A stretch of DNA of 64,000 bases, taken from contig JBEKJC010000005.1 of assembly GCA_050011435.1 (NCBI GenBank), positions 45,941-109,940 of the forward strand. The letters are read 5' to 3'. Made by a program: the position numbers and the translations under genes. Source of the stretch: Candidatus Binataceae bacterium (GTDB taxonomy: Bacteria > Desulfobacterota > Binatia > Binatales > Binataceae). Positions within the stretch are counted from its first letter, which is position 1; every line of letters starts with the position of its first letter. Shown here piece after piece: positions 1 to 64,000 of the stretch. Under the pieces are notes generated by a model. That model was given only the letters and a program-made list of their open reading frames with translations. It made no database searches and was not told where the DNA came from.

Positions 1-1
1 G

Positions 2-556
2 GTTGCGCTAGAACGGGTCTTCCTGAACCTGATCCGCAATGCTCGCGAGGCGATCGAAGCGGCGAGTGGCGCCGGACCCTCCATGGCGGCGCCGCGCGGA
101 GACACCTTGTCGAGACCGGCGTCCACCGATTCCATGATCCCAAAAGCGGCGGCTCCGCGCGGAACTATCCGGCTGCGCACCGCCATGGAAACGCAGTTCC
201 GCGTCAGCGCCCATGGCAAACGCAGACAGTACCTGCGGGTCGAGGTGAGCGATACCGGCAAGGGGATGTCGGACGCCGATCTGAAGCAATTGTTCACGCC
301 CTTTTACACCACCAAACCGTCGGGTACCGGTCTCGGCCTGGTGCTGAGCCAGCGGATTGTGGCTCTCCACGGCGGCAAACTGTGGGCTGAGCGGGGTGGG
401 ATGCGTCCGCGCGGCGCGCTGCGTCAGGAGCGCGCGCACGCGCGCAGGCGCTCCGATGAGGCCGCGGGCGACGGTGCACTCTATCCGTCCCCGGCGACCG
501 AACCCGAGCCGCGGGGAATGACGTTTTACGTAACGCTGCCGGTTGGCCCGGAGTGA
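2..556 (+). CDS. sensor histidine kinase, C-terminal portion (5' end lies outside the window)
   Basis: The reading frame is open from the window edge. It contains the N-box-like VFLNLIRNAREAIE and the G-boxes DTGKGM and GTGLGL of a HATPase_c domain. A response regulator gene follows 85 bp downstream. There is an unusual Arg-rich insert of about 40 aa before the final beta strand. Confidence 0.8.
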   Translation, partial: VALERVFLNLIRNAREAIEAASGAGPSMAAPRGDTLSRPASTDSMIPKAAAPRGTIRLRTAMETQFRVSAHGKRRQYLRVEVSDTGKGMSDADLKQLFTPFYTTKPSGTGLGLVLSQRIVALHGGKLWAERGGMRPRGALRQERAHARRRSDEAAGDGALYPSPATEPEPRGMTFYVTLPVGPE

Positions 557-640
557 GCATCCGCCTGGCACTAATATACTTGGGCCGGCGCGAATCGAAG
601 CCGGTATATCGCCCCCGACCCGCACGGTGCGCTACGATGG

Positions 641-2155
641 TTGCTTAAGATACGCCGAACGATGCAGCCTGAGAATCGAAACTTGACCGAACCGACCGCC
701 GAAACCGCGCGCGCTTCCGTACTGATCGCTGACGACGATCCGGGCATCCGGCTCGTCCTGCGTCATCGGCTGGAAGCGGACGGCTACCGAGTCGAGGAGG
801 CTGCCGACAGCCAGAGCGCACTGGAAGCGTTGATCGCCAATCGCCACGAGGTTGCGCTGCTCGACATCATGATGCCCGGCGCGGGCGGACTCGAAGTACT
901 CTCGGCGGCGCGCGCACAGTCGAGCCGCACCCCGATCATCGTGATCACGGCCGCCAGCACAATGAACAATGCGGTCGAGGCGATGAAGCGCGGGGCGCAC
1001 GACTACCTGACCAAACCGTTCGAGAATCTCGACCTGGTGGCCGCGGCAGTAGCGCGCGCGATCGATATTGCGGCGCAGGCGGCTGACTTCACGCGCCTTA
1101 AGGACGAGGTCAACCGCCAACTCGTCGGCGGCGAGATCATCGGACGCAGCCCGGCCATGCAGGAGGTTTACAAGCTGATCGGACGGGTGGTGAACAACGA
1201 CGCGACGGTCCTGCTGCGCGGCGAGAGCGGCACGGGCAAGGAGTTGGTCGCGCGGGCGATTCACTTCAAGTCGCAGCGTTGGCGCGGGCCCTTCGTCGCC
1301 GTCAATTGCTCGGCGATTCCGCACGGCTTGCTCGAAAGCGAACTCTTCGGCCATGAGCGCGGCTCGTTTACCGGGGCGACCGAGCGGCGGGCGGGCAAGA
1401 TCGAGCAGGCGTCGGGCGGCACGCTGTTTCTCGACGAGATCGGCGACTTGCCGGTCGATCTGCAACCGAAGCTGCTGCGGGTTCTGCAGGAGCGGGAGTT
1501 TTCGCGCGTCGGCGGATTCGAAACGCTGCGGATGCAGGCGCGAGTGATCGCCGCGACCAACCAGGACCTGGAAGAGGCGGTAGCCGAGAAGAAATTCCGC
1601 GAGGACCTGTACTTTCGGCTGCGCGTGATTCCGATCGATCTGCCGCCGTTACGCGAACGGCGCGAGGACATCGCGGAACTGACCGATTATTTCATCGGCA
1701 AGGCGGTGCGCGAGATGGGCGCGAACTCGCGCTACATCAGCCCCGAGGCGCGCGCCAAGCTCCAGAATTATACGTGGCCAGGCAATGTTCGCGAGCTCGA
1801 GAACGCGGTCTTGCGCGCCGCCCTGCTCGCCCCGGCCAATACCGTGCGCGCCGACGACGTCGAACTCGGCCGCGGCGGTGCACGTCTCGCCGGCGCCAAT
1901 CCGGACAACGGGGCCTCGCTGACCGAGCTCATTGCGCGGCGCATCAGTGAGATGATCGAAAGCAACGGCGAGGAGCCGCGCGACCTCTACCAGAAACTGG
2001 TCGGGGAGCTGGAAAAGCCGTTGATTGAGATCGCGCTCGATCGCGCCGGCGGCAACCAGGTCCATGCCGCGCGCATCCTGGGGCTCAATCGCAACACCCT
2101 GCGCAAGAAGCTCACCGAGCATCGGATCGTGCCGCAAAAGACCCTGCCGCAGTGA
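641..2155 (+). CDS. sigma-54-dependent response regulator, NtrC/AtoC family
   Basis: Receiver domain with a conserved Asp (LLDIMMPG). AAA+ sigma-54 activation domain with GESGTGKE and the GAFTGA-type motif ERGSFTGA. C-terminal Fis-type HTH (HAARILGLNRNTLRKKL). The start is either TTG at 641 or ATG at 662. Confidence 0.9.
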   Translation: MLKIRRTMQPENRNLTEPTAETARASVLIADDDPGIRLVLRHRLEADGYRVEEAADSQSALEALIANRHEVALLDIMMPGAGGLEVLSAARAQSSRTPIIVITAASTMNNAVEAMKRGAHDYLTKPFENLDLVAAAVARAIDIAAQAADFTRLKDEVNRQLVGGEIIGRSPAMQEVYKLIGRVVNNDATVLLRGESGTGKELVARAIHFKSQRWRGPFVAVNCSAIPHGLLESELFGHERGSFTGATERRAGKIEQASGGTLFLDEIGDLPVDLQPKLLRVLQEREFSRVGGFETLRMQARVIAATNQDLEEAVAEKKFREDLYFRLRVIPIDLPPLRERREDIAELTDYFIGKAVREMGANSRYISPEARAKLQNYTWPGNVRELENAVLRAALLAPANTVRADDVELGRGGARLAGANPDNGASLTELIARRISEMIESNGEEPRDLYQKLVGELEKPLIEIALDRAGGNQVHAARILGLNRNTLRKKLTEHRIVPQKTLPQ

Positions 2156-2171
2156 CGCGGCTCGCGCGACC

Positions 2172-2795
2172 ATGCAACTGCCCTCCCGCCTTTATGCGAT
2201 GGTCGATACTGCCGGCGGACACGACCCGGTGGAGCTCGCGCGGATATTACTGGGGGCCGGCGCTCGCATCATACAGTTGCGCCTGAAGGACATGTCCAGC
2301 CGCGATTTCCTGGCCGCCGCGCGTGCGATTGTCGCGCTCTGCCGTGAGCACGGCGCGATGCTGATCGTCAACGACCGCGCCGATATTGCCATGCTCGCGG
2401 GAGCCGACGGGGTTCACGTGGGGCAGGACGATCTGGCGCTCGCCGACGCCCGCGCGATCATGGGTGCGTCGGCGATCATTGGCGTCTCGACCCACAGTGT
2501 CGATCAGGCTCGCGCGGCCGCCGCGGGCGGCGCCGACTATATCGGGTTCGGTGCGATCTATTCCGGCGGCTTGAAGAATATTCGCAACGCCCAGGGGCTC
2601 GAGCGCTTGCGCGCGGTACGGGCAGCGGTGACGCTGCCGATTGTCGCGATCGGCGGCATCACGGAGGCAACCATGGCGCAAGTACTCGCAGCCGGCGCCG
2701 ACGCCGCCGCGATTATCACCGATGTCGTCCGGGCGCCCGATATTCCGGCGAAGGTGCGCGCCTTGCTGGCGGTGTCGCCGAGCGCGCCGACCTAA
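2172..2795 (+). CDS. thiE: thiamine-phosphate synthase
   Basis: Translation matches TMP-TENI family motifs (LYAMVD, IQLRLKD, VNDRADIA, GADGVHVGQDD, IIGVSTHS, ADYIGFGAIY). ATG at 2172 sits inside a longer listed ORF. Confidence 0.85.
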   Translation: MQLPSRLYAMVDTAGGHDPVELARILLGAGARIIQLRLKDMSSRDFLAAARAIVALCREHGAMLIVNDRADIAMLAGADGVHVGQDDLALADARAIMGASAIIGVSTHSVDQARAAAAGGADYIGFGAIYSGGLKNIRNAQGLERLRAVRAAVTLPIVAIGGITEATMAQVLAAGADAAAIITDVVRAPDIPAKVRALLAVSPSAPT

Positions 2796-2912
2796 CGGTA
2801 CCAGCGGCATGGCGTACAATCAGGAAAAGAGCATCTATCAGAATTTTAATTAGTATTCCTGCGCACTGCTGGCGCTGACGTCGAGGGCGACGGCCGAGAG
2901 ATATCACGAAAG

Positions 2913-2928
2913 GCCGGAGCTATCCGGC
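2913..2928 (-). terminator. candidate intrinsic terminator hairpin
   Basis: GCCGGA-gcta-TCCGGC hairpin immediately 3' of the stop of the 2929..3543 gene. On the minus strand it is followed by the pyrimidine/U-rich CUUUCGUGAUAUCUCUC. Confidence 0.25.
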
Positions 2929-3543
2929 TCAGCTGCCGGCCGCGCGGTGACGCTCGGCGAACGAATGCGGTGCGCTGACGGTGACGCCGCGGCGCTTCAT
3001 CGAAATCATGTACGCACCGGCGATGGTCGCAGTGCCAAAGAAAACGATCGCGAGAAAGCCACCGATAAAGTGATGCATCCGATGGCCGTTGAGGATCATC
3101 AAGGCCGCACCGGCAAACGGCACGATCGACGCCACCTCGCAGAGCCACAAGAGGCTGGCGTGGGTCTCGTCCGCGACCGTGCGCAGCAGACTCCCGAGGC
3201 TGAGCATATGATGTTTAGCGGTGACGGGCTCGTGGACGACGGATTCGAGTCCTGAAACCAGTCCCCGCACCGCAAACTGGTACACGATACCAGAGCCGAG
3301 CGCGAAGACGGCGAAGGCCGCGAGCAATCCGAGCGAGCCGAAGTGCAGCGCGATGGGCGCGATTATCGCAACCGAGAACAGCTCGCACAGCCCCCAATAT
3401 TTGGCCAAGGTCCGCAATGCGTCCTCGCTCTGGGCGTCCGGCACGATATAGGCAGACTTGGCCATTGGTGTGGCGAAGAATAGCAATTTGCCATCCGCGG
3501 CCCGGGCAAATAGCCCGTTGGTTTTCAGGAGAGGTAGGCCCAT
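2929..3543 (-). CDS. hypothetical polytopic membrane protein
   Basis: Long ORF with several hydrophobic segments. The start is placed at MGLPLLK. No family recognised. Confidence 0.45.
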   Translation of the reverse strand: MGLPLLKTNGLFARAADGKLLFFATPMAKSAYIVPDAQSEDALRTLAKYWGLCELFSVAIIAPIALHFGSLGLLAAFAVFALGSGIVYQFAVRGLVSGLESVVHEPVTAKHHMLSLGSLLRTVADETHASLLWLCEVASIVPFAGAALMILNGHRMHHFIGGFLAIVFFGTATIAGAYMISMKRRGVTVSAPHSFAERHRAAGS

Positions 3544-3744
3544 CTCGTCGTCCTTCCAGATACGTGAGGATACCCTCACGGCTGTTTGGACTGAACTATA
3601 CACCATTTACTGTGCTAATAGATGTAAAGTTATCGCATGCTGGGTCTATCGGCGAAAATAGTTGCAGTTATGGTGCATGTACCAGCGATTGTTGCATCGA
3701 TGACACAACTGCTCAATTTCGAGGCCACCCCGCCGCGTGGACAC

Positions 3745-4434
3745 CTACTCGAGGGCGTGGATCGGAATGTAGCCTTCCTTGCCGTCCTTCATTCTGATTT
3801 TCACGTAGCTCAGCGCGATCCCGATAGCGTGAACATCGCGTCCGCGATGAACTTCGGCGATCTTCGAGGCCGAATGAGTGGGCGCGCTCAACACCGGGGC
3901 GTCCGCGGTGAGCTTGAACATCTTGTCGGTCGGATTGACCAAAGCAATCGAGGTCAACGGGACATACGCGATCTCGCTGTTCTTCAGCTTCACCTGAGCG
4001 TAGTAGTGCGACGTTCCTATCACATTGACGAACTTGCCAGCCTCGACCGGCTCGATACGGGTGCTCGAACTGGTCGGCCGCTCATAGGCATACGAATTTT
4101 TGATGAGTTTCAGGTGGCCCTGCGCGGGCTCGATCGAACTCCTGTCCACGGGGACGCTCCTGGTGTGGCGAACTGTGCGGTGATGCGTAGTCGTCACCGG
4201 TGTCGGCTCATCGGGACCATAGGGAACAATCGTGGTTTTGGAAGGGCCGCCGCCGCTCGGCGCGGGCGCACTGATCGATCCGGCGCCGCCGCCGGGCAGG
4301 GGGCTGATCCCGCCGCTGCCCGTACCCCCATATTCGATGCCGGTCTGGGCGAAGGCCGGCGTCGCCGAAACGATTGCGCACGCCGCCACCATCGTCAGCG
4401 TGGTCTTCAGGTATATTCCGATTCGCGCATCCAT
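3745..4434 (-). CDS. secreted protein with N-terminal signal peptide, Gly/Pro-rich linker and two SH3b-like repeats
   Basis: MDARIGIYLKTTLTMVAACAIVSATPAFAQ looks like a signal peptide. The C-terminal half contains two similar ~60-aa modules ending in GYVPL/GYIPI, which resemble bacterial SH3 domains. The start is placed at the internal Met. Confidence 0.5.
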   Translation of the reverse strand: MDARIGIYLKTTLTMVAACAIVSATPAFAQTGIEYGGTGSGGISPLPGGGAGSISAPAPSGGGPSKTTIVPYGPDEPTPVTTTHHRTVRHTRSVPVDRSSIEPAQGHLKLIKNSYAYERPTSSSTRIEPVEAGKFVNVIGTSHYYAQVKLKNSEIAYVPLTSIALVNPTDKMFKLTADAPVLSAPTHSASKIAEVHRGRDVHAIGIALSYVKIRMKDGKEGYIPIHALE

Positions 4435-4457
4435 CAACGTCTCCTCCGACGCCCGGC

Positions 4458-6230
4458 TCAGCACGCTCCGCAAACGGTGCAGCGCGTCACGTCGCACGGT
4501 TTGGTTTGATGTTCGTAATGGGCCTTTTTGCGCTCTGAGAGCAGGAACCATTTGTGAATGTGATGGTCGATGAAGTCCCACGGCAGGACCTCGTCGTGGG
4601 TAAACTGCCGTGTCACGTAAAAGTCCGGATTGGGCAGATTGGTAGTGCCCTCGCCCGCTTCGCATTTGATTGCGCGCAGCTCGCGCCAGATGGCGCCCGC
4701 GTCGTCGCATCCGCGTTCACTCAACCGCTCCAGAATCCGCCCAACCCGGCGATCGCCGCGCGAGACCAGCGTCTGAAAGTAGGCTTCACGCGGGGACTCC
4801 GCGTCGAGTTCGATACTGGCGCCGCCGATACGCCCGAGCGCCGCGCGCAGCAGCGCGATCTTGCGCTTAAGGCCGGCGGCATCTTCCATCGGATCCCATT
4901 GGAAGGGCGTCCAGGGCTTCGGCACGAATGGGTTGAGCGAAACGGTGACATGGCCGACGCGCTTCTTCTGCGCGCGTGCACGTTCGAGAATGCGTCCGGT
5001 GAGGTTCGCGATTTCCAGGACGTCCTCCTCGCGCTCCTCGGGCAGTCCGATCATGAAATAGAGCTTGAGGCTTTCGACCCCTCCGCCCACCAGCATCTCG
5101 GCTGCGTTGAGAATTTCAGTCTCGTTCAGATTTTTGTTGATGACTTTGCGCATGCGCTCGCTGCCGGCCTCGGGCGCGACGGTGACGCTGCGCGCACCAT
5201 TGCGAGCCAGCGCGGCGGCCAGTTGCGGCGAGATACAGTCGGCCTTGAGCGACGACGGCGAAAGCCGCCCGCCCTCATCGGCGACCGCCTCCGCGATACG
5301 GGCGACGCCTGGCACACTCGCCATCTCGGCGCCGACCAGGCCGATCACGCTGCGCTCGCGCAACCCGCGTTTGGCCTCGGCGAGAATCTTGTCCGGACTG
5401 CGGTAGCGAATCGGCCGGTACATAAAGCCCGCCGCGCAAAAGCGGCAACCCCATTGGCAGCCGCGGCTGGCCTCGACCAGGAACATGTCGCCGAAAACGG
5501 ATTCCTCGGTGAGAATCAACGACGAGGTGTTGAAGCGATCGAGGTCGCCGAGCAGGCGGCGGGACACCTTCGGTTCGCCCGGTCCGTCATAACTGACGCT
5601 CTCGAGGCGGCCGCGCGAGTCGAGGACCGGCGTGAAGTAGTCGGGCAGATAAGCGCCCTCGACGCGCGCTAGATCGTGCAGGCGCGGGGCCTGATTGCCG
5701 GTACTCGCGCGCGCGTTCTGGTAGGCTGCGAGGAACTCCGGCACCATTTCCTCACCCTCGCCAATCAGAAACAGATCGACGTAGTCGGCGATCGGTTCGG
5801 GGTTGAGGAAAATTGCCGATCCGCCGGCGATGATCAGTGGATAATTCCGCCCAACGCGATCGGCGCGGCGCAGCGGTATCCCCGCCATCCGCAGCATCGT
5901 GACCAGATTGAGATAGTCGGTCTCGAATGAAATCGAGAACGCGAGAATTTCGAAATCCGTGAGCGGGCGTCCACGCTCGAACGAAACCAGCGGCGTCGTG
6001 CGCGCGTGAATCGCCGCACGTTCATCGGCGTCGGGCAGAAAGGCTCGGTCGGCGGCTACGCGCGGGTCGGATTCGAAGATGTGGAAAATGGCCTGGAAAC
6101 CCAGGTTTGCCATCGCGAGGCGATAGATGTTGGCATAGACCACGCATACCCCGATATCGCCGCCGGCGTGGCGCTCGTAGAGCACCTTTTCGTTGGCGAT
6201 GCGCTCGAGCGCGCGTTTGCGTGGGAACAT
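4458..6230 (-). CDS. radical SAM protein, TIGR03960-like (B12-binding-like N-domain plus rSAM core plus C-terminal DUF)
   Basis: 590 aa. CQWGCRFCAAG is the CxxxCxxC-type cluster motif. Domain order is typical of the widespread uncharacterised rSAM family. Cys-rich C-terminus CDVTRCTVCGAC. Confidence 0.8.
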   Translation of the reverse strand: MFPRKRALERIANEKVLYERHAGGDIGVCVVYANIYRLAMANLGFQAIFHIFESDPRVAADRAFLPDADERAAIHARTTPLVSFERGRPLTDFEILAFSISFETDYLNLVTMLRMAGIPLRRADRVGRNYPLIIAGGSAIFLNPEPIADYVDLFLIGEGEEMVPEFLAAYQNARASTGNQAPRLHDLARVEGAYLPDYFTPVLDSRGRLESVSYDGPGEPKVSRRLLGDLDRFNTSSLILTEESVFGDMFLVEASRGCQWGCRFCAAGFMYRPIRYRSPDKILAEAKRGLRERSVIGLVGAEMASVPGVARIAEAVADEGGRLSPSSLKADCISPQLAAALARNGARSVTVAPEAGSERMRKVINKNLNETEILNAAEMLVGGGVESLKLYFMIGLPEEREEDVLEIANLTGRILERARAQKKRVGHVTVSLNPFVPKPWTPFQWDPMEDAAGLKRKIALLRAALGRIGGASIELDAESPREAYFQTLVSRGDRRVGRILERLSERGCDDAGAIWRELRAIKCEAGEGTTNLPNPDFYVTRQFTHDEVLPWDFIDHHIHKWFLLSERKKAHYEHQTKPCDVTRCTVCGAC

Positions 6231-6580
6231 GATCGGAGAGCGGTGTACGATCTCCTAGGTTAACGTCCGGCGGCGTGCAACCACAAGAGGCAGAATTTCA
6301 TCAACCAGTTCAAAGACCACAAGCCCGCGATGAAAATAGAGACCAATTTCCTCAAAAAACCCTATATGAATAAAATCGCCTAGAACCTTGCAGAGGAAAG
6401 CCGTTCGATCTATGGAGCGAGTTGGAATTGGGAAGTCAAAAAGGAAATCCCGGATAAGTAGGCAAAAGCATTCAAAAGCGGGGGTGGCCGCCTGATGGCA
6501 CAGCCTAAAGCAAAAGTGCACGAATTCGCGGAAATCGCGAAATTAGTGCAGTGTACGATTGTGAGTGATTAGAGGGGCGA

Positions 6581-7735
6581 ATGTCGACACGGGCAATAAT
6601 ACAGACAGTAGGACTGTTTCTTGCGCTACTGGTTGCTCCAACATCCGTATTCGGTGAGGAATTCAGCCGCGTCAGCGTTCCCATTCCGGTCGAGATCGAT
6701 GGTCGGCCTATACGTTGTCGGCTTTATATAAAGTGTGAATTGAAGAGGTACAACATTCCCTTTAGCCAGTTTGCAGCAGGCCCTTTGGATAAAGAGCAAA
6801 CGATGTTCGTGACGGCAGTGCAAGCAATTCGCACATCGGATGCGGCAAAGTTTAGAAGCGTCTGGACATCCCCAAATCAAATGAAGGGTCTCGGTACGAC
6901 AATCATAACCTTGGTAGATGACAGTCCCGAGAATTGGATACGTCAGGCTAGAAGCATTTTCGATTTTGATAATTTAAAGATGATCGCCCAAGTCCAGCTT
7001 GGATTGAGAACCATGTTCATCTGGGATTCGATGACCAAGGACGGCGCTCGACGGAATGCGTTTTATGTCGGATTCGACAAGAACAACCAATTGCGGCTGA
7101 GCGTGGTGAGCAGTTCCACTCCGGTAGAAAGCATGATACTGGAGACTTTTTCGGCAGCTCAAACCGAACCAGACGCCTACAAGCCGTTGCCGAACATCAA
7201 TCTGCGTTACGGATATCCGATTCCTGTCGACGGCAAGGCCGGTACCAGCGCGCATCCCGTTTTCCTCGAATTTGACGGATCACCCTTGGATTTCCCGCTC
7301 GGCGACGAGAAGGTAAAGCCCCCCTCTGCATTGCTGGAGTTTTTCCGGAATGCAGCCCTTGCCCATCAGAAGGGCAAGGACGATTTATACGCCGGCAGCT
7401 TTACTCCCAAGAGTGCGGACAAGGTAAGACAATGGCTCGCCTCGATGGAAAGCCGCAGGAAACTGGCAAACCAGCCGCCGCAAATGCCATCGACGTTGGG
7501 GAACGTAAAATTCGTGCTCAACGCTGAACCCATCTTCCTGGTATTTGAGGCTCCGACTCCAGGGAACGACTGGAAACCGGAAAATCTAACGTATTCTTAT
7601 ATTTTGCATGAGGGTGGCGGGTACAAGATTGCGAACTTCTTTTATTCCAGTGATCTTGACGACTTTCTGCAAAACCCGTCTTTCTTTGACAAAGGGGTTT
7701 TGAAATCGGCTCCGACCGCCCCGCCCTCTAAATGA
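6581..7735 (+). CDS. hypothetical secreted protein (lower-GC gene)
   Basis: Signal-peptide-like N-terminus MSTRAIIQTVGLFLALLVAPTSVFGE. AT-richer codon usage than its neighbours. A ~350-bp AT-rich region lies upstream. No recognisable domain. Confidence 0.5.
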   Translation: MSTRAIIQTVGLFLALLVAPTSVFGEEFSRVSVPIPVEIDGRPIRCRLYIKCELKRYNIPFSQFAAGPLDKEQTMFVTAVQAIRTSDAAKFRSVWTSPNQMKGLGTTIITLVDDSPENWIRQARSIFDFDNLKMIAQVQLGLRTMFIWDSMTKDGARRNAFYVGFDKNNQLRLSVVSSSTPVESMILETFSAAQTEPDAYKPLPNINLRYGYPIPVDGKAGTSAHPVFLEFDGSPLDFPLGDEKVKPPSALLEFFRNAALAHQKGKDDLYAGSFTPKSADKVRQWLASMESRRKLANQPPQMPSTLGNVKFVLNAEPIFLVFEAPTPGNDWKPENLTYSYILHEGGGYKIANFFYSSDLDDFLQNPSFFDKGVLKSAPTAPPSK

Positions 7736-7782
7736 AATCAGACTGCGCGAGAGACCGCGAACAGCTCGCGGATGCGCGGGCT

Positions 7783-8283
7783 CTACTTGCGCAGCTTGCG
7801 CAACTGCCGCTGGGTCATCATCCAGAGCAGCTCGGCGGCGCCGGGCTGAATCCGGTTGGCCGGCAATTCAAGCGCGACGCAGCCACCCTTGCGCATCCGC
7901 AAATGCATCGCGTCGGGCTCGCCGGCCAGCAAGATCGAAACCATCGCGCTCAGTTGCGGCTCATGACCTACGATCATTACGCTGTCGTTGCGCCCGTGGG
8001 GCGCAAGCGCCGCGACCGCGTCGGCGGGCGCGATTCCAGTAGCCAACTCCGTTAGCACACGTGGTGTTAACCCGGTGGCATAGACCGTCGCGATAACCTC
8101 GGCAGTCTCGGCCGCGCGCGCCAGCGGACTGGTCAGTATCAGGTCAAATTCGAGCCCCAGCGCCTGCATTCCAGCCGCGGCCTTGAGCGTGCGCTGGCGG
8201 CCCACTTCAGTCAGATGACGCCCTTCGTCGCCGCCGGCAGCGAGATCCTCGGCGAGCGCATGGCGCACAACATAAAGAATCAT
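7783..8283 (-). CDS. sixA: phosphohistidine phosphatase SixA-like (histidine phosphatase superfamily)
   Basis: VVRHALAE (the RHG motif region) and the downstream IVGHEP catalytic His motif. ~165 aa. Overlaps the upstream CHAD gene by 4 nt. Confidence 0.7.
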   Translation of the reverse strand: MILYVVRHALAEDLAAGGDEGRHLTEVGRQRTLKAAAGMQALGLEFDLILTSPLARAAETAEVIATVYATGLTPRVLTELATGIAPADAVAALAPHGRNDSVMIVGHEPQLSAMVSILLAGEPDAMHLRMRKGGCVALELPANRIQPGAAELLWMMTQRQLRKLRK

Positions 8284-9443
8284 CCGTTATCATCCATTGG
8301 TCGGGATGTGGTCGGGGGCGCGACGCTGGGCATCGGCGTCGCCTGGGCGTCATTCGCTGGCGTCATCGGCTGCGCGGCGCCGGACGCCGCCAACGAATCT
8401 TCATCGTGGGCAAGCGCCAGGTTCTCAGCGGCTCGCGCGGCGTTTTCGGGGTCGATACGCGCCGCATTCGCAGCGTCCACCTCAGCTTGACGGGTGGACT
8501 CGCGGCGCTCTTTCGCGACACGTGAGATTTCTTCGAGCGCATCGTCGAGGACATCGGAGCGCACGATTTTCCTCCATCGGCGACACGCGCGCGAAGCGAG
8601 CTTTTGGCGCCGCACGACCAGCGCCTGGAGCATTGCGCCCACCGCCATCAGGGTCTCGGGCGCGACGCCCGTCCCATTCGCAGCGAAGGCGCGCAGCCAC
8701 GCGGCCGTCGCGACCAGGTCCTGATGAACCCCGAGCAACTCCTGCATCTGTTCGAGACGCAACAGCGCCTTGCGCGAACGCTTGCCGCCCATTTCGGCGA
8801 GCATCTCGAGCGCATAGCGCAGCCGCTTGATGCGCACGCGCAGGCGGTGGAAAATCTCGGGCGGCGCCTCGCGCGCGATGCGTTTGCCGGCCTTGCGGAC
8901 GCTTCTAGCGATGGGCGCGATCATGGCCGGCGCCTCGCAACCGGCGGCGATCGCCGGCAGCGCGCGGCGCAGCAGGGGATTGGCGAGCCGCTCGCACATC
9001 CGCGTGTAACGTTGCGTGCGCAACTCCGCGACGAAGCGCGCATGTGCGGTGTCGCGCTCGGCCGCGAGCGCGGTGCAAAGCGGCGTCAGCGCACCGGCGA
9101 GCGCGGGGTCTAATCGTCCTCCACATTCACGAACGAGCGCCTCGATCACGTCGCGTTCGCGCACGGCGCCGGCCGCCTGTCCGAACCACGGGAGGTCGCG
9201 CTTGTAGACGAGCACGCGCGAGCCGTGAATCACGCCGGAAAATAATTGCACTATAGCGCGCAGCCGTCGCGCCGCCACGCGCATCTGATGGAGCGGTTCG
9301 ATTTCGCCGGCAGTCGCCGCCGCCTCGTAATACGTCAGGGCCGCGACCGCGGTGGCGAGCGTCAGCCGTACCGCGTCGCCGAGCGGCAGATCGGGTGCGA
9401 TGACGATGCGAGGGGCCCGCGCTGACGGCACTGGCGCAGCCAT
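8280..9443 (-). CDS. CHAD domain-containing protein (polyphosphate-granule associated) with Ala/Pro-rich C-terminal tail
   Basis: Helical repeats rich in Arg/Leu with conserved RRLR and RIKRLRY motifs typical of CHAD. GGAGG sits 8 nt before ATG 9443. Lies between ppx and sixA in one orientation. Confidence 0.7.
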   Translation of the reverse strand: MAAPVPSARAPRIVIAPDLPLGDAVRLTLATAVAALTYYEAAATAGEIEPLHQMRVAARRLRAIVQLFSGVIHGSRVLVYKRDLPWFGQAAGAVRERDVIEALVRECGGRLDPALAGALTPLCTALAAERDTAHARFVAELRTQRYTRMCERLANPLLRRALPAIAAGCEAPAMIAPIARSVRKAGKRIAREAPPEIFHRLRVRIKRLRYALEMLAEMGGKRSRKALLRLEQMQELLGVHQDLVATAAWLRAFAANGTGVAPETLMAVGAMLQALVVRRQKLASRACRRWRKIVRSDVLDDALEEISRVAKERRESTRQAEVDAANAARIDPENAARAAENLALAHDEDSLAASGAAQPMTPANDAQATPMPSVAPPTTSRPMDDNG

Positions 9444-9529
9444 AGTTAGTTCCTCCGCCCCGATTTTCTGAAGATTGTATTGAGCATCGCCGCCCACTGG
9501 AAATTGATCGTAAGGCTTTCGCGCATCGT

Positions 9530-9549
9530 TTGAAAGCGCGAGCTTTCAA
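9530..9549. promoter_or_regulatory. perfect palindrome TTGAAAGC-gcga-GCTTTCAA in the ppx/CHAD intergenic region
   Basis: 8-4-8 inverted repeat read directly from the sequence. No U-tract follows it, so it is more likely an operator than a terminator. Confidence 0.35.
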
Positions 9550-9645
9550 CCTAAACCAACACACTCGAGCGCGGGCGCCATGCGATTGTTGACAGCGCGC
9601 TCCTCCCGCCGTGGAAATGGCCGACTGGAATCGAGGGAGTACGCG

Positions 9646-11160
9646 CTACTGGCGCAGGATCACGCGGCGGTCGAGCAGCTTCGAGAGCAGGTCGGTGCGC
9701 CGCTCGCCGGTCCACAATTCGAGGTCGGCCTTATCACGATCCGAGGAGACCTCGACGATCATGCGCCCGGGCGAGTAGCGCACGTCGATGTTGCGGACGA
9801 CGCCGAAATGGCTGCGGTCCAGTGCGTCGGCCACGCGCAGGATTGCGGCCATTCCGCGTACGACCCGCCGCTTGCCTACGTTGAGCGCCTGCAATTCGGT
9901 CGAATCGAGGCTCGGCGCCTGCTTGCGATGGCCGCGGGCCGCCTGCGCGATAACCTCGATCTCGGGGGGCGCGAAGCCGAGCAGTTCGGCGTTTTTGATC
10001 AGGTAGTAGGAATGGCGATTGTGGCGGTCGTGATCGATTGCGTGTCCGACATCGTGAAGCAAGGCAGCGTATTCCAGCAGTTCGCGCGCGCTCGGCGGCA
10101 GGCCCAGCACCAAGGCGGTCTCATCGAAGAGCTTGAGGGCGAGCCGTGCGACCTGCTTGCCATGTTCGTTGGCGCCGCAAAACCGCTTGGCCAGCATCAT
10201 TATCGAGCGGCGGCGCGCTTCGGTCGCGGTGCGGCCCGAGGTGTTGCGCGCGAGGCCGAGCAACAAGCCTTCGCGCAGCGCCCAGGTACACGCGGTCAGT
10301 TCGGCGGCGCCCGACTTGCGCATGACGAAATCTGCGAGCATGCTGGCAGCCGGCATCAGGTCGGAGCGCTTGGCATCGATGCCCGGCAGATCGATGCGCA
10401 TGGCGGCGTTGGCCTCGCACAAATCGCGGGCGAGGCGCGCCACCTCGGCGGCCGAGGCACTCGCGCCGTGGAGCCGTCCCAACTCCTCGCCGCGCTGCGC
10501 TCGCGCCATCGCAACCAGCGTGTTGATCGTCCCGGACGTACCGATCGCGCTGACCACTTTGGCCTTGCGCGCCGCCCGCATCAGGTCGCCGATCTCCTCC
10601 TCGAAATGTTTCTCCAAGCGGCGCCGCTGTGCGCTCGTCGGGGGGTCGTCGGTCAGGAATTGTTCGCTCATGCGCGCGGCACCGAGCTTCACCGAATGCA
10701 TCCACAGCCGCCGCCCGTCTTTGACCAGCACCAGTTCGACACTGCCACCGCCGACGTCGACGAGCAAAAATGGACCACCTTCGAGGCCGAGCGCGTGGCG
10801 CGCTGCCTGAAAGATCAGCCGCGCCTCCTCCTGGCCGGAAATCACTTCGACCGGGATGCCGGTTTCTTTGCGGATGCGCCGGATGAACGCGATCCGATTG
10901 CGCGCTTCGCGCACGGCGCTGGTCGCCACCGCGTGCATCTTCTGCACGCGCCGCACCCTCAGCAGGCGCCGAAAGTTCATCAGGGCGCGCACCGCGAGGT
11001 CCATTGATTCTTCGGTGAGGCGTCCGGTGGTGAAGGATTTGCGGCCGAGCCGGACCATCTCCTTCACGCGGTCCACCACTTCGATATGCCCATCGCGATT
11101 CACGTCGGCGATGAGCATGTGGACGGAATTTGAACCGACATCGATCGCGGCAAGCCGCAT
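9646..11160 (-). CDS. ppx: exopolyphosphatase / guanosine pentaphosphate phosphohydrolase (Ppx/GppA family)
   Basis: N-terminal MRLAAIDVGSNSVHMLIA with the ASKHA motifs DVGGGS and EGGPFLLVDVGGGSVEL. C-terminal HD-like domain LLHDVGHAIDHDRHNRHSYYLI. Confidence 0.9.
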   Translation of the reverse strand: MRLAAIDVGSNSVHMLIADVNRDGHIEVVDRVKEMVRLGRKSFTTGRLTEESMDLAVRALMNFRRLLRVRRVQKMHAVATSAVREARNRIAFIRRIRKETGIPVEVISGQEEARLIFQAARHALGLEGGPFLLVDVGGGSVELVLVKDGRRLWMHSVKLGAARMSEQFLTDDPPTSAQRRRLEKHFEEEIGDLMRAARKAKVVSAIGTSGTINTLVAMARAQRGEELGRLHGASASAAEVARLARDLCEANAAMRIDLPGIDAKRSDLMPAASMLADFVMRKSGAAELTACTWALREGLLLGLARNTSGRTATEARRRSIMMLAKRFCGANEHGKQVARLALKLFDETALVLGLPPSARELLEYAALLHDVGHAIDHDRHNRHSYYLIKNAELLGFAPPEIEVIAQAARGHRKQAPSLDSTELQALNVGKRRVVRGMAAILRVADALDRSHFGVVRNIDVRYSPGRMIVEVSSDRDKADLELWTGERRTDLLSKLLDRRVILRQ

Positions 11161-11285
11161 GGCGTTAAGTGTAACCGAGGCTGGTGCCCGAATCATTCAT
11201 ACACTAACCATACCCTAACGAGTTAATTAACAGACGCGCGCGCGATCAATGGGGGAATATTAATAAATTGTTACGCGTGAAGATT

Positions 11286-12581
11286 TCAACCGAGGCGCAG
11301 TGCGATCAGCCAGCCGGCGCCGCAAGCCGCTATCATCGCGAGCGACGAGGCGAGGAAGCGCAGGCCCATCGGTGCGCCGCCGATCACCCACGCCATCGCC
11401 GACTTGAGCACCGTGTTGGAAATGCAGGCGAGTAGAATCGCGGCGATCGCAACCGCCGGCGTGACCATCTGAGCGCTCATGGCGGCGACCGACAGGCTGA
11501 CCGGAGTGGCGTCGACCAGGCCAGAAATTCCGGCCACGAGAAACAGCCCCGAAGCACCGGCCCACGCGCTCGCCGCGCGCGCGGCGACCATGATCACCGT
11601 CAGCATGGACGCGAAGCGAATCGCGGCGCCGAGATCGAGCGGATTGCTGGTCTTAACTTTTTCGCCGCCGGGGGCCGGGGTCTTTCCTTCGTTGCGTCCG
11701 CGGCGCTCGAGCATCAGCGCCGCGGCCGTCGCGACCAGGGTCGCGATTGCGATGGGCCACGCCAGGCGGATGCCGAGCACCGGATTGACCGCGAACACGA
11801 TGAGCATGATTCGCGGCCACATGATCGCGCTCGCGATGGTCGCGCCGGCGGCGAGCAGATTCGGCTCCGCGAGGCCCTGCGCCGCCCGCCGTGCGAGGCT
11901 CAGCGCCACCACGGTTGACGACACCAGTCCGCCGAACAAGCCGGTGACCAGGATGCCGCGCTCGGGGCCCATCAGGCGCGTCGAGAAATAACCGACGTAA
12001 GAGACCGCCGCGACCATCACGACCATCCACCAGATCAGGTACGGATTGATGGCAGACCATGGGCCGTAGCCGCGATTGGGAAGCACCGGGAGCATCACGA
12101 GCGAGATCAGGAGCAGGCGGAAGGTCGCGAGGAGCTCCTCGCGGTCGATTTTGCGGATGAGGCCGTGCAGTTCGGGGCGAAAGCCAAGTAGCGTCGCCAG
12201 CACCACCGCTGAAGAAGAAGCCGCCAGTAGTTCGCCGCTGCCGGCCAGCGCGCCAAGGCTGTAGGTCACCAGCGCGGTGACGGCGGTCGTCAGGCTCAGG
12301 TCGCGGTCGATTTCGGATTCGCGCCAATAGCCCACAGCGACGACCAATCCGAGTGCGATCGCCAGCCCCGCGATCAGCAGGCCGCCGTGAGTTCCGTCGA
12401 GCTGCGCGGTGACGCCGCCGAGCAGTCCAATCGCGCCAAACGTACGCAGACCGGCAGTCCGTTGCGCGGTCGGTAAATCTCGCCGCTCCCATCCGCGCTC
12501 CAAGCCGATCAGCAAGCCTATCGCGAGCGCGACCCCAAGCCGCATCAGGGCCGGCAACTGGTCAATTTGAACGGGCGCCAT
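11286..12581 (-). CDS. MgtC/SapB family plus DUF4010 membrane protein
   Basis: N-terminal LRLGVALAIGLLIGLERGW matches the MgtC signature. About 10 further TM segments. Confidence 0.65.
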   Translation of the reverse strand: MAPVQIDQLPALMRLGVALAIGLLIGLERGWERRDLPTAQRTAGLRTFGAIGLLGGVTAQLDGTHGGLLIAGLAIALGLVVAVGYWRESEIDRDLSLTTAVTALVTYSLGALAGSGELLAASSSAVVLATLLGFRPELHGLIRKIDREELLATFRLLLISLVMLPVLPNRGYGPWSAINPYLIWWMVVMVAAVSYVGYFSTRLMGPERGILVTGLFGGLVSSTVVALSLARRAAQGLAEPNLLAAGATIASAIMWPRIMLIVFAVNPVLGIRLAWPIAIATLVATAAALMLERRGRNEGKTPAPGGEKVKTSNPLDLGAAIRFASMLTVIMVAARAASAWAGASGLFLVAGISGLVDATPVSLSVAAMSAQMVTPAVAIAAILLACISNTVLKSAMAWVIGGAPMGLRFLASSLAMIAACGAGWLIALRLG

Positions 12582-12589
12582 CGCGTCCG

Positions 12590-13387
12590 CTAACGCCCCG
12601 GATAGCGCAAGGCCGGCAGAATTGTGAAGACGAGTTCGAGTAGAATCAGGAAGACGACGGTAATTTCCAGGAGCAGCAGACGGCGATCGCGCGCCACGTC
12701 AACCAGCAGCTCGAGCGATTCCTGAATCGAGCGCAGCTTCAACTCCAACGCCGCGTATCGATCGCGCAAATCGAATTCGCCCCGCAGGTCGTCGTAAATC
12801 CGGTCCATCGCGGGATCGTCCCACGCCTCATCGGGTTTATCGAGCAGGTGCAATACCGACAGCACCTCGGTGCGGGTGCCGATCGCTTCGCCGATGAAGC
12901 GATGCAGCGGGCGGGTGCGAAAGGGCACCGTGCCGCGGCGCTCCATGAAATCGATCAGGCTGCCGGTGCGCGCGAAGAGATCATCGACCAGGTTTTCGTA
13001 GTATTCCATGGCGGCGCTCTGCGCGACCGTCAACGCGACGATGCCGGCGCGGGCGGGCGTGAAGCGGTCGACCCGCAGGACGCCGTCCACGATGCCGATC
13101 TTGAAGGCCGGGTCCTCCGCCACGGTGTAATCTTCGCGCACGACCTTGGCCGTCAACTTGGGCATCGCGGTGTGCAGCCGCTGCAGCTCCGCATCGCGCT
13201 GATCGGGCGGAATGTCGTGAGTAACGATCGCGCCGAAGGGAAAGACATAAACCGCGCCGTTGGGTGCAATCGTATGGCGCAATTCACGCAGTGTCGCCCG
13301 TGCGCCGGGGAAATGCGGCGCGAGCCGCCGGAGGTTGAAATTCTCCTCGAAGGCGATCGCGTTAAACTGATGGAGTTGTGCGGCCAT
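12590..13387 (-). CDS. RMD1/DUF155 family protein with C-terminal TM helix
   Basis: 265 aa with a conserved DUF155-like core and a terminal hydrophobic segment LLLEITVVFLILLELVFTILP. Confidence 0.6.
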   Translation of the reverse strand: MAAQLHQFNAIAFEENFNLRRLAPHFPGARATLRELRHTIAPNGAVYVFPFGAIVTHDIPPDQRDAELQRLHTAMPKLTAKVVREDYTVAEDPAFKIGIVDGVLRVDRFTPARAGIVALTVAQSAAMEYYENLVDDLFARTGSLIDFMERRGTVPFRTRPLHRFIGEAIGTRTEVLSVLHLLDKPDEAWDDPAMDRIYDDLRGEFDLRDRYAALELKLRSIQESLELLVDVARDRRLLLLEITVVFLILLELVFTILPALRYPGR

Positions 13388-13563
13388 ACCAGCCGCAATC
13401 TAGTCGATTGCGGCAGCGCGCCCAAGCGGGTGCTGCGCGATGCGCGCGTCCACGGACAGTCGCGGCATGCGCGCTGCGGTCACGGCAGGCAAAAAAGCAG
13501 CGGGCGCCCAAGTGGACGCCCGCTGCGCTCGTTCAGTTCAGAGACTCGCTCAAGCCAGGGTCA

Positions 13564-15309
13564 TCAATGAAGGGCGAGACCCGGCAGCAGCGGCGTGTGT
13601 TCCACCTGCACGGCCTGCAGATCGTTCGGGTCGAGTCCGAGTGCCTCCAGGATGGTCGGCGCGACCTGGGCTGTCTGCACCGGGGTCGTTACCGTCGAGC
13701 TATGGAAGCTCGGGTTCGACACCAGCATGATTACGTTGACGTCGTCCTTCGCGAAGCCGCCATGCTCCGCGAGTTTCTTCTTACTGCCCGAATAGGTCAC
13801 GCCGATATTGGGAGTGACCAGGATATCCGGCGCGCGCGAATCTCCGGCATTGTAATACAAGGCGAGGGACGGGCCCGAGAAAATCTCGCCGATGCCCGCG
13901 ACGTTGTCGGCCAGCGGCGTCGCGGGAGACGCGGTCTCGAGCGTCGCGACAGCGTCGGCTGTGGTGCAACCCGTAGTTTGCGTGAGCCAGAGCAGGGAAA
14001 CATCGTCCTGAGTCGGTCCGATTGCGCTGTTTTCTGAAGCGTCCAGGCACGAAGTCAGGATTGTTGCGGGATCGGTGGAGATGCCGGGCAATTTCTCCTT
14101 GTTATAGCGGCTGGAATCGACCGGTGACTGCCCGTGTTTAGCGGTGATGATGATCAGGGTCGAATCGATCAGATGCTGCGCCTTCAGTGCTGCGACCATC
14201 TGACCTATCTCAGTATCGACGAACTCGATCTCATTCTTCAGCGAAAGCGATGGCGTTCCGATCGAATCGGTGTAACCGCCGGATTGGCTGTAGCCGGTTG
14301 CGACCGTGCCGTGCTGGTAGATCAACTTCTCGCCGATGCTGACCGCCTGGAAGTTCATGCCGAAGATGGCAGGCACGGGCGCGGCGGCGGTGCCAAGGTG
14401 GTTCTTGCCGTCGATCTCGTTGATGATGGCGTTGGCCTTGAGGCCGTCATAGCACTGGATGTTCTGGAAACTCCCGGTGTAGTCATCGCCCGCGGATACG
14501 GCGAGTTGGTCCGGCAGCGGGTTGCAACCGGGGATGATCAGTTTCGTCGGCGCCTCGGAGGCAAAGTTCGCGGAATCCGAGTTTATTTCCGGCGAATAGT
14601 AGTCGTCAACATTACTATCTGAAGTGGTCCCGGTGGGGCCGCCGACGGACGAATACGACGCATGCTTGTCGGACCACGCCGTGTAACCTTTCGCAGCGTG
14701 GATAACTCCGTAAATGGTGTTCTCGCGGATGAAATTCCACGGATAGACCGGATTGCAATTCTTGTCGCGGACCAGCTTCATCGGATCAATGCCGTTGATT
14801 CCGCCGCCGTTGCCGCTCGTGTCGCCACCGGTGAGCAGCGATTGATTAAGTTCGATGCCCTCGTCGTATTCGGTGGTCGTACCGGACGGGGTTCCTCCAG
14901 CCGTACAAAGGCCGCCCGGGTTACCGTTACCCGACGTGATCTCCGACGGATTGAGCGCACGGTCGTAAGCGACGTCATAGTTGACGCCCATCGTGCGCGG
15001 CGAACCGCCGGTCATCAGTGCCATCAAGCCGGGGAAGGAATCCGACGGCTTCGAGGTTGACGTGTCCAGATAATTGACGCCGTTCGTACCCAGCGCCTTC
15101 AGGTTCGGGCAATAGCCGCCCGCGGCGCAGTTCAGGTAATCGAGCGCATGCATGCCGTCAACGCTGATCAACAGAACGTGACTGATGCCGTGGCCGTGGC
15201 CGAGATGCGGGTCGGCGAACACCTTTGGCGCCGCCCCCACCGCGAGCGCAAGCGCGCCAATCGCGACGCCTGCCCGCAGTTTCCGAGAATGTGATTTTAG
15301 TTTTTTCAC
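13564..15309 (-). CDS. secreted alkaline-phosphatase-superfamily enzyme (nucleotide pyrophosphatase/phosphodiesterase-like) with Gly/Thr/Ser-rich insert
   Basis: Signal peptide MKKLKSHSRKLRAGVAIGALALAVGAA. The NPP-type metal-site motif HVLLISVDGMHALDYL. GTG start at 15309 with GGAGG 9 nt upstream. Confidence 0.7.
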   Translation of the reverse strand: MKKLKSHSRKLRAGVAIGALALAVGAAPKVFADPHLGHGHGISHVLLISVDGMHALDYLNCAAGGYCPNLKALGTNGVNYLDTSTSKPSDSFPGLMALMTGGSPRTMGVNYDVAYDRALNPSEITSGNGNPGGLCTAGGTPSGTTTEYDEGIELNQSLLTGGDTSGNGGGINGIDPMKLVRDKNCNPVYPWNFIRENTIYGVIHAAKGYTAWSDKHASYSSVGGPTGTTSDSNVDDYYSPEINSDSANFASEAPTKLIIPGCNPLPDQLAVSAGDDYTGSFQNIQCYDGLKANAIINEIDGKNHLGTAAAPVPAIFGMNFQAVSIGEKLIYQHGTVATGYSQSGGYTDSIGTPSLSLKNEIEFVDTEIGQMVAALKAQHLIDSTLIIITAKHGQSPVDSSRYNKEKLPGISTDPATILTSCLDASENSAIGPTQDDVSLLWLTQTTGCTTADAVATLETASPATPLADNVAGIGEIFSGPSLALYYNAGDSRAPDILVTPNIGVTYSGSKKKLAEHGGFAKDDVNVIMLVSNPSFHSSTVTTPVQTAQVAPTILEALGLDPNDLQAVQVEHTPLLPGLALH

Positions 15310-15583
15310 CAGTCGAGAGACCTCCTCCCAGAGGATTGAAAAGTTAGTACGACTGCGGAGGCTACCGACTGAATTTGTCCGCACCGGCAACGGCGAGTTA
15401 AAAGGAGATTAATTGCCGCTTATGTGTGTGTTGCGCAAAGGTGATCGCGAATACCGTTGGTGGCGGGCGCGCGGTCATCGGTGCGAGTGACCGCGGGCGT
15501 CGACTTGAGAGGAAGCGAAGTGCAGAAAGATCGTATGCGCCGGGCGGGCGCTCAACCTGATATACCGAAGGCCCGCTCGAGTT

Positions 15584-16681
15584 CTATTTCGTCGATACGC
15601 CGGAGGATTGCGCCGAACCATCGGCAGGCGAAGTTGACGACGTCCCCGATGATGCGTCAGTGGAAGCGGTCGCCGCTACGTCCTTTGCTGCGGCTGCCGC
15701 CGGTTTGGTAACGGCGGATTGCGCGGATTTGGCTCGTGGAGCAGACGTAGGCTTCGGTAAAGCGGCTGGCGCGGGTTTGGACATTGCGATCGAAGCAGGC
15801 CTTGATGCGGAGGTCACGGGCTGCGAGGCCATCCGCGACAGCGGTTTGCTCGGCGCCTTCGATTGCGACTTCACCGGCGGCGGCACGGATTTGGCCGCGG
15901 GCTTCGGCGCGGGCGCGGACTTCGCGGCCGCCTGGTGGGCGTCGCGCCACAAGGCAATTCCACCCAGCAGCCCATCCTCGTTGCTGATAATTCGAACTCC
16001 CGCGGGGAGCTTGAAAGTCACCAATCGACTGTTGCCGCCGCCGATATACAATCGATCGTAATTGAAAGTCGCCTGGAGTTCGGCGATTGCCTCCTGCAGC
16101 AACTTGCTCCATTTCTTGCGCCCCTTCTTCTCGAGCGCACGTTCACCGAGTTCATCCTCATAAGTCTTGCCGTCATGAAACGGATGATGCCCCAGTTCGA
16201 GATGCACCCGCGTGCCGTCGGCGAACAGCACCGAGCCGAACCCGGTTCCGAGCGTGATCACCAACTCAAGACCGTGGCCAGTGGCGCAGCCGAGTCCCTG
16301 GATGTCGGCGTCGTTGGCGAGGCGCACCGGTTTCTTCAGCTTGAGCTCGAGCGCACGGCGGAGATCGAAGCCGACCCAGCCCTTGCCGAGATTGGGAGCG
16401 CTGTAAACCATCCCGTGCTTGACCACCCCGGGAAATCCCATCGAGACGCGGTCGAAACCGGGTTGGGCCTTGGCCAGCTTGCGGACGATTTCGATTATGT
16501 CCTTGGGCCGCGCACGCCTGGGCGTAGCGATACGGGTGCGTTCGTTCAGGGGCTTGCCGGCCGGATCGAGTGTCAGCGCCTTGATTCCGGTGCCACCGAT
16601 ATCGACTGCGAGCGTGCGCGGCGTTTTCACGGATTTCTTGCCGGCGGAATCGACAGCCGGTTTTGCGTTGCTCTTTTTCAT
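15584..16681 (-). CDS. ppgK: ROK-family polyphosphate glucokinase with ~130-aa Ala/Pro/Ser-rich C-terminal extension
   Basis: LAVDIGGTGIK, LANDADIQGLGC and HLELGHHPF are ROK/PPGK motifs. GAGGAG lies 7 nt before ATG 16681. The tail is low-complexity (PAPKPAAKSVPPPVKSQSKAP...). Confidence 0.75.
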   Translation of the reverse strand: MKKSNAKPAVDSAGKKSVKTPRTLAVDIGGTGIKALTLDPAGKPLNERTRIATPRRARPKDIIEIVRKLAKAQPGFDRVSMGFPGVVKHGMVYSAPNLGKGWVGFDLRRALELKLKKPVRLANDADIQGLGCATGHGLELVITLGTGFGSVLFADGTRVHLELGHHPFHDGKTYEDELGERALEKKGRKKWSKLLQEAIAELQATFNYDRLYIGGGNSRLVTFKLPAGVRIISNEDGLLGGIALWRDAHQAAAKSAPAPKPAAKSVPPPVKSQSKAPSKPLSRMASQPVTSASRPASIAMSKPAPAALPKPTSAPRAKSAQSAVTKPAAAAAKDVAATASTDASSGTSSTSPADGSAQSSGVSTK

Positions 16682-16854
16682 GGTGGCGACGCTCCTCTCA
16701 TTGTGGCGGCAAGTCCCCTTCAGCCAGCCGGAAATCGCGCTATCCGTGGCGCGCCATGGGAGCTTCGTTGTACCCCTACCCGGTCCGCCCCGCACGCAAT
16801 CGACTTCAACTGAAATGCGCCCTTTGACCGCAGGCAGTCAATCGGCCTTCATGC

Positions 16855-17679
16855 TCACGCGACGATCCGCTCCGGATGCGTGTAAATGTTGAAGTTGGGC
16901 TCGCGCAGGAATCCCACCAGCGTCATCCCGAGGTCGTCGGCCAACTCGACCGCCAGCGATGACGGCGCCGATACCGCGCACAAAATCGGCACGCCTGCGG
17001 CAGCCGCCTTTTGCACGATCTCGAAACTGAGCCGTCCGCTCACCATCAGGGCGTGACGCGCGAGCGGAAGCAGATCTCGCGCGAGCGCAAAGCCGACCAC
17101 CTTGTCGACCGCATTATGGCGGCCCACGTCCTCACGCAGGACGATCAGCGTTGGCGTGTCCATGCTTTCGAGCGCGAACAGAGCCGCCGCATGCAAGCCG
17201 CCGGTCGCGGCAAAGACCGCCTGCGCCTCGCGCATCATCGCGGGCAGGCGGAGCAGCGCCGGCGGCGCGATTGCGGCCGTGCTGGTGATCGGCGCAATCC
17301 GCCGCTCGATCGCTTCGATACTGGTCTTGCCGCAGATGCCGCAACTCGACGAGACCACGAAGTTGCGCTGCATCCGTTCGCGCAATCCGGCCGCGGGAAC
17401 ATTGAGGATGACGTCGATCGCGTTGGGGTCCGGGGCGCCTTTGGAATCGCGCAAGCGGCGAATCTCGCCGAGTTCGCCACGTGCGTTCACGAAGCCCTCC
17501 GCCATCAGGAAGCCGGCCGCGAGTTCCTCGTCATGGCCGGGCGTGCGCATCGTCAGCGTGAAGCGACGGCCGGCGAGGCGAATTTCGAGCGGCTCCTCGA
17601 CCGCGAGCCGGTCGGCTGCTTCGCACAGGGCGCCATTGCGCCATTTGAAGGCAGGCCGCAGCTTTACGGATTCGCTCAT
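16855..17679 (-). CDS. fdhD: formate dehydrogenase accessory sulfurtransferase FdhD
   Basis: The conserved SSCGICG motif and the overall FdhD layout. Confidence 0.85.
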   Translation of the reverse strand: MSESVKLRPAFKWRNGALCEAADRLAVEEPLEIRLAGRRFTLTMRTPGHDEELAAGFLMAEGFVNARGELGEIRRLRDSKGAPDPNAIDVILNVPAAGLRERMQRNFVVSSSCGICGKTSIEAIERRIAPITSTAAIAPPALLRLPAMMREAQAVFAATGGLHAAALFALESMDTPTLIVLREDVGRHNAVDKVVGFALARDLLPLARHALMVSGRLSFEIVQKAAAAGVPILCAVSAPSSLAVELADDLGMTLVGFLREPNFNIYTHPERIVA

Positions 17680-17688
17680 CGCGACCGG

Positions 17689-18561
17689 CTATGCGATCCA
17701 CGCCTTGGCCATCGTCTCGAGCTCATGCTCGTACTCGTTGGGCCCGAGCTTCTCCGGGAACAGGATCAGCCGATGCGCCCCAGCCTCCTGGTAAGCCGCG
17801 ATCGTCCGCTTCGGATCACCGCCCTGCGTCACGGGCGCATATATCGTGATTTCGAGCTTGCTGAAGTCGCGGCCTGCCTCGGCGCACATCTTCTTGAGCT
17901 TCACGAGCTCCGCCACCAGCTGCTCCGGCGGGACCCCGAGCGGCGCCCAGCCGTCGCCAATCGCGACCGTGTCCCGCAGCGCGCGCTCCATGCTCGGACC
18001 GATGCCGCCCGCGCCGACGTGGACCGGCGGATGCGGTTTGCGCGCGGGCTTGGGATTGCTTTTGACCGCGGGGAACTTGATGAACTCGCCGTCGAACGAG
18101 GCTTCGGGCTTGGTCCACAGCTCCTTCATCGCGTTGACGTACTCACGCGTGATCGCCCAGCGCCGTTTGAAATCGACGCCCATGATTTCGCTTTCATCGC
18201 GCAGCCAGCCCGCACCGATTCCGAAGATGAAGCGGCCGCCCGAGTAATGGTCGAGCGTCGCGATCACTTTCGCCAGGATCAGCGGGCTGCGCTCGGGCAC
18301 GAGGCAGATGCCGGTGCCGAGGCCGATGCGCGTGGTCGCAGCCGCCGCCAGCGTCAGGCCGACGAACGGATCGATCATGTGCGCGTATGGCTCCGGAATC
18401 TCGCCGTCGGGCGACAGCGGATACCGCGTTTTGTGCTTCACCGGCAGAATCGGATGCTCGGGCAGGTAGAAAGATTCGAAGCCGAGCGCCTCGCACTTTT
18501 TGGCGACGGCGGCGGGATCGGCGGTGTAGGTTGCAACGAATGCCAGGACTCCAATTTTCAT
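17689..18561 (-). CDS. LLM-class F420-dependent oxidoreductase (luciferase-like monooxygenase family)
   Basis: MKIGVLAFVATY..., FYLPEHP, GIGAGW and a TIM-barrel LLM signature. Confidence 0.8.
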   Translation of the reverse strand: MKIGVLAFVATYTADPAAVAKKCEALGFESFYLPEHPILPVKHKTRYPLSPDGEIPEPYAHMIDPFVGLTLAAAATTRIGLGTGICLVPERSPLILAKVIATLDHYSGGRFIFGIGAGWLRDESEIMGVDFKRRWAITREYVNAMKELWTKPEASFDGEFIKFPAVKSNPKPARKPHPPVHVGAGGIGPSMERALRDTVAIGDGWAPLGVPPEQLVAELVKLKKMCAEAGRDFSKLEITIYAPVTQGGDPKRTIAAYQEAGAHRLILFPEKLGPNEYEHELETMAKAWIA

Positions 18562-18788
18562 TTTGCATTCCTCTCTGTTTCAGTGATTGACGCTTTTTTC
18601 AGTGCTGGACGCTCGCGATGGCTCGGATAGGGGGCTAAGTTCTGCGGTAACAGAAAGCGCGAGCGATTTGAGACTTGTACGCGGTTTTTTCTCAAATTTC
18701 ACCATCAATCAGTGCGCTGGCGCTCACAGCCCCCGGGGGCTTGGCCGGCTGCCCGAGCATCGCGAGCGTCAATCCCACGATGGGAAGT

Positions 18789-18810
18789 TTGAAACCTTGT
18801 AAGGTTTCAA
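18789..18810. promoter_or_regulatory. palindrome TTGAAACC-N6-GGTTTCAA (copy A), ~230 bp upstream of the LLM start
   Basis: Perfect 8-bp arms. One of three related palindromes upstream of consecutive minus-strand units. Confidence 0.4.
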
Positions 18811-18865
18811 CGCCCGAAAGAAATCATAGTTTTGCGTTCTTCAACAACTCTCTTCTCGCTCTGCC

Positions 18866-19267
18866 TCAGGTCAGGAAGACTTCGCGAATCAGGTTGGTGT
18901 CGTTGTATTCGCGTCCCTCGGCGATCAGGTCGCCCTCGAAACGCAGGAAGAAATTGTAGCGTTGGCGATAGCGGCGCCCGTTCATCGCGGTCGTATCTGC
19001 CTCCGCGGTGGCAGCGACGAAGTCCCCCTCGGCAATCACCGTCTCGAGCCGCAGTTTGAGGCCCTCCGGGAACAGCCGCTTGAGGAGCGTGCATTCGGTC
19101 ATCGCGAAATTCTTGCGCCCCTCGATCGGCGGAAACTCGCGCAGCGCCGAAACGATCTCGAAGCGAAAATTCTCGGCAATCAGATCCTCGAAGACCGCCG
19201 GGTCGACCGCGTTTAGGTTTTCGAGAAATCTGATCGCGCGTAGCTTTTGTTCGGCTAGTGTCACCAT
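18866..19267 (-). CDS. NTF2-like / SnoaL-like small protein
   Basis: ~133 aa with an NTF2-fold-like composition. The start was chosen at MVTLAEQ. An alternative start at 19324 would place the upstream repeat inside the coding sequence. Confidence 0.5.
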   Translation of the reverse strand: MVTLAEQKLRAIRFLENLNAVDPAVFEDLIAENFRFEIVSALREFPPIEGRKNFAMTECTLLKRLFPEGLKLRLETVIAEGDFVAATAEADTTAMNGRRYRQRYNFFLRFEGDLIAEGREYNDTNLIREVFLT

Positions 19268-19375
19268 GATTGACGCTCGCGATGCTCGATACGTGGCTAA
19301 GTCTTGCTTAAGGGTCGCATGCACTTGGCACGGCCGTCGAGATCATATGCGCTCCCTCTTCCAGCAATGGGGAGT

Positions 19376-19397
19376 CTGAAACCTCGTGAGGTTTCAG
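19376..19397. promoter_or_regulatory. palindrome CTGAAACC-N6-GGTTTCAG (copy B), ~110 bp upstream of the NTF2-like gene
   Basis: Perfect 8-bp arms. The surrounding ~85 bp is similar to copy A. Confidence 0.4.
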
Positions 19398-19452
19398 TAA
19401 ACTATAGGTTTTGCGCTCCGCAACCACCCTCCCCGCTCTTTCGGTCCGTGCC

Positions 19453-19929
19453 CTACTTCCAGCCGAAGAAGTCGCGGGCATAAACGAATTTCCCGACGCC
19501 GCCCGCGCGCGCAGCCTGCTCGTCCACTTCCTGATCGCCCACCATCGTCGAGCCCTTGAGATCGACTCCGTGGATCTCCGCCAACTCCAGGATCATGCCG
19601 CCCTTGGGTTTGCGGCATTGGCAGCCGTCGGCATCATCGTGCGGGCAGATTTGCCATCCGGTCAGAATATCGCCCAACTGGCGGTCGAGGTCGAGGATCG
19701 CGGCCTCGACCTGGGCCAATCGAAAGCGCCCGCGCTTGACGCCGGCCTGATTGGTCACGACGAACATCAGATGGTCGTGGATCGGGGCGAGCTTTTCGCG
19801 CACGCCCGGCAGCAGTGTGACGGTTATGTTGCCTTGCGCGTCGATCGGGAGCTGGCGGGTCTCGTCCATCGCGACGAGCGTGCCGGCCAAGTCGAAAAAG
19901 AGCGCGATATTGCCCGCGTCGTGTGGCAT
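19453..19929 (-). CDS. HAD-IIIA hydrolase, D,D-heptose 1,7-bisphosphate phosphatase (GmhB)-like
   Basis: LFFDLAGTLV (DxD-type motif I region), VVTNQAG, the Zn-binding CPHxxxDxCxCRKP motif, and MVGDQEVD. Confidence 0.7.
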   Translation of the reverse strand: MPHDAGNIALFFDLAGTLVAMDETRQLPIDAQGNITVTLLPGVREKLAPIHDHLMFVVTNQAGVKRGRFRLAQVEAAILDLDRQLGDILTGWQICPHDDADGCQCRKPKGGMILELAEIHGVDLKGSTMVGDQEVDEQAARAGGVGKFVYARDFFGWK

Positions 19930-19932
19930 CGC

Positions 19933-21339
19933 TCAGTCACCGTTGCGCCAATCGGCATGGTCGCGCACGTGGGCAAAGACTTCGTCGAGAATCGAGATTC
20001 CGGCGTCGGCCTGCTCCTCGGTGATCACGAGCGGCGGGTTGATGCGCACGCGCGGGAAATAGCCCATGAGCAAGAGCCCGCGCTTGAGCGATTCGGTGAA
20101 GACCAGCTCCATGACCTTGCGGCCCAGCTCGCGCCGGGACTTGCGATCGCGCACGAGGTCGAGACCGATCAACAGGCCGCGTCCGCGTACGTCACCGAGA
20201 AATTCGTATTTCTCTTGCAGCTCAAGCAGCCGCTTGAGCATCACGGCACCGACCTTACGCGAATTCTCGACGAGCTTTTCCCGCTGGATCGTCTTGATTG
20301 TCGTCGCCAACGCCGCGGCCGCGAGCGGATTACCGCCGTAGCTCGAGGACGACGCGCTGGGCTTGGCGAACGGCTCGGCCTTGCCGATTTCATCGCTCAT
20401 GAGCACGCCCGAAATCGGAAAGCCCGAGCCCATGCCCTTGCCGACGGTGACGATATCTGGGGTCACGCCGCTGTGATCGACGCCCCACCATTTGCCGGTT
20501 CGACCAAAGCCGGTGATCATCTCGTCGGCGATCAGCAGTGCGCCGTTATCCCGCGCGACCGACTTGATCGCGGGCAGCCAATCGTCGGGCGGAATCACGT
20601 TACCGGCAGTACCCTGCATCGGTTCGGCGATCACTGCGGCGATCGCGCCGGCGGAGGAATTCTTGATCTGCTTGCGCGCGAATTCGACGCAATAGAGCCC
20701 GCAGTCCGGGTAGGTCATCTTGAACGGGCAGCGGTAACAGTCGGCGTAGGGCACCTGGTAACGACCGCCCGGCAGCGGCCCATAGCCCTGCTTGGATTCA
20801 TCGCCGATAAGCCCGAGCACGCCCATGGTCTTGCCGTGGAAGCCGCCCCAGAAGCTGACCACCTCATCCTTCTTGGTCACGGACCGCGCGAGCCTGAGCG
20901 CCGCTTCGACCGCCTCGGCGCCGCCGCTATACAGATGCGCGCGCTTCAGGTTGGCGGGCGCCACCTCGCTGATCAGCTTGAAGGCCTCGACGCGCTCGCG
21001 CGTCGCGAACGTCCCGACCATCAGGCGCGCCGCTTGTTTGGAAATCGCCTCGGCCAGCGCCGGATGTCCATGACCGAGGCTGGCGACCGCGACGCCAGCG
21101 AAGAAATCGACGTAGGTGTTGCCGTCGGCATCGGTCAAGGTCGCGCCGTTACCGTACTCAAAGGCAACACCCGCGAGCAGCGAGATCCGCTGGCGGCCGG
21201 GCGCGATATAGCGCTGCTCTTCGGCGAAGATCTCGCGCGATTTGGGGCCGGGCACCGGGGTTACGATTTTCGGCAGTTTGGCCTTGGCGGCCGCCCCGTC
21301 GTTAACGCGTTTTGAAGTTGAAACTTGCGCCGTCCTCAT
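19933..21339 (-). CDS. class III (omega-type) aminotransferase, PLP-dependent
   Basis: GGFHGKTMG, LLIADEMITGFGRTGKWWG and TVGKGMGSGFP, with the PLP-binding Lys. ATG 21339 is preceded by GGAG. Confidence 0.85.
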   Translation of the reverse strand: MRTAQVSTSKRVNDGAAAKAKLPKIVTPVPGPKSREIFAEEQRYIAPGRQRISLLAGVAFEYGNGATLTDADGNTYVDFFAGVAVASLGHGHPALAEAISKQAARLMVGTFATRERVEAFKLISEVAPANLKRAHLYSGGAEAVEAALRLARSVTKKDEVVSFWGGFHGKTMGVLGLIGDESKQGYGPLPGGRYQVPYADCYRCPFKMTYPDCGLYCVEFARKQIKNSSAGAIAAVIAEPMQGTAGNVIPPDDWLPAIKSVARDNGALLIADEMITGFGRTGKWWGVDHSGVTPDIVTVGKGMGSGFPISGVLMSDEIGKAEPFAKPSASSSSYGGNPLAAAALATTIKTIQREKLVENSRKVGAVMLKRLLELQEKYEFLGDVRGRGLLIGLDLVRDRKSRRELGRKVMELVFTESLKRGLLLMGYFPRVRINPPLVITEEQADAGISILDEVFAHVRDHADWRNGD

Positions 21340-21545
21340 CTCCTCATCATCCGTATGATCTTCCGCATGGCGCGCCAACCTTTTTTTCCGAAATGCTGGC
21401 GGCGCCGATGACCCGTAAGCACTGTCGTGCAATCGAGCGCAAGTCAAGTAGTGCTTAGGGTTCCGCCAACCGAGGGGGAGCAAGTTCCGGTCACAACGAA
21501 GGGCTCAAAATCGCCAGACGCTGCAAACTCGAAAGCAAGAGGCTC

Positions 21546-21568
21546 TTGAAACCTTTGAAAGGTTTCAA
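21546..21568. promoter_or_regulatory. palindrome TTGAAACC-N7-GGTTTCAA (copy C), ~210 bp upstream of the aminotransferase
   Basis: Perfect 8-bp arms with the same half-site as copies A and B. Confidence 0.4.
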
Positions 21569-21609
21569 ACCTCCCACGGTGAACCGGCGGGGCGCAGGGG
21601 TAGCGCGAT

Positions 21610-22455
21610 TTACACGGTGAGGTCGCGCATCGCCGGATGGCGGCGCAGGTGGCGCAGCGAACGGCGTGAGATCGCGCGGGCCGCCTCGGCGCGTACCCGG
21701 CTGAAGCTCGGCCAGTCGTTGAAGTCGATGATCGAGAAGCTGTCGCCCTTGAAGATCGCGTCGCCGCCCCAGACTTCCAGGCCGAGCGCCGACGCCGCAA
21801 TCGAGGTCGAACGATTGAGCGTACGCGTTTGCGCGTCGGTAAGATGAGCGCCGTTCTCTATAATCGCCGCAAAATATTCGCCGCCGCTCACGCCGTAGAA
21901 CTTGACGACCTCGCCGACCACCTCCTGCTGCACGAAGGCGAGTTGCACCCCGCGACGGTTAAAACGCATCAGGGTGGCCTCGAGGTGTTCGAGTCCCTCG
22001 ACCCGCTGAACGTCGAGCGGACCCAGTGCATGCAAATCGCCGCGCTTGACGTACATCGGGGAAGAAAGATCGATCGTGCGCAATGGCTTCAAGTCCAACG
22101 GCACCGCGGTATGTACGAGGACGCCCTCCGGCACCGGCACTCCGGCGCGCATCAGGCCGGCGCCAAGCAGATCGCGATAGCAGTTGCGGATCGCGAGCGC
22201 GGAGTTGATTACCACCGCACCGGTCTCTTCGGCCGCCGCAAGGCGCGCCAATCCGTGCGGCCCCTGGCACATCGCGAGCACTAGATGGGGCACGGGAAAC
22301 TCCCGCGCGGCAAAGCTGGCAGCGTCCAGCGCCGTCGCCTGCGCACCCGACGCTCGCAAATGATCGAGTACCGAGTCGAGAATCGCGGTGTCGGCCTCGA
22401 CCTTGCCCGGCGAATATTCCGGTTCGCGATAGACTCCCATCACCTGGATTTTCAT
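21610..22455 (-). CDS. ATP-grasp domain protein (RimK/CofF-like ligase fold)
   Basis: ~280 aa with a pre-ATP-grasp N-domain and a central YVKRGD...VQQEV...FYGV layout. RBS GAGGA before ATG 22455. Confidence 0.5.
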   Translation of the reverse strand: MKIQVMGVYREPEYSPGKVEADTAILDSVLDHLRASGAQATALDAASFAAREFPVPHLVLAMCQGPHGLARLAAAEETGAVVINSALAIRNCYRDLLGAGLMRAGVPVPEGVLVHTAVPLDLKPLRTIDLSSPMYVKRGDLHALGPLDVQRVEGLEHLEATLMRFNRRGVQLAFVQQEVVGEVVKFYGVSGGEYFAAIIENGAHLTDAQTRTLNRSTSIAASALGLEVWGGDAIFKGDSFSIIDFNDWPSFSRVRAEAARAISRRSLRHLRRHPAMRDLTV

Positions 22456-22495
22456 CGAATGCTCCGGTCCTCGCAGTGAGCCCGCAACAGCCGCA

Positions 22496-23227
22496 TCAGG
22501 GCCGCCCGCCCTGGTTTGCGACTAATGCGCGCGCCGCGTCGAGATCTGCCGCCTCGTCGACGTCGATCACACCCGTCAGCTCGATCCCGGCAATCCTCAT
22601 GCCTTCACCGATCAGCAGCGCCAGATACCGCCGCAGCGCATCCAGCCCGGCGGATCGGGCCTTGTCGCCGAACGCAAATATCCGCGTCGAGAAAAGGTAA
22701 ATACCCGCGGTCACCAATGCAGTTTCATGCCCCCCGAGACGGCTGATAACGCCATCGGCTGCCACTTCCGCAAACAGCGGATGCCGATCGCCGCGCCATT
22801 TTACCACGCCGAGTGCGCCGTCGAGAGCGCCCGGACGCGCGGGATCGGTAATTTCGAGCGCATGGTTGAGGAAGCGCGTCAATTCTGCCGACGCTATCAC
22901 CGCATCGACGGTCGTCATCAGGAAGCGCCCCGGCGCGAGACGTTCTCCCAGCGCGAGCAAGGATTCCATCGAATTAGCCGTGTCGCGCACGCAGATTTTC
23001 AGGTCGGGCGGCATCACCAGTCCGCGATCGCGAATCATCTGAGCGGTCTCCGAATTGACGATCGCATGCACCGGGCAGGCTCCCAGAGCCGCCAGCGCGA
23101 GTGACTGCCGCACCAGCAGCGTCTCGCCGCCGATCACGACCAACGGCTTGGGCACGCCGCCCGACGCGGCGCGCAGGCGCTCACCTCGCCCGGCTGCGAT
23201 AATCGCGCCGCTTAGTCCCGGTACCAT
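22496..23227 (-). CDS. sugar/alcohol-phosphate nucleotidyltransferase (NTP_transferase family)
   Basis: The N-terminal GAIIAAGRGERL glycine-rich loop typical of nucleotidyltransferases. ~240 aa. Confidence 0.7.
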   Translation of the reverse strand: MVPGLSGAIIAAGRGERLRAASGGVPKPLVVIGGETLLVRQSLALAALGACPVHAIVNSETAQMIRDRGLVMPPDLKICVRDTANSMESLLALGERLAPGRFLMTTVDAVIASAELTRFLNHALEITDPARPGALDGALGVVKWRGDRHPLFAEVAADGVISRLGGHETALVTAGIYLFSTRIFAFGDKARSAGLDALRRYLALLIGEGMRIAGIELTGVIDVDEAADLDAARALVANQGGRP

Positions 23228-23955
23228 TTCAGATGCTCCAACCCCGCCAACGTATCAATCGTGAAATCCGCGACTCCGTCGGCCGCGCCCTCGTTCGCGC
23301 CGTTAGCGTCAGAATGCCCCAGCCAGATCGCCGTGATTCCGAGCTTGCGGGCCGGGACGCAGTCCTTGCTTAACGAATCACCCACCATGGCGGTTTCAGC
23401 CGGCAGCGCACCTAGTTGTTCGAGCGCAGCAATGAAGAGACCCGGCTCGGGCTTGAATATTCCAATTCGGGACGAATCCGCGATCGCGCCGAAGAATCGC
23501 TTCAGATCGGCTTCGGCAAGAATGTTCTCCAGGTTTCCATAAAAATTCGAGACCACCCCCATCCGAAAACGGCCCGAGAGCGCGCCCAGCACCTCGCGGC
23601 TGATAGCGAACCCCTGGCGCGATTCGGCGACGAACGATTGCGTTATCCAGCCCGCGACTTCGTCCAGACGCATCCCACCGGCAGCCGCGGCGAGATTCTC
23701 GCGTAATTCCTCGGAACCGTGGCGCCCCAAAAAGCCGATTTGCAGACGCACCAGGTAATCCACCAGTTCGACCAATCCGTAGCCTGCAAGCGCTCGCGTC
23801 GAACGATAGGCGATGCGCGTCGCGTGGTCGAAGCCGTGGTCGAGTTCGGCGCGGGTCAGGTTGATACCGGCGGCGCGGTAATGCGCCAGAAAGCGGTCAA
23901 GCCAGTGGCGCGGATAGTCCAGCGTGCCGCCGAAATCGAACAGAATCGAGCGCAT
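23212..23955 (-). CDS. HAD-family hydrolase (phosphatase)
   Basis: ILFDFGGTL is motif I (DxG) and MVGDSLSKD is motif IV. Confidence 0.7.
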   Translation of the reverse strand: MRSILFDFGGTLDYPRHWLDRFLAHYRAAGINLTRAELDHGFDHATRIAYRSTRALAGYGLVELVDYLVRLQIGFLGRHGSEELRENLAAAAGGMRLDEVAGWITQSFVAESRQGFAISREVLGALSGRFRMGVVSNFYGNLENILAEADLKRFFGAIADSSRIGIFKPEPGLFIAALEQLGALPAETAMVGDSLSKDCVPARKLGITAIWLGHSDANGANEGAADGVADFTIDTLAGLEHLKWYRD

Positions 23956-24182
23956 CGTCGGCGAGAGTCTAACAGCAAATCGACCGTGGTCTCTACAATC
24001 CGCGGCTGACGATCGCATGCGACGGCGAGGATTAACGGCAACTTAACCTGCTCGCACTGGGGGGTCGTATGTGATTCTATGTACGGGATGCCCACCGGAA
24101 AAACCGTTAGAAAGTTACAGAATTATTGTGGCGTCGTTACATTGACTCAGCGGTCAGAATCACTTAAAAACCTGGTTCTAAA

Positions 24183-25361
24183 TTGACCGACTTGATTGAA
24201 ACCGCATTGATTTGTGCGCCTTCAAGGGCGCATGAAACTATCTTCGGACGCCCGTTACTCGAACGGCTGATGCTGCTTTGTTCGCGGGTCGGCGTTCGCC
24301 GCTTCATCGTCGAAGCGGATGCTTCCGGCAACGAGCACACCCGCGCCGCCCTCGGCAGTTTCGGCTCCAGTCCTCAGGTCACGATTGTCGATTCGATCAT
24401 GGCAGCCGGAAACTGGCGCAATGAAGTGGACCCGTCGGCGCCCTGCGTGGCCTTTCGTGGCAACCTGGTGATGGCGCAGTCGCAACTGCGGCGCGCGCTG
24501 GCGGATTACGGGGAGAATCCCGGCCGCGAATTGCGCGTCGTCAGCACCGACGACGATCATGGCGGCACGATCGAGGTCGGGTCGCTAAGCGCAATTTTGA
24601 ATGGCAATGGAAACGACGACGACGCGATCATCCAATCCCCGTCGGGCTACCTGCCGTTTGCGCTCAACGGCCGGCCCGAGGATCGTCACGAAGCCGAACT
24701 GCGGCTGGCCAAGTCGGTTCGGGTCGAAAGCCTCGAGACCGATGCGGTGCTCGCGCGGCTGCTCGACCGGCGGCTTTCGTGGCGGCTGAGCTATCGGCTG
24801 GCGCGCACCCGCGTGATGCCGAATCACGTGACGCTCGCGAACACCGCATTGGGCTTCGGCTGCGCCGCGATGCTGGCCTCGACCAGCTACTGGATACGGC
24901 TGGTCGGCGCCCTCCTCTTTCTGGTTTCGGTGACCCTCGACGGCGTCGATGGCGAATTGGCGCGGCTGCGTATGGTCGAATCGGAAGCCGGGGCGAAGCT
25001 CGACGTGCTGACCGACAACATCGTGCATGTCGCGATATTTATCGGGCTGATGATCGGCTGCTATCGTGGCAGCCACAGCACGGCATACTTCTACCTCCTG
25101 GCAATACTCCTTGGAGGATTCGGCGTCTCGGCGTTTGTGGTCAATCGCGCCCTGAATTTAAGCGGCGAACATGCGCAAAAGTGGATTGGCGCGGTCGAGC
25201 GGGCTACCGGACGCGATTTTGCCTACCTGGTAGTGGTCCTCGCGCTGTTCAACTGGCTTCCGATCTTCGCGTGGGGAGCCGCATTTGGTTCATGGATATT
25301 TGCGCTCAGCCTCTGGTGGCTGACGAATCGGCGCCGGGGAAACGCTGACGTGCGGGTCTAA
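24183..25361 (+). CDS. CDP-alcohol phosphatidyltransferase-family membrane protein with degenerate nucleotidyltransferase-like N-domain (IPCT/DIPPS-like architecture)
   Basis: The C-terminal membrane domain carries [10 protein letters not shown]...D, the CDP-OH_P_transf motif. The N-terminal ~180 aa are soluble and resemble an NTP-transferase fold but lack the Gly-rich loop. TTG start. Confidence 0.65.
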
Positions 25362-25396
25362 TACCCGTCTCAGCCGGCGCGCAGCAAGGAGGGTTT

Positions 25397-26722
25397 GTGA
25401 AGAAGCCGCGTATTCTTCTGGTTCAACCGACCACCGTTCATCTCGACGGCACCCCGCACAAGACGCGCTGGCGTCTGATTATGGGGTTGATGATTCCCCT
25501 GATGGCGGGCCTGACTCCAGACGACTTCGACGTCACATTGTGCGATGAACGGCTCGAAGATCTCGATTTCGATGGCGGCTGGGAGCTCGTCGGCATGACC
25601 ACGACGATCGGTGCGTCCCTGCGCGCATACCAGCTCGGCGATGAGTTCCGCAAACGCGGGATACCGGTCGTAATGGGGGGCTTTCACGCGACGTTGCAGA
25701 CCGAGGAGGCACTCAAGCATGCCGATGCAGTCGTGCAGGGCGAAGCCGACCTCGTGTGGGAACCGCTACTGCGCGACTGGCAGGACGGCAAACTCAAGCA
25801 GGTCTATAAGGCCGACAAACTCCACGATTTGAAAGGTCTGCCGCGCCCGCGTCACGAGCTGCTCAAACTGAACAAATACCTGTTCAAAGCGGTGCCGGTG
25901 CAGGCCAGCCGCGGCTGCCCTTATCGGTGCTCGTTCTGTGAGATTCCGGTCTTCTACAACGGCAGCTATCGGACGCGTCCGGTCAGCGAGATCGTCGAGG
26001 AAATCAAACAGGTGATGGCGGTGACCGGTTTTCGCCGGTTCCAGTTCATCGACGACCAGATCACCGGCAAGCACAAGTTCGCCAAGGAATTATTCCGCGC
26101 GCTGGCGCCGCTCAATATTCGCTTCTCGTGCCTGTGGACGGTCAACTCCAATCACGACGAAGAGATGCTCGAGCTGGCGGCCAAGGCGGGCGTATTCCAC
26201 GTCAACATCGGGGTCGAATCGATCAGCCAGGACAGCCTGCTGTCGATGAACAAGATTCAGAATCACACCAAGGACTACAAGAAACTGCTCAAGCGCCTCG
26301 AGCATTACGGGATTTACTACTCGCTCAACTTTCTCTTCGGGCTCGAGGACGACCATCCGCAGATTTTCGACGACACGCTTAAATTCCTGCACGAGGTCAA
26401 GGCGCCCGAGGCGTTCTTCAATACGGTGACGCCGCGCAAGGGCACGCCGATGCGCGATCAGCTCGAGGCCGAGGGCCGCGTGATCATCCCCGACGCCGAC
26501 ATGTACACGAACAACTTCCGCTGCATGTTCGTGCCGAAGAACCTCTCACCCCAGCAGGTCGAAGAGGGCGTCTGGCGCTGCACCAAGGAATTCTATTCGT
26601 TCAAATCGATGTTCAAACGGCTGCTGATGCCGCCGGGAAAATTCACCTGGCAGGGCCTAACCGAGAACATGCTGTTCTGGTACGGCGCCAAGCGCCAGGT
26701 CGATCCCGTCGATTACTATTAG
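25397..26722 (+). CDS. B12-binding radical SAM protein (class B rSAM-like)
   Basis: N-terminal cobalamin-binding Rossmann-like domain (ILLVQP...GMTT), then SRGCPYRCSFCEI, the CxxxCxxC motif. GTG start with AAGGAGG upstream. Confidence 0.85.
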   Translation: MKKPRILLVQPTTVHLDGTPHKTRWRLIMGLMIPLMAGLTPDDFDVTLCDERLEDLDFDGGWELVGMTTTIGASLRAYQLGDEFRKRGIPVVMGGFHATLQTEEALKHADAVVQGEADLVWEPLLRDWQDGKLKQVYKADKLHDLKGLPRPRHELLKLNKYLFKAVPVQASRGCPYRCSFCEIPVFYNGSYRTRPVSEIVEEIKQVMAVTGFRRFQFIDDQITGKHKFAKELFRALAPLNIRFSCLWTVNSNHDEEMLELAAKAGVFHVNIGVESISQDSLLSMNKIQNHTKDYKKLLKRLEHYGIYYSLNFLFGLEDDHPQIFDDTLKFLHEVKAPEAFFNTVTPRKGTPMRDQLEAEGRVIIPDADMYTNNFRCMFVPKNLSPQQVEEGVWRCTKEFYSFKSMFKRLLMPPGKFTWQGLTENMLFWYGAKRQVDPVDYY

Positions 26723-26811
26723 GAAATTACCGGTGCGGTTAGCCTGATTGGGCAGCCGCACCGGCGAACAACCTCAGACGCTCGAGCTCAGACTCTCGAG
26801 CCAATTGAGCG

Positions 26812-27186
26812 TCAGCCGGCGTTCGCGAGGCCGAGTTCACGCGGACGGTTGTGCTCGTCAACGTGGATCACGGTGGGTACATGGCGGCGGGCGCGAACCT
26901 CGTCCATCGGCGCGAAGGTCGCGACGATGATGATATCGCCAGCCTTGCCGCGCAGGGCCGCAGCGCCATTGAGTGCGACCTCGCCGGAGCCGGCGGGCGC
27001 CTCGATCGCGTAAGTTTCGAGCCGTTCGCCGTTGGTCACGTTCCAGACGTGAACCATCTCGTTTTCGATAATCCCGGCCGCTGCCAGCAGGTTGGTATCG
27101 ATTGCGATACTGCCCTCGTAGTCAGGGTCCGCGCCGGTCAGGTGCAGGCGATGAAGCTTGGATCGAAGCATGATGCGCATGGCCAA
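26812..27186 (-). CDS. panD: aspartate 1-decarboxylase
   Basis: MLRSKLHRLHLTGADPDYEGSIAID carries the pyruvoyl-forming Gly-Ser site. ~120 aa. Confidence 0.9.
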   Translation of the reverse strand: MAMRIMLRSKLHRLHLTGADPDYEGSIAIDTNLLAAAGIIENEMVHVWNVTNGERLETYAIEAPAGSGEVALNGAAALRGKAGDIIIVATFAPMDEVRARRHVPTVIHVDEHNRPRELGLANAG

Positions 27187-27312
27187 AAATTACTCCTCAC
27201 ATTCTGCACGCCGCATTCAAATCTCGCGGTCGCGCGATTTGTTTGATGAAGAACCCTGCCCTCACCCGCGTTCGCTGCGCGAACTTGCCCTCTCCCTGGA
27301 CAAGGTGAGGGG

Positions 27313-28170
27313 TTAAGACTGGGACGCGGGCGTCAGTACGACGTTGTCGATGAGCCGGGTCTTGCCGACGCGCGCCGCGATTGCGACCACGACCGCCCGA
27401 TCGAGTTTCTCCATCGGCTTAAGCGTTTCCGCATCCACCGCGCCGACGTATTCGATCTCCAGGCCCGGCGTGCGTTCGAGCACCGCCCGCGCGACGTCCG
27501 CGAGCTGCGCTGTGGTTCGTGCGCCTGACCTGACGCATTCATCAGCCGCCCGCAGCGCGCGGCTCAACGCGAGTGCCCGCTGACGCTCTTCTGGCGAGAG
27601 GTAGGCGTTGCGCGAACTCATCGCGAGGCCATCGGCTTCGCGCACCGTCGCTACTGGGACAATCTCCAGGTCGAAATTCAAATCGACCACCATCCGCTGG
27701 ATCGCGCGCAATTGCTGAAAGTCCTTCTCGCCGAACAACGCAAGGTGCGGCTTTACGATATTGAAGAGCTTGGCAACGACCGTCGTGACGCCGCGGAAAT
27801 GGCCCGGGCGATGGTCGCCGCATAGCCCCTTGGTCACCTCAGTCGCCTCGACCCAGGTCTGCGAGCCCGCCGGAAACATCACGTCGGGTTCGGGCGCGAA
27901 CAGCACGTCCACCGGCACCGTGCGCATCAGTTCGCAATCGCCCTCGAAGTTGCGCGGATAGCGCGAAAAGTCCTCGTTGGGGCCGAACTGCGTCGGATTT
28001 ACGAACAGCGAACTTGCAAGGTGACTGGCACGTTTGCGCCCCTCACGCATCAGTGTGAGATGGCCCTCGTGCAGGAAACCCATCGTCGGCACGAACGCGA
28101 GCGTCTCCCCACGCCGACGCGCGTCCTCAGACCAACGCTGCATGTCCGCGGGCGAGCCGATAATCTCCAC
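27313..28170 (-). CDS. panC: pantoate--beta-alanine ligase
   Basis: FVPTMGFLHEGHLTLM is the HIGH motif region. Typical PanC length from the GTG start at 28170. Confidence 0.9.
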   Translation of the reverse strand: MEIIGSPADMQRWSEDARRRGETLAFVPTMGFLHEGHLTLMREGRKRASHLASSLFVNPTQFGPNEDFSRYPRNFEGDCELMRTVPVDVLFAPEPDVMFPAGSQTWVEATEVTKGLCGDHRPGHFRGVTTVVAKLFNIVKPHLALFGEKDFQQLRAIQRMVVDLNFDLEIVPVATVREADGLAMSSRNAYLSPEERQRALALSRALRAADECVRSGARTTAQLADVARAVLERTPGLEIEYVGAVDAETLKPMEKLDRAVVVAIAARVGKTRLIDNVVLTPASQS

Positions 28171-28175
28171 GCCCG

Positions 28176-29006
28176 TCAGACTCCCTTGAGGCCGTAACTG
28201 TGCTCGGGGGTCGGAAAGGTGCGCTCGCGCACTTCGCGGATATAGCTGGTCGCAGCGGCCGATGCATCCTGCCACAGGTTGGCATAGGGTTTGGCGAAGC
28301 GCGGCAGGAACGATTCACTCAGTCCGAGGACGTCGTGCATCACCAGCACCTGACCGTCGCAGCCGACGCCCGCGCCGATTCCAATCGTCGGAATCGCGGC
28401 GCGCTCGGTGATTTCGCGAGCGAGCTCCGCCGGGATGCCCTCCAGCACCATCGCGAATGCGCCCGCCTGCTCGACCGCGGCGGCGTCTTCCAGCAGGCGC
28501 TCGCGGCATCCGGCACTCTTGCCCGATCGGCGCCCCTGCACACGATGGCCACCCATGCGATGGATCGATTGCGGCGTCAGACCAATATGGCCCATTACCG
28601 GAATATCAATGTCGACTACCCGGCGGATGGTCTCGGCCATCGTGATGCCGCCCTCGAGCTTGACCGCCTCGGCGCCGCCTTCCTTGATCAAGCGCCCCGA
28701 ATTGGCGAGCGCCTGCTCCACGCTGACCTGGTAGGTCAGGAACGGCAGGTCAGCGATGACCAGCGCACGCCGGCGCCCCCGCACGACCATGCGAGTGTGG
28801 TAGATGACCTCATCGAGCGTGACGGGCAGCGTGCTGTCAGCGCCCTGCACGACCATGCCCAGGCTGTCGCCCACCAACAGCAGGTCCACGCCCGCGTTGT
28901 CGAAGATGCGCGCGAAGGGAAAGTCGTACGCCGTCAACATTGCGATCGGCGTGCCCTCAGCCTTCATCCGGCCAAGGTCGGTAACGCGTACTTTGTCTTT
29001 CGCCAT
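28176..29006 (-). CDS. panB: 3-methyl-2-oxobutanoate hydroxymethyltransferase
   Basis: MLTAYDFPFA, DLLLVGDSLGMV and IPVMGHIGLTPQ motifs. Confidence 0.9.
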   Translation of the reverse strand: MAKDKVRVTDLGRMKAEGTPIAMLTAYDFPFARIFDNAGVDLLLVGDSLGMVVQGADSTLPVTLDEVIYHTRMVVRGRRRALVIADLPFLTYQVSVEQALANSGRLIKEGGAEAVKLEGGITMAETIRRVVDIDIPVMGHIGLTPQSIHRMGGHRVQGRRSGKSAGCRERLLEDAAAVEQAGAFAMVLEGIPAELAREITERAAIPTIGIGAGVGCDGQVLVMHDVLGLSESFLPRFAKPYANLWQDASAAATSYIREVRERTFPTPEHSYGLKGV

Positions 29007-29283
29007 GGTCCCGGCCACCTGTTCCTCTAACGCGAAAATGCGGAGCCGCCACTAACCGGCAACCCCGCATCGAAAGCGCAAATCCGAACTACGCGCTCAA
29101 GTTCCGCTCGGGGTCCCGGTCCTTGTGCGGATCCAGGCTTGGAGCCCAACCTTATGTCATTCGCCGCAGGCGCTAGCGCCTGAATTTAACCTCGTTCACC
29201 GATCTCGCCGGGCACGCAGCCTCAACGGACGAACCCTTTTAGCGCGAACCAATCATGAGGTAAAGCGCAATTCTGCGATGAAG

Positions 29284-30273
29284 TCAAAAAGGTGCAGTTG
29301 ACAGTGATTGCACTTGCACCGGAACCTGCACCCGGTCGCCATTGCGCACGATGCTCAGATACACGATCTCGCCGGGCTGAACATCGCGCATGCGGTCTTC
29401 AAAATCCAGGTAGTTGACCACGCGCGCCCCGTCAACGCCAATGATCATATCGTAACTGTCGCCGAGGTTGACCTGGTCGAGGATCGGCACCGCCAGCACC
29501 GCCGGTGGAAAGAACAACGAGGCCGCGACCGCGACCGCTGTCACGACAGTGCGCGCGGTGTGCTGGGCCGCACGCAGGCCGCCTTTGGCGGCGGCACTGC
29601 CGTTGCGCACGCCAACGATCGTCAAGCCGTTGGCGATCTCGCCCGAATTGAGCTTGCGCTGGTCCTCGCGCAATTCAACGCCGAGCGGCGAACTCTCATC
29701 GCCCTCGTTGATGAACTCCTGGAGCGAATGCAGTTGCGGATCAATCAATTGCGGATTCTGACGCGCTTGATAGTAGAGCACCTGAGGATCCGTCGCTCGA
29801 TCGATATCGGCGGTGGCGGGTTCCGGCGCACCCATCGATTGTGGGATTTCCGTGGTCGAAGGCGGGACACCTGCACCCTGCTTGACGTACGACGGCGCCG
29901 GCATCGAGGTGGGGACAATCACCGTCTCGGTGGTCACCGGCGGCAGGGGCGGATGCGAAGCGGATGTATCAGATTCTGACGCCGAACTATCATCGGTCCC
30001 AGACGACGTGTCAGCGGCGGACGCCGAAGATGCCCCAGAGGAAGCAGGTAACGTGGCGGGCGCGGTTTTTCCCGTCGCTGAAGCTGCCGGATCCGTCGCG
30101 ACCGGCTCGTACAGCGCGGCAGCGGTAGCCGTGTCCGCGGCAGTCGGGGCATCGGCCGCCCTGGCCGTCGCACCGATCTCACCCAGCGCGAGAAGCATAG
30201 CGGCGCCCACCATCAGCGCCGAATACGCCGCGCGCTGCCTAGTTGAGCCTCCAGCAGTTCTCATGCTCCACAA
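29284..30273 (-). CDS. secreted PDZ-domain protein with Ala/Thr/Ser/Asp-rich low-complexity region
   Basis: Signal-peptide-like N-terminus. The C-terminal ~90 aa are PDZ-like (GLTIVGVRNGSAAAKGGLRA...GDRVQV). The start is uncertain (30273, 30262 or 30213). Confidence 0.55.
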   Translation of the reverse strand: MWSMRTAGGSTRQRAAYSALMVGAAMLLALGEIGATARAADAPTAADTATAAALYEPVATDPAASATGKTAPATLPASSGASSASAADTSSGTDDSSASESDTSASHPPLPPVTTETVIVPTSMPAPSYVKQGAGVPPSTTEIPQSMGAPEPATADIDRATDPQVLYYQARQNPQLIDPQLHSLQEFINEGDESSPLGVELREDQRKLNSGEIANGLTIVGVRNGSAAAKGGLRAAQHTARTVVTAVAVAASLFFPPAVLAVPILDQVNLGDSYDMIIGVDGARVVNYLDFEDRMRDVQPGEIVYLSIVRNGDRVQVPVQVQSLSTAPF

Positions 30274-31114
30274 CCTGATTCTCGTTGCGCAGCTTCCTGA
30301 GATGCGATCGCATCGATTGCGCCGCCGCCTTATGCAGGAACTCGGGTACGTCGGTATAAATGCGCTTCACGATCTCGATCACTTCCAGCGGACCGTCCTG
30401 CAACGCCCCCAACACTTGCTGCTCACGCAACTCGCGATGCGCAATATACTCGCGAATCTTTTTCTTCGCATCGTGTATCACCGGACCATGCGCCGGGTAA
30501 ATCTTCTCGAGATCGAGTTCGAGCAGGCGCCGCAGCGAATCCATGTACTGCCCGAGGTCGCCGGTCTCGTCGGGAATGATCGTGGTGCCGGCGCCGAGTA
30601 TGACGTCGCCGGTGAAGAGCGCTTTTTCTTCCACGAGCAAGTAACAGAGATGGTCGGGCGCATGGCCGGGTGTGAAGACGGCGCGCAGGGTCGCGCCCGC
30701 GGTCGTCACCTCCGCGTCGTGATCGATCGCCGTAATCAAAACGCCCGCGGGATCGTCGTGACCAGCCCACGGTTTCTTGAGCACTTCGAGCCGTCCGAAG
30801 CGCTGAACCGCATCCTTGATGCCGCCGATATGGTCGCCGTGGGCGTGCGTCACCACGATGCGCTCGAGTTCGTCGGCTCGGCAAAGCTCGCGCATCCCCA
30901 CCGGCAGATTCTCGGCCCATTTTCCCACGCCGACGCCGGTATCGAGCAAGAGCGGCCGCGTCCCGGTGCCGATTAAGTAGGTGTTCGTGCCCGGTCCCGT
31001 GAAAGGCCCCGGATTATGACCCAACACTGTCGCTACAAGCGGGGAGAGCCGCGCGTAATCCGGCAGCTTGAGCCCCATCATGTTATCGGTGACGACGCGC
31101 TTGGGCTGTTCCAT
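30239..31114 (-). CDS. MBL-fold metallo-hydrolase
   Basis: The VVTHAHGDH motif (HxHxDH) and downstream His/Asp ligands. Confidence 0.75.
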   Translation of the reverse strand: MEQPKRVVTDNMMGLKLPDYARLSPLVATVLGHNPGPFTGPGTNTYLIGTGTRPLLLDTGVGVGKWAENLPVGMRELCRADELERIVVTHAHGDHIGGIKDAVQRFGRLEVLKKPWAGHDDPAGVLITAIDHDAEVTTAGATLRAVFTPGHAPDHLCYLLVEEKALFTGDVILGAGTTIIPDETGDLGQYMDSLRRLLELDLEKIYPAHGPVIHDAKKKIREYIAHRELREQQVLGALQDGPLEVIEIVKRIYTDVPEFLHKAAAQSMRSHLRKLRNENQVVEHENCWRLN

Positions 31115-31143
31115 CGAGATCTCCTTCCGAGGTTTATTTCCCT

Positions 31144-31917
31144 TCAGAGGCGGCGATTGCGTTCAAATATCAGCCTGAGGCCCTTCAGCGTCAGGAATTC
31201 GTCGACTTCCTCGATTGTTTCCGACTCCGGCGCAATGAGATCGGCCAATCCGCCGGTGGCGATAACCCGGGTCTTTTCGCCGCGCTCGCGCACGATGCGC
31301 TCGACCAGGCCGTCGACCAGCGCGGTATAACCGAAGATCAGTCCCGATTGGATTGCGCCGACGGTGGTGCGGCCGACGACATCGCGCGGACGCGCCAATT
31401 CCACCCGATAGAGCTTCGCCGCGTGCTCGACCAGGGCGTTCATCGAAATCCCGAGCCCTGGCGCGATCGCGCCGCCGACGTACTCGCCACGGCCGGTCAC
31501 ATAGTCAAATGTCGTCGCGGTGCCGAAATCGACCACGATGCACGCGATGCCGAAGCGCTCGTAGGCCGCGACTGCGTTGACGATCCGGTCGGCGCCGACC
31601 TCCTTGGGATTCTCGTAGAGAATCGGCATCCCGGTCTTGATCCCCGGGCCGACCATCAGCGGCTGACAACTGAAGTAGCGCTCGCAGAGCAGCTCGATCG
31701 TCTGGTTGAGCGGCGGGACCACGCAGGCGACCACCACGCCCTCCGGCTTGAGCGGTGTGCTCAGCTCGGCGCCTTGCAGCAGGGCGTTGAGCATCACGCC
31801 ATGCTCGTCAGTGGTGCGCTCGGTATTGGTCGAGATGCGCCAGTGCTGAATCAGGCGCTCGCCCTCGTAAATCCCGATCACCGTGTGGCTGTTACCCACA
31901 TCGATCGTTACCAGCAT
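31144..31917 (-). CDS. coaX: type III pantothenate kinase
   Basis: MLVTIDVGNSHT and DRIVNAVAA...VVDFGTATT are CoaX signatures. Confidence 0.9.
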   Translation of the reverse strand: MLVTIDVGNSHTVIGIYEGERLIQHWRISTNTERTTDEHGVMLNALLQGAELSTPLKPEGVVVACVVPPLNQTIELLCERYFSCQPLMVGPGIKTGMPILYENPKEVGADRIVNAVAAYERFGIACIVVDFGTATTFDYVTGRGEYVGGAIAPGLGISMNALVEHAAKLYRVELARPRDVVGRTTVGAIQSGLIFGYTALVDGLVERIVRERGEKTRVIATGGLADLIAPESETIEEVDEFLTLKGLRLIFERNRRL

Positions 31918-32048
31918 GAGTGGCGTCAGCCTCGGGGAAGCTTGAGGATTTTGGTGATTCCCTTCATTAGGACTCGCCGAGGGTTACTAGATATACCGAA
32001 TGACCCCGAGATGGAAATGGCTCACGACAGCAGGATTGGCTCGACCTC

Positions 32049-32762
32049 CTATCGCGCGCGAATCCACCATCCGCCGGGACTCGGCGGCATATTGTGCGGG
32101 AGCATCGGGCTGGTTGAGCCGACCGCGGTGTTCATCCCGTTACCGCTCGGCAGGGCGATGTTCGGGCCGGATGGATTCGCCGGCACGTAGCCGGGCCCAA
32201 ACGCGGAATTTATCCCTGGGCTCATGCGTCCGGTATTGATTCCATAAAGATTCATATTCCCCTGCGGAATCTGGTTGACATAGCCGCCGGCGACGCCGGC
32301 ATCTTCTTCGTCTTGATAATCGTCGATGCTCCCCACTTGATCGTCTGACGAAGAATTGCCGTCACGTGCTGCCTGACCGGGGTCGCCGGAGGGCTGCGCA
32401 TTGGCAGGGTCAACCACTTGCGGAACCTCGAGGACCTTGTCGCGCGGATTGGCAGTGTCGGTTTCCACATCGCCCGATCGAACCCAGCCCGAACGATCTT
32501 CGGCGGAGTCGTCGGACGCGGAACCGCTCGCGGCCGTCGTTAACGGTGCGATGCCGTCGATTGGTGCATCGGCCGGAGGATCGGCAATGGCAGGAGGCGC
32601 GGCGTCTTCCGCAGCCGGCAGCGCCAGGCTATCGGTGGTGGATTGCGCGAGCGCCGGGGGCACTAATGCGAGCGCCACCGCAATCACCAATATCGGTGCA
32701 ATCGCGGCGAAACCCACGGCAGCGCGATTGCCGCGAATTAATGACAACAAAACCCTGTTCAT
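32049..32762 (-). CDS. hypothetical secreted/anchored Pro/Gly/Asp-rich protein
   Basis: The start is placed at MNRVLLSLIR, followed by the hydrophobic segment GFAAIAPILVIAVALALV. The remainder is low complexity. Confidence 0.4.
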   Translation of the reverse strand: MNRVLLSLIRGNRAAVGFAAIAPILVIAVALALVPPALAQSTTDSLALPAAEDAAPPAIADPPADAPIDGIAPLTTAASGSASDDSAEDRSGWVRSGDVETDTANPRDKVLEVPQVVDPANAQPSGDPGQAARDGNSSSDDQVGSIDDYQDEEDAGVAGGYVNQIPQGNMNLYGINTGRMSPGINSAFGPGYVPANPSGPNIALPSGNGMNTAVGSTSPMLPHNMPPSPGGWWIRAR

Positions 32763-32877
32763 CGACTCGTCGCGCTCCTGGTAAATAGCTAACACCCGCT
32801 GCACCCCTAGCCAAGCGCAAATTTTTCGCTGCCAGCCGACGCCCCTCACCTTTGCAGAAAATCGCCGCCAAGCTAAG

Positions 32878-33630
32878 ATGCGCCCCATGTCAGAAGCGAA
32901 AGTCGCATTGATCACGGGCGCCGGCCGCGGTATTGGCCGCGATATCGCGCTCAGGATGGCTCGGGAAGGATACGCGTGCGGACTGATTGCGCGCACCAAG
33001 TCGCAGCTCGACGAGACCGCCGAGCTGATTCGTCAGGCCGGCGGCAAAGCGGTCGTCACGCCGACTGACGTCTCAAAACGCGATCAGGTGGCTGCCGCCG
33101 TCGCCACAGTGGAGCGCGAACTCGGCCCCATCGCGGTGCTCATCAACAACGCCGGCGCCTACCTGCGCAAGCCGTTTGCTGAAATCACGGAAGAGGATTT
33201 CGACTTCCAACTCAAGGTCAACTGCTACGGCCCGTTCTTCTGCACTCAAGCGGTAGTCGCCGGGATGGCCGAGCGTGGCGCCGGCACCATTATCTTCGTG
33301 CTCGGATCGGAGACGCGCGGCGGCCCCGCGCAGTATGCTGCCTACAACGCGTCGAAGGTGGCGCAGCGCGCGGTCGCCGAATCCGTCGCCTACGAATTTA
33401 TGCATCGCGGCGTCCACGCGGTCGCGCTCGACGTCGATGGGGCGGTTGGACTGCCACGCGTGACCGACGCAGCGCACGACGAGGATCCTGATCACTTCGT
33501 CTCGACTGAAGCAATTTGTAGCGAAATCATACACGTAATCAATCAGCCGCGAAATGCGTGGACCTTCGCCATCGATTTGCGGTCCTTCTTCCAATGGCGT
33601 CCGCGGGTCGCGGCCAAGAAAAAGGCCTGA
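32878..33630 (+). CDS. SDR-family oxidoreductase
   Basis: TGAGRGIGRDIA is the cofactor-binding motif, with a YNASK catalytic motif. Confidence 0.85.
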   Translation: MRPMSEAKVALITGAGRGIGRDIALRMAREGYACGLIARTKSQLDETAELIRQAGGKAVVTPTDVSKRDQVAAAVATVERELGPIAVLINNAGAYLRKPFAEITEEDFDFQLKVNCYGPFFCTQAVVAGMAERGAGTIIFVLGSETRGGPAQYAAYNASKVAQRAVAESVAYEFMHRGVHAVALDVDGAVGLPRVTDAAHDEDPDHFVSTEAICSEIIHVINQPRNAWTFAIDLRSFFQWRPRVAAKKKA

Positions 33631-35036
33631 CGTGCCCCGAGTCCGCCCGCGCATCGATACGCTGACGGTGATATGGTCTTCACCGCTGGCGTGCCGTTAT
33701 ACTTCGGGCGCGTCAGTTGTGATTCGACGCCGTCATTCAGGGTCGGGGTGTGGCGCAGCCTGGTAGCGCACACGCTTGGGGTGCGTGTGGTCGCCGGTTC
33801 AAATCCGGCCACCCCGACCAACAATAAATCCTTTGTTTTCAAGTAGTTAGTGCACTGACCGCGCGGTCGACCGCCCGCAGGTTCCGGCGATTGTGCCCAA
33901 TTTTGTGCCCTCCCCCCCTCGTAGCCAGAAATATCCGTGTTTTTTGCGGTGCGCTCCAGGGTCGCGATGGCCTCGCGCCGGGCTTGCACGCGGATGTGAG
34001 CGTAACGGCCAAGCATCCGGTCGCTCACGTGCCCGGCCAGTTGCCGGATGGTCTCGACCGACACGGTCGCGTTCTCCGCAAGACGGGTGACGAACGTGTG
34101 GCGCGCATCGTAGAAGCGGCACGTGACCGCGACCTTTCGCCGTGCGGTTTCAAATGCGCTTTTGTAGCTCCACTGACCCATGGGGCGATTCAGGTCCACG
34201 TCCCAGATCAAAGATTTACGGCTGTTGCCTGCCAAACCCACCCGATGAAACGGGAAGACGTAGTTGTCGGGCCCGGTCTCGGGAAAGCGCCCACGCCAGA
34301 TGGTAAGCGCTGCGCAGGCGCGCCTGGTGAGAGGAATGACGCGGCCGGTGCCACCCTCGGTCTTGGATCGCGACACCACGATCTCGCCTTCGCTGATTGC
34401 GCCATCCGTCCAGCGCAGGGCCAGGTCACACCAATGGAGCGCCCGGCTCTCGGACGGTCGCAGGCCCGCATCCAGCGACAACACGAAAAACGGATACAGG
34501 ACCGGCGACGGGCTTGCGGCAATGGCCGCGAGCAGCTTGTCTTCCTCTTCGAACGAAAGAGCGCGTCCGGCATCGGTCCTTTCTCGGAGAAACCGAACTC
34601 GACCGCCAAGGGGCGACCAGCAGTCGCAGTGCTTGAGAATCTGCCTCAACGTCGCCACTTCGCAATTTATGCTTCGAGCGGAGAGCCGCTCGCCAAGGCG
34701 TTTCCTCTGCAGTGCCGCGATATCGTTGATCGTAATATCCGACACCAGCCTGCTACCGAACTCGCGCACGAGCTTGCGCGAATATTGTTCGTAATAAACT
34801 CTGCCGAGGGGTGTGAGGGCGCTTTTGGATGCGAGCCACTCCTTGGTGGCCAGCGCGAATAGGGGCAAGCGTTCACGTTTGGAGATGCGGTTGTAACCCA
34901 ATTCGAGGTCGCGTCGGCGCGCCCGTTCCGCTTCGCGCGCGACGGTCTTCGAGTTGGTTTTTGCCGAGTCCCGTATGAGCTGCCCTTGGAAGAGGAACTT
35001 GAACCAATACGTCTCGCCTCGTTTATAAACGCTCAT
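33543..35036 (-). CDS. int: tyrosine-type integrase (phage integrase family); the ORF has no stop until 33543 and runs antisense through tRNA-Pro
   Basis: N-terminal SAM-like domain (MSVYKRGETYWFKF...). Catalytic R...HxxR (ARHTFVTRL)...H (LAGHVS)...Y (LGRYAH) around residue 345. RBS GAGAGAGG before ATG 35036. The functional C-terminus is probably well upstream of 33543. Confidence 0.85.
   Translation of the reverse strand: MSVYKRGETYWFKFLFQGQLIRDSAKTNSKTVAREAERARRRDLELGYNRISKRERLPLFALATKEWLASKSALTPLGRVYYEQYSRKLVREFGSRLVSDITINDIAALQRKRLGERLSARSINCEVATLRQILKHCDCWSPLGGRVRFLRERTDAGRALSFEEEDKLLAAIAASPSPVLYPFFVLSLDAGLRPSESRALHWCDLALRWTDGAISEGEIVVSRSKTEGGTGRVIPLTRRACAALTIWRGRFPETGPDNYVFPFHRVGLAGNSRKSLIWDVDLNRPMGQWSYKSAFETARRKVAVTCRFYDARHTFVTRLAENATVSVETIRQLAGHVSDRMLGRYAHIRVQARREAIATLERTAKNTDISGYEGGRAQNWAQSPEPAGGRPRGQCTNYLKTKDLLLVGVAGFEPATTRTPSVCATRLRHTPTLNDGVESQLTRPKYNGTPAVKTISPSAYRCAGGLGARQAFFLAATRGRHWKKDRKSMAKVHAFRG
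33590..33635. repeat. 3' end of the SDR gene; a second copy lies at 48283-48335
   Basis: CGGGTCGCGGCCAAGAAAAAGGCCT is identical over 25 nt, and the flanking TTCCAATGG...GACGT is also similar. Confidence 0.7.
33744..33820 (+). tRNA. tRNA-Pro (anticodon GGG), 77 nt including CCA
   Basis: Folded manually: 7-bp acceptor CGGGGTG/CACCCCG, D-arm GCGC-AGCCTGGTA-GCGC, anticodon arm CACGC-TTGGGGT-GCGTG, T-arm GCCGG-TTCAAAT-CCGGC. Confidence 0.85.
33891..33911. repeat. arm-type-like direct repeat TGTGCCCAATTTTGTGCCCT just inside the left end of the island; a second copy lies at 61086-61106
   Basis: A 20/21-nt exact repeat found near both island ends in the same orientation. It contains an internal GTGCCC-N6-GTGCCC direct repeat. 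Confidence 0.6.
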
Positions 35037-35067
35037 CGTCTTTCCTCTCTCCGTATCTCACGCCATC

Positions 35068-35278
35068 TCACGCCGCCCGACTGCTCGCCTCGGCCAGGTA
35101 GCGACGAACCTCGGCATCGAGCACAACGACTCGACGCCCCAGGTGAGCCGCGCGCAGCCGGCCACGCTTTACTTCGAGCCGCAGAAAGGGGGACGGACAC
35201 GCCCAAGCTGCGCGCCAGTTCCTCGAGCGTCCAACCGAGCTTCGGGCTGTTCGATTTCATCACCGCCTCGCTTTCCAT
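35068..35278 (-). pseudogene. xis: excisionase/AlpA-like HTH DNA-binding protein, frameshifted at a C5/G5 run (35188-35192)
   Basis: Frame 1 reads MESEAVMKSNSPKLGWTLEELARSLGVSVP. After a -1 shift the frame reads FLRLEVKRGRLRAAHLGRRVVVLDAEVRRYLAE. Together they make a complete excisionase-type HTH. Sits directly upstream of int. Confidence 0.55.
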
Positions 35279-35418
35279 AGCGTTACCGTCCTGGCCGTGC
35301 CACTTCGTTGCGCCGTTGTGAGCCGATTTCATGACCTGCACCTCATAGTTGTTACGTTGCATGCAGTTTTGATAGCACACGTCGGTGCGGCCATGCAAAC
35401 GTCCCGAGTGTGCCCGGT

Positions 35419-36117
35419 TTATATGGCGGATTGGTTCGCGAGGTAGCCGAGCTGGACCAGGCGGACGCCGGCAGCCTCAGCCGAGACGAAGAACGCCTCG
35501 CTGACGCGTTGCTTCAGATCTGTCGCCCTGGTCGATTGGGCCGGCAGGGGTGCAACGTCGATTGTGCCAAGGCAAGCCTCGGCGACCAGCTTCAAACGGC
35601 TGATCGGCATCAGCAGAGCTCCGGCCGCGTAGCTCGCCTGCCATTCCATCCAGTCTACCTTGGGCCGCAGCGCGAGCGTCTCGTCGCCCGTGCAGTGCTG
35701 CTCCTGGCGCCTTGCTATCGCCGCTTTTTGATAAAGCGGATTGTGCACGCAAACGTGCACATATTCGTGGGCCAGCGTGAAACGACAACGATGCACGCCC
35801 CTGGCGTCCTCATGAAGCGCTCGGGCGATTCGGACCTCCGGTTTTCCCGGCGGATCGAAGAAGGTGACGCCCAGCAGCCCCTCCGCGACCTTGGTCAGAT
35901 CGGCGTAGAGGTTGAGTTCCCGGGCGTCGCGCTCGATTAGCTTGATGAGCGCGCCGGTCGGCACCGGCACGGTGATCTGGCCGTAAAGTTCGTTCAGAAA
36001 CTCGAACAGGATACGCTCGCAGCATTCATCGAGGTAGGCTCGCGTATACCAGGGACGGCGGCGGAAGCGCCCGGTTGTGTCGTGTATCCACTCAACCTCG
36101 AGATCTTCCTCGCTCAT
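35419..36117 (-). CDS. ImmA/IrrE-family metallo-endopeptidase
   Basis: TLAHEYVHVCVH is the HEXXH motif. DUF955-like, and paired with an XRE HTH gene. Confidence 0.8.
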   Translation of the reverse strand: MSEEDLEVEWIHDTTGRFRRRPWYTRAYLDECCERILFEFLNELYGQITVPVPTGALIKLIERDARELNLYADLTKVAEGLLGVTFFDPPGKPEVRIARALHEDARGVHRCRFTLAHEYVHVCVHNPLYQKAAIARRQEQHCTGDETLALRPKVDWMEWQASYAAGALLMPISRLKLVAEACLGTIDVAPLPAQSTRATDLKQRVSEAFFVSAEAAGVRLVQLGYLANQSAI

Positions 36118-36440
36118 CGCTTCTTCCCCTTGGCCTTGAGCTCCTTGCGGAAAGCGCGATAGGCGGCGAGTACCTGCTCCTCGCCGGCTTCCTTGGGCTG
36201 GATATCGGACGGCACTTTGCCGGCGACGAAGTAGAGCAGGTCGGCTTCGAGGTCGAGTTCCCTGGCGAACTGCTCGATGAGATAGCCACGCGGCGGATGG
36301 CGCAGATTGTGTTCGAGGTCGTTCAGGTACGGCGCCGATATTGGTCGCCCGTCTTCCATCTTGATGCGCGCCGCGAATTCGCGCTGAGTTAGCTTCGCGC
36401 GCTTGCGTCCCTCCGCAATCAGCTCTCCGAAGGTCTTCAT
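36114..36440 (-). CDS. XRE-family HTH transcriptional regulator (ImmR-like)
   Basis: FGELIAEGRKRAKLTQREFAARI matches a Cro/C1 HTH. Overlaps immA by 4 nt. Confidence 0.8.
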   Translation of the reverse strand: MKTFGELIAEGRKRAKLTQREFAARIKMEDGRPISAPYLNDLEHNLRHPPRGYLIEQFARELDLEADLLYFVAGKVPSDIQPKEAGEEQVLAAYRAFRKELKAKGKKR

Positions 36441-36716
36441 GTCACGTTGTGGTGTTCCGCGCCTCCTGCGATGGATATTATCGTGCCTGCATGTAGATGT
36501 CACGAGCGGAACCGGCCGCACTCCCGGCATTGAAAGAGAAAGCGCACTTTTTCTCGCGCCGCTCTCTCAACCAAACCTGGAGAGCGGCGCGCAGGTTTTG
36601 CGATGCGCGCGTCGCAGCGCTGCAACCGTGACGAGCCTTGCGGCCGGCCCGCCAGGGCCGGCGGCGCGGTTGCCAGCGGAGCGCGCGCCACCAGTTTTGC
36701 ACGGTCTGCGACAGCC

Positions 36717-37154
36717 TCAGGTGACCCACACCACTTTCAGACCGGCGCGATCCGCGGCCTCACGTTGTCGCGCGTCGGCGGTAGCGAAGGGCAGCGGCGC
36801 TCCGGATTCCATCTGGAGTACCAGCGCAGAGGCGATGTGGAGAGCGTCGAGGGTCCTGACCGGCGTCTGCAGGATCAGCCGTTCGGCGCCTTCCAGCACC
36901 CCTGAGCCGAGTTCGACCAGTTCCCAGTAGGAACGGTCGGCGTTCATTCGGGCGACGATCGTGTCGAAATCTGTCCGGGTCACCTCTCCAGCCCGATATC
37001 GGCGGGCAATCGCGGAGACTGCTTCGACTGGTGCGATAACGGACGACAGCAAGCGATAGCGGCGCATCAGCCGCCGGGCATGAGCGGAGCCGGGATCCTC
37101 GACGTAGCGCTTAATCAGAACACTGGTGTCGAAATAAGCTAATGCCTCCGCCAT
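36717..37154 (-). CDS. vapC: PIN-domain toxin VapC
   Basis: YFDTSVLIK (the acidic PIN Asp) and downstream D/E residues. Overlaps the antitoxin gene. Confidence 0.75.
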   Translation of the reverse strand: MAEALAYFDTSVLIKRYVEDPGSAHARRLMRRYRLLSSVIAPVEAVSAIARRYRAGEVTRTDFDTIVARMNADRSYWELVELGSGVLEGAERLILQTPVRTLDALHIASALVLQMESGAPLPFATADARQREAADRAGLKVVWVT

Positions 37155-37447
37155 CAGCGATCCTCCCGCTCGACGCGAACCGTATCCGAGAGTGGGGCTC
37201 CCGAAATCTTGCGGGGTTTCCATAGCGGTAGCGGGCCGGCTTTGGCGGCGCGGCGCACCAGACCCTGATCGTCGAGGCGCCGAAGCAAATCCGCCGTGGT
37301 TTCCGCCTCCGGACCCGCCGGCGCTTCGATCCGTGTAAGCCGGGCGACCGGGCGACCGCGCTCAGTGAGCACTACCTCGGTGCCACGCCGAACGGCCCGT
37401 ATGAGCCGCGAAAAATTTTGATTCGCTTCGCGCAGTCCAACCCGCAT
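37154..37447 (-). CDS. vapB: Phd/YefM-type antitoxin (VapB)
   Basis: MRVGLREANQNFSRLIRAVRRGTEVVLTERGRPVARL fits a Phd/YefM N-domain. Confidence 0.7.
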   Translation of the reverse strand: MRVGLREANQNFSRLIRAVRRGTEVVLTERGRPVARLTRIEAPAGPEAETTADLLRRLDDQGLVRRAAKAGPLPLWKPRKISGAPLSDTVRVEREDR

Positions 37448-37532
37448 TGTTCAATAACTCAACTTGTAGTTACGTCACTACATTAGAGTTGCCGGAGGAA
37501 AACTGCAAGAAAAAAACCACGTCGTGCGGCCG

Positions 37533-40253
37533 TCATCGTCGCAACCCGTGGCCTTGGCAGCGGCGGCGGAGGTTTTGCTCCGCGACGATCCGGACGCCGG
37601 CAAGTGAATTCCTTTGCACGTGTTCCAGAGCCGTGGACTTCTCACGGTTCCGGCTAACAACTTGGCGTAGTCGCTCGTGATCGTCGGTATAAATGCTGAT
37701 GCCGTTCCGGGCGCGGCTGACCGACACGTAGAACTGCTTGCGGTTGATGAGCTCGGCGCTCCGCTCCGTATCGATGTTGACGATGACGCGATCGACAGTC
37801 GTACCCTGGCTTGAGTGGGAGGTCGAGGCGTAGCCGTAGTCGATGTGACGCAGACGCTCAATGGTGGCGTGGATTTCGCGGCCGTCCTCGCCCCGAATCC
37901 TTGCCGTGCGTTCATCGATCGCCAAGATAGTTGCGAACTCACCGTTGGCGAGACCCAGCGTGCGTTCTGGTGCGCGGAACTGAATCCGGTCGCCCGGGGC
38001 GAATTTGCGCTGCTCCGTGCGGAGAACCTCGACCCCGGAAAGCCGCTTCGGTGAATAGTCAAAGCGCCTGCCATCGTTCAGTACCACCGAGAGTCGTCCG
38101 GCGTCGGAGTCCACGCGCTCTACCACCGCGTGAGCGCCCTTCTCTATCCCCAACCTCTTGCTGCCGCGCGTGAATCGCACGATGTCGCCTACGTCGTAAT
38201 TTCGAGCTTGTCCGCGCTGACTGCGGGTCAGGTCGCGATTTACGAACACGGTGTGCAACACCTCGCGGCAATCGATCATCCCGCGTTCCTTCAGCGTCTG
38301 CCGGATGACGGCATTGAGTTGGCGCCGTTCCTCGTTGGCCGGACTTACCACTAAGACGCGTTCCCGCGCACCATGGGCTGCGACGTATTCCGCGGCGATC
38401 GACGCGTAGCGCCTGACGGTATCGCCAAGCTCTCGGATTCGACCGAATCGTTCCAGGATGTCGATCGACTCGGCGATCTCTCCGTTCGCCGCGTGGTTAA
38501 CCGCTTTGCGCAGTTCGGGATCGCGCTGGCGGCGAATCACGTCGAGCCGGGCGACCCGCATGCCGGCCTGCTGCATCTGATAGAGCGGCCGTCCCGCCTC
38601 GATCGCATGATGCTGGCGCTGGTCGCCGACGAAGACAATCCGCACAACGCCCGCGTCGCGAGCCTTGCGCAAGAGGCCGTTCACTTGTCCGGTCCCGAGC
38701 AGGCTCGATTCATCGATGATCCAAAGCTCTTTGCCTTGTGCTTCTGGTATTGGATTCTCGATGAGGCTCGCGACGGTGCGGGCAGAGATCCCCGCGTCGC
38801 CGAGCGCCTTAACGGCACGCGTCGTTGGCGCGAATCCTTGCACGGCATAACCGTAATCCTCGGCGAACTCCCGAATCGCCCCAACCGTAGTGGTCTTCGC
38901 CGCTCCCGCGCGTCCCTCGACCGCACTGATCCAGTCGTTCGCGGTCACTGTTAGCTCCGCGACCTCGGCCTGATCGGAGAGCAGCCCTCGTCGTGCAGCC
39001 CACGCGCGAACCTCGTTTGCACTTGCGATACTTTGCGCGCCATCCCGACCAACCAGCATCAGATCTAGATTCTCGCGTTCAAGCGCCACCATCTGCGGTG
39101 TCGTGAAAGCGCCCTGCGGCGATCTGACGGTGGCGCCAATCTGGATCAGATTGGCGGCTCGTTCCCATCCATCCGCAACACTCCGCACCTGCTCAAGGTC
39201 CGCCCTGCCCATCGCATGCTGGAGTGCGGTCGCCTCGATTGCGCGGCGGTCGATCACCGCTTCGCGTTCGGTGTGGTGCGCGACGCTGTATTCGAGCGCA
39301 TCGTCTATCGAGGCCTTACTTCGCTCTGGCACTGGTTGGAGATTCGTGAGCGGCCGGGCCAGTTCGATTCGATATTCGTGTGCGCGCTCGCGCCATTCCG
39401 CCTTGAGGCTCTCTTCGTCGCGACGGTCCTTGGGGCACCTGGTCTGATGGGCGAGGTTCTGTGCGGCAGCGGCACCGTTTAGTCCCTGACGCGCCATCGC
39501 CGCCTCGATGTCCTGGCGCCGGCGCGAAAATGCCATCACCTGCTCGCGAGTGTATCCCGCAAGCTCCCAGCGGCCATCTGCGCCAGTCACATCGATCCGA
39601 TAGCCGAGATCTTGCACTTTAAGCGCAAGCTCCGAACGGTACACGCTGGTCGCGAAACTCTGCGAGCGGTAGATCTCGATCGGATCGAGCCCGCGCCACG
39701 CGCCGTCTGGGCGCCTCGTCATGTTGGCGATCACGACGTGGGTGTGGAGGTGCGGGTCGGGGCCGTAGCCGTCGTCAGCGCCCTGTGAAGGTCGCGCGGC
39801 GATGTGGTCGAAGCGGGCCGCGACGACGTTTCCGGTGATCACCCATTCGTGCCCGCCGTGCTGGCGCGATAACGCATAGCCCTCAAGTTCGGTAAGAGCG
39901 CGACTCACGGCGTTGCGATGCGCCTCCGCGAGCCGCGCGTCGCTGCCAACCAACGCCTGCACGCTTACCGACTTGGGCGCGTTGAAGGTTGCATCCCATC
40001 CGGCGCGGCGTTCGTCGCTGCCCCTGGCGTTTGGAACCAGCACTTCGCCGGTCGCCGGATTAAGCCCGTGCAATACGGCGCGAAAATCATCTGACGAAAC
40101 CTCTTCCGCGAGTCCGAGCGCTTCCCCTCCTCGACCGCACCACTGTCCGGCAACCCGGTGCTGCTCGGTGTAGTAGTCGTCCTGGGAGTATTTTTCCTGG
40201 TAATAGGTCTCCGCCTGTTTGGCGCTGAGCGCGCCTTTCGACATGACCAGCAT
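37533..40253 (-). CDS. MobF-family conjugative relaxase (TrwC/TraI-like relaxase plus RecD-like helicase)
   Basis: Relaxase N-domain (AETYYQEKY...DYY, with HTHVVIAN as the His triad). C-terminal AAA_30/UvrD-like helicase (GRAGAAKTT, ViVFVGDQRQ). Confidence 0.9.
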   Translation of the reverse strand: MLVMSKGALSAKQAETYYQEKYSQDDYYTEQHRVAGQWCGRGGEALGLAEEVSSDDFRAVLHGLNPATGEVLVPNARGSDERRAGWDATFNAPKSVSVQALVGSDARLAEAHRNAVSRALTELEGYALSRQHGGHEWVITGNVVAARFDHIAARPSQGADDGYGPDPHLHTHVVIANMTRRPDGAWRGLDPIEIYRSQSFATSVYRSELALKVQDLGYRIDVTGADGRWELAGYTREQVMAFSRRRQDIEAAMARQGLNGAAAAQNLAHQTRCPKDRRDEESLKAEWRERAHEYRIELARPLTNLQPVPERSKASIDDALEYSVAHHTEREAVIDRRAIEATALQHAMGRADLEQVRSVADGWERAANLIQIGATVRSPQGAFTTPQMVALERENLDLMLVGRDGAQSIASANEVRAWAARRGLLSDQAEVAELTVTANDWISAVEGRAGAAKTTTVGAIREFAEDYGYAVQGFAPTTRAVKALGDAGISARTVASLIENPIPEAQGKELWIIDESSLLGTGQVNGLLRKARDAGVVRIVFVGDQRQHHAIEAGRPLYQMQQAGMRVARLDVIRRQRDPELRKAVNHAANGEIAESIDILERFGRIRELGDTVRRYASIAAEYVAAHGARERVLVVSPANEERRQLNAVIRQTLKERGMIDCREVLHTVFVNRDLTRSQRGQARNYDVGDIVRFTRGSKRLGIEKGAHAVVERVDSDAGRLSVVLNDGRRFDYSPKRLSGVEVLRTEQRKFAPGDRIQFRAPERTLGLANGEFATILAIDERTARIRGEDGREIHATIERLRHIDYGYASTSHSSQGTTVDRVIVNIDTERSAELINRKQFYVSVSRARNGISIYTDDHERLRQVVSRNREKSTALEHVQRNSLAGVRIVAEQNLRRRCQGHGLRR

Positions 40254-40256
40254 CGC

Positions 40257-42083
40257 TCATGCCCGAAGGCGCCTGCTCGACGGCGCCTGCTGACTGGTGG
40301 GAGCCTTGGTTAGCCGCTCGCCCGGTAACCGGAGATTGCCGGCCGGCATCGACGCTGCGCTTTGATCGCTGGACTGCGCCGCCATCACCCGGCGCATGAA
40401 ACCCGGATGGCGCTTGATCGGGGCGAGATACGGAATCGTGACCCGCGCCCGGTGATGGCCGGTGACGCAGAGATAGCCCTCGAACGGTTGCAGCATCTGA
40501 ATCTCGCTGCCAAGCACGGAGCTCTCGATGATGCGCTGCGGATGAACGGAGAAGCTGTCGCGGTGCTCCTTCAGGCCGGTGTTGCTTCCGATCTGCGAGC
40601 GGCTGATTTCGCGCTCGCCGATCTGCGCGCTCGACCAGCGTGCGGTCTCGGCCTCGCCGGTGCGCAGGATTAGCTTGGTCGCCGGCGCCGCGGCGAGCGT
40701 CGCGGTCTGCTCGTGGCCGTAGATCGCGCGCAGCTGGGTGATCGCCTGAAACCCCAGCACCGCGCACAGTCCGCGCTTGCGCCCGCGCACGACCAACGCT
40801 TCGAACTGGCTCTGGCGTTTCAGTACCGGCAACTCGTCGGCGACGATCCAGACCTGCTCGCGCCGCTCCTGTTCTGCCATCAGCCGGCGCACGATGCAGT
40901 CGAGCCACACGCTCTGCAGCGGCAACGCCGCGTCGCGCGAGTCCTCGGTCGAAGTCAAAAACAGCCATCCCTCCCGCGCCTGCGCCCATTCGAGCGCGCT
41001 CCACGCCCACTCGGTCCCGCTCGGCAGATAGCGGAGCGAGTTGGTCGCGTTGAAGGCCGTCGCGACGATTCCCGCCCCCTGATCGTGCGCACCGGGATCG
41101 ATGAGCGCTTCTGCCGGCGTGCCCCGCAGCGCCTCCTTGAGTTTCGCTCTTGGCAGGGCGAGCAGCTTCGGGATGTCGCCGGGCTCGCGCGACCTGACGC
41201 TCTCAAGCAGCCCGACGATCAGCGTCCGCGCCGATTGCCGAAAGAAGAAGTCGGCGCCGCTCTGGCTGAACATGTTGGACGGGTCAGGGATGAGCGCCGC
41301 CGCCAGCGCCTCGGCGTCCATCGCCTCGCTGCCGGGCTTGAGCTCCCACCACGGCGACCATGCCGGGCAGCGCGCATCGAGCGGGTTCAGGATCAGGTCG
41401 CGGCGCGCGTGCCGGAAGAACTCGGGGAGGTATTCGCACTCCGGGTCGAGCACCACGGCGGTTTCGCCGCGCGCCTCGATCTGCCGTAGCATGCGGCGGA
41501 TGGCGGTGGATTTTCCAGAGCCGGGCGCACCCACGAACATGAAGTGCTGGGGCTCCAACGTCCGCTGGATACGAATGCCGCCGATCTCGACGCCGTTGCC
41601 CTGAAGCTCGTGACGCAGGCGGCGCTGCGGGACAACGTCGGTCCCGCGCACATAGCGGTCGTCGGTATGGTCGCGTCTGGGCCTAAAGAGGATCAGGCCG
41701 ATCCCGACGACGGTAATCGCCGTGACCAGAAAGCCCCACGGCGCATAGTGCCAGAACCAGCCGGGGAACGAACCGCCGGAGTAGTACTTGTAGCAGAGGA
41801 ACGGGTACATGCTCGGGATGGTGTAGCGCCCGCCGCGGTAGGGCACCGAGCCGAACGGCAAAGGGATGATCTCGCTGAAGAACCAGGTCAGAATCCAGAG
41901 TCGGAAGTGACGTTGAGCGGCCGCGCCGCCATAGTAACCGGTCCAGTACCAGACCAGACCGAACGTCAGGGCCGCCCACACCAGCGTCATCACGACCGCG
42001 ACTCGCGCCGCCATCTGCGTCCACAGCGCGAGCGATGCGCCGTCCGACCGCCATCTGATCGCCCGGTAAACACCCGCGCTCAT
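40257..42083 (-). CDS. type IV coupling protein (TraD/TrwB/VirD4 family)
   Basis: N-terminal TM helices. Walker A FVGAPGSGKST. TraD/TraG-like core. Confidence 0.9.
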   Translation of the reverse strand: MSAGVYRAIRWRSDGASLALWTQMAARVAVVMTLVWAALTFGLVWYWTGYYGGAAAQRHFRLWILTWFFSEIIPLPFGSVPYRGGRYTIPSMYPFLCYKYYSGGSFPGWFWHYAPWGFLVTAITVVGIGLILFRPRRDHTDDRYVRGTDVVPQRRLRHELQGNGVEIGGIRIQRTLEPQHFMFVGAPGSGKSTAIRRMLRQIEARGETAVVLDPECEYLPEFFRHARRDLILNPLDARCPAWSPWWELKPGSEAMDAEALAAALIPDPSNMFSQSGADFFFRQSARTLIVGLLESVRSREPGDIPKLLALPRAKLKEALRGTPAEALIDPGAHDQGAGIVATAFNATNSLRYLPSGTEWAWSALEWAQAREGWLFLTSTEDSRDAALPLQSVWLDCIVRRLMAEQERREQVWIVADELPVLKRQSQFEALVVRGRKRGLCAVLGFQAITQLRAIYGHEQTATLAAAPATKLILRTGEAETARWSSAQIGEREISRSQIGSNTGLKEHRDSFSVHPQRIIESSVLGSEIQMLQPFEGYLCVTGHHRARVTIPYLAPIKRHPGFMRRVMAAQSSDQSAASMPAGNLRLPGERLTKAPTSQQAPSSRRLRA

Positions 42084-42487
42084 TGCTTCGCCTCTTGCGC
42101 GCCGTCGAGGTGCGCGAGGTACTGACGAGCGGTCTGCTCCGAGGCTTCGATGATTTCGTCCACCATGTTTGCCCCCACGGTCTGGTCGAGCGAATGGAAA
42201 AGCGCCGAGCGGCTCTTGACCACTTCGAACAGGAGCTGGCCGTAACGCTCGGCCTCCGCCTGCTCCAGGCGCTCGAACCCCTTCCTGAGCGCCTCCAGTT
42301 TTCCGCCGAGCGCAGCGAGGGACGCGGTATCGGCGCCGCCCTGACCGGCGAGATCGAAGTGCTGTGCGATCAGCGATTGAAGCAGGGTGGTCGGCGTTGC
42401 GTTCATGCTCGCCGCGTGGTTCTCGACTTGCGCGGCATATTTCTCCGGGAGCCGGATCGTGTAGGTTTTCTTCGTCTCATCCGCCAT
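42080..42487 (-). CDS. ribbon-helix-helix relaxosome accessory protein (MobC/TraY-like)
   Basis: KKTYTIRLPEKYAAQVENHAASMNATPTTLLQSLI fits an RHH fold. Sits immediately upstream of T4CP and the relaxase, with the repeat region just 5'. Confidence 0.55.
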   Translation of the reverse strand: MADETKKTYTIRLPEKYAAQVENHAASMNATPTTLLQSLIAQHFDLAGQGGADTASLAALGGKLEALRKGFERLEQAEAERYGQLLFEVVKSRSALFHSLDQTVGANMVDEIIEASEQTARQYLAHLDGAQEAKQ

Positions 42488-42505
42488 GTTGCTCAACCTC
42501 CTGCC

Positions 42506-42664
42506 TGCAAGCAGCGCCGAATCGGATGCTTGCATTGAGAAATCAAGGGGTTTTTCATTCCACCGCTGGCTCTCTGACTCTTTGCAAGCACGTCACGAAT
42601 CCGCCTGCTTGCATAATGAAATCGCGGGATTTCCCGCTTTCTGCGCCCGCCGTGCTGCAAGCAG
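42506..42664. promoter_or_regulatory. candidate oriT / mob promoter region with reiterated inverted repeats
   Basis: Two tandem units of TGCAAGCA-N13/15-TGCTTGCAT-(t/a)a(g/t)aAAATC-GGG, plus a further CTGCAAGCAG. They lie immediately upstream of the RHH-T4CP-relaxase operon. Confidence 0.45.
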
Positions 42665-42878
42665 CCTTCATCAAGGGATGAGTGACGTGTCATACATTCC
42701 CCACGTGCGAGGTCCTTAGCCGAGCACGTCCCCGGATGCCTAACACCTCGCCTGAAGCTCGGGCGGTGGCAGAACGGCGTTGCCGCGAAGCTGGATGCTC
42801 TCGGCAATATGTGCCGGGCCCCTCGAGAACTGACTGCCACAGATGACGGGCGCATCGTCGCCGACTCAGAAAATCCCG

Positions 42879-43202
42879 CTAGTACGGGAGCAGGTAGTTG
42901 AGGAGCTTGACCGCTTCGATGGCAGCCGCCATCCCGAGCCCGGCCTTAAACAGCCGACGGCCGAGTTCGCAGTTGCCCAGGATTCCGAAAATGAGGAATG
43001 CGACAGTCAATGCGAAGGCCAGGAACGCGGGCGCAATCGCTCCGCTCAGAAGCGCCGCGATCGTGTTGAGCGGCTGGTCCCAGGGAAGCGCTCCCGGCTG
43101 AACGGGTCCCGCCACAGAGAGCGCTGGCCGAGCGATCACGAGCACCACTGCCAAAGTGCCTTCACCGACATGCCTTGAAAATGGTTTCATCGGTTTTCTC
43201 AC
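42879..43202 (-). CDS. TrbC/VirB2-family conjugative pilin
   Basis: ~105 aa with a leader followed by two hydrophobic helices (AIAPAFLAFALTVAFLIFGILGN...GMAAAIEAVKLLNYLL). Confidence 0.65.
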   Translation of the reverse strand: MRKPMKPFSRHVGEGTLAVVLVIARPALSVAGPVQPGALPWDQPLNTIAALLSGAIAPAFLAFALTVAFLIFGILGNCELGRRLFKAGLGMAAAIEAVKLLNYLLPY

Positions 43203-44182
43203 CGCGCCCAGATTGTGCAGCCGACAAATTGGTCCATCTTGCCCGCCTGCATGTATGCAGTTTTAATAGCAGCCAATCAAAAGCAACGCAAGCAACCCAC
43301 GTGGGATTTTGCGGCGCGTGTCGGCCTTTCGTTCGTTGCTGGACACGCTAGATTTGGTGCACCGATCAATGCGACCGCGGTAAATCTTGCAAGAGCGCCT
43401 GTGGCTATCTTGGCCTGCCCTCCCGAAAACGCCCGCGACTTGAAGTTGAGTCCGTCACTGAGAGAAGACGGACGAATGAAAGGTCGCGAGGCGCTCCCGT
43501 CTTGCGACTCCTGACCGTTGACCCTGGAATGATCACGACCGGACGTGAATGCAAGGGCCCCGCAGACAGCGGAATTGAGATTAGGCCCTCCGTCGCGCTC
43601 GATATGGACCCCTCACGGGCGAGCCCATCCATGATGATTTTAGACTATCGCAGCCTCGTCGCGCCGTACGCTGAGATGTTCTCTGCGCAGCGCGCAGCCA
43701 TGCGATAGACTTCGGGATTTCAAACTGGCGCGGAGGTTCGTCAACGCGATGAATTTGAAAGACAGAAGTAACAAAAGCTCCAGGAAGTATCCCTGTGCGG
43801 GGGCGGTCAGGCTGGCTCTGCGAAGCCGAACAGTTTTTCCTGCGCTCGCCACTCCTGCATCTCGACGCGTTCGGATTCCGTCCAACAGCATTCCGAAAGA
43901 GTTAAAACTGCTGTTTCGTGAACCGATATTCAACCGTCAATCTGATCTGACGAGTCTCCGCGCACCGCTGTGACGCGCTGATTTCAATACAGTCGGCGCC
44001 TTCGGGGTCGTTGCCGACCTTAAATGATCATGGACCAGGAGGTTTATCTGGCAAGTGTCCTCCAGGAGCAGCATTCTGTAGAACGCCTGATAGAAGTGGC
44101 CTCGCAATTTTGAACAGTGCGATAAGTGGAAACTCCGGGCCACAAGTCTGGCCGAAGCAGGCTGGGCAAGAAGGAGTTTGCG

Positions 44183-44500
44183 ATGGTCAAGAAATCCGGG
44201 CGGCGGACACGCCGCACGCACACGGCGGAGTTCAAGGCGCGCGTAGCGTTAGCGGCGTTGCGCGAGGACCAGACGCTGGCCGAGCTGGCTGCGCAGTTTG
44301 AGATTCATCCCAACCAGATTACGGACTGGAAGCGGCAATTGCTCGAACATGCGGCCGAGGTTTTCGGGACCACGCAGCCGGCGCCCGTTGTTCTGGCGCC
44401 GCTACATGCCAAGATCGGGCAGCAGGCGCTGGAGCTGGATTTTTTAGCACGCGCGCTCGCAAAGCGGGCGGGCTGGGCGCCAAGCTATGATCGACCGTAA
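44183..44500 (+). CDS. IS3-family transposase OrfA (HTH)
   Basis: [53 protein letters not shown]. Confidence 0.85.
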
Positions 44501-45317
44501 GCACCGTTTGTCGGTAACGCGCCAAGCCAGCCTGCTGGGCCTCAGCCGGGGGTCGGTGTATTACCTGCCGCAACCCACCAGCGCCGCCGATTTGGCGCTG
44601 ATGCGGCGGCTGGATGAGCTGCATCTGGAGCATCCCTTCATGGGCGCGCGGATGCTGCGCCGCCAGCTCCTGGCCGAGGGCATCCGGGTCGGCCGGCGTC
44701 ACGTACGGACGCTCATGCGGCGCATGGGCATGGAGGCTTTGTGTCCGCAGCCTGGCACCAGCCAGCGCCAGCCGGACCATAAGATCTATCCCTATCTGCT
44801 ACGCCAGTTAGCCATCACCCACGCGAATCAGGTCTGGGCGCTCGACACGACGTACATCCCCATGGCGCGCGGGTTTGTTTACCTCACCGCCGTAGTGGAT
44901 GTAGCCAGCCGCCTGGTGCTGGCGCACAAGGTGGCCATCACGCTGGAGGCGTGCCATGCCAGGGAGATTATCGAACAGGCCTTTGCGTGCTTTGGAGTGC
45001 CCGCGATCGTCAACACCGATCAGGGCAGCCAGTTCACGGCGGAGGAGTTCACCCAGGCCGTGCGCGCTCGCGGCTGCCAGCTCTCCATGGACGGGCGCGG
45101 CGCATGGCGGGACAACGTGTTCATCGAACGCCTGTGGCGCAGCGTGAAATACGAGTGCGTGTACCTCAAGGCCTATGACGGCGTGAGCGCGGCGCGCGCC
45201 GACATCGGCCACTATATGGACTGGTTCAACACCGACCGGGCGCATTCGCGGCTCAATGGCGCCACGCCCCAACAGGCCTATCTGGCCTTGGCGGCAACAC
45301 TGGAGGAGGCCGCCTAG
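44487..45317 (+). CDS. IS3-family transposase OrfB (DDE integrase core)
   Basis: WALDTTYI...[10 protein letters not shown] and [12 protein letters not shown] (rve domain). It overlaps orfA and is probably expressed as an OrfAB fusion by a -1 frameshift. Confidence 0.85.
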
Positions 45318-45451
45318 CATGAAATCCGTGGTGCGCCCCGAGTTGCCCACCGCGGCGGCCGGTCCGTCGCAAGCGCCGCCCGCCGCCGTGGACAACTCTG
45401 CACCTCGCTCAACCCGCCCGGAACCCACTTATAAATCGGGGAAAACTGTTC

Positions 45452-45973
45452 AAAGAACCGGGACCACTTCTGATCGAGCGATCTGCCGATCGCGAATGCG
45501 CCGTGGCCGCGCACCACCACTGAGCACGATTGCCTCAGCGCCGCGGCAATCGCGGTCGGCTCTTCACCGATGCCCAGGCCAAGCACCGTAGTATCCACGA
45601 TGGGAATCCGCTTCAGACCGGCGAGCCCTTCATTATGAATTGGGAGGATGTGGTCATCGCATGAAATCTGAGCAAGTGCGATCGCGTGAATTGGATGTGC
45701 ATGCACGATCGCGAGCGCTTCAGTGGCGTCGTATATTGCACGGTGCAGTGGGCTTTCACACGAGGCCTCGGGGGGTATCGGCAGGCCTTGCGAGATGTCG
45801 ACATGAATGAAATTGGATTCGAGCAGTTGACCGAGGTTGGCGCCAGTCTGTGTGATCAGAAACCGTTCGCCGTCCCGAATGCTGATATTTCCACTTCGCG
45901 TAGTTTGCAGCCGACGGTTATAAAGTTCCTTGCCAACCGCGATTAACTGCGCCGAATATTCGCCATTACTCAC
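45452..45973 (-). pseudogene. class II aldolase/adducin-family gene, 3' end truncated by the IS3 insertion
   Basis: The N-terminal ~167 aa match class II aldolase (VVVRGHGAFAIGRSL). The reading frame then runs into the IS right terminal repeat at ~45451, so the native C-terminus is missing. Confidence 0.5.
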
Positions 45974-46166
45974 GCGGTGATCTCCTACTGCGCTATCATC
46001 TTCAACGCTCAGCGAAACTGATGACCTCGACGGTGTGCTCTGCAGAAAACGACATTTTCATCCGAGCGCGCCGGCCCTGTGCAAGCGTCCCGCACGATTA
46101 ATACATGATTCTGTAGAGTCGGAGCCATTAACATAAAGTTAACCATTACGACCCGCCTCGGAAGAT

Positions 46167-46695
46167 TCACCGCTGACTTGCGCAAATCACGTTTACCGCG
46201 CCGCTCAAATCCGGCACGCGCCAATCAGCCGGATCAGCGTGGTTGTATGGGCGGTCGAGAATTATCGATTTGCAGCCTGCGCTGCTTCCAGCGCACGAGT
46301 CTTTCCACGTGTCGCCAACGATGTACGACGCTTTAAGAGCAAGGTCGTATTTGTGCGCCAATTCGACCAGCATCCCAGGGCTGCGGCTTGCGACAGCGGC
46401 AACCATCATCATTGTCGTGGGGACAGATGCGTACTTCCTCGATCTTGAGAAGGCTTAAAATACGCTCCGTCATCATGCACAGTGATTCTTTCGTCAGGAG
46501 ACCCCGCGCCAGTTCCGGCTGGTTCGTGACCACGAAAAGCTTGAATCCCCCAGTGCTCAGTCGGTCAAGCGCCGGCTCAACTCCTGCTTCGAACTCGAAC
46601 TCCCCGATGTTTCTGGGTGACGTGGGCTTGCCATCTCGATAGATGACTTTGTTGATCACTCCGTCGCGATCCAGAAAGACAGCCGTATTAGGCAT
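46167..46695 (-). pseudogene. second GmhB-like HAD-IIIA heptose-bisphosphate phosphatase, frameshifted at CCC/GGG run 46374-46380
   Basis: The N-terminal part (MPNTAVFLDRDGVIN...CPHDNDDGCRCRKPQP) is in one frame. The C-terminal part (SPGMLVELAHKYDLALKASYIVGDTWKD) is in another. Removing one C restores CRKPQPGML. Confidence 0.55.
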
Positions 46696-46959
46696 CAGAA
46701 TCCGCATTTTCAATGAAATCAGGAGCTCAACAACCATTTGAGGAGTCTGACCGGGGTAGGTCAAGTTAAAATTGCCAAGCGCCGGCAGCCAAGCCCGCGT
46801 GTCGAACCGCGTCGCCCGTTGGCGGATAGTCGCTTTGGGCCGGCACACTCCAAGCAGAGAGGACCAGCGGCGGGGCCAGAATGAGGATGGCGCGATCCCC
46901 GACTATTAATTATTAATGATGATGGAGAGAGATCGTGAACAGGCGGTGGTCCTGAGGCC

Positions 46960-48261
46960 ATGACTCATCGTGGACGAATCCTTGCCGATCGGATCATCGC
47001 GGCTCCGGTCGCTTTTCTGTTCAATGGCGTTGCGCGGATTCTGGGCGCACTAATGCGAAGAGACCATTCAATCGCGCCGTCCAACGTCAACCGGATCGTG
47101 GTCGCGAAACTCATCGGTATGGGAAGCATTCTCCAGGCCACGCCGCTGCTGAAGGCGCTGAAGCATCAATACCCGCATGCCCGATTAACGTTCGTGACAA
47201 TGCGATCGAACCGGGAGTTCCTGGACCGGCTCCCCGCCGTTGACGAAGTACTCACGCTCGACGACCGAAATCTCGTGGTGATGACGATAACGACGCTCCA
47301 GACAATTGTCGGGCTCATTCGGCAGCGTGCTGATCTGTACTTTGATTTAGAGGTATATTCCGCTTTCGCGTCGCTGCTGGCACTTTGGGCAGTGACGCGC
47401 AACCGGCTGGGGTTTTACCGACATAGCGTCGCCTTCAAAAATGGAATCTATACCCACCTGGTGTACTTCAACACTCGGATGCCGGTCCGTCAGTTGTACC
47501 TTCAGTTGGGACGAGTGGCCGGAGTTCCGCCGAGCCAACCGGAGAATATTGGACCGATACACATTGAGGAAGCCGATCGGTCATCTGTTCTCGCGGTTCT
47601 GTCTCAAAATACAGGATGGCACTCAGATCAAGCGTACATAGTGGTCAACCCGAACGCATCGGATCTGTTATTGGAGCGACGATGGCCCGTCGAGTATGTA
47701 GTCGAAGCCGTCACGAAGTTGGTCTCGCTAGGACATCAGGTGGCATTCATTGGAGCGCGCAGCGAGCTTCCGTATGTACAGAGTTTATTCGATCGCTTCC
47801 CGGCGGAGGTGCAAGTGCGCGTGGCAAATACCGCCGGGCGGCTGACACTGGGCGAGATGTTGGCGCTGTTGGACGGGGCCGCGTGCGTGCTTACCAACGA
47901 TAGTGGCCCGATGCACATGGCGGTCGCACTCGAGCGCCCGACAGTATGCCTATTCGGGCCAGCCAACCCCGAGCATTACGGTCAGGAATTGCCCAACGTC
48001 GCAATTTTCTACTCCCCGGTATTTTGCAGTCCGTGCCTTTACGAGGCCGATCAGCCTCCTTGCGGTGGCAACAACATCTGCATGCAGCGAATTAAGCCGG
48101 AGCCGGTAGTGCAATCGGTACTGCGGCTGCTCGGCATCCCGAATGCCGGTGCACAAGTACCTGCGCGGCCGGTTGCTTCCCCAGTCATCAGTGATGCGCC
48201 GGACGGCCGGCCGCTGGGCCTTGTGATTCGCGCGTCGCTGAGAAGCGATAGCAGAGAGTAG
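46960..48261 (+). CDS. glycosyltransferase family 9 (LPS heptosyltransferase-like)
   Basis: IVVAKLIGMGSILQATPLLKALK and TNDSGPMHMAVAL...CLFG are GT9 signatures. Confidence 0.8.
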   Translation: MTHRGRILADRIIAAPVAFLFNGVARILGALMRRDHSIAPSNVNRIVVAKLIGMGSILQATPLLKALKHQYPHARLTFVTMRSNREFLDRLPAVDEVLTLDDRNLVVMTITTLQTIVGLIRQRADLYFDLEVYSAFASLLALWAVTRNRLGFYRHSVAFKNGIYTHLVYFNTRMPVRQLYLQLGRVAGVPPSQPENIGPIHIEEADRSSVLAVLSQNTGWHSDQAYIVVNPNASDLLLERRWPVEYVVEAVTKLVSLGHQVAFIGARSELPYVQSLFDRFPAEVQVRVANTAGRLTLGEMLALLDGAACVLTNDSGPMHMAVALERPTVCLFGPANPEHYGQELPNVAIFYSPVFCSPCLYEADQPPCGGNNICMQRIKPEPVVQSVLRLLGIPNAGAQVPARPVASPVISDAPDGRPLGLVIRASLRSDSRE

Positions 48262-48282
48262 TGCCTCACCGTAGTAATTGTT

Positions 48283-48335
48283 CCAGTCCAATGGGCGGGT
48301 CGCGGCCAAGAAAAAGGCCTCGCCTGACGTTCGGG
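48283..48335. repeat. relic copy of the SDR gene 3' end (pairs with 33590-33635)
   Basis: A 25-nt identical core plus similar flanks. It lies 22 nt after the GT9 stop and marks the junction between the mobility module and the lower-GC cargo. Confidence 0.7.
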
Positions 48336-48344
48336 AAATCGCCC

Positions 48345-49985
48345 CTAACCACCCGCCGATCGCGTGTAAAAGACCCAGTCTTTTATGACCCGTGCCTGAT
48401 GGTATGGAGCCCACGCTCGACGGAAGCCCTCATCCCGCAAGAGAAGCTGCAGGATGTCAAAGCTGCGCCGCAGTTCAAAGGCATAACGGTCGTCGGCTGT
48501 TCGCACAGCAACCACCGCCGGCCTATATCGCTCGAGGTCTTCCTCAACCTGACGGGTCCAGAGTTGCCTAATCTCTTCCGCACGCTTGCGTTCGGCCAGC
48601 TTGCCCAGCGAAAGTCCGACAATTACCGGCACCATCCATTGTGCTGCCGTTCGGGATGACCATTGCGCATTTATCAATGAAACGGTCGGAAGAACAACAT
48701 CAAAGCCCCAGGCTGCGATTGCCAGGAAAGACCGTCCAGTCGCCAATTCAGCGGCGGTACGCGGGAACGGCTGAGCCATAAAATTGGAGCGAGTCCTGAG
48801 ACTCGACGTGAACCACATGGGCAACGTCACAATAACGCCTTGAAAGAGCAGCGCCATCACCAGGACCGCCGCGGCAATTCGTGGGACTTGATGCATTCGG
48901 GCCAGCGACGGCCAAATAGCCAGTGCCAGCAATACCAGAATCATCGACATCAAGATCAATGCTGGAATATTGTGATAATCCCAGCCTTTGTGCTGTGCGA
49001 CGGAGCATATTGACAGAAGTATAGCCGCAAGCGCCAAATAGCGTAAGAAAGAGCGAACTGTTTCGTCTATTTGAGCGAGTTCCCACACCACTGAGGCGGC
49101 TAGCACAAGGCCCAGGGGTGGCCAAAACGCCGCAAGAACAACAATCATCGGTTGGTTGAGAAACTTATAGGTATCGACCGCTAACCTCGCCACAGCGAAC
49201 CATTGCGGAAATACCAAAACGACTGTGCCCAGATATAAGATTGAAATGATGCTGAAGATGATGGCGTCGCGCCCAAAGAAAATGCGCCAACTCTGTTGCT
49301 CTATGCCGCGAGCTATGAGCATTCCGATCGGCAGCAGAACGAAGTAAGGTTTGATTAGAAACCCAACCGCCGCAATAGCGGCCGAACTTACGGAAGAGAA
49401 ACCCGGCAATTCCGAATCGCCATTCTCCTTCAGGGCAAACCGAAACAACCATGGACAAAGTAGAATCATCGCCAGATGTTCTCGCTGTCCAAATTGATAA
49501 CCCGGAAGGAAACATAACAGCACAGTATAAGCCAGCACGGCGATCGCCCCGGCAACTCGCCTCGCTCCAAACAGGTTGAGTAGCGAGCGGGAAACCTGCG
49601 CAATTGACCACAAAATCAGCAGGCAGACCCAAACGCTGAACACTACGTAAGTATCTAGTCCAGTCAGCGTAGAAAATGCGGCGCTCGGTGAAAGCAAGAT
49701 ATAAATAAGCGGCACATTGGGATCGAACACATCGTAATAAATATGTCCGCCGGCGATTAGTCGCTCTGTAGCTAAAAGAAACCAAGCGTTGTCGTGGTTT
49801 GGAACAATAGAAAAGGCATGTAGCCAGAAAGCTGCGAAAACAGTCACAGCTGTTTCACTTATAAGTAAAACCCGCTGAGCGAACGACAATGCAGGCACGG
49901 GCCACGGCGGATCCGAACCTGCCTGTCCCGGCAATGCACTACGAATGTGCTGGTTCACGACTTCCCGCGTACAGTTCGATAGCAC
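48345..49985 (-). CDS. large polytopic membrane protein, GT-C-like (ArnT/PMT-type glycosyltransferase candidate)
   Basis: 546 aa with >10 predicted TM segments. Lower-GC region. The assignment to the GT-C fold is inferred from architecture only. Confidence 0.5.
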   Translation of the reverse strand: MLSNCTREVVNQHIRSALPGQAGSDPPWPVPALSFAQRVLLISETAVTVFAAFWLHAFSIVPNHDNAWFLLATERLIAGGHIYYDVFDPNVPLIYILLSPSAAFSTLTGLDTYVVFSVWVCLLILWSIAQVSRSLLNLFGARRVAGAIAVLAYTVLLCFLPGYQFGQREHLAMILLCPWLFRFALKENGDSELPGFSSVSSAAIAAVGFLIKPYFVLLPIGMLIARGIEQQSWRIFFGRDAIIFSIISILYLGTVVLVFPQWFAVARLAVDTYKFLNQPMIVVLAAFWPPLGLVLAASVVWELAQIDETVRSFLRYLALAAILLSICSVAQHKGWDYHNIPALILMSMILVLLALAIWPSLARMHQVPRIAAAVLVMALLFQGVIVTLPMWFTSSLRTRSNFMAQPFPRTAAELATGRSFLAIAAWGFDVVLPTVSLINAQWSSRTAAQWMVPVIVGLSLGKLAERKRAEEIRQLWTRQVEEDLERYRPAVVAVRTADDRYAFELRRSFDILQLLLRDEGFRRAWAPYHQARVIKDWVFYTRSAGG

Positions 49986-50194
49986 TGGATAATGCTCCAG
50001 GGCTTACAAAACGCATAAAACCTTTCTGCCACCAGAATTCTGTGTTATCGAGTCATACCGGCGCGACCTCGAGCCTGATAAGCGCCCCGCCTTCCAATTC
50101 GCCAATGGCACCGCCCCCCTCCGCCCTCACGCGTTAACGCCGGTCCAGTAATGTCATATAATGTGTGAACCTGCCATAAGAGGCAAGTCGGTTC

Positions 50195-50236
50195 AGCTGG
50201 GTAGTGGGCGGTTTTAAAACCGCCCACTACCCAGCT
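50195..50236. repeat. 42-bp perfect palindrome AGCTGGGTAGTGGGCGGTTTT|AAAACCGCCCACTACCCAGCT
   Basis: Exact 21+21 inverted repeat in the 1.1-kb divergent intergenic region between 49985 and 51130. Confidence 0.9.
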
Positions 50237-50352
50237 ATCCCACACGATTTACGACGGAGGTCTGCGCTGCTAGTCTCGCGGATCGAGTTGGTCGCATGCG
50301 ATGGAGACGGAAGGAGCATTGCAGCCGTCGTTAGGCGGATTAGACTATCGAC

Positions 50353-51030
50353 ATGGTTCGACGCAGTTCCTCTCTCCCAGAAAAGGTCCTCTTCGCGAAC
50401 CCTACCCTATATAAGCTCAAGTGCTTCGTCATCGAGACAGTAATTTGGAAATGGCTCCTATGCGGCGTTTTCCGTCTGAAGCCTCGTCCTCTTACCGATA
50501 CGGAGCAGTTGTTCCGGGGACAGCGGGTGCTGATGGCCGCATGTGGGCCTGGTGACGTGAGCACGGGACCGTCTGTTGACAGCGCCTTCCAGGTGTTGCC
50601 TTGTCTCCACCGACGTTTGTAGAAACGTGCAAAAAAAACCGCCCAACATGGAACGTTTGCGGGGCTGACGCGCTGATGCTGCCCTTCGCTGACGGTGAAT
50701 TTGACATCTCGGTGATCTGCTCCTCCCTGCAACATATCCCAAGCAGCGCCGAACTCGTCTTAGCTGAGAGTTTGTGAATTTTTTGAAAGTGCAAAACATT
50801 CTAACCGAAATTGCTCAGGAAGTTTGGCTAATTCGGTACGTTTTCCGAATAAATTCACAAAAGCTAGTTGGCCAGCGTCACGCGAAGTTGCGTCGTATTT
50901 TCGGAAAGTGTGGTACCAGAAAGAGGGCTACTCCGCGATTGCTTCTGCTTGGTACGCCATCATCGACAGGGACGTGCACTACTACACGCGAGAGGAAGTT
51001 TTAGACAGCGCTGGCAGGCTCGGCTTCTGA
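50353..51030 (+). pseudogene. degraded class I SAM-dependent methyltransferase (three frame-broken segments)
   Basis: Motif I-like QRVLMAACGPGDVS sits in the 50353-50622 frame. A motif II/III-like LMLPFADGEFDISVICSSLQHIP ends at ~50775. A C-terminal segment spans 50824-51030. There is no continuous ORF. Confidence 0.4.
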
Positions 51031-51129
51031 GGTAGAGAGAGTCATGGAGCACGGGCCCGTCGGACACATGATATTCTGTGTGCTTCGCGTTTCTCGCCAG
51101 GTTGGGCAAGTTCGTGGCGCTGCACGAGG

Positions 51130-53064
51130 GTGATACGGAGAACTCCATTGAGTCCAGATTCTGCCGCTCAGCGAACCAACAATATCGGAAACCTCAACGT
51201 ACCGTCGGAGTGGAAAGCTGAAAGTGAGCAGTCGCCAGCTTCCGGGTCCACATCGTGGATCGCGCGTGGACTTATCGTAACCATTGCCAGTGCACTCGCC
51301 TGGTACACGTGGGGGCACTGGGGTGACTTTCAGGTAGATTGCGGGCGCGAGCTTTATGTGCCCGCAGCGATTGTTCACGGGAAGCTGCTGTATCGTGACC
51401 TTTGGTATATGTATGGGCCGCTGGCGCCCTACCTACAAGCATTGGCGTTCCGAATATTTGGAACCAGTCTTACCGTCTTGTACATGATCGGCCTTGCATT
51501 AACCATTGGTTCCGCTCTACTAATCTTCGAGATAACTCGCCAATTCGACTTGCCAGTTCCTGCTACGATTGCTCCTTCGCTATTCTTCCTCTCAGAGGCC
51601 TATCCGCCTTTTATATTTAACTACATGTTTCCATATAGTTACGCGGCGGCTATGGCATCGACGTTTGGCTTCGCTTGCCTTTATTTTGCGCTCCGATATT
51701 TGAGGACGGGCAGACAACTACATTTAGCTTTGACGAGTTTCCTGGCCGGCCTGGCACTGCTCACGAAAATCGAATTTGGCATCGCTTGTCTGGTGTTATT
51801 GGGCTTCTTGCTAGTCGTGCATCTCATCATCGAGCGCTCTTTTCAGTCCGTGAAACAAGATGTGTTTTGCTGCTTCGCTGGACTCTCGCCGGCATTGATG
51901 ATCTACGGATGGTTCATTTGGAAACTTAGCGCGAAGTTCATATTCCTCGACAATTGGATAGCTACCCCTGGAACCTATATGATGCGAACATTCGGCAAAC
52001 GAATGATGGCATTTGTAGGTTTTCGATTCTCATTGTCCGAATGGACCTTTGACGGCTATACGGTTCTGTTCTCAATCGGGTTGTGGTATATCATCGCAGC
52101 CGCTGATGCCGCCGTGATCTCCCGTCTGCAGGTTCGATCGCGATTATATGTGATCACGATAGTGCTTGTTGACCTGCTGCTGGCGTTAATGGTGCGAATG
52201 CACTCCGGCGAAGCCACGAGTGTCGTGACTGCTATCCTTTTCCAGATGATGTGTCCACAGGGACTTTTTCTCCTGGGCGGTTTCTTCCTGCTGCACGGTC
52301 TTTGGAAATGGCGAAGGCAACTGACGTTCAGCTTACCACTTGCTGAGGCTGCGCTCAGTATTTATGCGACGGTGGTCAGCATACGCGTAATGTTGGAAGT
52401 GGGGCCGTGGCGTGGGGGCTATGCAGTATTTTTCAATATTCCGCTGTTTATAATATTCGTAATAGTGACAGTAAGGGTTGTTCGTCGGGCAAGCCTATCA
52501 CTCGACACAACGCGTTCTGAGAGGCTGGTTGGCAGCATGGTCAGCGTGAATATTCTTTTGTTATTTATTATGCTGTTTCCCAAACCCGGGGTATTGTCAA
52601 CCTCGCTGACTACCGAATATGGAACATTCTATACGCACCCGGATATCGCTGTTCTGTATCCCCGGATTATCTCTTTTATGAAGACACACACTCGGAACGG
52701 GAGAGATATCCTGGTCTTGCCCGAACCGCCGAGCCTGTACGTTTTCGCCGGAATGGAGGCCCCGAGCCGCTGGTATTCGTTGCTGCCTGGTTATATCGAT
52801 CCTGCGAAGGAAGGAGAGTTCATTCGTGATCTTGTGGCAAGCAATGTGAGTTACGTTCTGATATCGAATCGCGCGGTAAGCGAATATGGTGTAGACAGCT
52901 TCGGCATTGGTTATGATCAGCCGATTTATAAATGGTTAATGGACAATTACCAGAAGGTCGATCAGTTTGGACCGCTTGCTGACGAAAGTCACGTTCCATA
53001 TATAATGTCGGTTTATGCCAGGAAATCTGCAGTGCTAGGACCATTCCATTACGATATACATTGA
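51130..53064 (+). CDS. large polytopic membrane protein (GT-C-like candidate) with C-terminal soluble domain
   Basis: 644 aa with ~14 TM segments followed by a ~170-aa hydrophilic domain. GTG start. Confidence 0.5.
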   Translation: MIRRTPLSPDSAAQRTNNIGNLNVPSEWKAESEQSPASGSTSWIARGLIVTIASALAWYTWGHWGDFQVDCGRELYVPAAIVHGKLLYRDLWYMYGPLAPYLQALAFRIFGTSLTVLYMIGLALTIGSALLIFEITRQFDLPVPATIAPSLFFLSEAYPPFIFNYMFPYSYAAAMASTFGFACLYFALRYLRTGRQLHLALTSFLAGLALLTKIEFGIACLVLLGFLLVVHLIIERSFQSVKQDVFCCFAGLSPALMIYGWFIWKLSAKFIFLDNWIATPGTYMMRTFGKRMMAFVGFRFSLSEWTFDGYTVLFSIGLWYIIAAADAAVISRLQVRSRLYVITIVLVDLLLALMVRMHSGEATSVVTAILFQMMCPQGLFLLGGFFLLHGLWKWRRQLTFSLPLAEAALSIYATVVSIRVMLEVGPWRGGYAVFFNIPLFIIFVIVTVRVVRRASLSLDTTRSERLVGSMVSVNILLLFIMLFPKPGVLSTSLTTEYGTFYTHPDIAVLYPRIISFMKTHTRNGRDILVLPEPPSLYVFAGMEAPSRWYSLLPGYIDPAKEGEFIRDLVASNVSYVLISNRAVSEYGVDSFGIGYDQPIYKWLMDNYQKVDQFGPLADESHVPYIMSVYARKSAVLGPFHYDIH

Positions 53065-53155
53065 CTCGGGTGCGCGCCCGAGGCGTTCGCGCGCACCTGT
53101 GTGGCTCTTAGTTCGCAGTTCGTAAAGACGTAGAGATCTCCGTAGCCAACATCAA

Positions 53156-53869
53156 TCATGATCGTTTCCGGACCACGGCCTGGATCTGCGCGCGCGCATC
53201 CTTGAGCGTTTGGTTTATCGGAGCGCCGAAACGGTATTCGATCGTTTCCAGAGCGTATTCCATTTTACCAACCCACCGGTTTAGTTCGGATGAAGTTTGG
53301 CTCCTAATGCTACCGCTCAATCCTGCTTTGCGTGCCCGCCTGAATTGAATGAGGAGACGACCGAAAGGAGTAATGTGGTTCCGATTTAGTTCATGGTTGT
53401 ACCCCTCGTCTTGCACGCGAATGTCGACTATATCTGCGCAGGGAAGTTTTTGAAGAACTGTCTTCAGGTCGTAAGAGACCGGCGACCATGTTGAGTGCTT
53501 TCCGAAACGGAAAGTGGCCTTATGGTCTGGATTAAAGATAGACGGCCAGATTCCCTGCTCGTAGAGATCCTCATCCGGAACTACGATAATGAGATGGCCA
53601 TTTGGCTTTACCAATGACCACCATTGTGAGAGCGGCCTGCGCACATCGTTCATATGCTCTGAGCAATTGGAACTATGAACACAATCGTATTGCACTTCGG
53701 TTGAGAGGAATTCCGTGATTCGTTGTGCATCTCCGTGCTCGAAGTCAAACGGTCGGGCATGCGGCACGATCAAATCCGCACCGCACCCGATGTCGAGAAC
53801 AGATCTCGAGAAATATTTCTCATGGAAGTCAGCGCCGCGAAGTCGCCAGGTCTTCGAAGATTCAAACAT
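53156..53869 (-). CDS. class I SAM-dependent methyltransferase
   Basis: VLDIGCGAD (motif I) and downstream acidic motif II/III residues. Confidence 0.7.
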   Translation of the reverse strand: MFESSKTWRLRGADFHEKYFSRSVLDIGCGADLIVPHARPFDFEHGDAQRITEFLSTEVQYDCVHSSNCSEHMNDVRRPLSQWWSLVKPNGHLIIVVPDEDLYEQGIWPSIFNPDHKATFRFGKHSTWSPVSYDLKTVLQKLPCADIVDIRVQDEGYNHELNRNHITPFGRLLIQFRRARKAGLSGSIRSQTSSELNRWVGKMEYALETIEYRFGAPINQTLKDARAQIQAVVRKRS

Positions 53870-54053
53870 TGCAGAACCTCCCTGAGTGCGGGGCTAATCG
53901 AGGCTGCCCTGAATCTGAGCCAAGTGTTGGGCAGCATGCCACAGCCTCTGACCGCTCTGAGAGTTCGCCGATCCCAGCTACCCCGGCGGTCCGATAATAA
54001 ATTGAGCTATCTTGGCACAACCCCTTGAAGGGACCCTCAGCCTGCGGCCTAAT

Positions 54054-56279
54054 TTAACGAATATATGTTGGCGGGTTGCGCTCTCCGACGGCCCGGCTGC
54101 GCACCAGTTCGGCGAGGCCCGGTAATTGATCTCTATCAATCACCATTAAAAGGATCCATTTCCTCGCGTCCGGACTGCTTGTGCTGATTGAGCGGGGCGG
54201 CGATATCTCGACTCTCTTCACCAATATCCGGTACACCGTGGCGAGCCGTTCCACGACTTCTCGAGAGCTGAGCACCCCGATAAGAATTTGCCTGTCGTTG
54301 AACGACTCGAGTACCATGCCGTTTTGCGCAGGCGTGGCGCGGTCATATATCGACACACCCGAAACCCACAACGGTGGTAGAAGCCCAAGCCGCTGCACTT
54401 CAGACGGGCTCAGCCCCGCAGGACTTAGCCCGCGCGCGGTATATTCGCTTGCTGCGTTAATCAAAGCGTCAAGGCGTTCGGTGGCGACAGCTTCTTCCTC
54501 CTTTCGCGGATCATGACTTATGTAACTGCTCAAACGAGATAGCGGCACTTCATAGATGGAAACACCACCCACCTTAATCGGGTTCAAAGCAAGACTCGCG
54601 AAGGTCGCGTTTATCGCTCGCTTCTCGTCCGGTTCGAAATGGCTGCGCTCCGTCGTCGGAGGACCTTGGTCGAAAACCAATCTCCACATGTGCGCTCCCT
54701 CGTCAGCAACGATCACCTTGCTAATATGCTTCTGAACTAAAAACGTCTTCAGTGCCTCATCTGAGTGTGGAATTACCGTTAAATTATACAGACTATCCGT
54801 AATCGCATAACGTGCGAATTCCCTTGGGAGCGGAGTCACGCTAACCCATCCACCTGCCATCCGAAAATACAGATGAGTATTCACCAGCCAAATATCACTA
54901 TTCCCCTCGTCCCCGTATGGAAGCATTAAAACGATCTCACCTGGTGACAGATATTGTTTGTACATATCTGTCGCGAAAAATGCTGGTGTGTCAACGTCAG
55001 TCGTCCAGAAAGCAGCACTGGGGTTAGGTAAATAGCATAATATGATTGCAATCGCGCCAGCGATTCGGACCGTCGGTTGGATTGTTTTGTCGGCCAACCA
55101 GAGACTCGCAATTATCGCGAAAATAAGGAAAGCATACAGAGCAAAACGCGCCGGTAGTACTTCGTCGCTAAGAGGCAGGCGAGAAAGTATTGTCCACGGC
55201 ATCGGTATTGTCAGATGGGTAGTAATGCGAAGTATCGGGCCAAGCGAAGCTAAGAGAATTATAATTAGCAAGGCCAGAAGTAGCCTAGTCTGTGCCACCA
55301 TCCAATGTCTGCGCGAGTAACTCCACACTATGAGGATTAATGGGAACGCAACGTACGCTCCAGTTTCTTGAAGGTTAAATCCACCGCAGAGCTTCCTGGC
55401 AAAGAGGGAGGTGCCGAAACAATTAGTGGGTGAAGGAAAAAACATTCCAGATACATGAATTGAAACAGCTGTGGCCAGGCCAGTTGGAAAGTCCTGAGGT
55501 CCAAACACGAAAAAGTAATATAGATACAGACTAAGCAAGACTGCAGTAATAATATATGCGAACGAAATGGGGAATATTAGAACGATCAGGCGATCGCGCC
55601 ATTGAGGCGCTATCCAGTAGCCGATCGCAAAGGCTGCCCAGCCGAATACTGTTGCAGTAGCGAATACCTCTAGTGAGCATGTGGCTTGAATTGTCAAAAG
55701 AAGGCACAGCATTATTATGAATCGACGGGAAGGCCAGATACCGTCTATTCGGAGCAGTATTACCATTAAAATGATAGGAATCGCGAAAACCATCAATGCG
55801 TGAAGATGGCCCAACATTTGCCCGAGCATGTATGGAGAGAACCCGAAAATATAGCCGCCGACAAAAGCCGACCTTGATGACGACGATAAATACCGACAAA
55901 CAGTGAAGCCGGTCCACGCAGCAATCGCCGGACTTACGAGTATCATCAAATTGTAGGTTGCTAGCGGTCCGAGATACTCGGTCAGCGGAGAGGCTAAGAT
56001 ACCAGCGAGTGGGACGAATGTCGTACGAGCGAGATTTAGTCCACTCGGAGCCCAGACAATGTTCGTAAAAAATGGATTTAAGCGATGAAGTATTGCGTAC
56101 TTCCACCATTCCAAGAAGAAAATGAACAAGCCCGGGTCGGTGCCGATTCCGATGTAGCGGTCCGAAAGATGGCCGACCAGGCCGCGCCCGAAGAACAGAA
56201 AGGAGAGAGCAAGATAGATTGCGAACGCTCCGAGACCGAGGCGGTTACCCAGGCTTTCTTGAATAGTTTTAGATTTCAC
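54054..56279 (-). CDS. large membrane protein, paralog A (N-terminal ~13-TM domain plus C-terminal periplasmic domain)
   Basis: 741 aa. N-terminus LSFLFFGRGLVGHLSDRYIGIGTDPGLFIFFLEWWKY is shared with paralog B (roughly 45% identity overall). Confidence 0.5.
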   Translation of the reverse strand: MKSKTIQESLGNRLGLGAFAIYLALSFLFFGRGLVGHLSDRYIGIGTDPGLFIFFLEWWKYAILHRLNPFFTNIVWAPSGLNLARTTFVPLAGILASPLTEYLGPLATYNLMILVSPAIAAWTGFTVCRYLSSSSRSAFVGGYIFGFSPYMLGQMLGHLHALMVFAIPIILMVILLRIDGIWPSRRFIIMLCLLLTIQATCSLEVFATATVFGWAAFAIGYWIAPQWRDRLIVLIFPISFAYIITAVLLSLYLYYFFVFGPQDFPTGLATAVSIHVSGMFFPSPTNCFGTSLFARKLCGGFNLQETGAYVAFPLILIVWSYSRRHWMVAQTRLLLALLIIILLASLGPILRITTHLTIPMPWTILSRLPLSDEVLPARFALYAFLIFAIIASLWLADKTIQPTVRIAGAIAIILCYLPNPSAAFWTTDVDTPAFFATDMYKQYLSPGEIVLMLPYGDEGNSDIWLVNTHLYFRMAGGWVSVTPLPREFARYAITDSLYNLTVIPHSDEALKTFLVQKHISKVIVADEGAHMWRLVFDQGPPTTERSHFEPDEKRAINATFASLALNPIKVGGVSIYEVPLSRLSSYISHDPRKEEEAVATERLDALINAASEYTARGLSPAGLSPSEVQRLGLLPPLWVSGVSIYDRATPAQNGMVLESFNDRQILIGVLSSREVVERLATVYRILVKRVEISPPRSISTSSPDARKWILLMVIDRDQLPGLAELVRSRAVGERNPPTYIR

Positions 56280-58447
56280 TTCTCGTGCGGTGTCGCGGCT
56301 GCGGAACCCAGACGGGTTGGATCAAACTCCAGCAGTAAAATCCATTGGGTGCTCTCCGCCCAGATCGCTACCGGCATCAGCGGCGAAACTTCGACCTTCT
56401 TCGCGAAAGGCTTGTAGATCGGGGCGACGGCTTCAACTGTATCGCGCGCGCCCATCACTCCGACCAATACATCTCCATTATTGACAGATGAGAGCACCAA
56501 GCCATTTACCAGGGAGGCTCGCGGATCGAGGGCATTGACCCCAGAGGCCCAGTGCGGCGGAAGAAGTTTCAAGCGTTGGGCTTCAACCGGACTCAGGTCA
56601 GATGAAGGATGACCATCTGCAAGATACTTCTGCGCGGCACTGATAAGCGCGCCGAGTTGAACGGCCACCATTCGCCTTTCGAGAACGCGCGGGTCCACGT
56701 TCTTGTAGGCGTCCAGTTTCTCGAGTGGAACCTGGTAGAAAGAGACACCGCCAATATGTATGGGTGCGACGCCCAGCGACGCGAACAACGAACGAATTAC
56801 TATTCTTTCGTCGGTAGTGAACTCGGTACGTTTGGGAAACTGCGGTCCGGGGTCATTGTTCTTTATCCATAAGTGCGCGCCGTCGTCTGCGACGACGATC
56901 GAGTTAACCTTCTTCTGAACCAGAAAGGCCTTGAGCATTTCGCCCGCATAAGGAAAGTCGGCCAAGGTGTAGAAGCCATAGATCGTTGGAAAGTACGGCA
57001 GATACTCCCTTGGAATTGGCGGCTGGCCTACATATCCGCCGGCCATGCGGAAATAAAATCCACTCATAGCCTGCCAGATATCGCCAGTGGCGAATCCGCC
57101 ATAGGGAAGAATCAAAACATTATCGTCGGGCGCAATGTAGCGTCTATATATTCGAGCCGAAAAGAAAGCCGGTGCGTCAACAGGCGTCGTCCAGTAAGAT
57201 GCGCTTAAATTTGGCAGCGTGAAAAATACCACGGCGCCGGCGCCTGCCATTCGGAGAGTCTGCCGGATGGAGCCATCGCTGAGCCAGAGACTCACCACTA
57301 TACCTAGAATCAGAAAGCAGTAAACCGAGAATCGCTCGGGCATAGCTTTGTCTATCAGCGGCAAATGCGCTGCGATTGCCCATGGTAATGGAATTGGTCG
57401 AGATGCCGGGATGCGTAATTCCGATCCAAGCGAAGCAACGGTGACAACCACCAGAAGCATCACGAGAAGTCGCGTGCGCCAATCGTGCCAATGGGCGTGC
57501 GCGAAGGCCACAACAATTAGAAGCAGCGGCAGCGCGATGTATGCTCCGGTCTCGTAAATGTTACTTCCACGGGACAGTTCGTGAACCAGATGGATTGTTC
57601 CAAGCAGAGTAGTGGTCGTCGGAATTAGAAAATTGGAAGGGTAAACCGAAACGAACTGTCTCAATCCACCTGGAAGCGGCAGATGGCCGAATGCGTAAAA
57701 GTAGTAAAGGTACGGACTGAGGATAATCGCACTCGCGACATACGCGCATGAAGTTGGAAGGACGAGACCTTGCAGACGTTCGCGCCATTGGGGCGCCGTC
57801 CACCATGCGATCGCTATCGCAGTGCCGCCAAATAGGGTAGCCGTAGCCACCGCCTCCGGCCAGCACAGGAAGAGAGCGACTATCAAGATGCTCAATGTGA
57901 TCGCGAAGTTGCGTGTGCTGATTTCCTCGTTCAGCCGCCGCAATGTCACTAGTACCATCAAGGGCACCGGAAACATCATCAGTACCGTTAAGTGGCCGAG
58001 TAAGTGACAGAGCATCCACGGAGAAAAGCCGAAAGCATAGCCGCCAACGACAGCCGCCCAGAACGAAGAACATAGATACCGGCAGAGAAGGAAGGCGGTC
58101 CATGCTGCGAGTGCCGGGCAGAGCAGCACCAACAGGTTGAAGGTCGCGATGGGACCCAGGGTTGCAGTGAGCGGGATCGCGGCGATTCCAAAAAGTGGTA
58201 TGAAGGTTACCCAAGCCAGGTTGGCGCCGCTTGGCGCCCATTGCAGATAGGTGAAGAACGGGTTTACGTGATGAGTGAAGACGTATTTCCACCATTCGAG
58301 GTAGAAAATGAAAGCGCCCGGATCCGTACCGATTCCTATGTAACGGTCGGAAAGATGACCCACCAGACCACGGCCAAAGAATAGAAACGAGAGAACCAGA
58401 TAGATAAAAAGTGGACTGACCTTACTATAATCTCGCCTACCACACAT
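56276..58447 (-). CDS. large membrane protein, paralog B
   Basis: 723 aa in tandem with paralog A, overlapping it by 4 nt. Same architecture. Confidence 0.5.
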   Translation of the reverse strand: MCGRRDYSKVSPLFIYLVLSFLFFGRGLVGHLSDRYIGIGTDPGAFIFYLEWWKYVFTHHVNPFFTYLQWAPSGANLAWVTFIPLFGIAAIPLTATLGPIATFNLLVLLCPALAAWTAFLLCRYLCSSFWAAVVGGYAFGFSPWMLCHLLGHLTVLMMFPVPLMVLVTLRRLNEEISTRNFAITLSILIVALFLCWPEAVATATLFGGTAIAIAWWTAPQWRERLQGLVLPTSCAYVASAIILSPYLYYFYAFGHLPLPGGLRQFVSVYPSNFLIPTTTTLLGTIHLVHELSRGSNIYETGAYIALPLLLIVVAFAHAHWHDWRTRLLVMLLVVVTVASLGSELRIPASRPIPLPWAIAAHLPLIDKAMPERFSVYCFLILGIVVSLWLSDGSIRQTLRMAGAGAVVFFTLPNLSASYWTTPVDAPAFFSARIYRRYIAPDDNVLILPYGGFATGDIWQAMSGFYFRMAGGYVGQPPIPREYLPYFPTIYGFYTLADFPYAGEMLKAFLVQKKVNSIVVADDGAHLWIKNNDPGPQFPKRTEFTTDERIVIRSLFASLGVAPIHIGGVSFYQVPLEKLDAYKNVDPRVLERRMVAVQLGALISAAQKYLADGHPSSDLSPVEAQRLKLLPPHWASGVNALDPRASLVNGLVLSSVNNGDVLVGVMGARDTVEAVAPIYKPFAKKVEVSPLMPVAIWAESTQWILLLEFDPTRLGSAAATPHEK

Positions 58448-59230
58448 GGTTGCAGCCCAACTCCCACCACCTCAGGAGCACCATGATGCCAAAGAAACAT
58501 GCCAATGTCAGCGGCGGCACCAGCAGACTGAATGGGCGGTGCCGTCTCGGAAGCCGGCCACGGAGAGGTCGGCAACTGCGCGTCTCTGCATTCGGGCTAT
58601 GCCGAAGCCGTGGCGCTCCTCGATCCCGTATTGGCCGGTCGTGCGACGGCGAGAATCCGCGGAGGGCTTCGTAAATGTGATCCGCTCTCGAAATCACCCG
58701 TCAGGCTTCTACGCTCTCTTTTAAATCTCGTTTACAAATCAGCCGGCCATGTCGAGTGGGATCCCGGCGATTCCAAAAAGTGGTATGAAGGTTGACCAGG
58801 CCAGATTGGCGCCGCTTGGCGCCCATTGCAGATAGGTGAAAAACGGATTTACGTGATGAGTGAAGACGTATTTCCACCATTCGAGGAAGAAAATGAACAA
58901 TCCGGGGTCGGTGCCGATTCCAACGTAGCGATCCGAGAGATGTCCGACCAAGCCACGTCCAAAGAATAGAAACGAGAGAACCAGATAAATAAAAGGCGGA
59001 CTGACCTTACTATAATCTCGTCTACCACACATGCTTGCAGCCCAACTCACGCCACCTCAGGAGCCCCATGATGCCAAAAAAACATGCCAATGTCAGCCCG
59101 GTCGCACCTGCAGATTGAGTGGGCGGTACCATATCGTGAGCTGGCCAAAGAGAGGTCGGCGTCGACCCGGTCCTGCGTGCGGGCTATGCCGAAGCCGTGG
59201 CGCTTCTCGATCCCGTATCGGCCCGGATTG
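58166..59230. repeat. tandem duplication: ~480-bp segment (58166-58645) repeated at 58751-59230, ~90% identical
   Basis: Read directly. It spans the first ~280 nt of paralog B plus ~200 nt of upstream sequence. Confidence 0.75.
58739..59032 (-). pseudogene. 5' fragment of paralog B created by the tandem duplication
   Basis: Encodes MCGRRDYSKVSPPFIYLVLSFLFFGRG...FIPLFGIAG, nearly identical to the first ~90 aa of paralog B. It terminates at the copy boundary. Confidence 0.55.
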
Positions 59231-59336
59231 CCGAGCTATCCCCCTGTCACTCCTAGCGGCCTATGTTTCAGTGTATTGGTTCGCCGCCGACTACGAAACA
59301 ATATGGTTTCTGCATGCGCTGGAAGTTTTCGCCACG

Positions 59337-59678
59337 ATGACAATCTTCGGCCTCATTGCAATTGCGCTGGGCGTGGCGGTGAGCCCGAGTGAGAGCAGAC
59401 GAATCGTGAGTGCGGTACTTCCGCTCGCGATTGGGCACATACTGGCGGCCGTGATCGTGATTTCAACGAGCTATTTCGAGCTGGGCCGGCTTTCTTTCTT
59501 CAAGGCAATCGCGATCAGATTTCCATTCGACCAATTTGAGTCCGATACCTACTTCGGGCCGGTCCTAATCGCGATGGCGGCGCTCTACGCCCGTCGCCAT
59601 TGGCACGGGCCGTTCGCCCGGATGATGATTGCCGCGCTGATCATAATCGCGGTATTCTCGCTTGGCACACCCTCATGA
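59337..59678 (+). CDS. small 4-TM membrane protein (possible GtrA-like flippase component)
   Basis: Four hydrophobic helices. The start is ATG 59337 or GTG 59271. It overlaps the start of the next gene (ATGA). The function is a guess. Confidence 0.35.
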   Translation: MTIFGLIAIALGVAVSPSESRRIVSAVLPLAIGHILAAVIVISTSYFELGRLSFFKAIAIRFPFDQFESDTYFGPVLIAMAALYARRHWHGPFARMMIAALIIIAVFSLGTPS

Positions 59679-60916
59679 AACGGTTAGCGCTCGCCCTGCT
59701 CTGGTCGATGGCCGGCCTCTGGGCGTTGGCTATATTTGGCAACGTCGCTGCGCGCGTGAACCGATGGGACTTTAGTCATTACTATCTGTCGGCGCTGGCA
59801 CTGCGGCAGGGCGCGAATCCATACCTGATCGACCTCAACTCCGTACCAGGCGCAGCGGGAATGGAGCTAGGATTGATCAATCACGCCAGCTACCCACCAA
59901 CCTTCCTGTTGTGCTTCGAGCCGTTTACCCTGATGCCCCCGGTGCCAGCGTACTGGACCTGGTTCGGATTGAACCTGGCGGCTCTCACAGTGGCGTTAGC
60001 GATGCTGCTCGGCGGGCGAAGCGAAATCGATTTTGTCACCGGCGCATCGCTGGTCGCGTTGGCGATTCTATACCCGCCGCTCTCGAACCATTTCAAGTTT
60101 GCACAGACTCAAATCGTGATTCTGCTGCTTCTGGTCGTAGCGATGCGGGCGCTAGCCAGCGGCAATGATCCGCTCGCGGGCCTGATACTGGCTTTCGCCG
60201 GGCTGCTTAAGGTGTTTCCGCTGGTTATGGCTGGATACTTGATCGTGGGCCGGCGGTGGCGAGCGCTCGGATGGATGATCGCGGGTTTGGTGGCCGGGGG
60301 CTGCCTCACCCTAGCCTTGGTTGGTGTAAAGCGGAGCTTCAGTTTCATAGGTCAGGCAAGTTTCCTGACCAGCCGACACTGGTATGACCAAGCTGCAAAC
60401 CTCTCAGTGAGCGCCACCGTGTCGCAGGTGTTTTGGTATACATTTGGAAATTCGCTAAGTTGGCCACTCGATCTTCTCCGTCACACAGCAAGCGCAGCAA
60501 CCGAATTCGGTCTGTTGGCGCTCACCATACGGGCGACCGCGTCGCGCGCGGAGCGTGGACAGGATCCCGATTCGAGCGCATTCGCACTGTGGGTTGTCGC
60601 TATGATCCTGCTGGCACCAACGGCGTGGCTCCACTACCTCGTGCTGCTGTTCATCCCGTTCGCGCAGATCACGATCGCAGTCTGCGGTGAACGCGCAAGC
60701 CGGCGAACGGTCCGCATGATGATCGCGAGCTACATCATTATAATTGTCGGAATGCTCACACTCGGGGCCTTCGAGTCATCCTTCTCCGAGCAGCTGGTGA
60801 TTGCCTTCAGAGAGTTGGCTTTCGTATCGCTCGTAATGGCCTACATTGCGACATACTGGTTCGTGCGCGATGCGCCGGGTGAAATGCAGGCTACGGGTCC
60901 GGCTGCAAGCCGTTGA
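59675..60916 (+). CDS. DUF2029 / GT87-like polyprenol-phosphate-sugar-dependent glycosyltransferase (membrane)
   Basis: ~410 aa with multiple TM segments and the central GLLKVFPLV motif region typical of DUF2029 transferases. Confidence 0.6.
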   Translation: MKRLALALLWSMAGLWALAIFGNVAARVNRWDFSHYYLSALALRQGANPYLIDLNSVPGAAGMELGLINHASYPPTFLLCFEPFTLMPPVPAYWTWFGLNLAALTVALAMLLGGRSEIDFVTGASLVALAILYPPLSNHFKFAQTQIVILLLLVVAMRALASGNDPLAGLILAFAGLLKVFPLVMAGYLIVGRRWRALGWMIAGLVAGGCLTLALVGVKRSFSFIGQASFLTSRHWYDQAANLSVSATVSQVFWYTFGNSLSWPLDLLRHTASAATEFGLLALTIRATASRAERGQDPDSSAFALWVVAMILLAPTAWLHYLVLLFIPFAQITIAVCGERASRRTVRMMIASYIIIIVGMLTLGAFESSFSEQLVIAFRELAFVSLVMAYIATYWFVRDAPGEMQATGPAASR

Positions 60917-61085
60917 TCGATCGGAACCAGAGCAGCTCCCTCAATCGCATTATCCGATAGGGCGGGGCTGCCTATGTCTGATCGCCAACTCTTCGGAGCA
61001 CTCGATCCTGGGACCGCGCCGCGAGTCTCTTCGAAATGAGACCGGCTTTCCCTGCCCGATTCACGCTCACAGGCGGACAATTTAC

Positions 61086-61106
61086 TGTGCCCAATTTTGT
61101 GCCCTA
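61086..61106. repeat. second copy of the arm-type-like repeat CTGTGCCCAATTTTGTGCCCT, ~130 bp inside the right island end
   Basis: Identical to 33891-33911 over 20 nt in the same orientation. Confidence 0.6.
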
Positions 61107-61237
61107 CCTGCATCAAAATTGGTGTCACTCGATACTGCTCCAGAGTTCAAGTCCAAGTGCAGGAAACCCCTCTGCCACAAGGGTTTTCGTGCTACCGAGC
61201 GGTACTGAACGATACCTATGATTCTTCGTCATTTTCG

Positions 61238-61282
61238 TTTGGGGTGCGTGTGGTCGCCGGTTCAAATCCGGCCACCCCGACC
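61238..61282 (+). repeat. 45-nt 3' fragment of tRNA-Pro (anticodon loop to CCA): right attachment-site direct repeat
   Basis: TTGGGGTGCGTGTGGTCGCCGGTTCAAATCCGGCCACCCCGACCA is identical to 33776-33820. Confidence 0.85.
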
Positions 61283-61439
61283 ATTTTTCCTCACTCGTTA
61301 GGCGCTCTGCCTGTTTCGCAGACGCCCAGCGCCGCGCGCCGCCGTTGAGCGTGATTGTTTCAAACCTTGGCGCAATCGCGGTCGTCTCTCTTGATGTGCT
61401 GGTGGCGGCAACCTGGCACCAGCTCTCTCGCGGGTGCGA

Positions 61440-62327
61440 TCAACCCACCGCGACCTGTTGCGCCCGTTCCACCACCGGTCCGAATCGCTTGATCAAATCG
61501 AGCGCCTGTCCGTCGGCCATCGCGATCGCCATCTTTTGCGAGAAAAGTACCACGCGGCTGGCACCGGCTTCGGCGTATTTCTTCAGATCGTCAAGCGAAG
61601 GGCCGCTGTCGCGCGGATCGACCAACGCCGTGATATGCAGCGCGTCGGGCTTGCGACCATGATCCGCGGCAAGTTTCCTCAACGCCACGACATCGCGTTT
61701 CAACGATTCGGGATTCGGCACCAGCGGCATCCACCCGTCGTAGGTCCTGGCCACGCGCTCGAGGACTTTGGGTCCGTGACCGCCCAGGAGAATCGGCGGA
61801 TACGGCTTCTGCAGCGGCTTCGGTTCGCATCTCAGGGCCGGGAAATGAACCAGCTCGCCAGCGTAGGCCGGCTCCCGCTCGGACCACAACACGCGCAGCG
61901 CCTCGACCGTTTCGCGCAAGCGCTTCCAGCGTGTCCCAAAATTTGCGCCCATCGCCTCGGTCTCTTCGCGGAGCCATCCAGCGCCAACCCCTAGAACCAC
62001 ACGGCCTCCCGAATAAAGGTCCAGGGACGCAACGGCCTTGGCCGTTATAATCGGTTCACGCTCGGGCAGCAGACAGATGCCCGTGCAGAGTTTGATGCGC
62101 TTGGTCACCGCCGCGGCAATCGAAAGCGCCACAAAGGGATCGACCCAGCGCCCGTAATGTTCGGGCAGAGGACCGACGCCCCCGGGAACCGGCGTCTTGA
62201 AACCGACCGGAATCACCGGATGTTCGGGAATCCAGAGCGACTCGTAGCCGCCGGCTTCGACCGCCCGCGCGATCGCGTCTATCGCGCCCGTCTGCGCGGT
62301 GGTCGCCACCAGGATGCCTATGTCCAT
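61440..62327 (-). CDS. LLM-class F420-dependent oxidoreductase (second copy)
   Basis: MDIGILVATT, LWIPEHP and LGVGAGW are the LLM signature. Confidence 0.8.
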   Translation of the reverse strand: MDIGILVATTAQTGAIDAIARAVEAGGYESLWIPEHPVIPVGFKTPVPGGVGPLPEHYGRWVDPFVALSIAAAVTKRIKLCTGICLLPEREPIITAKAVASLDLYSGGRVVLGVGAGWLREETEAMGANFGTRWKRLRETVEALRVLWSEREPAYAGELVHFPALRCEPKPLQKPYPPILLGGHGPKVLERVARTYDGWMPLVPNPESLKRDVVALRKLAADHGRKPDALHITALVDPRDSGPSLDDLKKYAEAGASRVVLFSQKMAIAMADGQALDLIKRFGPVVERAQQVAVG

Positions 62328-62558
62328 GGAATCTCTCCTTCACCCGCAATGCCGTCATCTTCGCTGAGCGCGTGTGTCGCTCGACGCCGCTCGCACCATA
62401 CCGCGAATCCTCCCCGAAAATCACGCGAATTTCTCCAGTCTATTCCTACCCGACTCAGCGGTTGACCCCGAAAGCAAGCGATGAGGCGGGCGGTGTTCAA
62501 AGCCCGGTAGGCTAGCGTTCGCATAATCGGTTTTCGACCGCGCGCATCTTCGCGGAAG

Positions 62559-64000
62559 TTAGCGATGCCCCGATCCCGCGTGACCGCCGCCGTGTCCCGC
62601 GCCCATACCCGGATGCGGCGCCGCGATACCGCCATGGAATCCCTGGAACGCATGCATCTCATCCCGATGCTGCCGTTCGAGCGCGCCCACCTGCGCAGCG
62701 TGCTGGCGTGCAAGCTCTCGTTGCTGCAAGATCTGATTGCGCGCGGCGGCCTGCTCCTGTTGCGCGCGTTCCTGCTCGAACCGCTCCAGTTGGGCGTTAT
62801 GGCTGTTCTCAAGCTCCTGCATCTGCGCGGTGTGAGCGCGCTCGACTTGCTCCCAGTCGCTACTGCCGATCGGTTCGTTATTGGCGGATTTTGCACGTTC
62901 GACTTCGAGCGACCGGAGCAGCTCGTTGTTCTCCCGCTCGAGCGCCTGTAACTGCTCATTATGCTTTTGCGCCGCCACCTGCTGCTGCTCGAGGCGCGAG
63001 CGATCGAGTTCCTGCACCTGCTGCGACTGCCGCCGCGCCAGTGCGATCTGACTCTCCTCGTGCTGATGCTCGAGTGATTGCTCCATTTGCTGCGCCCATT
63101 CCGGATGGCGCGCGCGCGCAACGGCCGGCTGCATCTGCGCCCACCAGTTCACATCGCGCCATCGATGTTGCTGGTCGTAATCGCCAACCCATTCGGGATG
63201 ATGCTGCCGCGCCCAAGCGCCATCCCGCTCCATCCACCATTGGTCACTGTGCCACACGCGATGATCGTCGAAGTCGCCCCACCACAGCGGATGATATTGC
63301 TTCACCCAATCCGGGTTATGCGCCCACCACCAGCCAGCCAGCCGCCAGTGGTGATTATCGTCGAAGTCGCCCCACCACTCCGGATGATGCATACGGCACC
63401 ATTCAGGTCGGTTCTGCCACCACCAGCCGGCCGGATACCAGACGCCCTCGTATGGTTCGCCCCACCATTCGGGATAGTTAGTGCTCATCCAATCTGGCTG
63501 GAACTGCCACCACCATCCTGCCGGATACCAGACGCCCTCGTATGAGTCCCCCCACCATTCCGGATGTTCATCGAGCGCCGTCTGTCGCTGAAGGGTCCAC
63601 CACCAACCCGCTGGATACCAGTTATTCTGGTAGTAATCGCCCCACCATTCTGGATGGTGCAGCCGAACCCAGCTCGGGTAGTTCTGGCACCACCAGACCG
63701 CGGGATACCAGGTGTTCTGATAATAGTCGCCCCACCATTCCGGATGATGCGCGCGCGACCAGGCGGGCCGGTTCTGCCACCACCACCATGCCGGACGCCA
63801 TACGCGAGCGTCGTCGAAGTCGCCCCACCATTCAGGGTGATGCTGCCGCAGCCAGTCCTGATGGTTGGTCGCCCACCACGAGGCGTCGTGCCAGACGTGG
63901 CCGTCGTCGTAATCACCCCATACCGGCTCAGGAGGCACGTCACCCCATTGCGCCTGCGTCTGTTTTGCCCCGATTATCAAAATCAGGGGCACCGCCAATA
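62559..64000 (-). CDS. Trp-rich tandem-repeat protein (N-terminus outside the window) with a Gln/Glu-rich coiled coil and a Gly/His-rich tail
   Basis: At least 9 repeats of ~29-30 aa with consensus HHPEWWGD(Y/F)(D/Y)xxxxWxPAGWWWQNRPxWxRx (DNA period 85-94 bp). This is followed by ~130 aa of Q/E/R-rich heptad-like sequence and GGHAGSGHR at the C-terminus. The N-terminus begins in a hydrophobic stretch at the window edge. Confidence 0.6.
   Translation of the reverse strand, partial: LAVPLILIIGAKQTQAQWGDVPPEPVWGDYDDGHVWHDASWWATNHQDWLRQHHPEWWGDFDDARVWRPAWWWWQNRPAWSRAHHPEWWGDYYQNTWYPAVWWCQNYPSWVRLHHPEWWGDYYQNNWYPAGWWWTLQRQTALDEHPEWWGDSYEGVWYPAGWWWQFQPDWMSTNYPEWWGEPYEGVWYPAGWWWQNRPEWCRMHHPEWWGDFDDNHHWRLAGWWWAHNPDWVKQYHPLWWGDFDDHRVWHSDQWWMERDGAWARQHHPEWVGDYDQQHRWRDVNWWAQMQPAVARARHPEWAQQMEQSLEHQHEESQIALARRQSQQVQELDRSRLEQQQVAAQKHNEQLQALERENNELLRSLEVERAKSANNEPIGSSDWEQVERAHTAQMQELENSHNAQLERFEQERAQQEQAAARNQILQQRELARQHAAQVGALERQHRDEMHAFQGFHGGIAAPHPGMGAGHGGGHAGSGHR

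What the first reader, a model, noticed from the sequence alone, without database searches (positions are those of the whole stretch)
18585..19440. Shared ~130-bp leader element, with an internal long inverted repeat, upstream of the LLM and NTF2-like genes
Beyond the palindrome, the two upstream regions share a further ~85 bp around the palindrome (ATGGG-AGT-TGAAACC…GTTTTGCG-TC…) and a ~45-bp block beginning GATTGACGCTCGCGATG-CTCG. That block abuts the start codon of the NTF2-like gene. In the LLM leader this block forms a long inverted repeat (18585-18626 versus 18753-18774) enclosing a GC-rich segment. It could be a duplicated promoter/5' UTR, a small mobile repeat (MITE-like), or a structured RNA leader.
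Basis: seen in the sequence. Interest (0 to 1): 0.5.

Follow-up and report, generated by a model that had tools for sequence, protein, structure and literature searches.

The report
Dispersed intergenic repeat family of Binataceae
The two look-alike "leaders" are not a gene-specific control region but two copies of a short, hairpin-containing DNA repeat that occurs dozens of times between genes in this uncultured soil/peat bacterial lineage (Binataceae), comparable to the REP, BOX or MITE repeats of better-known bacteria.

Summary
Both intergenic regions flanking the SnoaL/NTF2-like gene carry the same blocks: a 22-nt palindrome with conserved flanks, and a GATTGACGCTCGCGATGCTCG block in direct and inverted copies. 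These blocks are not specific to this operon. A pattern for the palindrome core (chance expectation about 0.1) hits 53 stretches in eight MAGs that are Binataceae by record title or by shared elements and flanking genes, and at least 118 stretches of peat/soil metagenome contigs. It hits no viral contig.

- All 135 non-redundant metagenome copies, and 75 of the 77 genome-derived copies (window, L010 and L014 copies included), lie between predicted genes.
- They occur in either orientation relative to the neighbouring genes.
- Between convergent genes they outnumber those between divergent genes, 38 to 23.
- The family is modular: purine tract, M1, hairpin B, optional hairpin M4, then block A direct and/or inverted.
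- Both window architectures recur in other genomes.
- The two window copies are less alike (62%) than most inter-genome pairs, so this is not a local duplication.
- Relatives at 80-85% protein identity keep the gene order but lack the repeats.
- A third, inverted copy lies at 21547-21567.
- No Rfam match, promoter, terminator or nearby Y1 transposase was found.

Verdict: a previously undescribed, lineage-restricted REP/BIME/MITE-like repeat family. It is a new member of a known kind, of modest interest.

The parts
19268..19445 (-). Repeat unit in the HAD/NTF2 intergenic region. Read on the minus strand: purine tract, M1, hairpin B, about 80 nt of spacer holding a degenerate direct A, then inverted A. 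This 'M1-B-<A' type fills essentially the whole 185-nt intergenic region.
   Evidence: nhmmer E=1.9e-22. The same architecture of about 147-160 nt occurs in L021, L039 and L057 from other genomes.
19376..19397 (.). Hairpin B core, CTGAAACCTCGTGAGGTTTCAG on the plus strand. The conserved tail (ACTCCCC here, consensus ACTTCCC) lies on the minus strand.
   Evidence: 9-bp stem kept in 67 aligned copies.
19268..19307 (+). Module A, extended: GATTGACGCTCGCGATGCTCGATACGTGGCTAAGTCTTGC. It is inverted relative to the unit and abuts the NTF2 ATG. The ATG lies within the sequence TCAATCATG.
   Evidence: L010 carries 23 extra nt here.
18578..18863 (-). Composite repeat in the NTF2/LLM intergenic region. 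Read on the minus strand: purine tract, M1, hairpin B, direct A, a 107-nt spacer of which the first ~80 nt have no match elsewhere, inverted A, then a partial tandem copy of the A end. This is the 'M1-B-A>-<A' type.
   Evidence: (nhmmer E=4.6e-22).
18789..18810 (.). Hairpin B core, TTGAAACCTTGTAAGGTTTCAA. The tail ACTTCCC lies on the minus strand.
   Evidence: The T-A closing pair is the compensatory variant seen in 6 of 67 copies.
18753..18774 (-). Module A, direct relative to its unit. Positions 18754-18774 are the perfect 21-nt inverted partner of 19268-19288. It is also the inner arm of the long inverted repeat in this intergenic region.
18604..18645 (+). Module A, extended, inverted relative to its unit: CTGGACGCTCGCGATGGCTCGGATAGGGGGCTAAGTTCTGC. 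It is the outer arm of the long inverted repeat. It is preceded by a partial tandem copy at 18578-18594.
   Evidence: 60-90-nt matches in dozens of loci. The same tandem end duplication is present in L017.
21545..21575 (+). Third B-type hairpin, TTGAAACCTTTGAAAGGTTTCAA plus tail ACCTCCC, in the intergenic region upstream of the aminotransferase gene. It is inverted relative to the other two and belongs to a different subfamily (TTTGAAA centre).
   Evidence: One search gives 85-95% matches over 28-54 nt in many loci.

Best explanation
The two 'leaders' are two independent members of a lineage-restricted, modular, dispersed intergenic repeat family of Binataceae (candidate phylum Binatota). A third copy lies 2 kb away.

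A unit is about 150-250 nt. Its modules, in order, are:
- a purine-rich tract;
- M1 (GTTGTTGAGGAACGCAAAAC plus a small A/T hairpin);
- the nearly invariant hairpin B (CTGAAACCTCACGAGGTTTCAG followed by ACTTCCC);
- optionally a G+C hairpin M4 (GATGCGGGCTGCGCCC);
- module A (TTGACGCTCGCGATGCTCGG..GGCCAAGTC), direct, inverted or both.

Shown here: the family exists, is strictly or almost strictly intergenic, is independent of gene orientation, and occurs in tens of copies per genome. It varies in presence, number and orientation between close relatives. The window's two architectures recur in other genomes.

Inferred: the elements spread, or once spread, as non-autonomous DNA. Hairpin B would be the site recognised by a trans-acting protein, which would explain why its stem is conserved far better than the rest. 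The mobilising enzyme is unknown.

In this window the copies lie between co-directional genes: one upstream of the aminotransferase, one between HAD and NTF2, one between NTF2 and LLM. No promoter or terminator is detectable in the two intergenic regions that were scanned (HAD/NTF2 and NTF2/LLM), so those two copies at least are most likely co-transcribed. Their only likely effect is the one classically ascribed to REP/BIME, BOX and Correia repeats. They would add stable stem-loops to the polycistronic mRNA: the 9-bp B hairpin in both, and an A/A stem of about 20 bp enclosing about 130 nt in the LLM leader. Such stem-loops can modulate processing, decay or translation of the flanking cistrons.
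For: Dispersal.
- The pattern TGAAACCNYACRAGGTTTCARACT (my estimate of chance expectation is about 0.1 for 596 Gb) hits 53 stretches and 63 sites in eight MAGs. Two are titled Candidatus Binataceae, five delta proteobacterium/Deltaproteobacteria, one Acidobacteriota. About 28 sites fall in one long-read MAG.
- It hits no viral contig.

Location.
- 75 of the 77 genome-derived copies (window, L010 and L014 copies included) and all 135 non-redundant metagenome copies lie between predicted genes. My gene caller reproduced the JGI calls on the window.
- Tandem contexts: 22+38 sense against 23+34 antisense.
- Convergent 14+24 against divergent 8+15.

Modules.
- Among 195 copies, M1-B-M4 occurs 35 times, M1-B 32, M1-B-A> 12, M1-B-<A 9 and M1-B-A>-<A 6. 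The last two are the window's types.
- The extended A module alone matches dozens of loci.

Core constraint.
- The mismatch spectrum of the 29-mer core is 37/21/5/4/3/1/3 for 0-6 mismatches. Whole units within one genome are only 81-90% identical.
- The tail TCCC and the GGAAC of M1, which were not part of the search pattern, are at least 90% conserved.
- The stem is fixed while the centre varies, in 102 hairpins.
- The closing pair is C-G in 59 copies and U-A in 6.

Not a local duplication. The window copies are 62% identical, ranking 62nd and 50th of 66 comparisons.

Presence/absence.
- Same gene order without the repeats in L007, L008 and L009, at 80-85% NTF2 identity.
- Repeats present, in different number and orientation, in L014 at 88%.
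- Only a handful of sites are orthologous between genomes.

No known RNA or signal..
Against: - No transposase, no clear terminal inverted repeats and no target-site duplication were found. The best candidate for terminal repeats matches 11 of 17 positions, by my own reading of the consensus ends. No recurrent flanking duplication is visible in the flanks printed.
- No pair of copies at different loci exceeds about 90% identity. Current mobility is therefore not shown. The pattern could equally reflect an old burst followed by selective retention.
- The rest of the window's own genome could not be examined. Only three copies, all within 2.8 kb, are seen in 64 kb.
- Strong conservation of the B stem across species would also fit a host function, such as protein binding, rather than selfish spread.
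- The exact-pattern search biases the sample towards intact B cores.
Confidence: 0.75

Rival explanations
1. The B palindrome (TGAAACC-N6-GGTTTCA) is the operator of a global transcription factor, and the copies define a regulon. Under this reading the two 'leaders' co-regulate the NTF2-like and LLM genes.
For: - The half-sites are perfectly conserved while the centre varies.
- The location is strictly or almost strictly intergenic.
- Several flanking genes belong to acyl-CoA/lipid-type metabolism: acyl-CoA dehydrogenase, MaoC, enoyl-CoA hydratase and HpcH.
- The core is conserved across species better than its surroundings.
Against: - Copies are more frequent between convergent genes (38) than divergent genes (23).
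- When the upstream gene is on the same strand, the hairpin typically sits about 55-63 nt after its stop codon.
- The palindrome is always embedded in a directional unit of 100-250 nt made of further conserved modules. Operators are not.
- The distance to downstream start codons ranges from tens to thousands of nt.
- Syntenic relatives manage without it.
Confidence: 0.12
2. The units are structured RNAs: either a cis-acting leader (riboswitch or attenuator) for the downstream gene, or multi-copy small RNA genes.
For: - The LLM leader folds far better than shuffled sequence (-107 kcal/mol, z = -3.0).
- The B hairpin keeps pairing, with one compensatory pair.
- In one MAG (MFD02248), B is followed by a second hairpin plus a T-run that resembles an intrinsic terminator in the same orientation.
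Against: - Orientation relative to the flanking genes is essentially random.
- RNAalifold retains only the 9-bp B hairpin.
- The NTF2 leader folds no better than shuffles (z = -0.4).
- There is no Rfam match.
- No sigma-70-like promoter or terminator is found in the window copies.
- The spacing between the GGAAC of M1 and B varies from about 16 to 27 nt on my count from the alignment. This argues against a fixed ECF-type promoter.
Confidence: 0.07
3. A simple local duplication of one intergenic region within this operon.
For: Two copies in the same orientation 587 nt apart, flanking one small gene.
Against: - Dozens of copies exist elsewhere.
- The two copies are less similar to each other than to most copies from other genomes, and they belong to different architectural types.
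- Both sites are already occupied in L014.
Confidence: 0.02

Closest known systems
REP / BIME elements and REPIN-RAYT systems of Enterobacteria and Pseudomonas
   Same: - A short, highly conserved palindromic core.
- Strictly extragenic location, in either orientation.
- Tens of copies per genome.
- Often just downstream of stop codons, inside operons or between convergent genes.
- Frequent inverted doublets, and a mosaic of the palindrome with other short motifs, as in BIMEs.
- Restricted to one lineage.
REPINs are defined as two inverted REPs that are thought to exploit a RAYT transposase (PMC3337134, PMC3116915).
   Different: - No GTAG-type tetranucleotide lies next to the hairpin.
- The stem is A/T-rich.
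- Only about 24 of 195 copies have an inverted partner within 300 nt.
- No Y1/RAYT-like ORF lies within the ~1.3 Mb sampled around copies. The queries were recalled from memory, so this negative is weak.
- The conserved unit is much longer than a REP.
Modular or MITE-like intergenic repeats: BOX (boxA-boxB-boxC) and RUP of Streptococcus pneumoniae, ERIC/IRU of enterobacteria, Correia elements of Neisseria (from my own knowledge)
   Same: - Size of 100-250 nt.
- Modular composition with optional modules.
- Intergenic, and likely co-transcribed with neighbouring genes.
- Able to form long stem-loops in mRNA.
- Variable presence between close relatives.
   Different: - No clear terminal inverted repeats.
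- No target-site duplication.
- No related autonomous insertion sequence identified.
- Copies differ by 10-25%, so there is no sign of recent bursts.
IS200/IS605-derived miniature elements (PATEs) (from my own knowledge)
   Same: They lack terminal inverted repeats and target duplications, and they carry subterminal hairpins.
   Different: - No TnpA-like ORF was found in the sampled loci. TnpB was not searched.
- No conserved target tetranucleotide could be defined.

Membership tests
REP/REPIN-RAYT | Short (about 20-40 nt) imperfect palindrome that is the conserved core of the repeat | tested here: met
   A 22-nt palindrome with a 9-bp stem is kept in 67 of 67 aligned copies. In 102 hairpins the stem is fixed and the centre varies.
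REP/REPIN-RAYT | Extragenic, high copy number, both orientations | tested here: met
   75 of 77 and 135 of 135 copies lie between predicted genes, and orientation is about 50:50. About 28 sites occur in one MAG. Copy number in the window's own genome could not be tested.
REP/REPIN-RAYT | Replicative unit is an inverted doublet of two REPs separated by a short spacer | tested here: inconclusive
   About 24 of 195 copies have an inverted B within 300 nt. The MFD02248 variant pairs B with an inverted B-like hairpin 20 nt away. Most copies are singletons.
REP/REPIN-RAYT | A cognate single-copy RAYT (Y1 transposase) gene flanked by the repeats | tested here: not met
   tblastn with RAYT, IS200 and IS608 TnpA queries found no hit at E<=0.05 in 813 kb, and nothing better than E=0.15 in about 470 kb around copies. 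The test is weak: the queries were recalled from memory, and whole genomes were not searched.
REP/REPIN-RAYT | Conserved tetranucleotide (GTAG-type) adjacent to the hairpin | tested here: not met
   The 5' context is a T-rich tract ending in C. The 3' context is ACTTCCC.
MITE | Terminal inverted repeats | tested here: inconclusive
   The consensus ends GAGTTGTTGAGGAACGC and the reverse complement of the A end match at 11 of 17 positions, by my own reading.
MITE | Target-site duplication | tested here: not met
   The flanks of 10 'M1..<A' units show no recurrent direct repeat. AGAGAG on both sides of the LLM-leader unit is the only example.
MITE | A related autonomous element encoding a transposase | tested here: not met
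   The 2.4-2.5-kb segments bracketed by inward-facing copies in L036 and L037 carry unrelated ORFs. The two L036 ORFs have no Pfam hit. The L037 ORFs were listed but not scanned.
Rfam RNA families (any) | Match to a curated covariance model | tested here: not met
   Searches returned only tRNAs and chance-level hits.
Integron attC / cassette array | Repeats clustered in one array after promoterless cassettes, in one orientation | tested here: not met
   Copies are dispersed over many contigs, in both orientations, among housekeeping-type genes.

The most novel reading that the evidence does not exclude
Hairpin B (with its tail ACTTCCC and the GGAAC of M1) is the recognition site of a still unidentified protein that is not a Y1/RAYT transposase. 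Two versions are possible. The family could be a REPIN-like, vertically maintained repeat-enzyme partnership of a new type in an uncultured phylum. Alternatively it could be a host-adopted 'punctuation' signal that sets processing or decay points inside operons. The far stronger conservation of the core than of the rest of each unit, across at least eight species, is what keeps this reading open.
Probability: 0.15. Interest if true: 0.55.

Novelty: new member of a known kind. Interest (0 to 1): 0.3.

Why it matters
- Annotation. These stretches should be labelled as repeat elements, not as promoters, leaders or small ORFs. Spurious ORFs such as 19308-19481 run through them. The annotated ATG of the NTF2-like gene lies inside a repeat module.
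- Binataceae biology. This is, as far as the searchable literature shows, the first description of a REP/MITE-like family in this uncultured lineage. It gives a lineage marker, a likely cause of contig breaks and intergenic variability in MAGs, and a handle for finding the protein that recognises the hairpin.
- Limits. It does not open a long-standing question. Dispersed intergenic repeats are common in bacteria.

Tried and rejected
- Rfam at gathering and at permissive thresholds, on the window and on 18 loci: nothing.
- Sigma-70 promoter and intrinsic terminator scan of the region: none in the intergenic regions.
- Sigma-54 reading of TGGCTAAGTCTTGC: the GG-GC spacing is 9 nt instead of 10 and varies between copies. 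Rejected by inspection.
- ECF-type promoter (GGAAC-N17-TCTGA) across M1/B: the spacing varies from about 16 to 27 nt, the -10-like bases are not conserved, and the copies are orientation-independent. Rejected.
- Small ORF starting at the TTG after the purine tract: the frame is broken by indels between copies. Rejected.
- B as the terminal repeat of an autonomous insertion sequence (inward-facing copies bracketing 2.4-2.5 kb in L036 and L037): the interiors differ, no transposase-like ORF was recognised, and the two L036 ORFs have no Pfam hit. Rejected.
- RAYT/IS200/IS608 transposases near copies: no hit.
- Inversion of the NTF2 segment between the perfect 21-nt inverted repeats: all eight independent contigs fetched that carry these copies have the same orientation.
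- Six contigs carrying the identical protein were 100% identical over 931 nt and therefore uninformative.
- Viral contigs: no copy.
- Integron attC and CRISPR-like readings were considered and dropped, because the copies are dispersed and not arrayed.

Full report
**Observation**

All genes around the finding lie on the minus strand:
- class-III aminotransferase, 19933-21378
- HAD-like phosphatase, 19453-19929
- SnoaL/NTF2-like protein, 18866-19267
- luciferase-like monooxygenase (LLM), 17689-18561
- FdhD, 16855-17679

The finding concerns two intergenic regions. IGR1 is 19268-19452 (185 nt, between HAD and NTF2). IGR2 is 18562-18865 (304 nt, between NTF2 and LLM).

- A palindrome with conserved flanks: 18773-18852 matches 19360-19431.
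- A block of about 40 nt beginning GATTGACGCTCGCGATG: 19268-19307 matches 18604-18645.
- An inverted copy of that block at 18753-18774, which gives IGR2 a long inverted repeat.

None of this is chance. The palindrome pattern, the 21-mer and the 13-mer core each occur more often than in any of 100 shuffles.

Two corrections are needed.
- The outer arm of the IGR2 inverted repeat is 18604-18625. The stretch 18578-18594 is a partial tandem copy of the end of the block.
- 18754-18774 and 19268-19288 are a perfect 21-nt inverted pair bracketing the NTF2 gene.

**Organism and relatives**

The NTF2-like protein occurs with identical sequence on at least 22 peat-metagenome contigs. Its homologues are annotated as Candidatus Binataceae. 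Six of those contigs are 100% identical to the window across 931 nt, so they carry no information.

Relatives at 80-85% protein identity (L007, L008, L009) keep the gene order aminotransferase-HAD-NTF2-LLM-FdhD. They have none of the shared blocks in any of the three intergenic regions.

Closer relatives do have the blocks, with differences.
- L010/L011/L012 (94%) have both units. They carry 23 extra nt between block A and the NTF2 start.
- L014 (88%) has B in IGR1, B in IGR2, and a further B in inverted orientation in IGR2.

Number and orientation therefore vary among close relatives, while the genes stay put.

**A dispersed family**

I scanned one genome per species (185,579 species, GTDB) with TGAAACCNYACRAGGTTTCARACT, which covers all six copies known at that point. 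My estimate of the chance expectation is about 0.1.
- It returned 53 stretches with 63 sites. All lie in eight MAGs: two titled Candidatus Binataceae, five delta proteobacterium/Deltaproteobacteria, and one short Acidobacteriota contig. Both strands are represented, and about 28 sites fall in one long-read MAG.
Several large contigs carry two to four copies, and one contig comes from a sample that also yielded a contig carrying the window's locus (L001).
- It found nothing in viral contigs.
- A search allowing a variable hairpin centre finds 102 B-type hairpins in about 470 kb.
- A profile HMM of the family finds the two window copies at E about 1e-22. It also finds a third, weaker one at 21526-21576.

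The third copy is TTGAAACCTTTGAAAGGTTTCAA plus ACCTCCC on the plus strand. It is inverted relative to the other two and lies in the intergenic region upstream of the aminotransferase. It belongs to a subfamily with many copies elsewhere.

**Anatomy**

An alignment of 67 copies gives this consensus:

GnGAnAGTTGTTGAGGAACGCAAAAC-TTTnAnTTTT-n-CTGAAACCTCACGAGGTTTCAGACTTCCC-nTTTGnnAAGATGCGGGCTnCGCCC

I call the parts as follows.
- A purine-rich tract.
- M1.
- B, the hairpin plus its tail.
- M4, a G+C hairpin.
- A, the module TTGACGCTCGCGATGCTCGG..GGCCAAGTC. It follows in direct orientation, in inverted orientation 70-170 nt further on, or both.

Among 195 non-redundant copies the commonest combinations are:

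| Combination | Copies |
|---|---|
| M1-B-M4 | 35 |
| M1-B | 32 |
| B alone | 21 |
| B-M4 | 16 |
| M1-B-A> | 12 |
| M1-B-<A | 9 |
| M1-B-M4-A> | 8 |
| M1-B-A>-<A | 6 |

IGR1 is an M1-B-<A unit. It is 155 nt from M1 to the end of A, matching 147-160 nt in L021, L039 and L057. IGR2 is an M1-B-A>-<A unit. Both window architectures are therefore family-wide types, not peculiarities of this operon.

The extended A module (about 60-90 nt) by itself matches dozens of loci. The first ~80 nt of the 107-nt spacer enclosed by the two A copies in IGR2 match nothing.

In one MAG (MFD02248), M1 is missing. There B is followed after 20 nt by an inverted B-like hairpin (GCGAAACCCAGTCTGGGTTTCGC) and a T-run.

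**Position relative to genes**

I wrote a codon log-odds gene caller. It reproduces the JGI gene calls on the window.
- 75 of the 77 genome-derived copies (window, L010 and L014 copies included) and all 135 metagenome copies lie between predicted genes.
- In tandem gene pairs the unit is sense 60 times and antisense 57 times.
- It lies between convergent genes 38 times and between divergent genes 23 times.
- When the upstream gene is on the same strand, its stop codon lies a median of about 55-63 nt before the hairpin. On my reading, that places the start of the purine tract and M1 only some 10-30 nt after the stop codon.
- Flanking genes are ordinary metabolic genes.

This distribution is strictly or almost strictly intergenic, orientation-blind, and biased away from divergent promoter regions. 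It is what REP- or MITE-like repeats show. It is not what a promoter, an operator or a 5' leader would show.

**Constraint and age**

The 29-nt core is nearly invariant. Counts for 0 to 6 mismatches are 37, 21, 5, 4, 3, 1 and 3. Whole units within one genome are only 81-90% identical over 160-240 nt, and units from different genomes about 72-80%.

Part of the core conservation is ascertainment, because I searched with the core. But positions outside the search pattern are also at least 90% conserved, namely the TCCC of the tail and the GGAAC and AA of M1.

The stem is fixed while the centre varies. The closing pair shows the only covariation, C-G in 59 copies and U-A in 6.

The two window copies share 62% identity over M1-B-tail. 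That ranks 62nd and 50th of 66 comparisons, so they are not a recent local duplication. Both sites are already occupied in L014.

Only a few sites are shared between genomes at orthologous positions. No pair of copies at different loci exceeds about 90% identity, so ongoing mobility is not demonstrated.

**What it is not**
- No Rfam family matches.
- No sigma-70-like promoter or intrinsic terminator is found in IGR1 or IGR2.
- RNAalifold keeps only the B hairpin.
- IGR2 folds well as RNA (z = -3.0) because of the A/A stem. IGR1 does not (z = -0.4).
- Inward-facing copies bracketing 2.4-2.5 kb in L036 and L037 enclose unrelated ORFs. No transposase-like ORF was recognised there, and the two L036 ORFs have no Pfam hit.
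- No Y1/RAYT-like coding sequence lies in the ~1.3 Mb around copies. The queries were recalled from memory, so this is a weak negative.
- No target duplication or convincing terminal inverted repeat was found.
- The searchable literature has no description of the motif or of repeats in Binatia/Binatota.

**Most likely mechanism**

The existence, distribution and modular make-up of the family are shown. Three further points are inferred.
- The units are, or were, non-autonomous mobile DNA.
- The B hairpin is kept intact because a trans-acting protein recognises it. REPs and RAYTs are the model (PMC3337134, PMC3116915).
- In this co-directional gene cluster the units are most probably transcribed through. 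No promoter or terminator signal interrupts the two scanned intergenic regions. They would act only as RNA stem-loops that can modulate processing, decay or translation of the flanking cistrons. This role has been established for REP/BIME, BOX and Correia elements in other bacteria (from my own knowledge).

One local consequence is visible. The window lacks 23 nt that L010 has between module A and the NTF2 start. These include the only Shine-Dalgarno-like GAGGG, so here the repeat abuts the start codon directly.

**Verdict**

The element is a new member of a known kind of bacterial genome feature, in a lineage where none had been described. Interest is modest (0.3). The open and more interesting question is which protein recognises the conserved hairpin.

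Noticed in passing
window 21545-21575 (+): A third B-type hairpin (TTGAAACCTTTGAAAGGTTTCAA plus ACCTCCC) lies in the intergenic region upstream of the aminotransferase gene, inverted relative to the other two. Three copies therefore sit within 2.8 kb and none in the other 61 kb. Similar hot spots exist elsewhere, for example five copies in the 8 kb of L066.
   Followed up: partly
window 18754-18774 and 19268-19288: A perfect 21-nt inverted repeat brackets the NTF2-like gene plus one B hairpin (493 nt between the arms). All eight independent contigs fetched that carry these copies have the same orientation, so there is no sign of inversion.
   Followed up: partly
window 19262-19290; L010 438-482: Relative to L010 (94% protein identity), the window lacks 23 nt (GTGAAAAACGCGAGGGTCTATCA) between two near-identical octamers, GTCAATCA and GTCTATCA. 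The loss removes the only Shine-Dalgarno-like motif before the NTF2 gene. The annotated ATG lies inside the sequence TCAATCATG. Relatives are 132 aa, which suggests the next codon, GTG (19264-19262), may be the true start.
   Followed up: partly
window 21398-21451 (minus-strand reading CTACTTGACTTGCGCTCGATTGCACGACAGTGCTTACGGGTCAT): A motif 30-70 nt upstream of the aminotransferase start is conserved in L007, L008 and L009, which lack the repeats, and at 96% in L139. It is probably the real promoter or regulatory region of the aminotransferase-HAD-NTF2-LLM-FdhD cluster.
   Followed up: no
L007 4400-5428, L009 4400-5427, L014 about 1860-1900: Relatives L007 and L009 have an extra 284-aa LLM paralogue between the NTF2 gene and the 290-aa LLM. 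It is preceded by a conserved motif, CTGGAATTCGCGCCCGGTWTYTGCGACAACTCGA, which is also present in L014. The window and L008 lack the paralogue, and the window lacks the motif.
   Followed up: no
L036 4889-7347; L037 3868-6392 (MAG MFD02248.bin.2.125): Inward-facing B plus terminator-like hairpin units bracket segments of 2.4-2.5 kb where the host-trained gene caller finds no genes. Their ORFs differ between the two loci, and the two L036 ORFs have no Pfam hit. One L036 ORF has a C-terminus reminiscent of CHAT domains, but this is my recollection and was not tested.
   Followed up: partly
window 19308-19481 (-) and 18587-18802 (+), among others: Mechanical ORFs of 57-94 aa run through the repeat units. 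Equivalent spurious small genes (36-50 aa) are called by the source annotation in L010, L011 and L014. They are translations of the repeat, not genes.
   Followed up: partly
window 33744-33817 (+): A tRNA gene, the only Rfam gathering-level hit in the window.
   Followed up: no

Follow-up and report, generated by a model that had tools for sequence, protein, structure and literature searches.

A conserved seven-gene cluster in Candidatus Binataceae with relatives in hopanoid gene clusters: a candidate pathway for a membrane lipid head group

Seven adjacent genes of an uncultured soil bacterium (Candidatus Binataceae) form a conserved unit, the co-localization of which far exceeds chance, and hopanoid (hpn) gene clusters contain relatives of them. 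We propose, with about an even chance of being right, that the seven genes constitute one Binataceae pathway that attaches a polar head group through a phosphodiester at the membrane, most likely to a bacteriohopanepolyol or to a lipid that is both made and exported alongside hopanoids. A literature search returned no published description of the cluster or the pathway, in agreement with the suggestion of the first-pass annotation that the combination may be undescribed.

Organization and conservation of the cluster

The genes lie at 19453-26722 of the window, namely the whole stretch of 64,000 nucleotides that was analysed, and are arranged in two divergent operons. The minus-strand operon consists of a HAD-IA protein, an intact nucleotidyltransferase, an ATP-grasp protein, a class III aminotransferase and a HAD-IIIA protein, and the plus-strand operon of a membrane CDP-alcohol phosphotransferase (F) and a class-B-type radical SAM protein (G). 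Domain annotation by Pfam and NCBIfam scores assigned families to all but the ATP-grasp gene, and all seven genes were confirmed at the positions listed here together with that of a neighbouring oxidoreductase gene.

17689..18561 (-), F420-dependent LLM-class oxidoreductase (TIGR03619, 244 bits against a cutoff of 166.9)
19453..19929 (-), HAD-IIIA protein, 158 aa (TIGR01662, 65.3 bits against a cutoff of 44.6)
19933..21339 (-), class III (omega-type) aminotransferase, 468 aa from the ATG at 21339
21610..22455 (-), ATP-grasp enzyme, 281 aa, without a Pfam family
22496..23227 (-), nucleotidyltransferase, 243 aa (NTP_transf_3, 41.5 bits against a cutoff of 27)
23212..24018 (-), HAD-IA protein, 268 aa as an ORF
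24019..24182 (no strand), divergent intergenic region between the operons
24183..24737 (+), N-terminal cytosolic domain of F, residues 1 to about 185
24738..25361 (+), membrane CDP-alcohol phosphotransferase domain of F, six predicted helices
25397..26722 (+), class-B-type radical SAM protein G with a B12-binding-like N-domain, 441 aa

Neither a riboswitch nor a sigma-70-like consensus was detected in the intergenic region 24019..24182. The conservation of the cluster was examined in 61 Candidatus Binataceae loci, each extending 9 kb or more upstream. The full seven-gene layout is complete in 51 of them, down to 50% identity of F, and the flanks vary (GroEL, panDCB, LLM-GFO-TetR-hpnH), so that the orthologues are not scattered and the earlier view of the adjacent genes as a functional cluster holds. 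The panDCB genes are themselves often syntenic with the cluster. The LLM-class oxidoreductase, a homologue of which flanks the cluster in 33 of the 61 loci, is a possible accessory gene whose membership in the cluster is uncertain.

Among the other ten loci, five carry the F-G pair alone, beside prfB, GST and grpE-dnaK-dnaJ, and five lack the aminotransferase and HAD-IIIA genes only, hence these two are absent from ten loci in total and form an accessory module. Such losses, together with the frequent synteny of panDCB, could be read as a sign that F-G and the minus-strand operon of five genes have no function in common and stay adjacent merely through shared ancestry in one family. We consider this very improbable, since the seven-gene unit persists while its flanks change, and both gene sets occur together in another phylum in other orders and orientations: there, an F-like gene adjoins a HAD-NTP-ATP-grasp-AT3 operon in two loci (L170 and L173), and F-like, G-like and nucleotidyltransferase (NTP) genes are grouped in three others (L162, L171 and L172).

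The phosphotransferase and its minus-strand partners

Judged by its motifs, F is a catalytically complete phosphotransferase of the DIPPS/AF2299/PIPS type with a nucleotidyltransferase-like N-domain predicted to be non-catalytic, as the first-pass annotation had proposed in describing a fusion to a degenerate domain. The membrane domain reaches 53.8 bits for CDP-OH_P_transf (cutoff 22) and retains the complete catalytic motif D253-G-x2-D-G-x2-A-R...G-x3-D-x3-D278 at 24939-25016 as well as the family signature R344-D-F-A-Y, and the invariant R344 and R196 fit a phosphorylated or anionic partner. In the N-domain, the GxGxR...PK motifs are replaced by '[18 protein letters not shown]'. A grouping with standard PgsA or PssA phospholipid synthases was looked for and rejected (PgsA 29.3 against a cutoff of 109, PssA 26.8 against 107). 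Among NCBIfam models, IPCT/DIPPS ranks first for F, followed by AIPS, PIPS and PgsA, fold comparison places IPCT/DIPPS and the AF2299 domain-PIPS fusion at the top, and PDB sequence and fold searches agree on the DIPPS/AF2299/PIPS type. F is nevertheless far under the PIPS/AIPS family cutoffs (58.7 against 180, 48.1 against 170), and PIPS, AIPS, PgsA and PssA, unlike the F system, lack such an N-domain and function without a soluble nucleotidyltransferase of their own.

The closest solved sequence is the CDP-alcohol phosphotransferase AF2299 (PDB 4o6m, E 4e-12), in which residue 165 aligns to residue 176 of F and thus marks the same domain boundary. Both proteins have an N-terminal cytidylyltransferase-like domain, lacking the catalytic motifs in F and presumably non-catalytic in AF2299 too, and sequence similarity between the two N-domains is undetectable. 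Unlike F, AF2299 is archaeal and without a known radical SAM partner. It binds CDP-glycerol and does not process lipids (PMC4634129).

These relatives raise a reading that we hold to be quite unlikely, in which the product is a soluble phosphodiester osmolyte of the di-myo-inositol-phosphate (DIP) or glycero-phospho-inositol type that is further modified through amination and a radical SAM reaction. IPCT/DIPPS and AF2299, the closest solved relatives of F, use soluble substrates only (AF2299: PMC4634129), which counts against the hopanoid reading, and the set of nucleotidyltransferase, CDP-alcohol transferase and HAD proteins resembles the IPCT, DIPPS and phosphatase of the DIP pathway, with which it shares the logic of cytidylyl transfer, phospho-alcohol transfer and dephosphorylation. 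Compared with IPCT/DIPPS (Archaeoglobus fulgidus AF0263, PDB 4mnd), the CDP-alcohol phosphotransferase catalytic motif is complete in F; however, F scores only 70 bits against the family cutoff of 580 with the match confined to the membrane domain, and the N-domain, an active IPCT in DIPPS enzymes, is degenerate in F, a separate intact nucleotidyltransferase being encoded instead. The aminotransferase, ATP-grasp and radical SAM genes and the hopanoid and lipid-transport neighbours are likewise foreign to that route. Hyperthermophiles accumulate DIP as a solute, whereas the genomes here, to judge by their source titles (peat, palsa, spruce forest), appear to be largely peat and soil MAGs.

The 243-aa nucleotidyltransferase, called bona fide in the first-pass annotation, is catalytically intact by its AAGRGERL...PKPL motif, which is invariant across 68 orthologues; in the PDB it comes closest to MurU, HddC-like proteins and IPCT, with matches confined to its N-terminal part. 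Its gene overlaps by 16 bp that of the HAD-IA protein (Pfam Hydrolase 55.4 bits, TIGR01549 38.8 against a cutoff of 23.3), the true start of which is possibly M22 at 23955, with orthologues of 243-269 aa. The HAD-IIIA protein keeps the GmhB/HisB-N-type Zn loop C-x-H...C-x-C-R-K-P, but it stays just below TIGR01656 (83 against 84.15) and under the cutoffs of the GmhB and HisB-N models. The general acid Asp+2 of motif I, which reads LFDFGGTLD in HAD-IA and FFDL[G/A]GTL in HAD-IIIA (conservation of the latter checked in 56 orthologues), is missing from both proteins in every orthologue. The assignment to HAD families stands, but "HAD phosphatase" is therefore an approximate label and the phosphatase steps are uncertain. 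The ATP-grasp enzyme, with invariant K137, E178, D232 and D244-F-N246, may be a kinase instead of the ligase first suggested. The aminotransferase (Pfam Aminotran_3 330.7 bits, orthologues of 468 aa, closest PDB entries GABA-type aminotransferases) is a class III enzyme as expected and belongs to the accessory module.

Hopanoid genes around relatives of the cluster

Modules of the cluster recur in Thermodesulfobacteriota at 32-58% identity, and in all seven loci examined in this group the F-like gene adjoins hopanoid genes, hpnH being the neighbour in five loci and true hpnJ in the remaining two. The latter two, L173 and L170 (from a MAG labelled Syntrophobacter fumaroxidans), have the single operon hpnJ-HAD-IA-NTP-ATP-grasp-AT3-GFO/IDH-hpnL-like with the F-like gene alongside, so that true HpnJ shares an operon with orthologues of four window genes (HAD-IA 37-38% identical to the window, NTP 35%, ATP-grasp 39-41%, aminotransferase AT3 57-58%; F-like 33-37%). 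The hpnJ of L173 reaches 703 bits (cutoff 577.6) and shares 70% identity with the L170 copy. In L162 and L171 (collinear) and L172 (convergent), F-like, G-like and NTP genes directly adjoin the block hpnH-SQS-hpnM-like-hpnL-like-OEP-hpnN-like, L174 has F-like and G-like genes beside the hpnH block with hpnB but without the NTP gene, and in L175 the hpnH block is accompanied by F-like and NTP genes but not by a G-like gene. Mla genes (MlaABCDEF) also occur nearby, and the neighbours include squalene synthase, MMPL and LPG_synthase_TM. The hpnH genes score 337-515 bits against a cutoff of 225. Within Binataceae, a true hpnH (381 bits) is found at most 10 kb away in 18 of the 61 loci, and an IolG-like GFO/IDH gene in 22.

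Such a neighbourhood of hpnH, hpnJ, hpnB, relatives of hpnL, hpnM and hpnN, and Mla genes suggests that the product is a membrane lipid connected with hopanoid biosynthesis, not a DIP-type solute: the consistent neighbours (hpnH, hpnJ, hpnB, squalene synthase, MMPL, MlaC, LPG_synthase_TM) are lipid genes, not osmotic-stress genes. The IPCT/DIPPS parallel first drawn to solutes or lipid head groups is thus kept in its lipid part. Several observations count against the hopanoid reading: no hpn gene lies in the 64-kb window, no hpnH within 10 kb in 43 of the 61 Binataceae loci, and the hpnL-, hpnM- and hpnN-like neighbours are under the curated cutoffs. Our literature search also found no report of a phosphate-containing bacteriohopanepolyol, and to our knowledge none has ever been described.

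An unusual glycerophospholipid head group of the phosphatidyl-inositol or -aminocyclitol type, co-regulated and co-exported with hopanoids but unattached to them, has to be weighed here, and we regard it as rather unlikely. It would follow PIPS/AIPS logic (CDP-diacylglycerol plus polyol phosphate, then dephosphorylation) or join a CDP-polyol to diacylglycerol. The neighbouring LPG_synthase_TM (MprF flippase-type) proteins and MlaABCDEF phospholipid transport genes agree with it, and the two HADs could conceivably take off a terminal phosphate, a step known from the PGP and PIP routes. An inositol-3-phosphate synthase (MIPS) gene, divergent from the F-like gene in L162, suits the glycerophospholipid and the osmolyte as well as an inositol-type precursor in the hopanoid reading, and also makes the proposed nucleotidyltransferase and CDP-alcohol transferase logic plausible. 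A CDP-diacylglycerol donor, however, would make the soluble nucleotidyltransferase needless, yet a conserved and intact copy is encoded. Moreover, the F-like genes adjoin hpnH or hpnJ in the seven loci rather than plsX, plsY, cdsA or pgsA-type genes, and the HAD-NTP-ATP-grasp-AT3 block shares an operon with hpnJ, whose sole known role is in hopanoid head groups (PMC12583986).

The radical SAM protein and the proposed pathway

G begins 36 bp 3' of F and is a class-B-type radical SAM enzyme (Radical_SAM 69.8 bits) with C174-x3-C-x2-C181 at 25916-25939, the C-x3-C-x2-C being invariant among orthologues. Purifying selection on G is unusually strong: its identity is 87-98% across 76 loci, whereas F has a median of 55% and the neighbours of G lie at about 55%, and its pN/pS is 0.135 against 0.45-0.48. 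The next relatives of G are just about 40% identical, and the G-like proteins of Thermodesulfobacteriota 39-42%. G was rejected as an HpnJ (81 bits against 577.6, 27% identity), and none of the curated family models searched with it reached its cutoff. It occupies the position held by hpnJ, a putative ring-contracting enzyme, in the sister clusters, and in none of the seven Thermodesulfobacteriota loci do G-like and hpnJ genes co-occur. The earlier call of a likely C-methylase has no specific support; the radical SAM part of the assignment is sound, while cobalamin binding is suggested only by the architecture, the Pfam B12-binding match (29.4) falling short of its 32.1 threshold. In the literature, HpnJ and Cds are described as radical SAM enzymes with a proposed part in remodelling lipid head groups (PMC13459092).

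A further close parallel is the HpnI-HpnK-HpnJ route (with HpnL) to bacteriohopanetetrol glucosamine/cyclitol ether, in which tailoring genes also lie in or beside hpn clusters, and which shares a class-B-type radical SAM enzyme, a head-group transferase and a nearby LPG_synthase_TM (HpnL-type) protein. It differs in that neither the HpnI glycosyltransferase nor the HpnK deacetylase adjoins these clusters. In Alphaproteobacteria, hpnI, hpnJ and hpnK were reported all present or all absent (PMC12583986). The Hpn route yields a glycoside, and attachment through a CDP-alcohol phosphotransferase would give a phosphodiester.

Taken as one pathway, the genes would act as follows. A GFO/IDH dehydrogenase, whose gene is outside the cluster in the window but adjoins it in other Binataceae, would oxidise a sugar or cyclitol precursor, at best guess of inositol type, and the class III aminotransferase would aminate the product in an optional branch. 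The ATP-grasp enzyme would phosphorylate the polyol in the manner of ITPK-type kinases, amine ligation being less likely, and the nucleotidyltransferase would produce the CDP-activated alcohol. F would then transfer the phospho-alcohol to a lipid hydroxyl, for example C-35 of bacteriohopanetetrol, or alternatively use a CDP-activated lipid as donor. G, in the slot of HpnJ, may rearrange or alkylate the head group by radical chemistry, and the two atypical HAD proteins may handle phosphate groups on intermediates. In our best reading, these Binataceae would have a pathway in which an (amino)cyclitol or polyol phosphate is activated by CDP and becomes a head group associated with hopanoids.

Organization and conservation of the gene cluster

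The cluster at 19453-26722 consists of two gene sets transcribed divergently, and the gene families assigned to it in the first-pass annotation are confirmed by Pfam and NCBIfam.

Genes of the cluster, the minus strand in transcription order
23212-24018, minus: HAD-IA protein, first
22496-23227, minus: nucleotidyltransferase (NTP), 243 aa, second, overlapping the HAD-IA gene by 16 bp
21610-22455, minus: ATP-grasp protein, 281 aa, without a Pfam family, third
19933-21339, minus: class III aminotransferase, fourth
19453-19929, minus: HAD-IIIA protein, fifth
24183-25361, plus: F, CDP-alcohol phosphotransferase, 392 aa
25397-26722, plus: G, radical SAM protein, 441 aa, starting 36 bp past F

The flanks are unrelated housekeeping genes, with panD, panC, panB and coaX downstream, and a SnoaL-like protein, an F420-dependent LLM oxidoreductase, FdhD, a ROK kinase and a phosphodiesterase upstream. 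A search of 18500-27500 for RNA families, including the cobalamin riboswitch, gave just two sub-threshold chance matches, and the promoter and terminator scan gave no signal above shuffled controls.

With the window proteins we searched 80 species-representative Binataceae loci, and counts were made on the 61 having at least 9 kb upstream of F. All seven genes occur in the same layout in 51 of these, down to 50% identity of F; five loci keep only the HAD-IA, NTP and ATP-grasp genes opposite F-G, and in a further five F-G stands alone, adjoining prfB, GST and grpE-dnaK-dnaJ. What lies outside depends on the clade: GroEL adjoins the cluster in Candidatus Binatus soli, and other clades have either panDCB or LLM-GFO/IDH-TetR-hpnH there. 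Because the layout persists while the flanks differ, the seven genes travel as a unit, in which the aminotransferase and HAD-IIIA genes are an accessory pair; the genes that the first-pass annotation had grouped together are thus co-localised in relatives and not scattered. Two operons without functional relation, a reading that could claim the five loci with F-G alone as examples, seem highly improbable.

The upstream LLM-class oxidoreductase (17689-18561, minus strand; above the TIGR03619 cutoff) has a homologue adjoining the cluster in 33 of the 61 loci, and in the Binatus clade (e.g. locus L069, 4431-5282) it lies between HAD-IIIA and the GFO/IDH-TetR-hpnH genes. According to hopanoid reviews the reductase converting ribosylhopane to bacteriohopanetetrol is still to be identified, and since this step has no assigned gene there, the oxidoreductase could be a candidate for it.

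Elsewhere in the window, a second large B12-type radical SAM protein, unrelated to the cluster, is encoded at 4458-6230 on the minus strand (590 aa, Radical_SAM_N2 and Radical_SAM; TIGR03960-like with 397 bits, cutoff 462). A polyphosphate-related group at 7783-11196 and 15584-16795 comprises a His_Phos_1 phosphatase, a CHAD-domain protein, a Ppx/GppA exopolyphosphatase and a ROK protein resembling polyphosphate-glucose phosphotransferase (107 bits, cutoff 250). There are also a remnant of an integrative conjugative element (ICE) at 33543-45317 and a low-GC island at 46000-60000 (0.50-0.56 against about 0.62 elsewhere), the latter probably consisting of horizontally acquired cell-envelope glycosylation genes.

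Features of the ICE remnant and the low-GC island
33543-35036: tyrosine integrase (ICE remnant)
35419-36117: IrrE/M78 peptidase (ICE remnant)
37533-40253: TrwC relaxase (ICE remnant)
40257-42083: TrwB-type coupling protein (ICE remnant)
44487-45317: rve-family transposase (ICE remnant)
46960-48261: GT9 heptosyltransferase-like gene (island)
48345-49985 and 54054-58447: several large ORFs without a family (island)
51130-53064: PMT_2 gene (island)
59600-60916: GT87 gene (island)

Enzymes of the cluster

F belongs to the CDP-alcohol phosphotransferase superfamily (PF01066, 53.8 bits, cutoff 22), and its D-G-x2-A-R-x8-G-x3-D-x3-D motif is complete, all eight residues being invariant in 18 sequences from two phyla. 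Structural modelling of the product, which had been proposed as a check, gave an AlphaFold model (pLDDT 79) whose best fold match is the bifunctional IPCT/DIPPS.

Scores of the F model in the fold search
Bifunctional IPCT/DIPPS, 4mnd: 22.6, 327 residues aligned
AF2299 domain-PIPS fusion, 5d92: 20.4
PIPS: 16.6
PgsA: 12.0

By sequence, AF2299 is the nearest solved protein and shares the domain boundary; to our knowledge, a physiological role has still to be assigned to AF2299-type enzymes. The N-domain of F has lost the GxGxR and PK motifs in Binataceae and distant relatives alike. Its hhalign alignment with the true nucleotidyltransferase family is in register and not significant (P 0.08), and the nature of the domain is settled by the fold search instead. 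The first-pass description of F as a CDP-alcohol transferase fused to a degenerate nucleotidyltransferase-like domain is therefore correct, and the separate 243-aa nucleotidyltransferase keeps AAGRGERL...PKPL in 68 of 68 orthologues.

The IPCT/DIPPS model NF041135 matches only residues 184-359 of F, with 70 bits against a cutoff of 580, and F is likewise not a member of AIPS (NF040950, 58.7 against 180), PIPS (NF045883, 48.1 against 170), PgsA (TIGR00560, 29.3 against 109.1) or PssA (TIGR00473, 26.8 against 107); the last two scores dispose of a grouping with standard phospholipid synthases. As it falls below all these curated cutoffs, F is by sequence a family of its own, and its close homologues are all from Binataceae. 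A DIP-like solute, one of the products first suggested, would suit the fold match to IPCT/DIPPS, and with the score on the IPCT/DIPPS model itself so low we regard it as quite improbable.

The 281-aa protein, which has an identical NCBI entry (a 'hypothetical protein' from a Candidatus Binataceae MAG), shows the fold, the conserved Lys and the acidic/Asn Mg-binding triad (D232 and D244-x-N246) of the ATP-grasp superfamily. At the middle triad position Asp is typical of inositol-phosphate kinases and Glu of ligases. The protein is not a member of the RimK-type ligases (TIGR00768, 24.2 bits, cutoff 143.4), nor does it reach the threshold of the ATP-grasp-fold inositol-phosphate kinases (PF05770); Ins134_P3_kin is the sole ATP-grasp Pfam model with any signal, which is not significant, and PDB sequences gave no meaningful match. 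The protein may be either a kinase or a ligase.

The HAD-IIIA protein falls in the broader HAD-IIIA group (TIGR01662, 65.3, cutoff 44.6) and retains the GmhB/HisB-N Zn loop. It is a member neither of GmhB (NF006506, 80.2 against 178; TIGR00213, 61.2 against 149.6) nor of the histidinol-phosphatase domain family (TIGR01656, 83 against 84.15). Motif I reads FFDL[G/A]GTL in HAD-IIIA and LFDFGGTLD in HAD-IA. The Asp+2 general acid/base is lacking from HAD-IA in 71 of 71 orthologues, and in HAD-IIIA the position is G, A or T in 52 of 56 orthologues by the top counts, Asp being absent from the residues listed. Therefore neither is a textbook phosphatase, and the loss of Asp+2, unusual for phosphomonoesterases, hints at another leaving group or a transfer reaction.

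In G the C-x3-C-x2-C motif is invariant, and the N-domain is B12-binding-like, scoring 29.4 against the Pfam B12-binding cutoff of 32.1. G is far below the cutoffs of the curated radical SAM families, also of those that score best (BchE, 100.7 against 481; PhpK, 91.5 against 600; ladderane-type, 76.6 against 360), and its nearest PDB entry is AprD4 (E 2e-10), an enzyme that works without cobalamin. Nor is G the hopanoid-associated radical SAM protein HpnJ (TIGR03471, 81.3 bits, cutoff 577.6).

Median identity across Binataceae loci
G: 89%
Aminotransferase: 79%
PanC: 69%
ATP-grasp: 57%
F: 55%
Nucleotidyltransferase: 55%
HAD-IA: 52%

The identity of G is 87-98%, as against 50-84% for its operon partner F, and none of the other families among the 12 compared over the Binataceae loci is as constrained as G. 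Its pN/pS is 0.135, against 0.45-0.48 in neighbours. Since its pS of 0.53 is like that of the neighbours while pN/pS is low, the substitution pattern identifies purifying selection as the source of this conservation, and recent horizontal transfer is ruled out. When a library is clustered at 50% identity, the Binataceae G proteins of full length form a single cluster, other close matches being fragments; identity to the next relatives drops to about 40%, and these are named just 'B12-binding domain-containing radical SAM protein'. The G-like gene is the most conserved of the trio in the Syntrophales-type lineage too, less extremely (73% against 61-64%). Such strong constraint suggests an important, so far unstudied function.

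Linkage to hopanoid genes

The cluster genes are absent from 78 of 80 metagenome loci holding the nearest non-Binataceae relatives of G (about 40% identical), and the contexts of this wider family of about 440 aa give no clue to function. In the other two loci (L162 and L127) an F-like gene lies directly upstream and an NTP gene directly downstream. Searching with the F-like protein of L162 led to a Thermodesulfobacteriota family whose members come from Syntrophales, Syntrophobacteraceae and a MAG labelled Syntrophobacter fumaroxidans. Five further members of it, picked mostly for the length of their contigs, were looked up, giving with L162 and L127 a sample of seven loci.

Gene content of Thermodesulfobacteriota-type loci
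L162 and L171: F-like, G-like, NTP, hpnH, squalene synthase (SQS), MlaC (hpnM-like), LPG_synthase_TM (hpnL-like), OEP; in L171 also an MMPL (hpnN-like) gene; in L162 also inositol-3-phosphate synthase, divergent from the F-like gene
L172: MlaABCDEF, then F-like, G-like, NTP; convergent with hpnN-like, OEP, hpnL-like, hpnM-like, SQS, hpnH
L174: G-like divergent from F-like; cluster with hpnH, hpnB, hpnN-like, hpnL-like, hpnM-like, LytB, polyprenyl synthase
L175: F-like and NTP adjoining hpnN-like, OEP, hpnL-like, hpnM-like, SQS, PagL, hpnH
L173 and L170: F-like adjoining one operon of HpnJ (at the head), HAD-IA, NTP, ATP-grasp, aminotransferase, GFO/IDH, hpnL-like

Homologous modules are linked to hopanoid-specific genes in seven of the seven loci, and hpnH scores 337-515 bits (cutoff 225) wherever it was scored. 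The operon of L173 and L170 resembles the window proteins, with identities of 57-58% for the aminotransferase, 39-41% for ATP-grasp, 35% for NTP and 37-38% for HAD-IA; the aminotransferase adjoining the F-like gene of L174 is just 32% identical. The HpnJ of L173 is a true one (703 bits, cutoff 577.6), 70% identical to the L170 copy and 27% to G. G-like and HpnJ genes never occur together in the seven loci, and their positions are equivalent.

Of the 61 Binataceae loci, 18 carry a true hpnH (381 bits) and 22 an IolG-like GFO/IDH dehydrogenase within 10 kb of the cluster, and in a few an inserted MlaC gene separates HAD-IA from F; no hpn genes were found in the 64-kb window. By chance, a single-copy gene would be within 10 kb of a given locus in about 0.5% of positions of a 4-Mb genome, and the association with hopanoid genes recurs in two phyla, in no fewer than five different arrangements. 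Two modules can be recognized, one of F with G (or with HpnJ) and a nucleotidyltransferase, the other of HAD-IA, NTP, ATP-grasp and aminotransferase, to which GFO/IDH and HAD-IIIA may be added, and both are tied to hopanoid genes and to lipid flippase/export genes.

Two observations concern the L170, L173 and L174 loci themselves. The hpnJ heading the operon (L173, 17156-18601; L170, 20233-21236) has no hpnI or hpnK nearby, unlike in Alphaproteobacteria, where hpnI, hpnK and hpnJ are reported to be all present or all absent (PMC12583986); this points to a different way of supplying HpnJ with its substrate. At L170 11410-15190 and L174 246-8392 the F-like and hpn genes are accompanied by three more genes, which may constitute a further uncharacterised head-group module. 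They encode another CDP-alcohol transferase, of greater length (429 and 438 aa, 56% mutual identity), a small radical SAM protein (324 and 321 aa, 70% identical) and an hpnL-like protein.

A possible head-group pathway

We take the cluster to be a hopanoid-associated head-group pathway, a reading whose chances we judge to be evenly balanced. The pathway would start from a sugar or cyclitol phosphate, optionally aminated, an inositol-type precursor being suggested because MIPS and an IolG-like enzyme are among the neighbours; nucleotide activation would follow, F would then transfer the phospho-alcohol at the membrane, and G would finally remodel the head group. The roles of the HAD proteins in it are uncertain.

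This reading has its weak points. Hpn genes are absent from the window itself, and we know of no phosphate-containing hopanoid. In addition, the closest solved relatives of F use soluble substrates (PMC4634129). An unusual glycerophospholipid head group, exported along with the hopanoids, would fit the neighbouring export genes; we consider this alternative unlikely.

As to the hopanoid-associated pathway, HpnJ is the radical SAM enzyme proposed for the contraction of the glucosamine ring that turns bacteriohopanetetrol glucosamine into the cyclitol ether (PMC13459092, PMC12583986). The reviews describe only the HpnI/K/J (glucosamine, cyclitol-ether) and HpnO (amino) routes to head groups, and leave hpnA, hpnB, hpnL and hpnM without a known role (PMC12583986). 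The literature searched contained nothing relevant on a link of CDP-alcohol transferases or inositol to hopanoids or on Binatota lipid genes. Each cluster protein is a member of a known superfamily. Their combination, for which no description was found in the accessible literature, joins an AF2299-like phosphotransferase whose N-domain is degenerate to a radical SAM partner of class-B type that is ultra-conserved and to a new ATP-grasp family, and it is recurrently linked to hpn genes; as a whole it would be a variant of hopanoid or polar-lipid head-group biosynthesis by CDP-alcohol chemistry.

More tentatively, and in our estimate possible but somewhat doubtful as a whole, these elements might form an unknown branch of hopanoid synthesis leading to the first phosphodiester 'phospho-hopanoids'. 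The dedicated AF2299-like phosphotransferase would join a bacteriohopanepolyol to an (amino)cyclitol or sugar phosphate in NDP- or CDP-activated form, HpnJ would have in G a new functional analogue that remodels the phospho-hopanoid head group, and the L170/L173 operon would feed HpnJ independently of HpnI and HpnK.

Hopanoids rank among the main lipids of bacterial membranes, and biomarker work makes wide use of their fossil products. If the hopanoid association is true, the hpn clusters of two phyla would encode a new class of composite hopanoids or hopanoid-coupled polar lipids, AF2299-type enzymes would gain a physiological setting, and there would be candidate genes for the unexplained bacteriohopanepolyols of soils and peat, from which Binataceae MAGs have been obtained.

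What the first reader, a model, noticed from the sequence alone, without database searches (positions are those of the whole stretch)
33543..35036. Integrase ORF lacks a stop in the integrated state and reads antisense through the tRNA and into the SDR 3' end
The catalytic Tyr (LGRYAH) is at about residue 345, but the frame stays open for ~150 more codons. It crosses the arm motif, the complement of tRNA-Pro, and the region complementary to the SDR gene end, down to 33543. If the island is circularised in silico (61237 joined to 33821), the same frame terminates 8 codons after the core (…TRTPNENDEES*). So the native int 3' end appears to overlap attP, and integration swaps its C-terminus. This would be a built-in switch between the integrated and excised forms.
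Basis: inference. Interest (0 to 1): 0.5.

Follow-up and report, generated by a model that had tools for sequence, protein, structure and literature searches.

The report
Integrase gene reading across its attachment site
The integrase gene of a 27-kb mobile island inserted in a proline tRNA gene has no stop codon before the island's recombination site, so insertion really does change the protein's last residues, but the part that changes is an unconserved, apparently floppy tail and the arrangement is already known from phage Mx8.

Summary
ORF 33543-35036(-) encodes 497 aa with catalytic Tyr345. It runs antisense through tRNA-Pro(GGG) (33744-33820) and 88 nt into the SDR gene. Joining the two 45-nt att repeats (33776-33820, 61239-61283) in silico gives 427 aa ending TRTPNENDEES*.

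A 76%-identical relative exists in exactly this attP-like configuration (L001, ...TRTPSENGEES*). The int 3' end therefore overlaps attP, with the P' arm site in codons 375-382 and the core in codons 406-421, and integration does swap the C-terminus.

The "built-in switch" reading is not supported:
- Protein-level conservation stops at about residue 361.
- Between there and the core, the tail evolves at dN/dS 0.5-1.2, against 0.05-0.13 for the body.
- AlphaFold gives pLDDT <50 for residues 371-497.
- Different integrases read the arm motif in all three frames.
- Integrated relatives end 14 to about 340 codons past the core, at unrelated places.
- Most family members stop 10-36 nt before the tRNA.

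The best reading is a passive by-product of packing attP into the int 3' end after loss of the usual stop. Integrases extending across attP are known (Mx8, SSV). Interest is low to moderate.

The parts
33543..35036 (-). Integrase ORF as it stands in the integrated state (497 aa).
   Evidence: PF00589 matches residues 160-349 and the catalytic Tyr is at 345. Foldseek matches Tn1549 Int, Cre and lambda Int.
33939..35036 (-). Conserved, folded part of Int (residues 1-366). It comprises an N-terminal three-stranded arm-binding-like domain, the core-binding domain and the catalytic domain.
   Evidence: The last nearly invariant alignment column is L360. The AF2 fold ends with helix 346-366. dN/dS is 0.05-0.13.
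33543..33938 (-). Unconstrained C-terminal tail (residues 367-497). It is the translation of the P' arm, the core, the rest of the tRNA, the intergenic DNA and the antisense SDR 3' end.
   Evidence: pLDDT is <50 for residues 371-497, with no secondary structure. For residues ~362-405, pN is about equal to pS. Relatives have unrelated tails past the tRNA.
33891..33910 (-). P' arm-type site. Two GGGCACAA half-sites at 12-nt period, lying inside int codons 375-382 (GRAQNWAQ), 70 nt from the tRNA 3' end.
   Evidence: There are only two copies in the window, against 0 expected by chance.
33776..33820 (.). attL core. A 45-nt exact repeat equal to the 3' part of tRNA-Pro, covering int codons 406-421 (VGVAGFEPATTRTP).
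33744..33820 (+). tRNA-Pro(GGG), the integration target, intact.
32878..33630 (+). Chromosomal short-chain dehydrogenase gene. Its last 88 nt are overlapped antisense by the int ORF.
   Evidence: The same SDR-tRNA-Pro context occurs in L002, L010, L015, L161 and L162.
61239..61283 (.). attR core, the second copy of the 45-nt repeat. Chromosomal flank follows from 61284.
61216..61238 (-). Island right-end DNA that supplies the last 7 codons and the TAG stop (61218-61216) of int in the excised (attP) form.
   Evidence: The stop is at the same position in L001 and L144.
61085..61104 (-). P arm-type site. Same motif and orientation as the P' site, 134 nt from the attR core.
   Evidence: L144 has the same 134-nt offset and L001 has 135 nt.
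35419..36530 (-). ImmA/IrrE-like M78 peptidase (35419-36117) and Xre-type HTH repressor-like gene (36114-36530). Both are on the int strand, just upstream of int.
   Evidence: The same module sits beside P0001's int.
37533..42083 (-). TrwC-type relaxase-helicase (37533-40253) and TrwB-type coupling protein (40257-42083). These are the mobilisation genes of the island.

Best explanation
Bases 33776-61283 are a ~27.5-kb integrative mobilisable element inserted in the 3' end of tRNA-Pro(GGG). Its tyrosine integrase gene is transcribed towards the attachment site, and its 3' end is laid over the P' half of attP. The P' arm-type site sits in codons 375-382 and the 45-bp core in codons 406-421.

In most members of this integrase family the ORF stops (...LLN*) 10-36 nt before the tRNA-derived core. 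In the tRNA-Pro clade that stop is absent. Translation therefore continues through the core in one of its two open antisense frames and ends at the first stop in whatever DNA lies beyond:
- 8 codons on in the excised form (TAG supplied by the island's right end);
- 76 codons on in this integrated copy;
- 14 to about 340 codons on in integrated relatives;
- 73-115 codons on in tandem-island junctions.

The exchanged segment belongs to a tail after residue ~366 that is conserved only as DNA (arm site, fixed arm-to-core spacing, core). As protein it evolves neutrally and is predicted to be disordered. The C-terminal swap is therefore real but most likely a passive consequence of attP/int overlap, not an evolved switch.

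Shown here: the ORF, the att repeats, the arm sites, the attP-form stop, the lack of constraint on the tail, and its variability. Inferred: that both isoforms are made and are about equally active, and that the clade lost an ancestral stop.
For: ORF, tRNA and repeats.

Natural attP-like junction. L001 is colinear with the window's right end, with matched P and P' arm motifs and the same in-frame TAG. L144 is a third cognate-type P arm with the TAG at the same place.

Family survey. Of 120 homologs, 116 have a recognisable Tyr motif. Their median tail after the Tyr is 47 aa, and 97 end 30-56 aa after it. Nineteen of the 120 read into antisense tRNA (Pro, Gly and others). In typical members the stop lies 10 nt (L021-L023) or 36 nt (L016) before the tRNA.

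The tail is not constrained as protein:
- The last near-invariant alignment column is L360.
- Body dN/dS is 0.05-0.13. The tail has pN 0.38-0.57, about equal to pS, giving a ratio of 0.5-1.2.
- Different integrases read the arm motif as AQNWAQ, GHKIGH or GTKLGT, and in some it lies after the stop.
- The arm-to-core spacing is fixed at 24 codons in eight lineages, which points to a DNA-level constraint.
- AF2 gives pLDDT <50 and no secondary structure for residues 371-497.

Ends of the ORF. Post-core ends are unrelated among integrated relatives. L015/L028 run about 340 codons past the core, antisense through the whole SDR gene. Long stop-free runs are common in this GC-rich window.
Against: - All 13 distinct relatives keep the int frame free of stops in the 72-nt arm-to-core spacer, while the other two frames carry 0-2 stops. 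This could mean selection to keep the frame open. Shared ancestry and DNA-level conservation of the core-proximal half weaken the argument.
- The three cognate-type P arms all place a TAG 8 codons after the core. The three non-cognate (tandem) junctions whose int frame is intact run on for 73-115 codons. This hints that a short, defined tail in the excised form is maintained.
- In Mx8 the analogous swap is reported to change integrase behaviour (review PMC6070905).
- No expression or activity data exist for either isoform.
Confidence: 0.7

Rival explanations
1. It is an evolved isoform switch of the Mx8 IntP/IntX type. The excised element makes a 427-aa Int with a short acidic end (NENDEES). 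The integrated element makes a 497-aa Int with a 76-residue foreign tail. The two would differ in activity, site preference or stability, stabilising the integrated state or biasing directionality.
For: - The swap is real.
- The TAG lies 8 codons after the core in 3 of 3 cognate-type P arms, and the first 30 nt after the core are 87% identical between the window and L001, against 53% further out.
- The int frame is open in the spacer of all 13 distinct relatives.
- There is precedent: in Mx8, attP lies within int and integration creates a new 3' end that modifies integrase specificity (PMC6070905; PMC4383910).
Against: - The tail evolves neutrally as protein and is predicted to be disordered.
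- L144 encodes EKPDKS where the window has ENDEES.
- Integrated tails differ in length and sequence even between integrases 95% identical (P0001 versus the window).
- Most of the family stops before the core and evidently works.
- Excision needs the integrated isoform to be active.
- Neither end resembles an ssrA-type degradation tag.
Confidence: 0.15
2. The consequence lies at the RNA level, not the protein level. Integration removes the native 3' end of the int mRNA. The transcript then runs antisense into tRNA-Pro and the SDR gene, with convergent transcription, a possible non-stop mRNA and tmRNA tagging. This would be analogous in logic to lambda sib retroregulation.
For: - The geometry is as in lambda: int is transcribed towards attP, and the DNA beyond the core differs between the two states.
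- A weak terminator-like hairpin on the minus strand at 33638-33622 lies inside the extended ORF, upstream of its stop.
Against: - No terminator-like site was found at 60800-61400.
- The hairpin beyond the attP-form stop folds no better than shuffled sequence (z +0.30 for the window, -1.21 for L001).
- Terminator-like hits at 33300-35500 number 5, against 2.3 +/- 1.5 expected.
- Rfam finds nothing but the tRNA.
Confidence: 0.1
3. It is an artefact: a sequencing or assembly error, or a decaying pseudogene, removed the true stop codon.
For: Most homologs stop about 47 residues after the Tyr. Some relatives are clearly frameshifted (L012/L014, L031, L037).
Against: - The same open tail occurs in P0001 (95% identity, a different sample) and in at least eight diverged lineages from many metagenomes.
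- Body dN/dS of 0.05-0.13 and invariant catalytic residues show a gene under selection.
Confidence: 0.02

Closest known systems
Myxococcus phage Mx8 IntP, whose attP lies inside the int coding sequence (Tojo et al. 1996; Magrini et al. 1999; as summarised in PMC6070905 and PMC4383910)
   Same: It is a tyrosine integrase whose ORF extends across the attP core. Integration into a tRNA gene 3' end (target recalled from memory, not checked in a paper here) gives the prophage copy a new 3' end and a different C-terminus. The catalytic part stays intact.
   Different: In Mx8 the exchange is reported to alter integrase behaviour. From memory, a long C-terminal stretch is replaced by a short one there. 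Here a short end (7 residues) is replaced by a long one (76 residues), the exchanged part shows no protein-level constraint, and no functional data exist. No sequence comparison with Mx8 Int was made.
SSV1-type fusellovirus integrases (attP within int)
   Same: The integrase ORF spans attP and the target is a tRNA gene (PMC4383910).
   Different: From memory, in SSV1 the core splits the gene into two parts, so the integrated copy is disrupted. Here all conserved and catalytic residues lie upstream of the core, and only a tail is exchanged.
Lambda int-attP-sib arrangement (retroregulation)
   Same: int is transcribed towards attP, the P' arm abuts the int 3' end, and the DNA beyond the core differs between prophage and phage (established knowledge).
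   Different: Lambda int has its stop before the core and the effect is on mRNA decay through an RNase III hairpin. No comparable hairpin or terminator was detected here.
Integration-dependent immunity of mycobacteriophages BPs/Brujita (PMC3694055)
   Same: attP lies inside a coding sequence, so viral and prophage forms of a protein differ at the C-terminus, which is a true integration-sensing switch.
   Different: There the gene is the repressor, and integration removes a proteolysis tag. Here the gene is int. The repressor-like HTH gene (36114-36530) is 2.3 kb from the core, and no tag-like end is present.
ICEBs1-type immR-immA-int regulatory module
   Same: An Xre-type HTH gene, an ImmA/IrrE M78 peptidase gene and int lie on one strand next to a tRNA-gene attachment site. 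The ICEBs1 arrangement is from memory.
   Different: Here a ~380-nt gap separates the peptidase gene from int. The mobilisation genes are TrwC/TrwB-type, and no T4SS genes were seen among the ORFs scanned.

Membership tests
Tyrosine recombinase / phage integrase (PF00589) | Catalytic domain matching the family profile above its curated cut-off. | tested here: met
   PF00589 scores 60.4 bits against a cut-off of 27.1, over residues 160-349.
Tyrosine recombinase / phage integrase (PF00589) | Catalytic residues R...K...(H/Y)xxR...H...Y present. | tested here: met
   R193, K225, R312, H336 and Y345 are invariant in the 47-sequence alignment, with Y309 in the YDAR motif. Assigning them to catalytic roles is inference from family knowledge.
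Tyrosine recombinase / phage integrase (PF00589) | Recombinase fold. | tested here: met
   The AF2 model has pLDDT mostly >85 for residues 1-330. Foldseek gives E = 2.5e-9 to Tn1549 Int and also matches Cre and full-length lambda Int.
Heterobivalent (lambda-type) integrase with arm-type sites | N-terminal arm-binding domain. | tested here: inconclusive
   AF2 shows a three-stranded sheet (residues 2-24) plus a helix (30-48), and alignments to full-length lambda Int cover ~370 columns. No Pfam arm-domain hit was found at E <= 0.01.
Heterobivalent (lambda-type) integrase with arm-type sites | Repeated arm-type sites on both sides of the core, distinct from the core sequence. | tested here: met
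   The identical 19-mer GGGCACAAAATTGGGCACA lies 70 nt from the core on the P' side and 134 nt on the P side, in the same orientation. These are the only two copies in 64 kb. The geometry is the same in L001 and L144.
Heterobivalent (lambda-type) integrase with arm-type sites | Int binds the arm sites. | not testable with these tools
   The only evidence is indirect. Motif type co-varies with N-terminal residues 13 and 20 in 68 homologs, with phylogeny not controlled.
tRNA-gene-integrated genomic island / integrative mobilisable element | Direct repeat of the tRNA 3' part at both ends, with int next to the intact tRNA. | tested here: met
   A 45-nt exact repeat 27.46 kb apart, with int adjacent to tRNA-Pro.
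tRNA-gene-integrated genomic island / integrative mobilisable element | Transfer functions (relaxase, coupling protein; a T4SS for a full ICE). | tested here: inconclusive
   A TrwC relaxase and a TrwB coupling protein are present. No T4SS family was found among the 20 ORFs scanned, so it looks mobilisable rather than self-transmissible. Not every ORF was scanned.
tRNA-gene-integrated genomic island / integrative mobilisable element | Empty site or excised circle observed. | tested here: inconclusive
   An attP-like junction of a 76%-identical relative exists (L001). On a 1.7-kb contig a circle cannot be told from a tandem pair. No empty attB was retrieved.
Integrases that extend across attP (Mx8 IntP type) | The attP core lies inside the int ORF. 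| tested here: met
   The core occupies codons 406-421 of the ORF in both states.
Integrases that extend across attP (Mx8 IntP type) | Integration gives the integrated copy a different C-terminus. | tested here: met
   427 aa (...TRTPNENDEES*) against 497 aa (...TRTPSVCATRLRH...AFRG*). This is in silico for the window, and an attP-like form was observed in L001.
Integrases that extend across attP (Mx8 IntP type) | The two forms differ in activity or specificity. | not testable with these tools
   There are no functional data. Sequence evidence argues that the tail is unconstrained.
SSV1-type split integrase | The core splits conserved or catalytic parts of int, so that the integrated gene is disrupted. 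| tested here: not met
   All conserved columns (up to L360) and Tyr345 lie upstream of the core at codons 406-421.
Integration-dependent immunity (BPs/Brujita type) | attP inside the repressor gene, with integration removing a C-terminal degradation tag. | tested here: not met
   The core is in the int tail. The HTH repressor-like gene lies at 36114-36530. The excised-form end is ...NENDEES, which is not ssrA-like.
Lambda sib-type retroregulation | A stable hairpin or terminator beyond attP that acts on int mRNA only in one state. | tested here: not met
   There are 0 terminator-like sites in 60800-61400. Fold z-scores are +0.30 and -1.21.

The most novel reading that the evidence does not exclude
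In a whole clade of tRNA-Pro-targeting integrative elements of Binataceae-like soil bacteria, loss of the pre-core stop codon is maintained by selection. The excised element would then make an Int with a short, defined acidic end, while every integrated or tandem copy makes an Int with an arbitrary long foreign tail that lowers its stability or changes its directionality. That would be a generic, Mx8-like integration sensor built from nothing more than the position of a stop codon.
Probability: 0.12. Interest if true: 0.55.

Novelty: new member of a known kind. Interest (0 to 1): 0.25.

Why it matters
If the tail exchange affected Int activity or stability, it would be a very cheap way for a mobile element to sense whether it is integrated. 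It would also extend the single well-studied bacterial case, Mx8, to a widespread group of soil-bacterial elements.

On present evidence the practical value is mostly for annotation:
- Integrase ORFs of this family are routinely over-extended into antisense tRNA and neighbouring genes (19 of 120 homologs here).
- Their C-terminal 'motifs' (AQNWAQ, GHKIGH, GTKLGT, GFEPAT) are translations of attP DNA, not protein features.
- The true island boundary lies inside the annotated int gene.

Tried and rejected
- Terminator or RNase III-type hairpin beyond the attP-form stop (a lambda sib analogue). A conserved-looking hairpin (AAACCC..GGGTTT) in the window and L001 did not pass the terminator scan and folds no better than shuffles. 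Rejected as unsupported.
- Using the other non-tRNA junctions (L006, L007/L019, L012/L014, L031, L035) as further attP examples. Their P-arm motifs (for example CCCCACAAAAGTCCCCACA) differ from the P' motif of the adjacent int. They are probably junctions between different islands inserted in tandem, not cognate attP sites.
- The scan of viral contigs for the arm 19-mer gave no hit.
- A sequence search of the PDB gave no hit at E <= 0.01. The fold search was needed instead.
- The primary Mx8 papers (PMC93897, PMC178153) are not held, so Mx8 is cited through a review and the Islander paper.
- The repeat between the SDR 3' end and the island interior (48295-48320) was tested as a possible relic att site. 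Homology is confined to ~26 nt. It is not an att relic and remains unexplained.
- No empty attB site was retrieved. The single genome and metagenome scans went on the arm motif and the integrase.
Full report
**1. The observation**

The ORF is exactly as described. It spans 33543..35036 on the minus strand and encodes 497 aa, from an ATG start to a TGA stop. Pfam places a Phage_integrase domain at residues 160-349. The LGRYAH motif puts the catalytic Tyr at residue 345, and 152 codons follow it.

ARAGORN and Rfam both find one tRNA in the window, tRNA-Pro(GGG) at 33744-33820 on the plus strand. The ORF crosses it antisense at codons 406-431. It then continues through the intergenic DNA and 88 nt into the 3' end of a short-chain dehydrogenase (SDR) gene at 32878-33630.

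The 3' 45 nt of the tRNA (33776-33820) are repeated exactly at 61239-61283. A 19-mer, GGGCACAAAATTGGGCACA, occurs only twice in the 64 kb. One copy lies at 33892-33910, inside int codons 375-382. The other lies at 61086-61104, 134 nt from the right-hand repeat, in the same orientation.

Joining the two repeat copies in silico gives a 427-aa ORF ending ...TRTPNENDEES*. Its TAG is at 61218-61216.

**2. Artefact or chance?**

It is not an artefact. P0001 is 95% identical, comes from a different metagenome, and has the same open tail through the tRNA. At least eight diverged lineages (70-80% identical) do the same.

The length of the open stretch past the core is not statistically notable in this GC-rich DNA. 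Of all codon positions in the six frames of the window, 20% have at least 105 stop-free codons ahead. In L015/L028 the same frame happens to stay open antisense through the entire SDR gene, about 340 codons past the core.

**3. What the element is**

The repeats bound a ~27.5-kb island. On the int strand, just upstream of int, lie an ImmA/IrrE-type M78 peptidase gene and an Xre-type HTH gene. Further in are a PIN gene, a TrwC relaxase-helicase and a TrwB coupling protein. There is also an IS3-type transposase and cargo genes: glycosyltransferases GT9 and GT87, PMT_2, a methyltransferase and an aldolase.

No T4SS genes were seen among the ORFs scanned, so it looks like an integrative mobilisable element. 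Relatives of the integrase sit in the same module (L161) or in a T4SS-carrying ICE next to the same SDR-tRNA-Pro context (L162).

The Int model is a tyrosine recombinase with an N-terminal three-stranded sheet, as in heterobivalent integrases.

**4. Does int really overlap attP?**

Yes. L001 is the contig of P0008, whose Int is 76% identical. It carries, in order: int, the P' 19-mer, the core, GCGAAAATGGCGAAGAATCATAG, and the same 19-mer 135 nt past the core. This is colinear with the window's right end read on the minus strand. Its ORF ends ...TRTPSENGEES*.

On a 1.7-kb contig an excised circle cannot be told from two like islands in tandem.

L144 holds a third P arm of the same motif type after a tRNA-Pro core, again with an in-frame TAG at the same place (...TRTPSEKPDKS*).

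The other non-tRNA junctions (L006, L007/L019, L012/L014, L031, L035) carry P-arm motifs of a different type from the adjacent int's P' motif. They are best read as different islands in tandem. Where the int frame is intact there (L006, L007/L019, L035), it runs on for 73-115 codons.

**5. Where do homologous integrases end?**

Of 120 homologs, 116 have a recognisable Tyr motif. Their median tail after the Tyr is 47 residues, and 97 of them end 30-56 residues after it. The typical ending is ...(G/S)(A/P)Q(N/K)x(A/P)QS......LLN*.

In such members the stop lies 10 nt (L021-L023, tRNA-Val) or 36 nt (L016, tRNA-Asn) before the tRNA 3' end. The int 3' end therefore abuts the core throughout the family.

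Nineteen of the 120 read into antisense tRNA, for example tRNA-Pro or tRNA-Gly. Genome loci add integrases that read into tRNA-Thr, tRNA-Gln and tRNA-Asn. The window belongs to the tRNA-Pro clade, in which the pre-core stop is missing.

In that clade, the codon where relatives have the stop reads Y (TAC), L (TTA), R (AGA) or M (ATG). This is compatible with loss of an ancestral stop, but that step is inference.

**6. Is the exchanged tail a functional piece of protein?**

The evidence says no.

- (a) The last nearly invariant alignment column is L360.
- (b) Pairwise Nei-Gojobori estimates give dN/dS of 0.05-0.13 for the body. From residue ~362 to the core, leaving out the arm motif, pN is 0.38-0.57, about equal to pS, for a ratio of 0.5-1.2.
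- (c) The arm 19-mer is translated as AQNWAQ, GHKIGH or GTKLGT by different integrases, some only 23-30% identical to this one. In some it lies after the stop. It is therefore conserved as DNA, not as peptide.
- (d) The distance from the arm site to the core is fixed at 24 codons in eight lineages whose sequence there is otherwise unalignable. This is an attP-geometry constraint, and it also keeps the frame trivially.
- (e) AlphaFold gives pLDDT <50 and no secondary structure for residues 371-497. The fold ends with helix 346-366.
- (f) Tails past the tRNA are unrelated among integrated relatives, even at 95% identity.

**7. What speaks for some selection?**

In all 13 distinct spacer sequences the int frame has no stop, while the other frames have 0-2.

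All three cognate-type P arms have the early TAG. The first 30 nt past the core are 87% identical between the window and L001, against 53% further out.

Both observations are confounded by shared ancestry and by DNA-level sites. The TAG sits at the edge of the first of three GGTAnC-like repeats at ~10-nt spacing, which could be binding sites for a directionality factor. The peptide is also not conserved in L144. I treat these as hints only.

**8. Mechanism and rivals**

Best explanation (0.7). attP is packed into the int 3' end, and the clade lacks the pre-core stop. Translation therefore ends at the first stop in whatever flanks the core. Integration swaps a 7-residue end for a 76-residue one, but only within a disordered, unconstrained tail. 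Both forms must work: excision uses the integrated form and integration the excised form.

Rival 1 (0.15). A true isoform switch as reported for Mx8. There attP lies within int, and integration creates a new 3' end that modifies integrase specificity without inactivating it (PMC6070905).

Rival 2 (0.1). An RNA-level effect in the manner of lambda sib. No terminator or unusually stable hairpin lies beyond the attP-form stop. A weak terminator-like site at 33638-33622 inside the extended ORF could in principle give non-stop transcripts. This is speculative.

Rival 3 (0.02). An artefact, contradicted by the independent relatives.

**9. Comparison with what is known**

Integrases that extend across attP are documented. 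[quoted passage not shown]

The present case meets the structural criteria of the Mx8 type: the core lies inside the ORF and the integrated copy has a different C-terminus. It is not SSV-like, because no conserved part is split off.

It is not integration-dependent immunity. There attP lies in the repressor gene and integration removes a degradation tag (PMC3694055).

It is therefore a new member of a known kind, and on present evidence probably a functionally silent one.

**10. Verdict**

The structural interpretation is supported. The 'built-in switch' is unsupported but not excluded.

Interest is 0.25. The more unusual thing met on the way is the arm-site 19-mer itself. It is conserved exactly in more than 118 genome stretches across several phyla, and its variant types co-vary with two N-terminal Int residues. 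Details are under noticed in passing.

Noticed in passing
The genomes are MAGs of Acidobacteriota/Terriglobia, Binataceae, Nitrospira, Desulfobacterota and others. It usually lies 57-101 nt from the 3' end of an opposite-strand tRNA of many isoacceptor types. Integrases as little as 23-30% identical to this one read it in all three frames (AQNWAQ, GHKIGH, GTKLGT). No paper in the held library contains the sequence.
   Followed up: partly
Int residues 13 and 20 (window 34998-35000 and 34977-34979, minus strand) versus the C-terminal motif: Among 68 full-length homologs, the arm-motif type co-varies perfectly with N-terminal residues. With the GGGCACAA type (AQNWAQ), residue 13 is K in 39 of 39. 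With the CCCCACAA type (PQNPPQ/PQKSPQ), it is E or D in 29 of 29, and residue 20 is R in 28 of 29, against mostly L or V in the first type. Both residues lie on strands of the predicted N-terminal sheet. They are candidate specificity determinants, but phylogeny was not controlled.
   Followed up: partly
L006, L007/L019, L012/L014, L031, L035, L144: These are junctions of int, the tRNA-Pro core and a P arm whose arm motif is of a different type from the int's own P' motif. They imply tandem arrays of different but related islands at tRNA-Pro(GGG), seen in several samples.
   Followed up: partly
window 33603-33628 and 48295-48320: A ~26-nt exact repeat (CGGGTCGCGGCCAAGAAAAAGGCCT) links the SDR 3' end, outside the island, to a spot just after the GT9 gene inside the island. 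There is no homology beyond it. It contains a GGCC..GGCC hairpin and may be a shared terminator-like element. It remains unexplained.
   Followed up: partly
window 61185-61216 (minus strand) and the aligned positions of L001, L007, L012, L144: Three GGTAnC-like repeats at about 10-nt spacing (AGGTATCG, CAGTACCG, CGGTAGCA) lie between the core and the P arm site. They are recognisable in several related P arms. They could be binding sites for an excisionase-type factor. The attP-form TAG stop sits at the edge of the first repeat.
   Followed up: no
window 33828-33836 (minus strand); spacers of 13 relatives: A conserved GGATTT lies 9-14 nt before the core and repeats the GGATTT of the core's antisense T-arm (GGATTTGAACC). 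It could be an extra core-type Int binding site.
   Followed up: no
window 55983-59223: There are three diverged copies of a 300-nt unit (55983, 58169, 58754; 60-88% identity). There is also a two-copy 125-nt repeat (58512, 59099). Both lie in and beside a 723-aa ORF (56276-58447) with no Pfam hit.
   Followed up: no
window 35033-35398: A 121-aa ORF overlaps the int start by 4 nt. It has no Pfam hit, and the 95%-identical relative's contig has no gene call at that position. It is probably not a gene, which leaves a ~380-nt gap between the ImmA-like gene and int that could hold an int promoter.
   Followed up: partly
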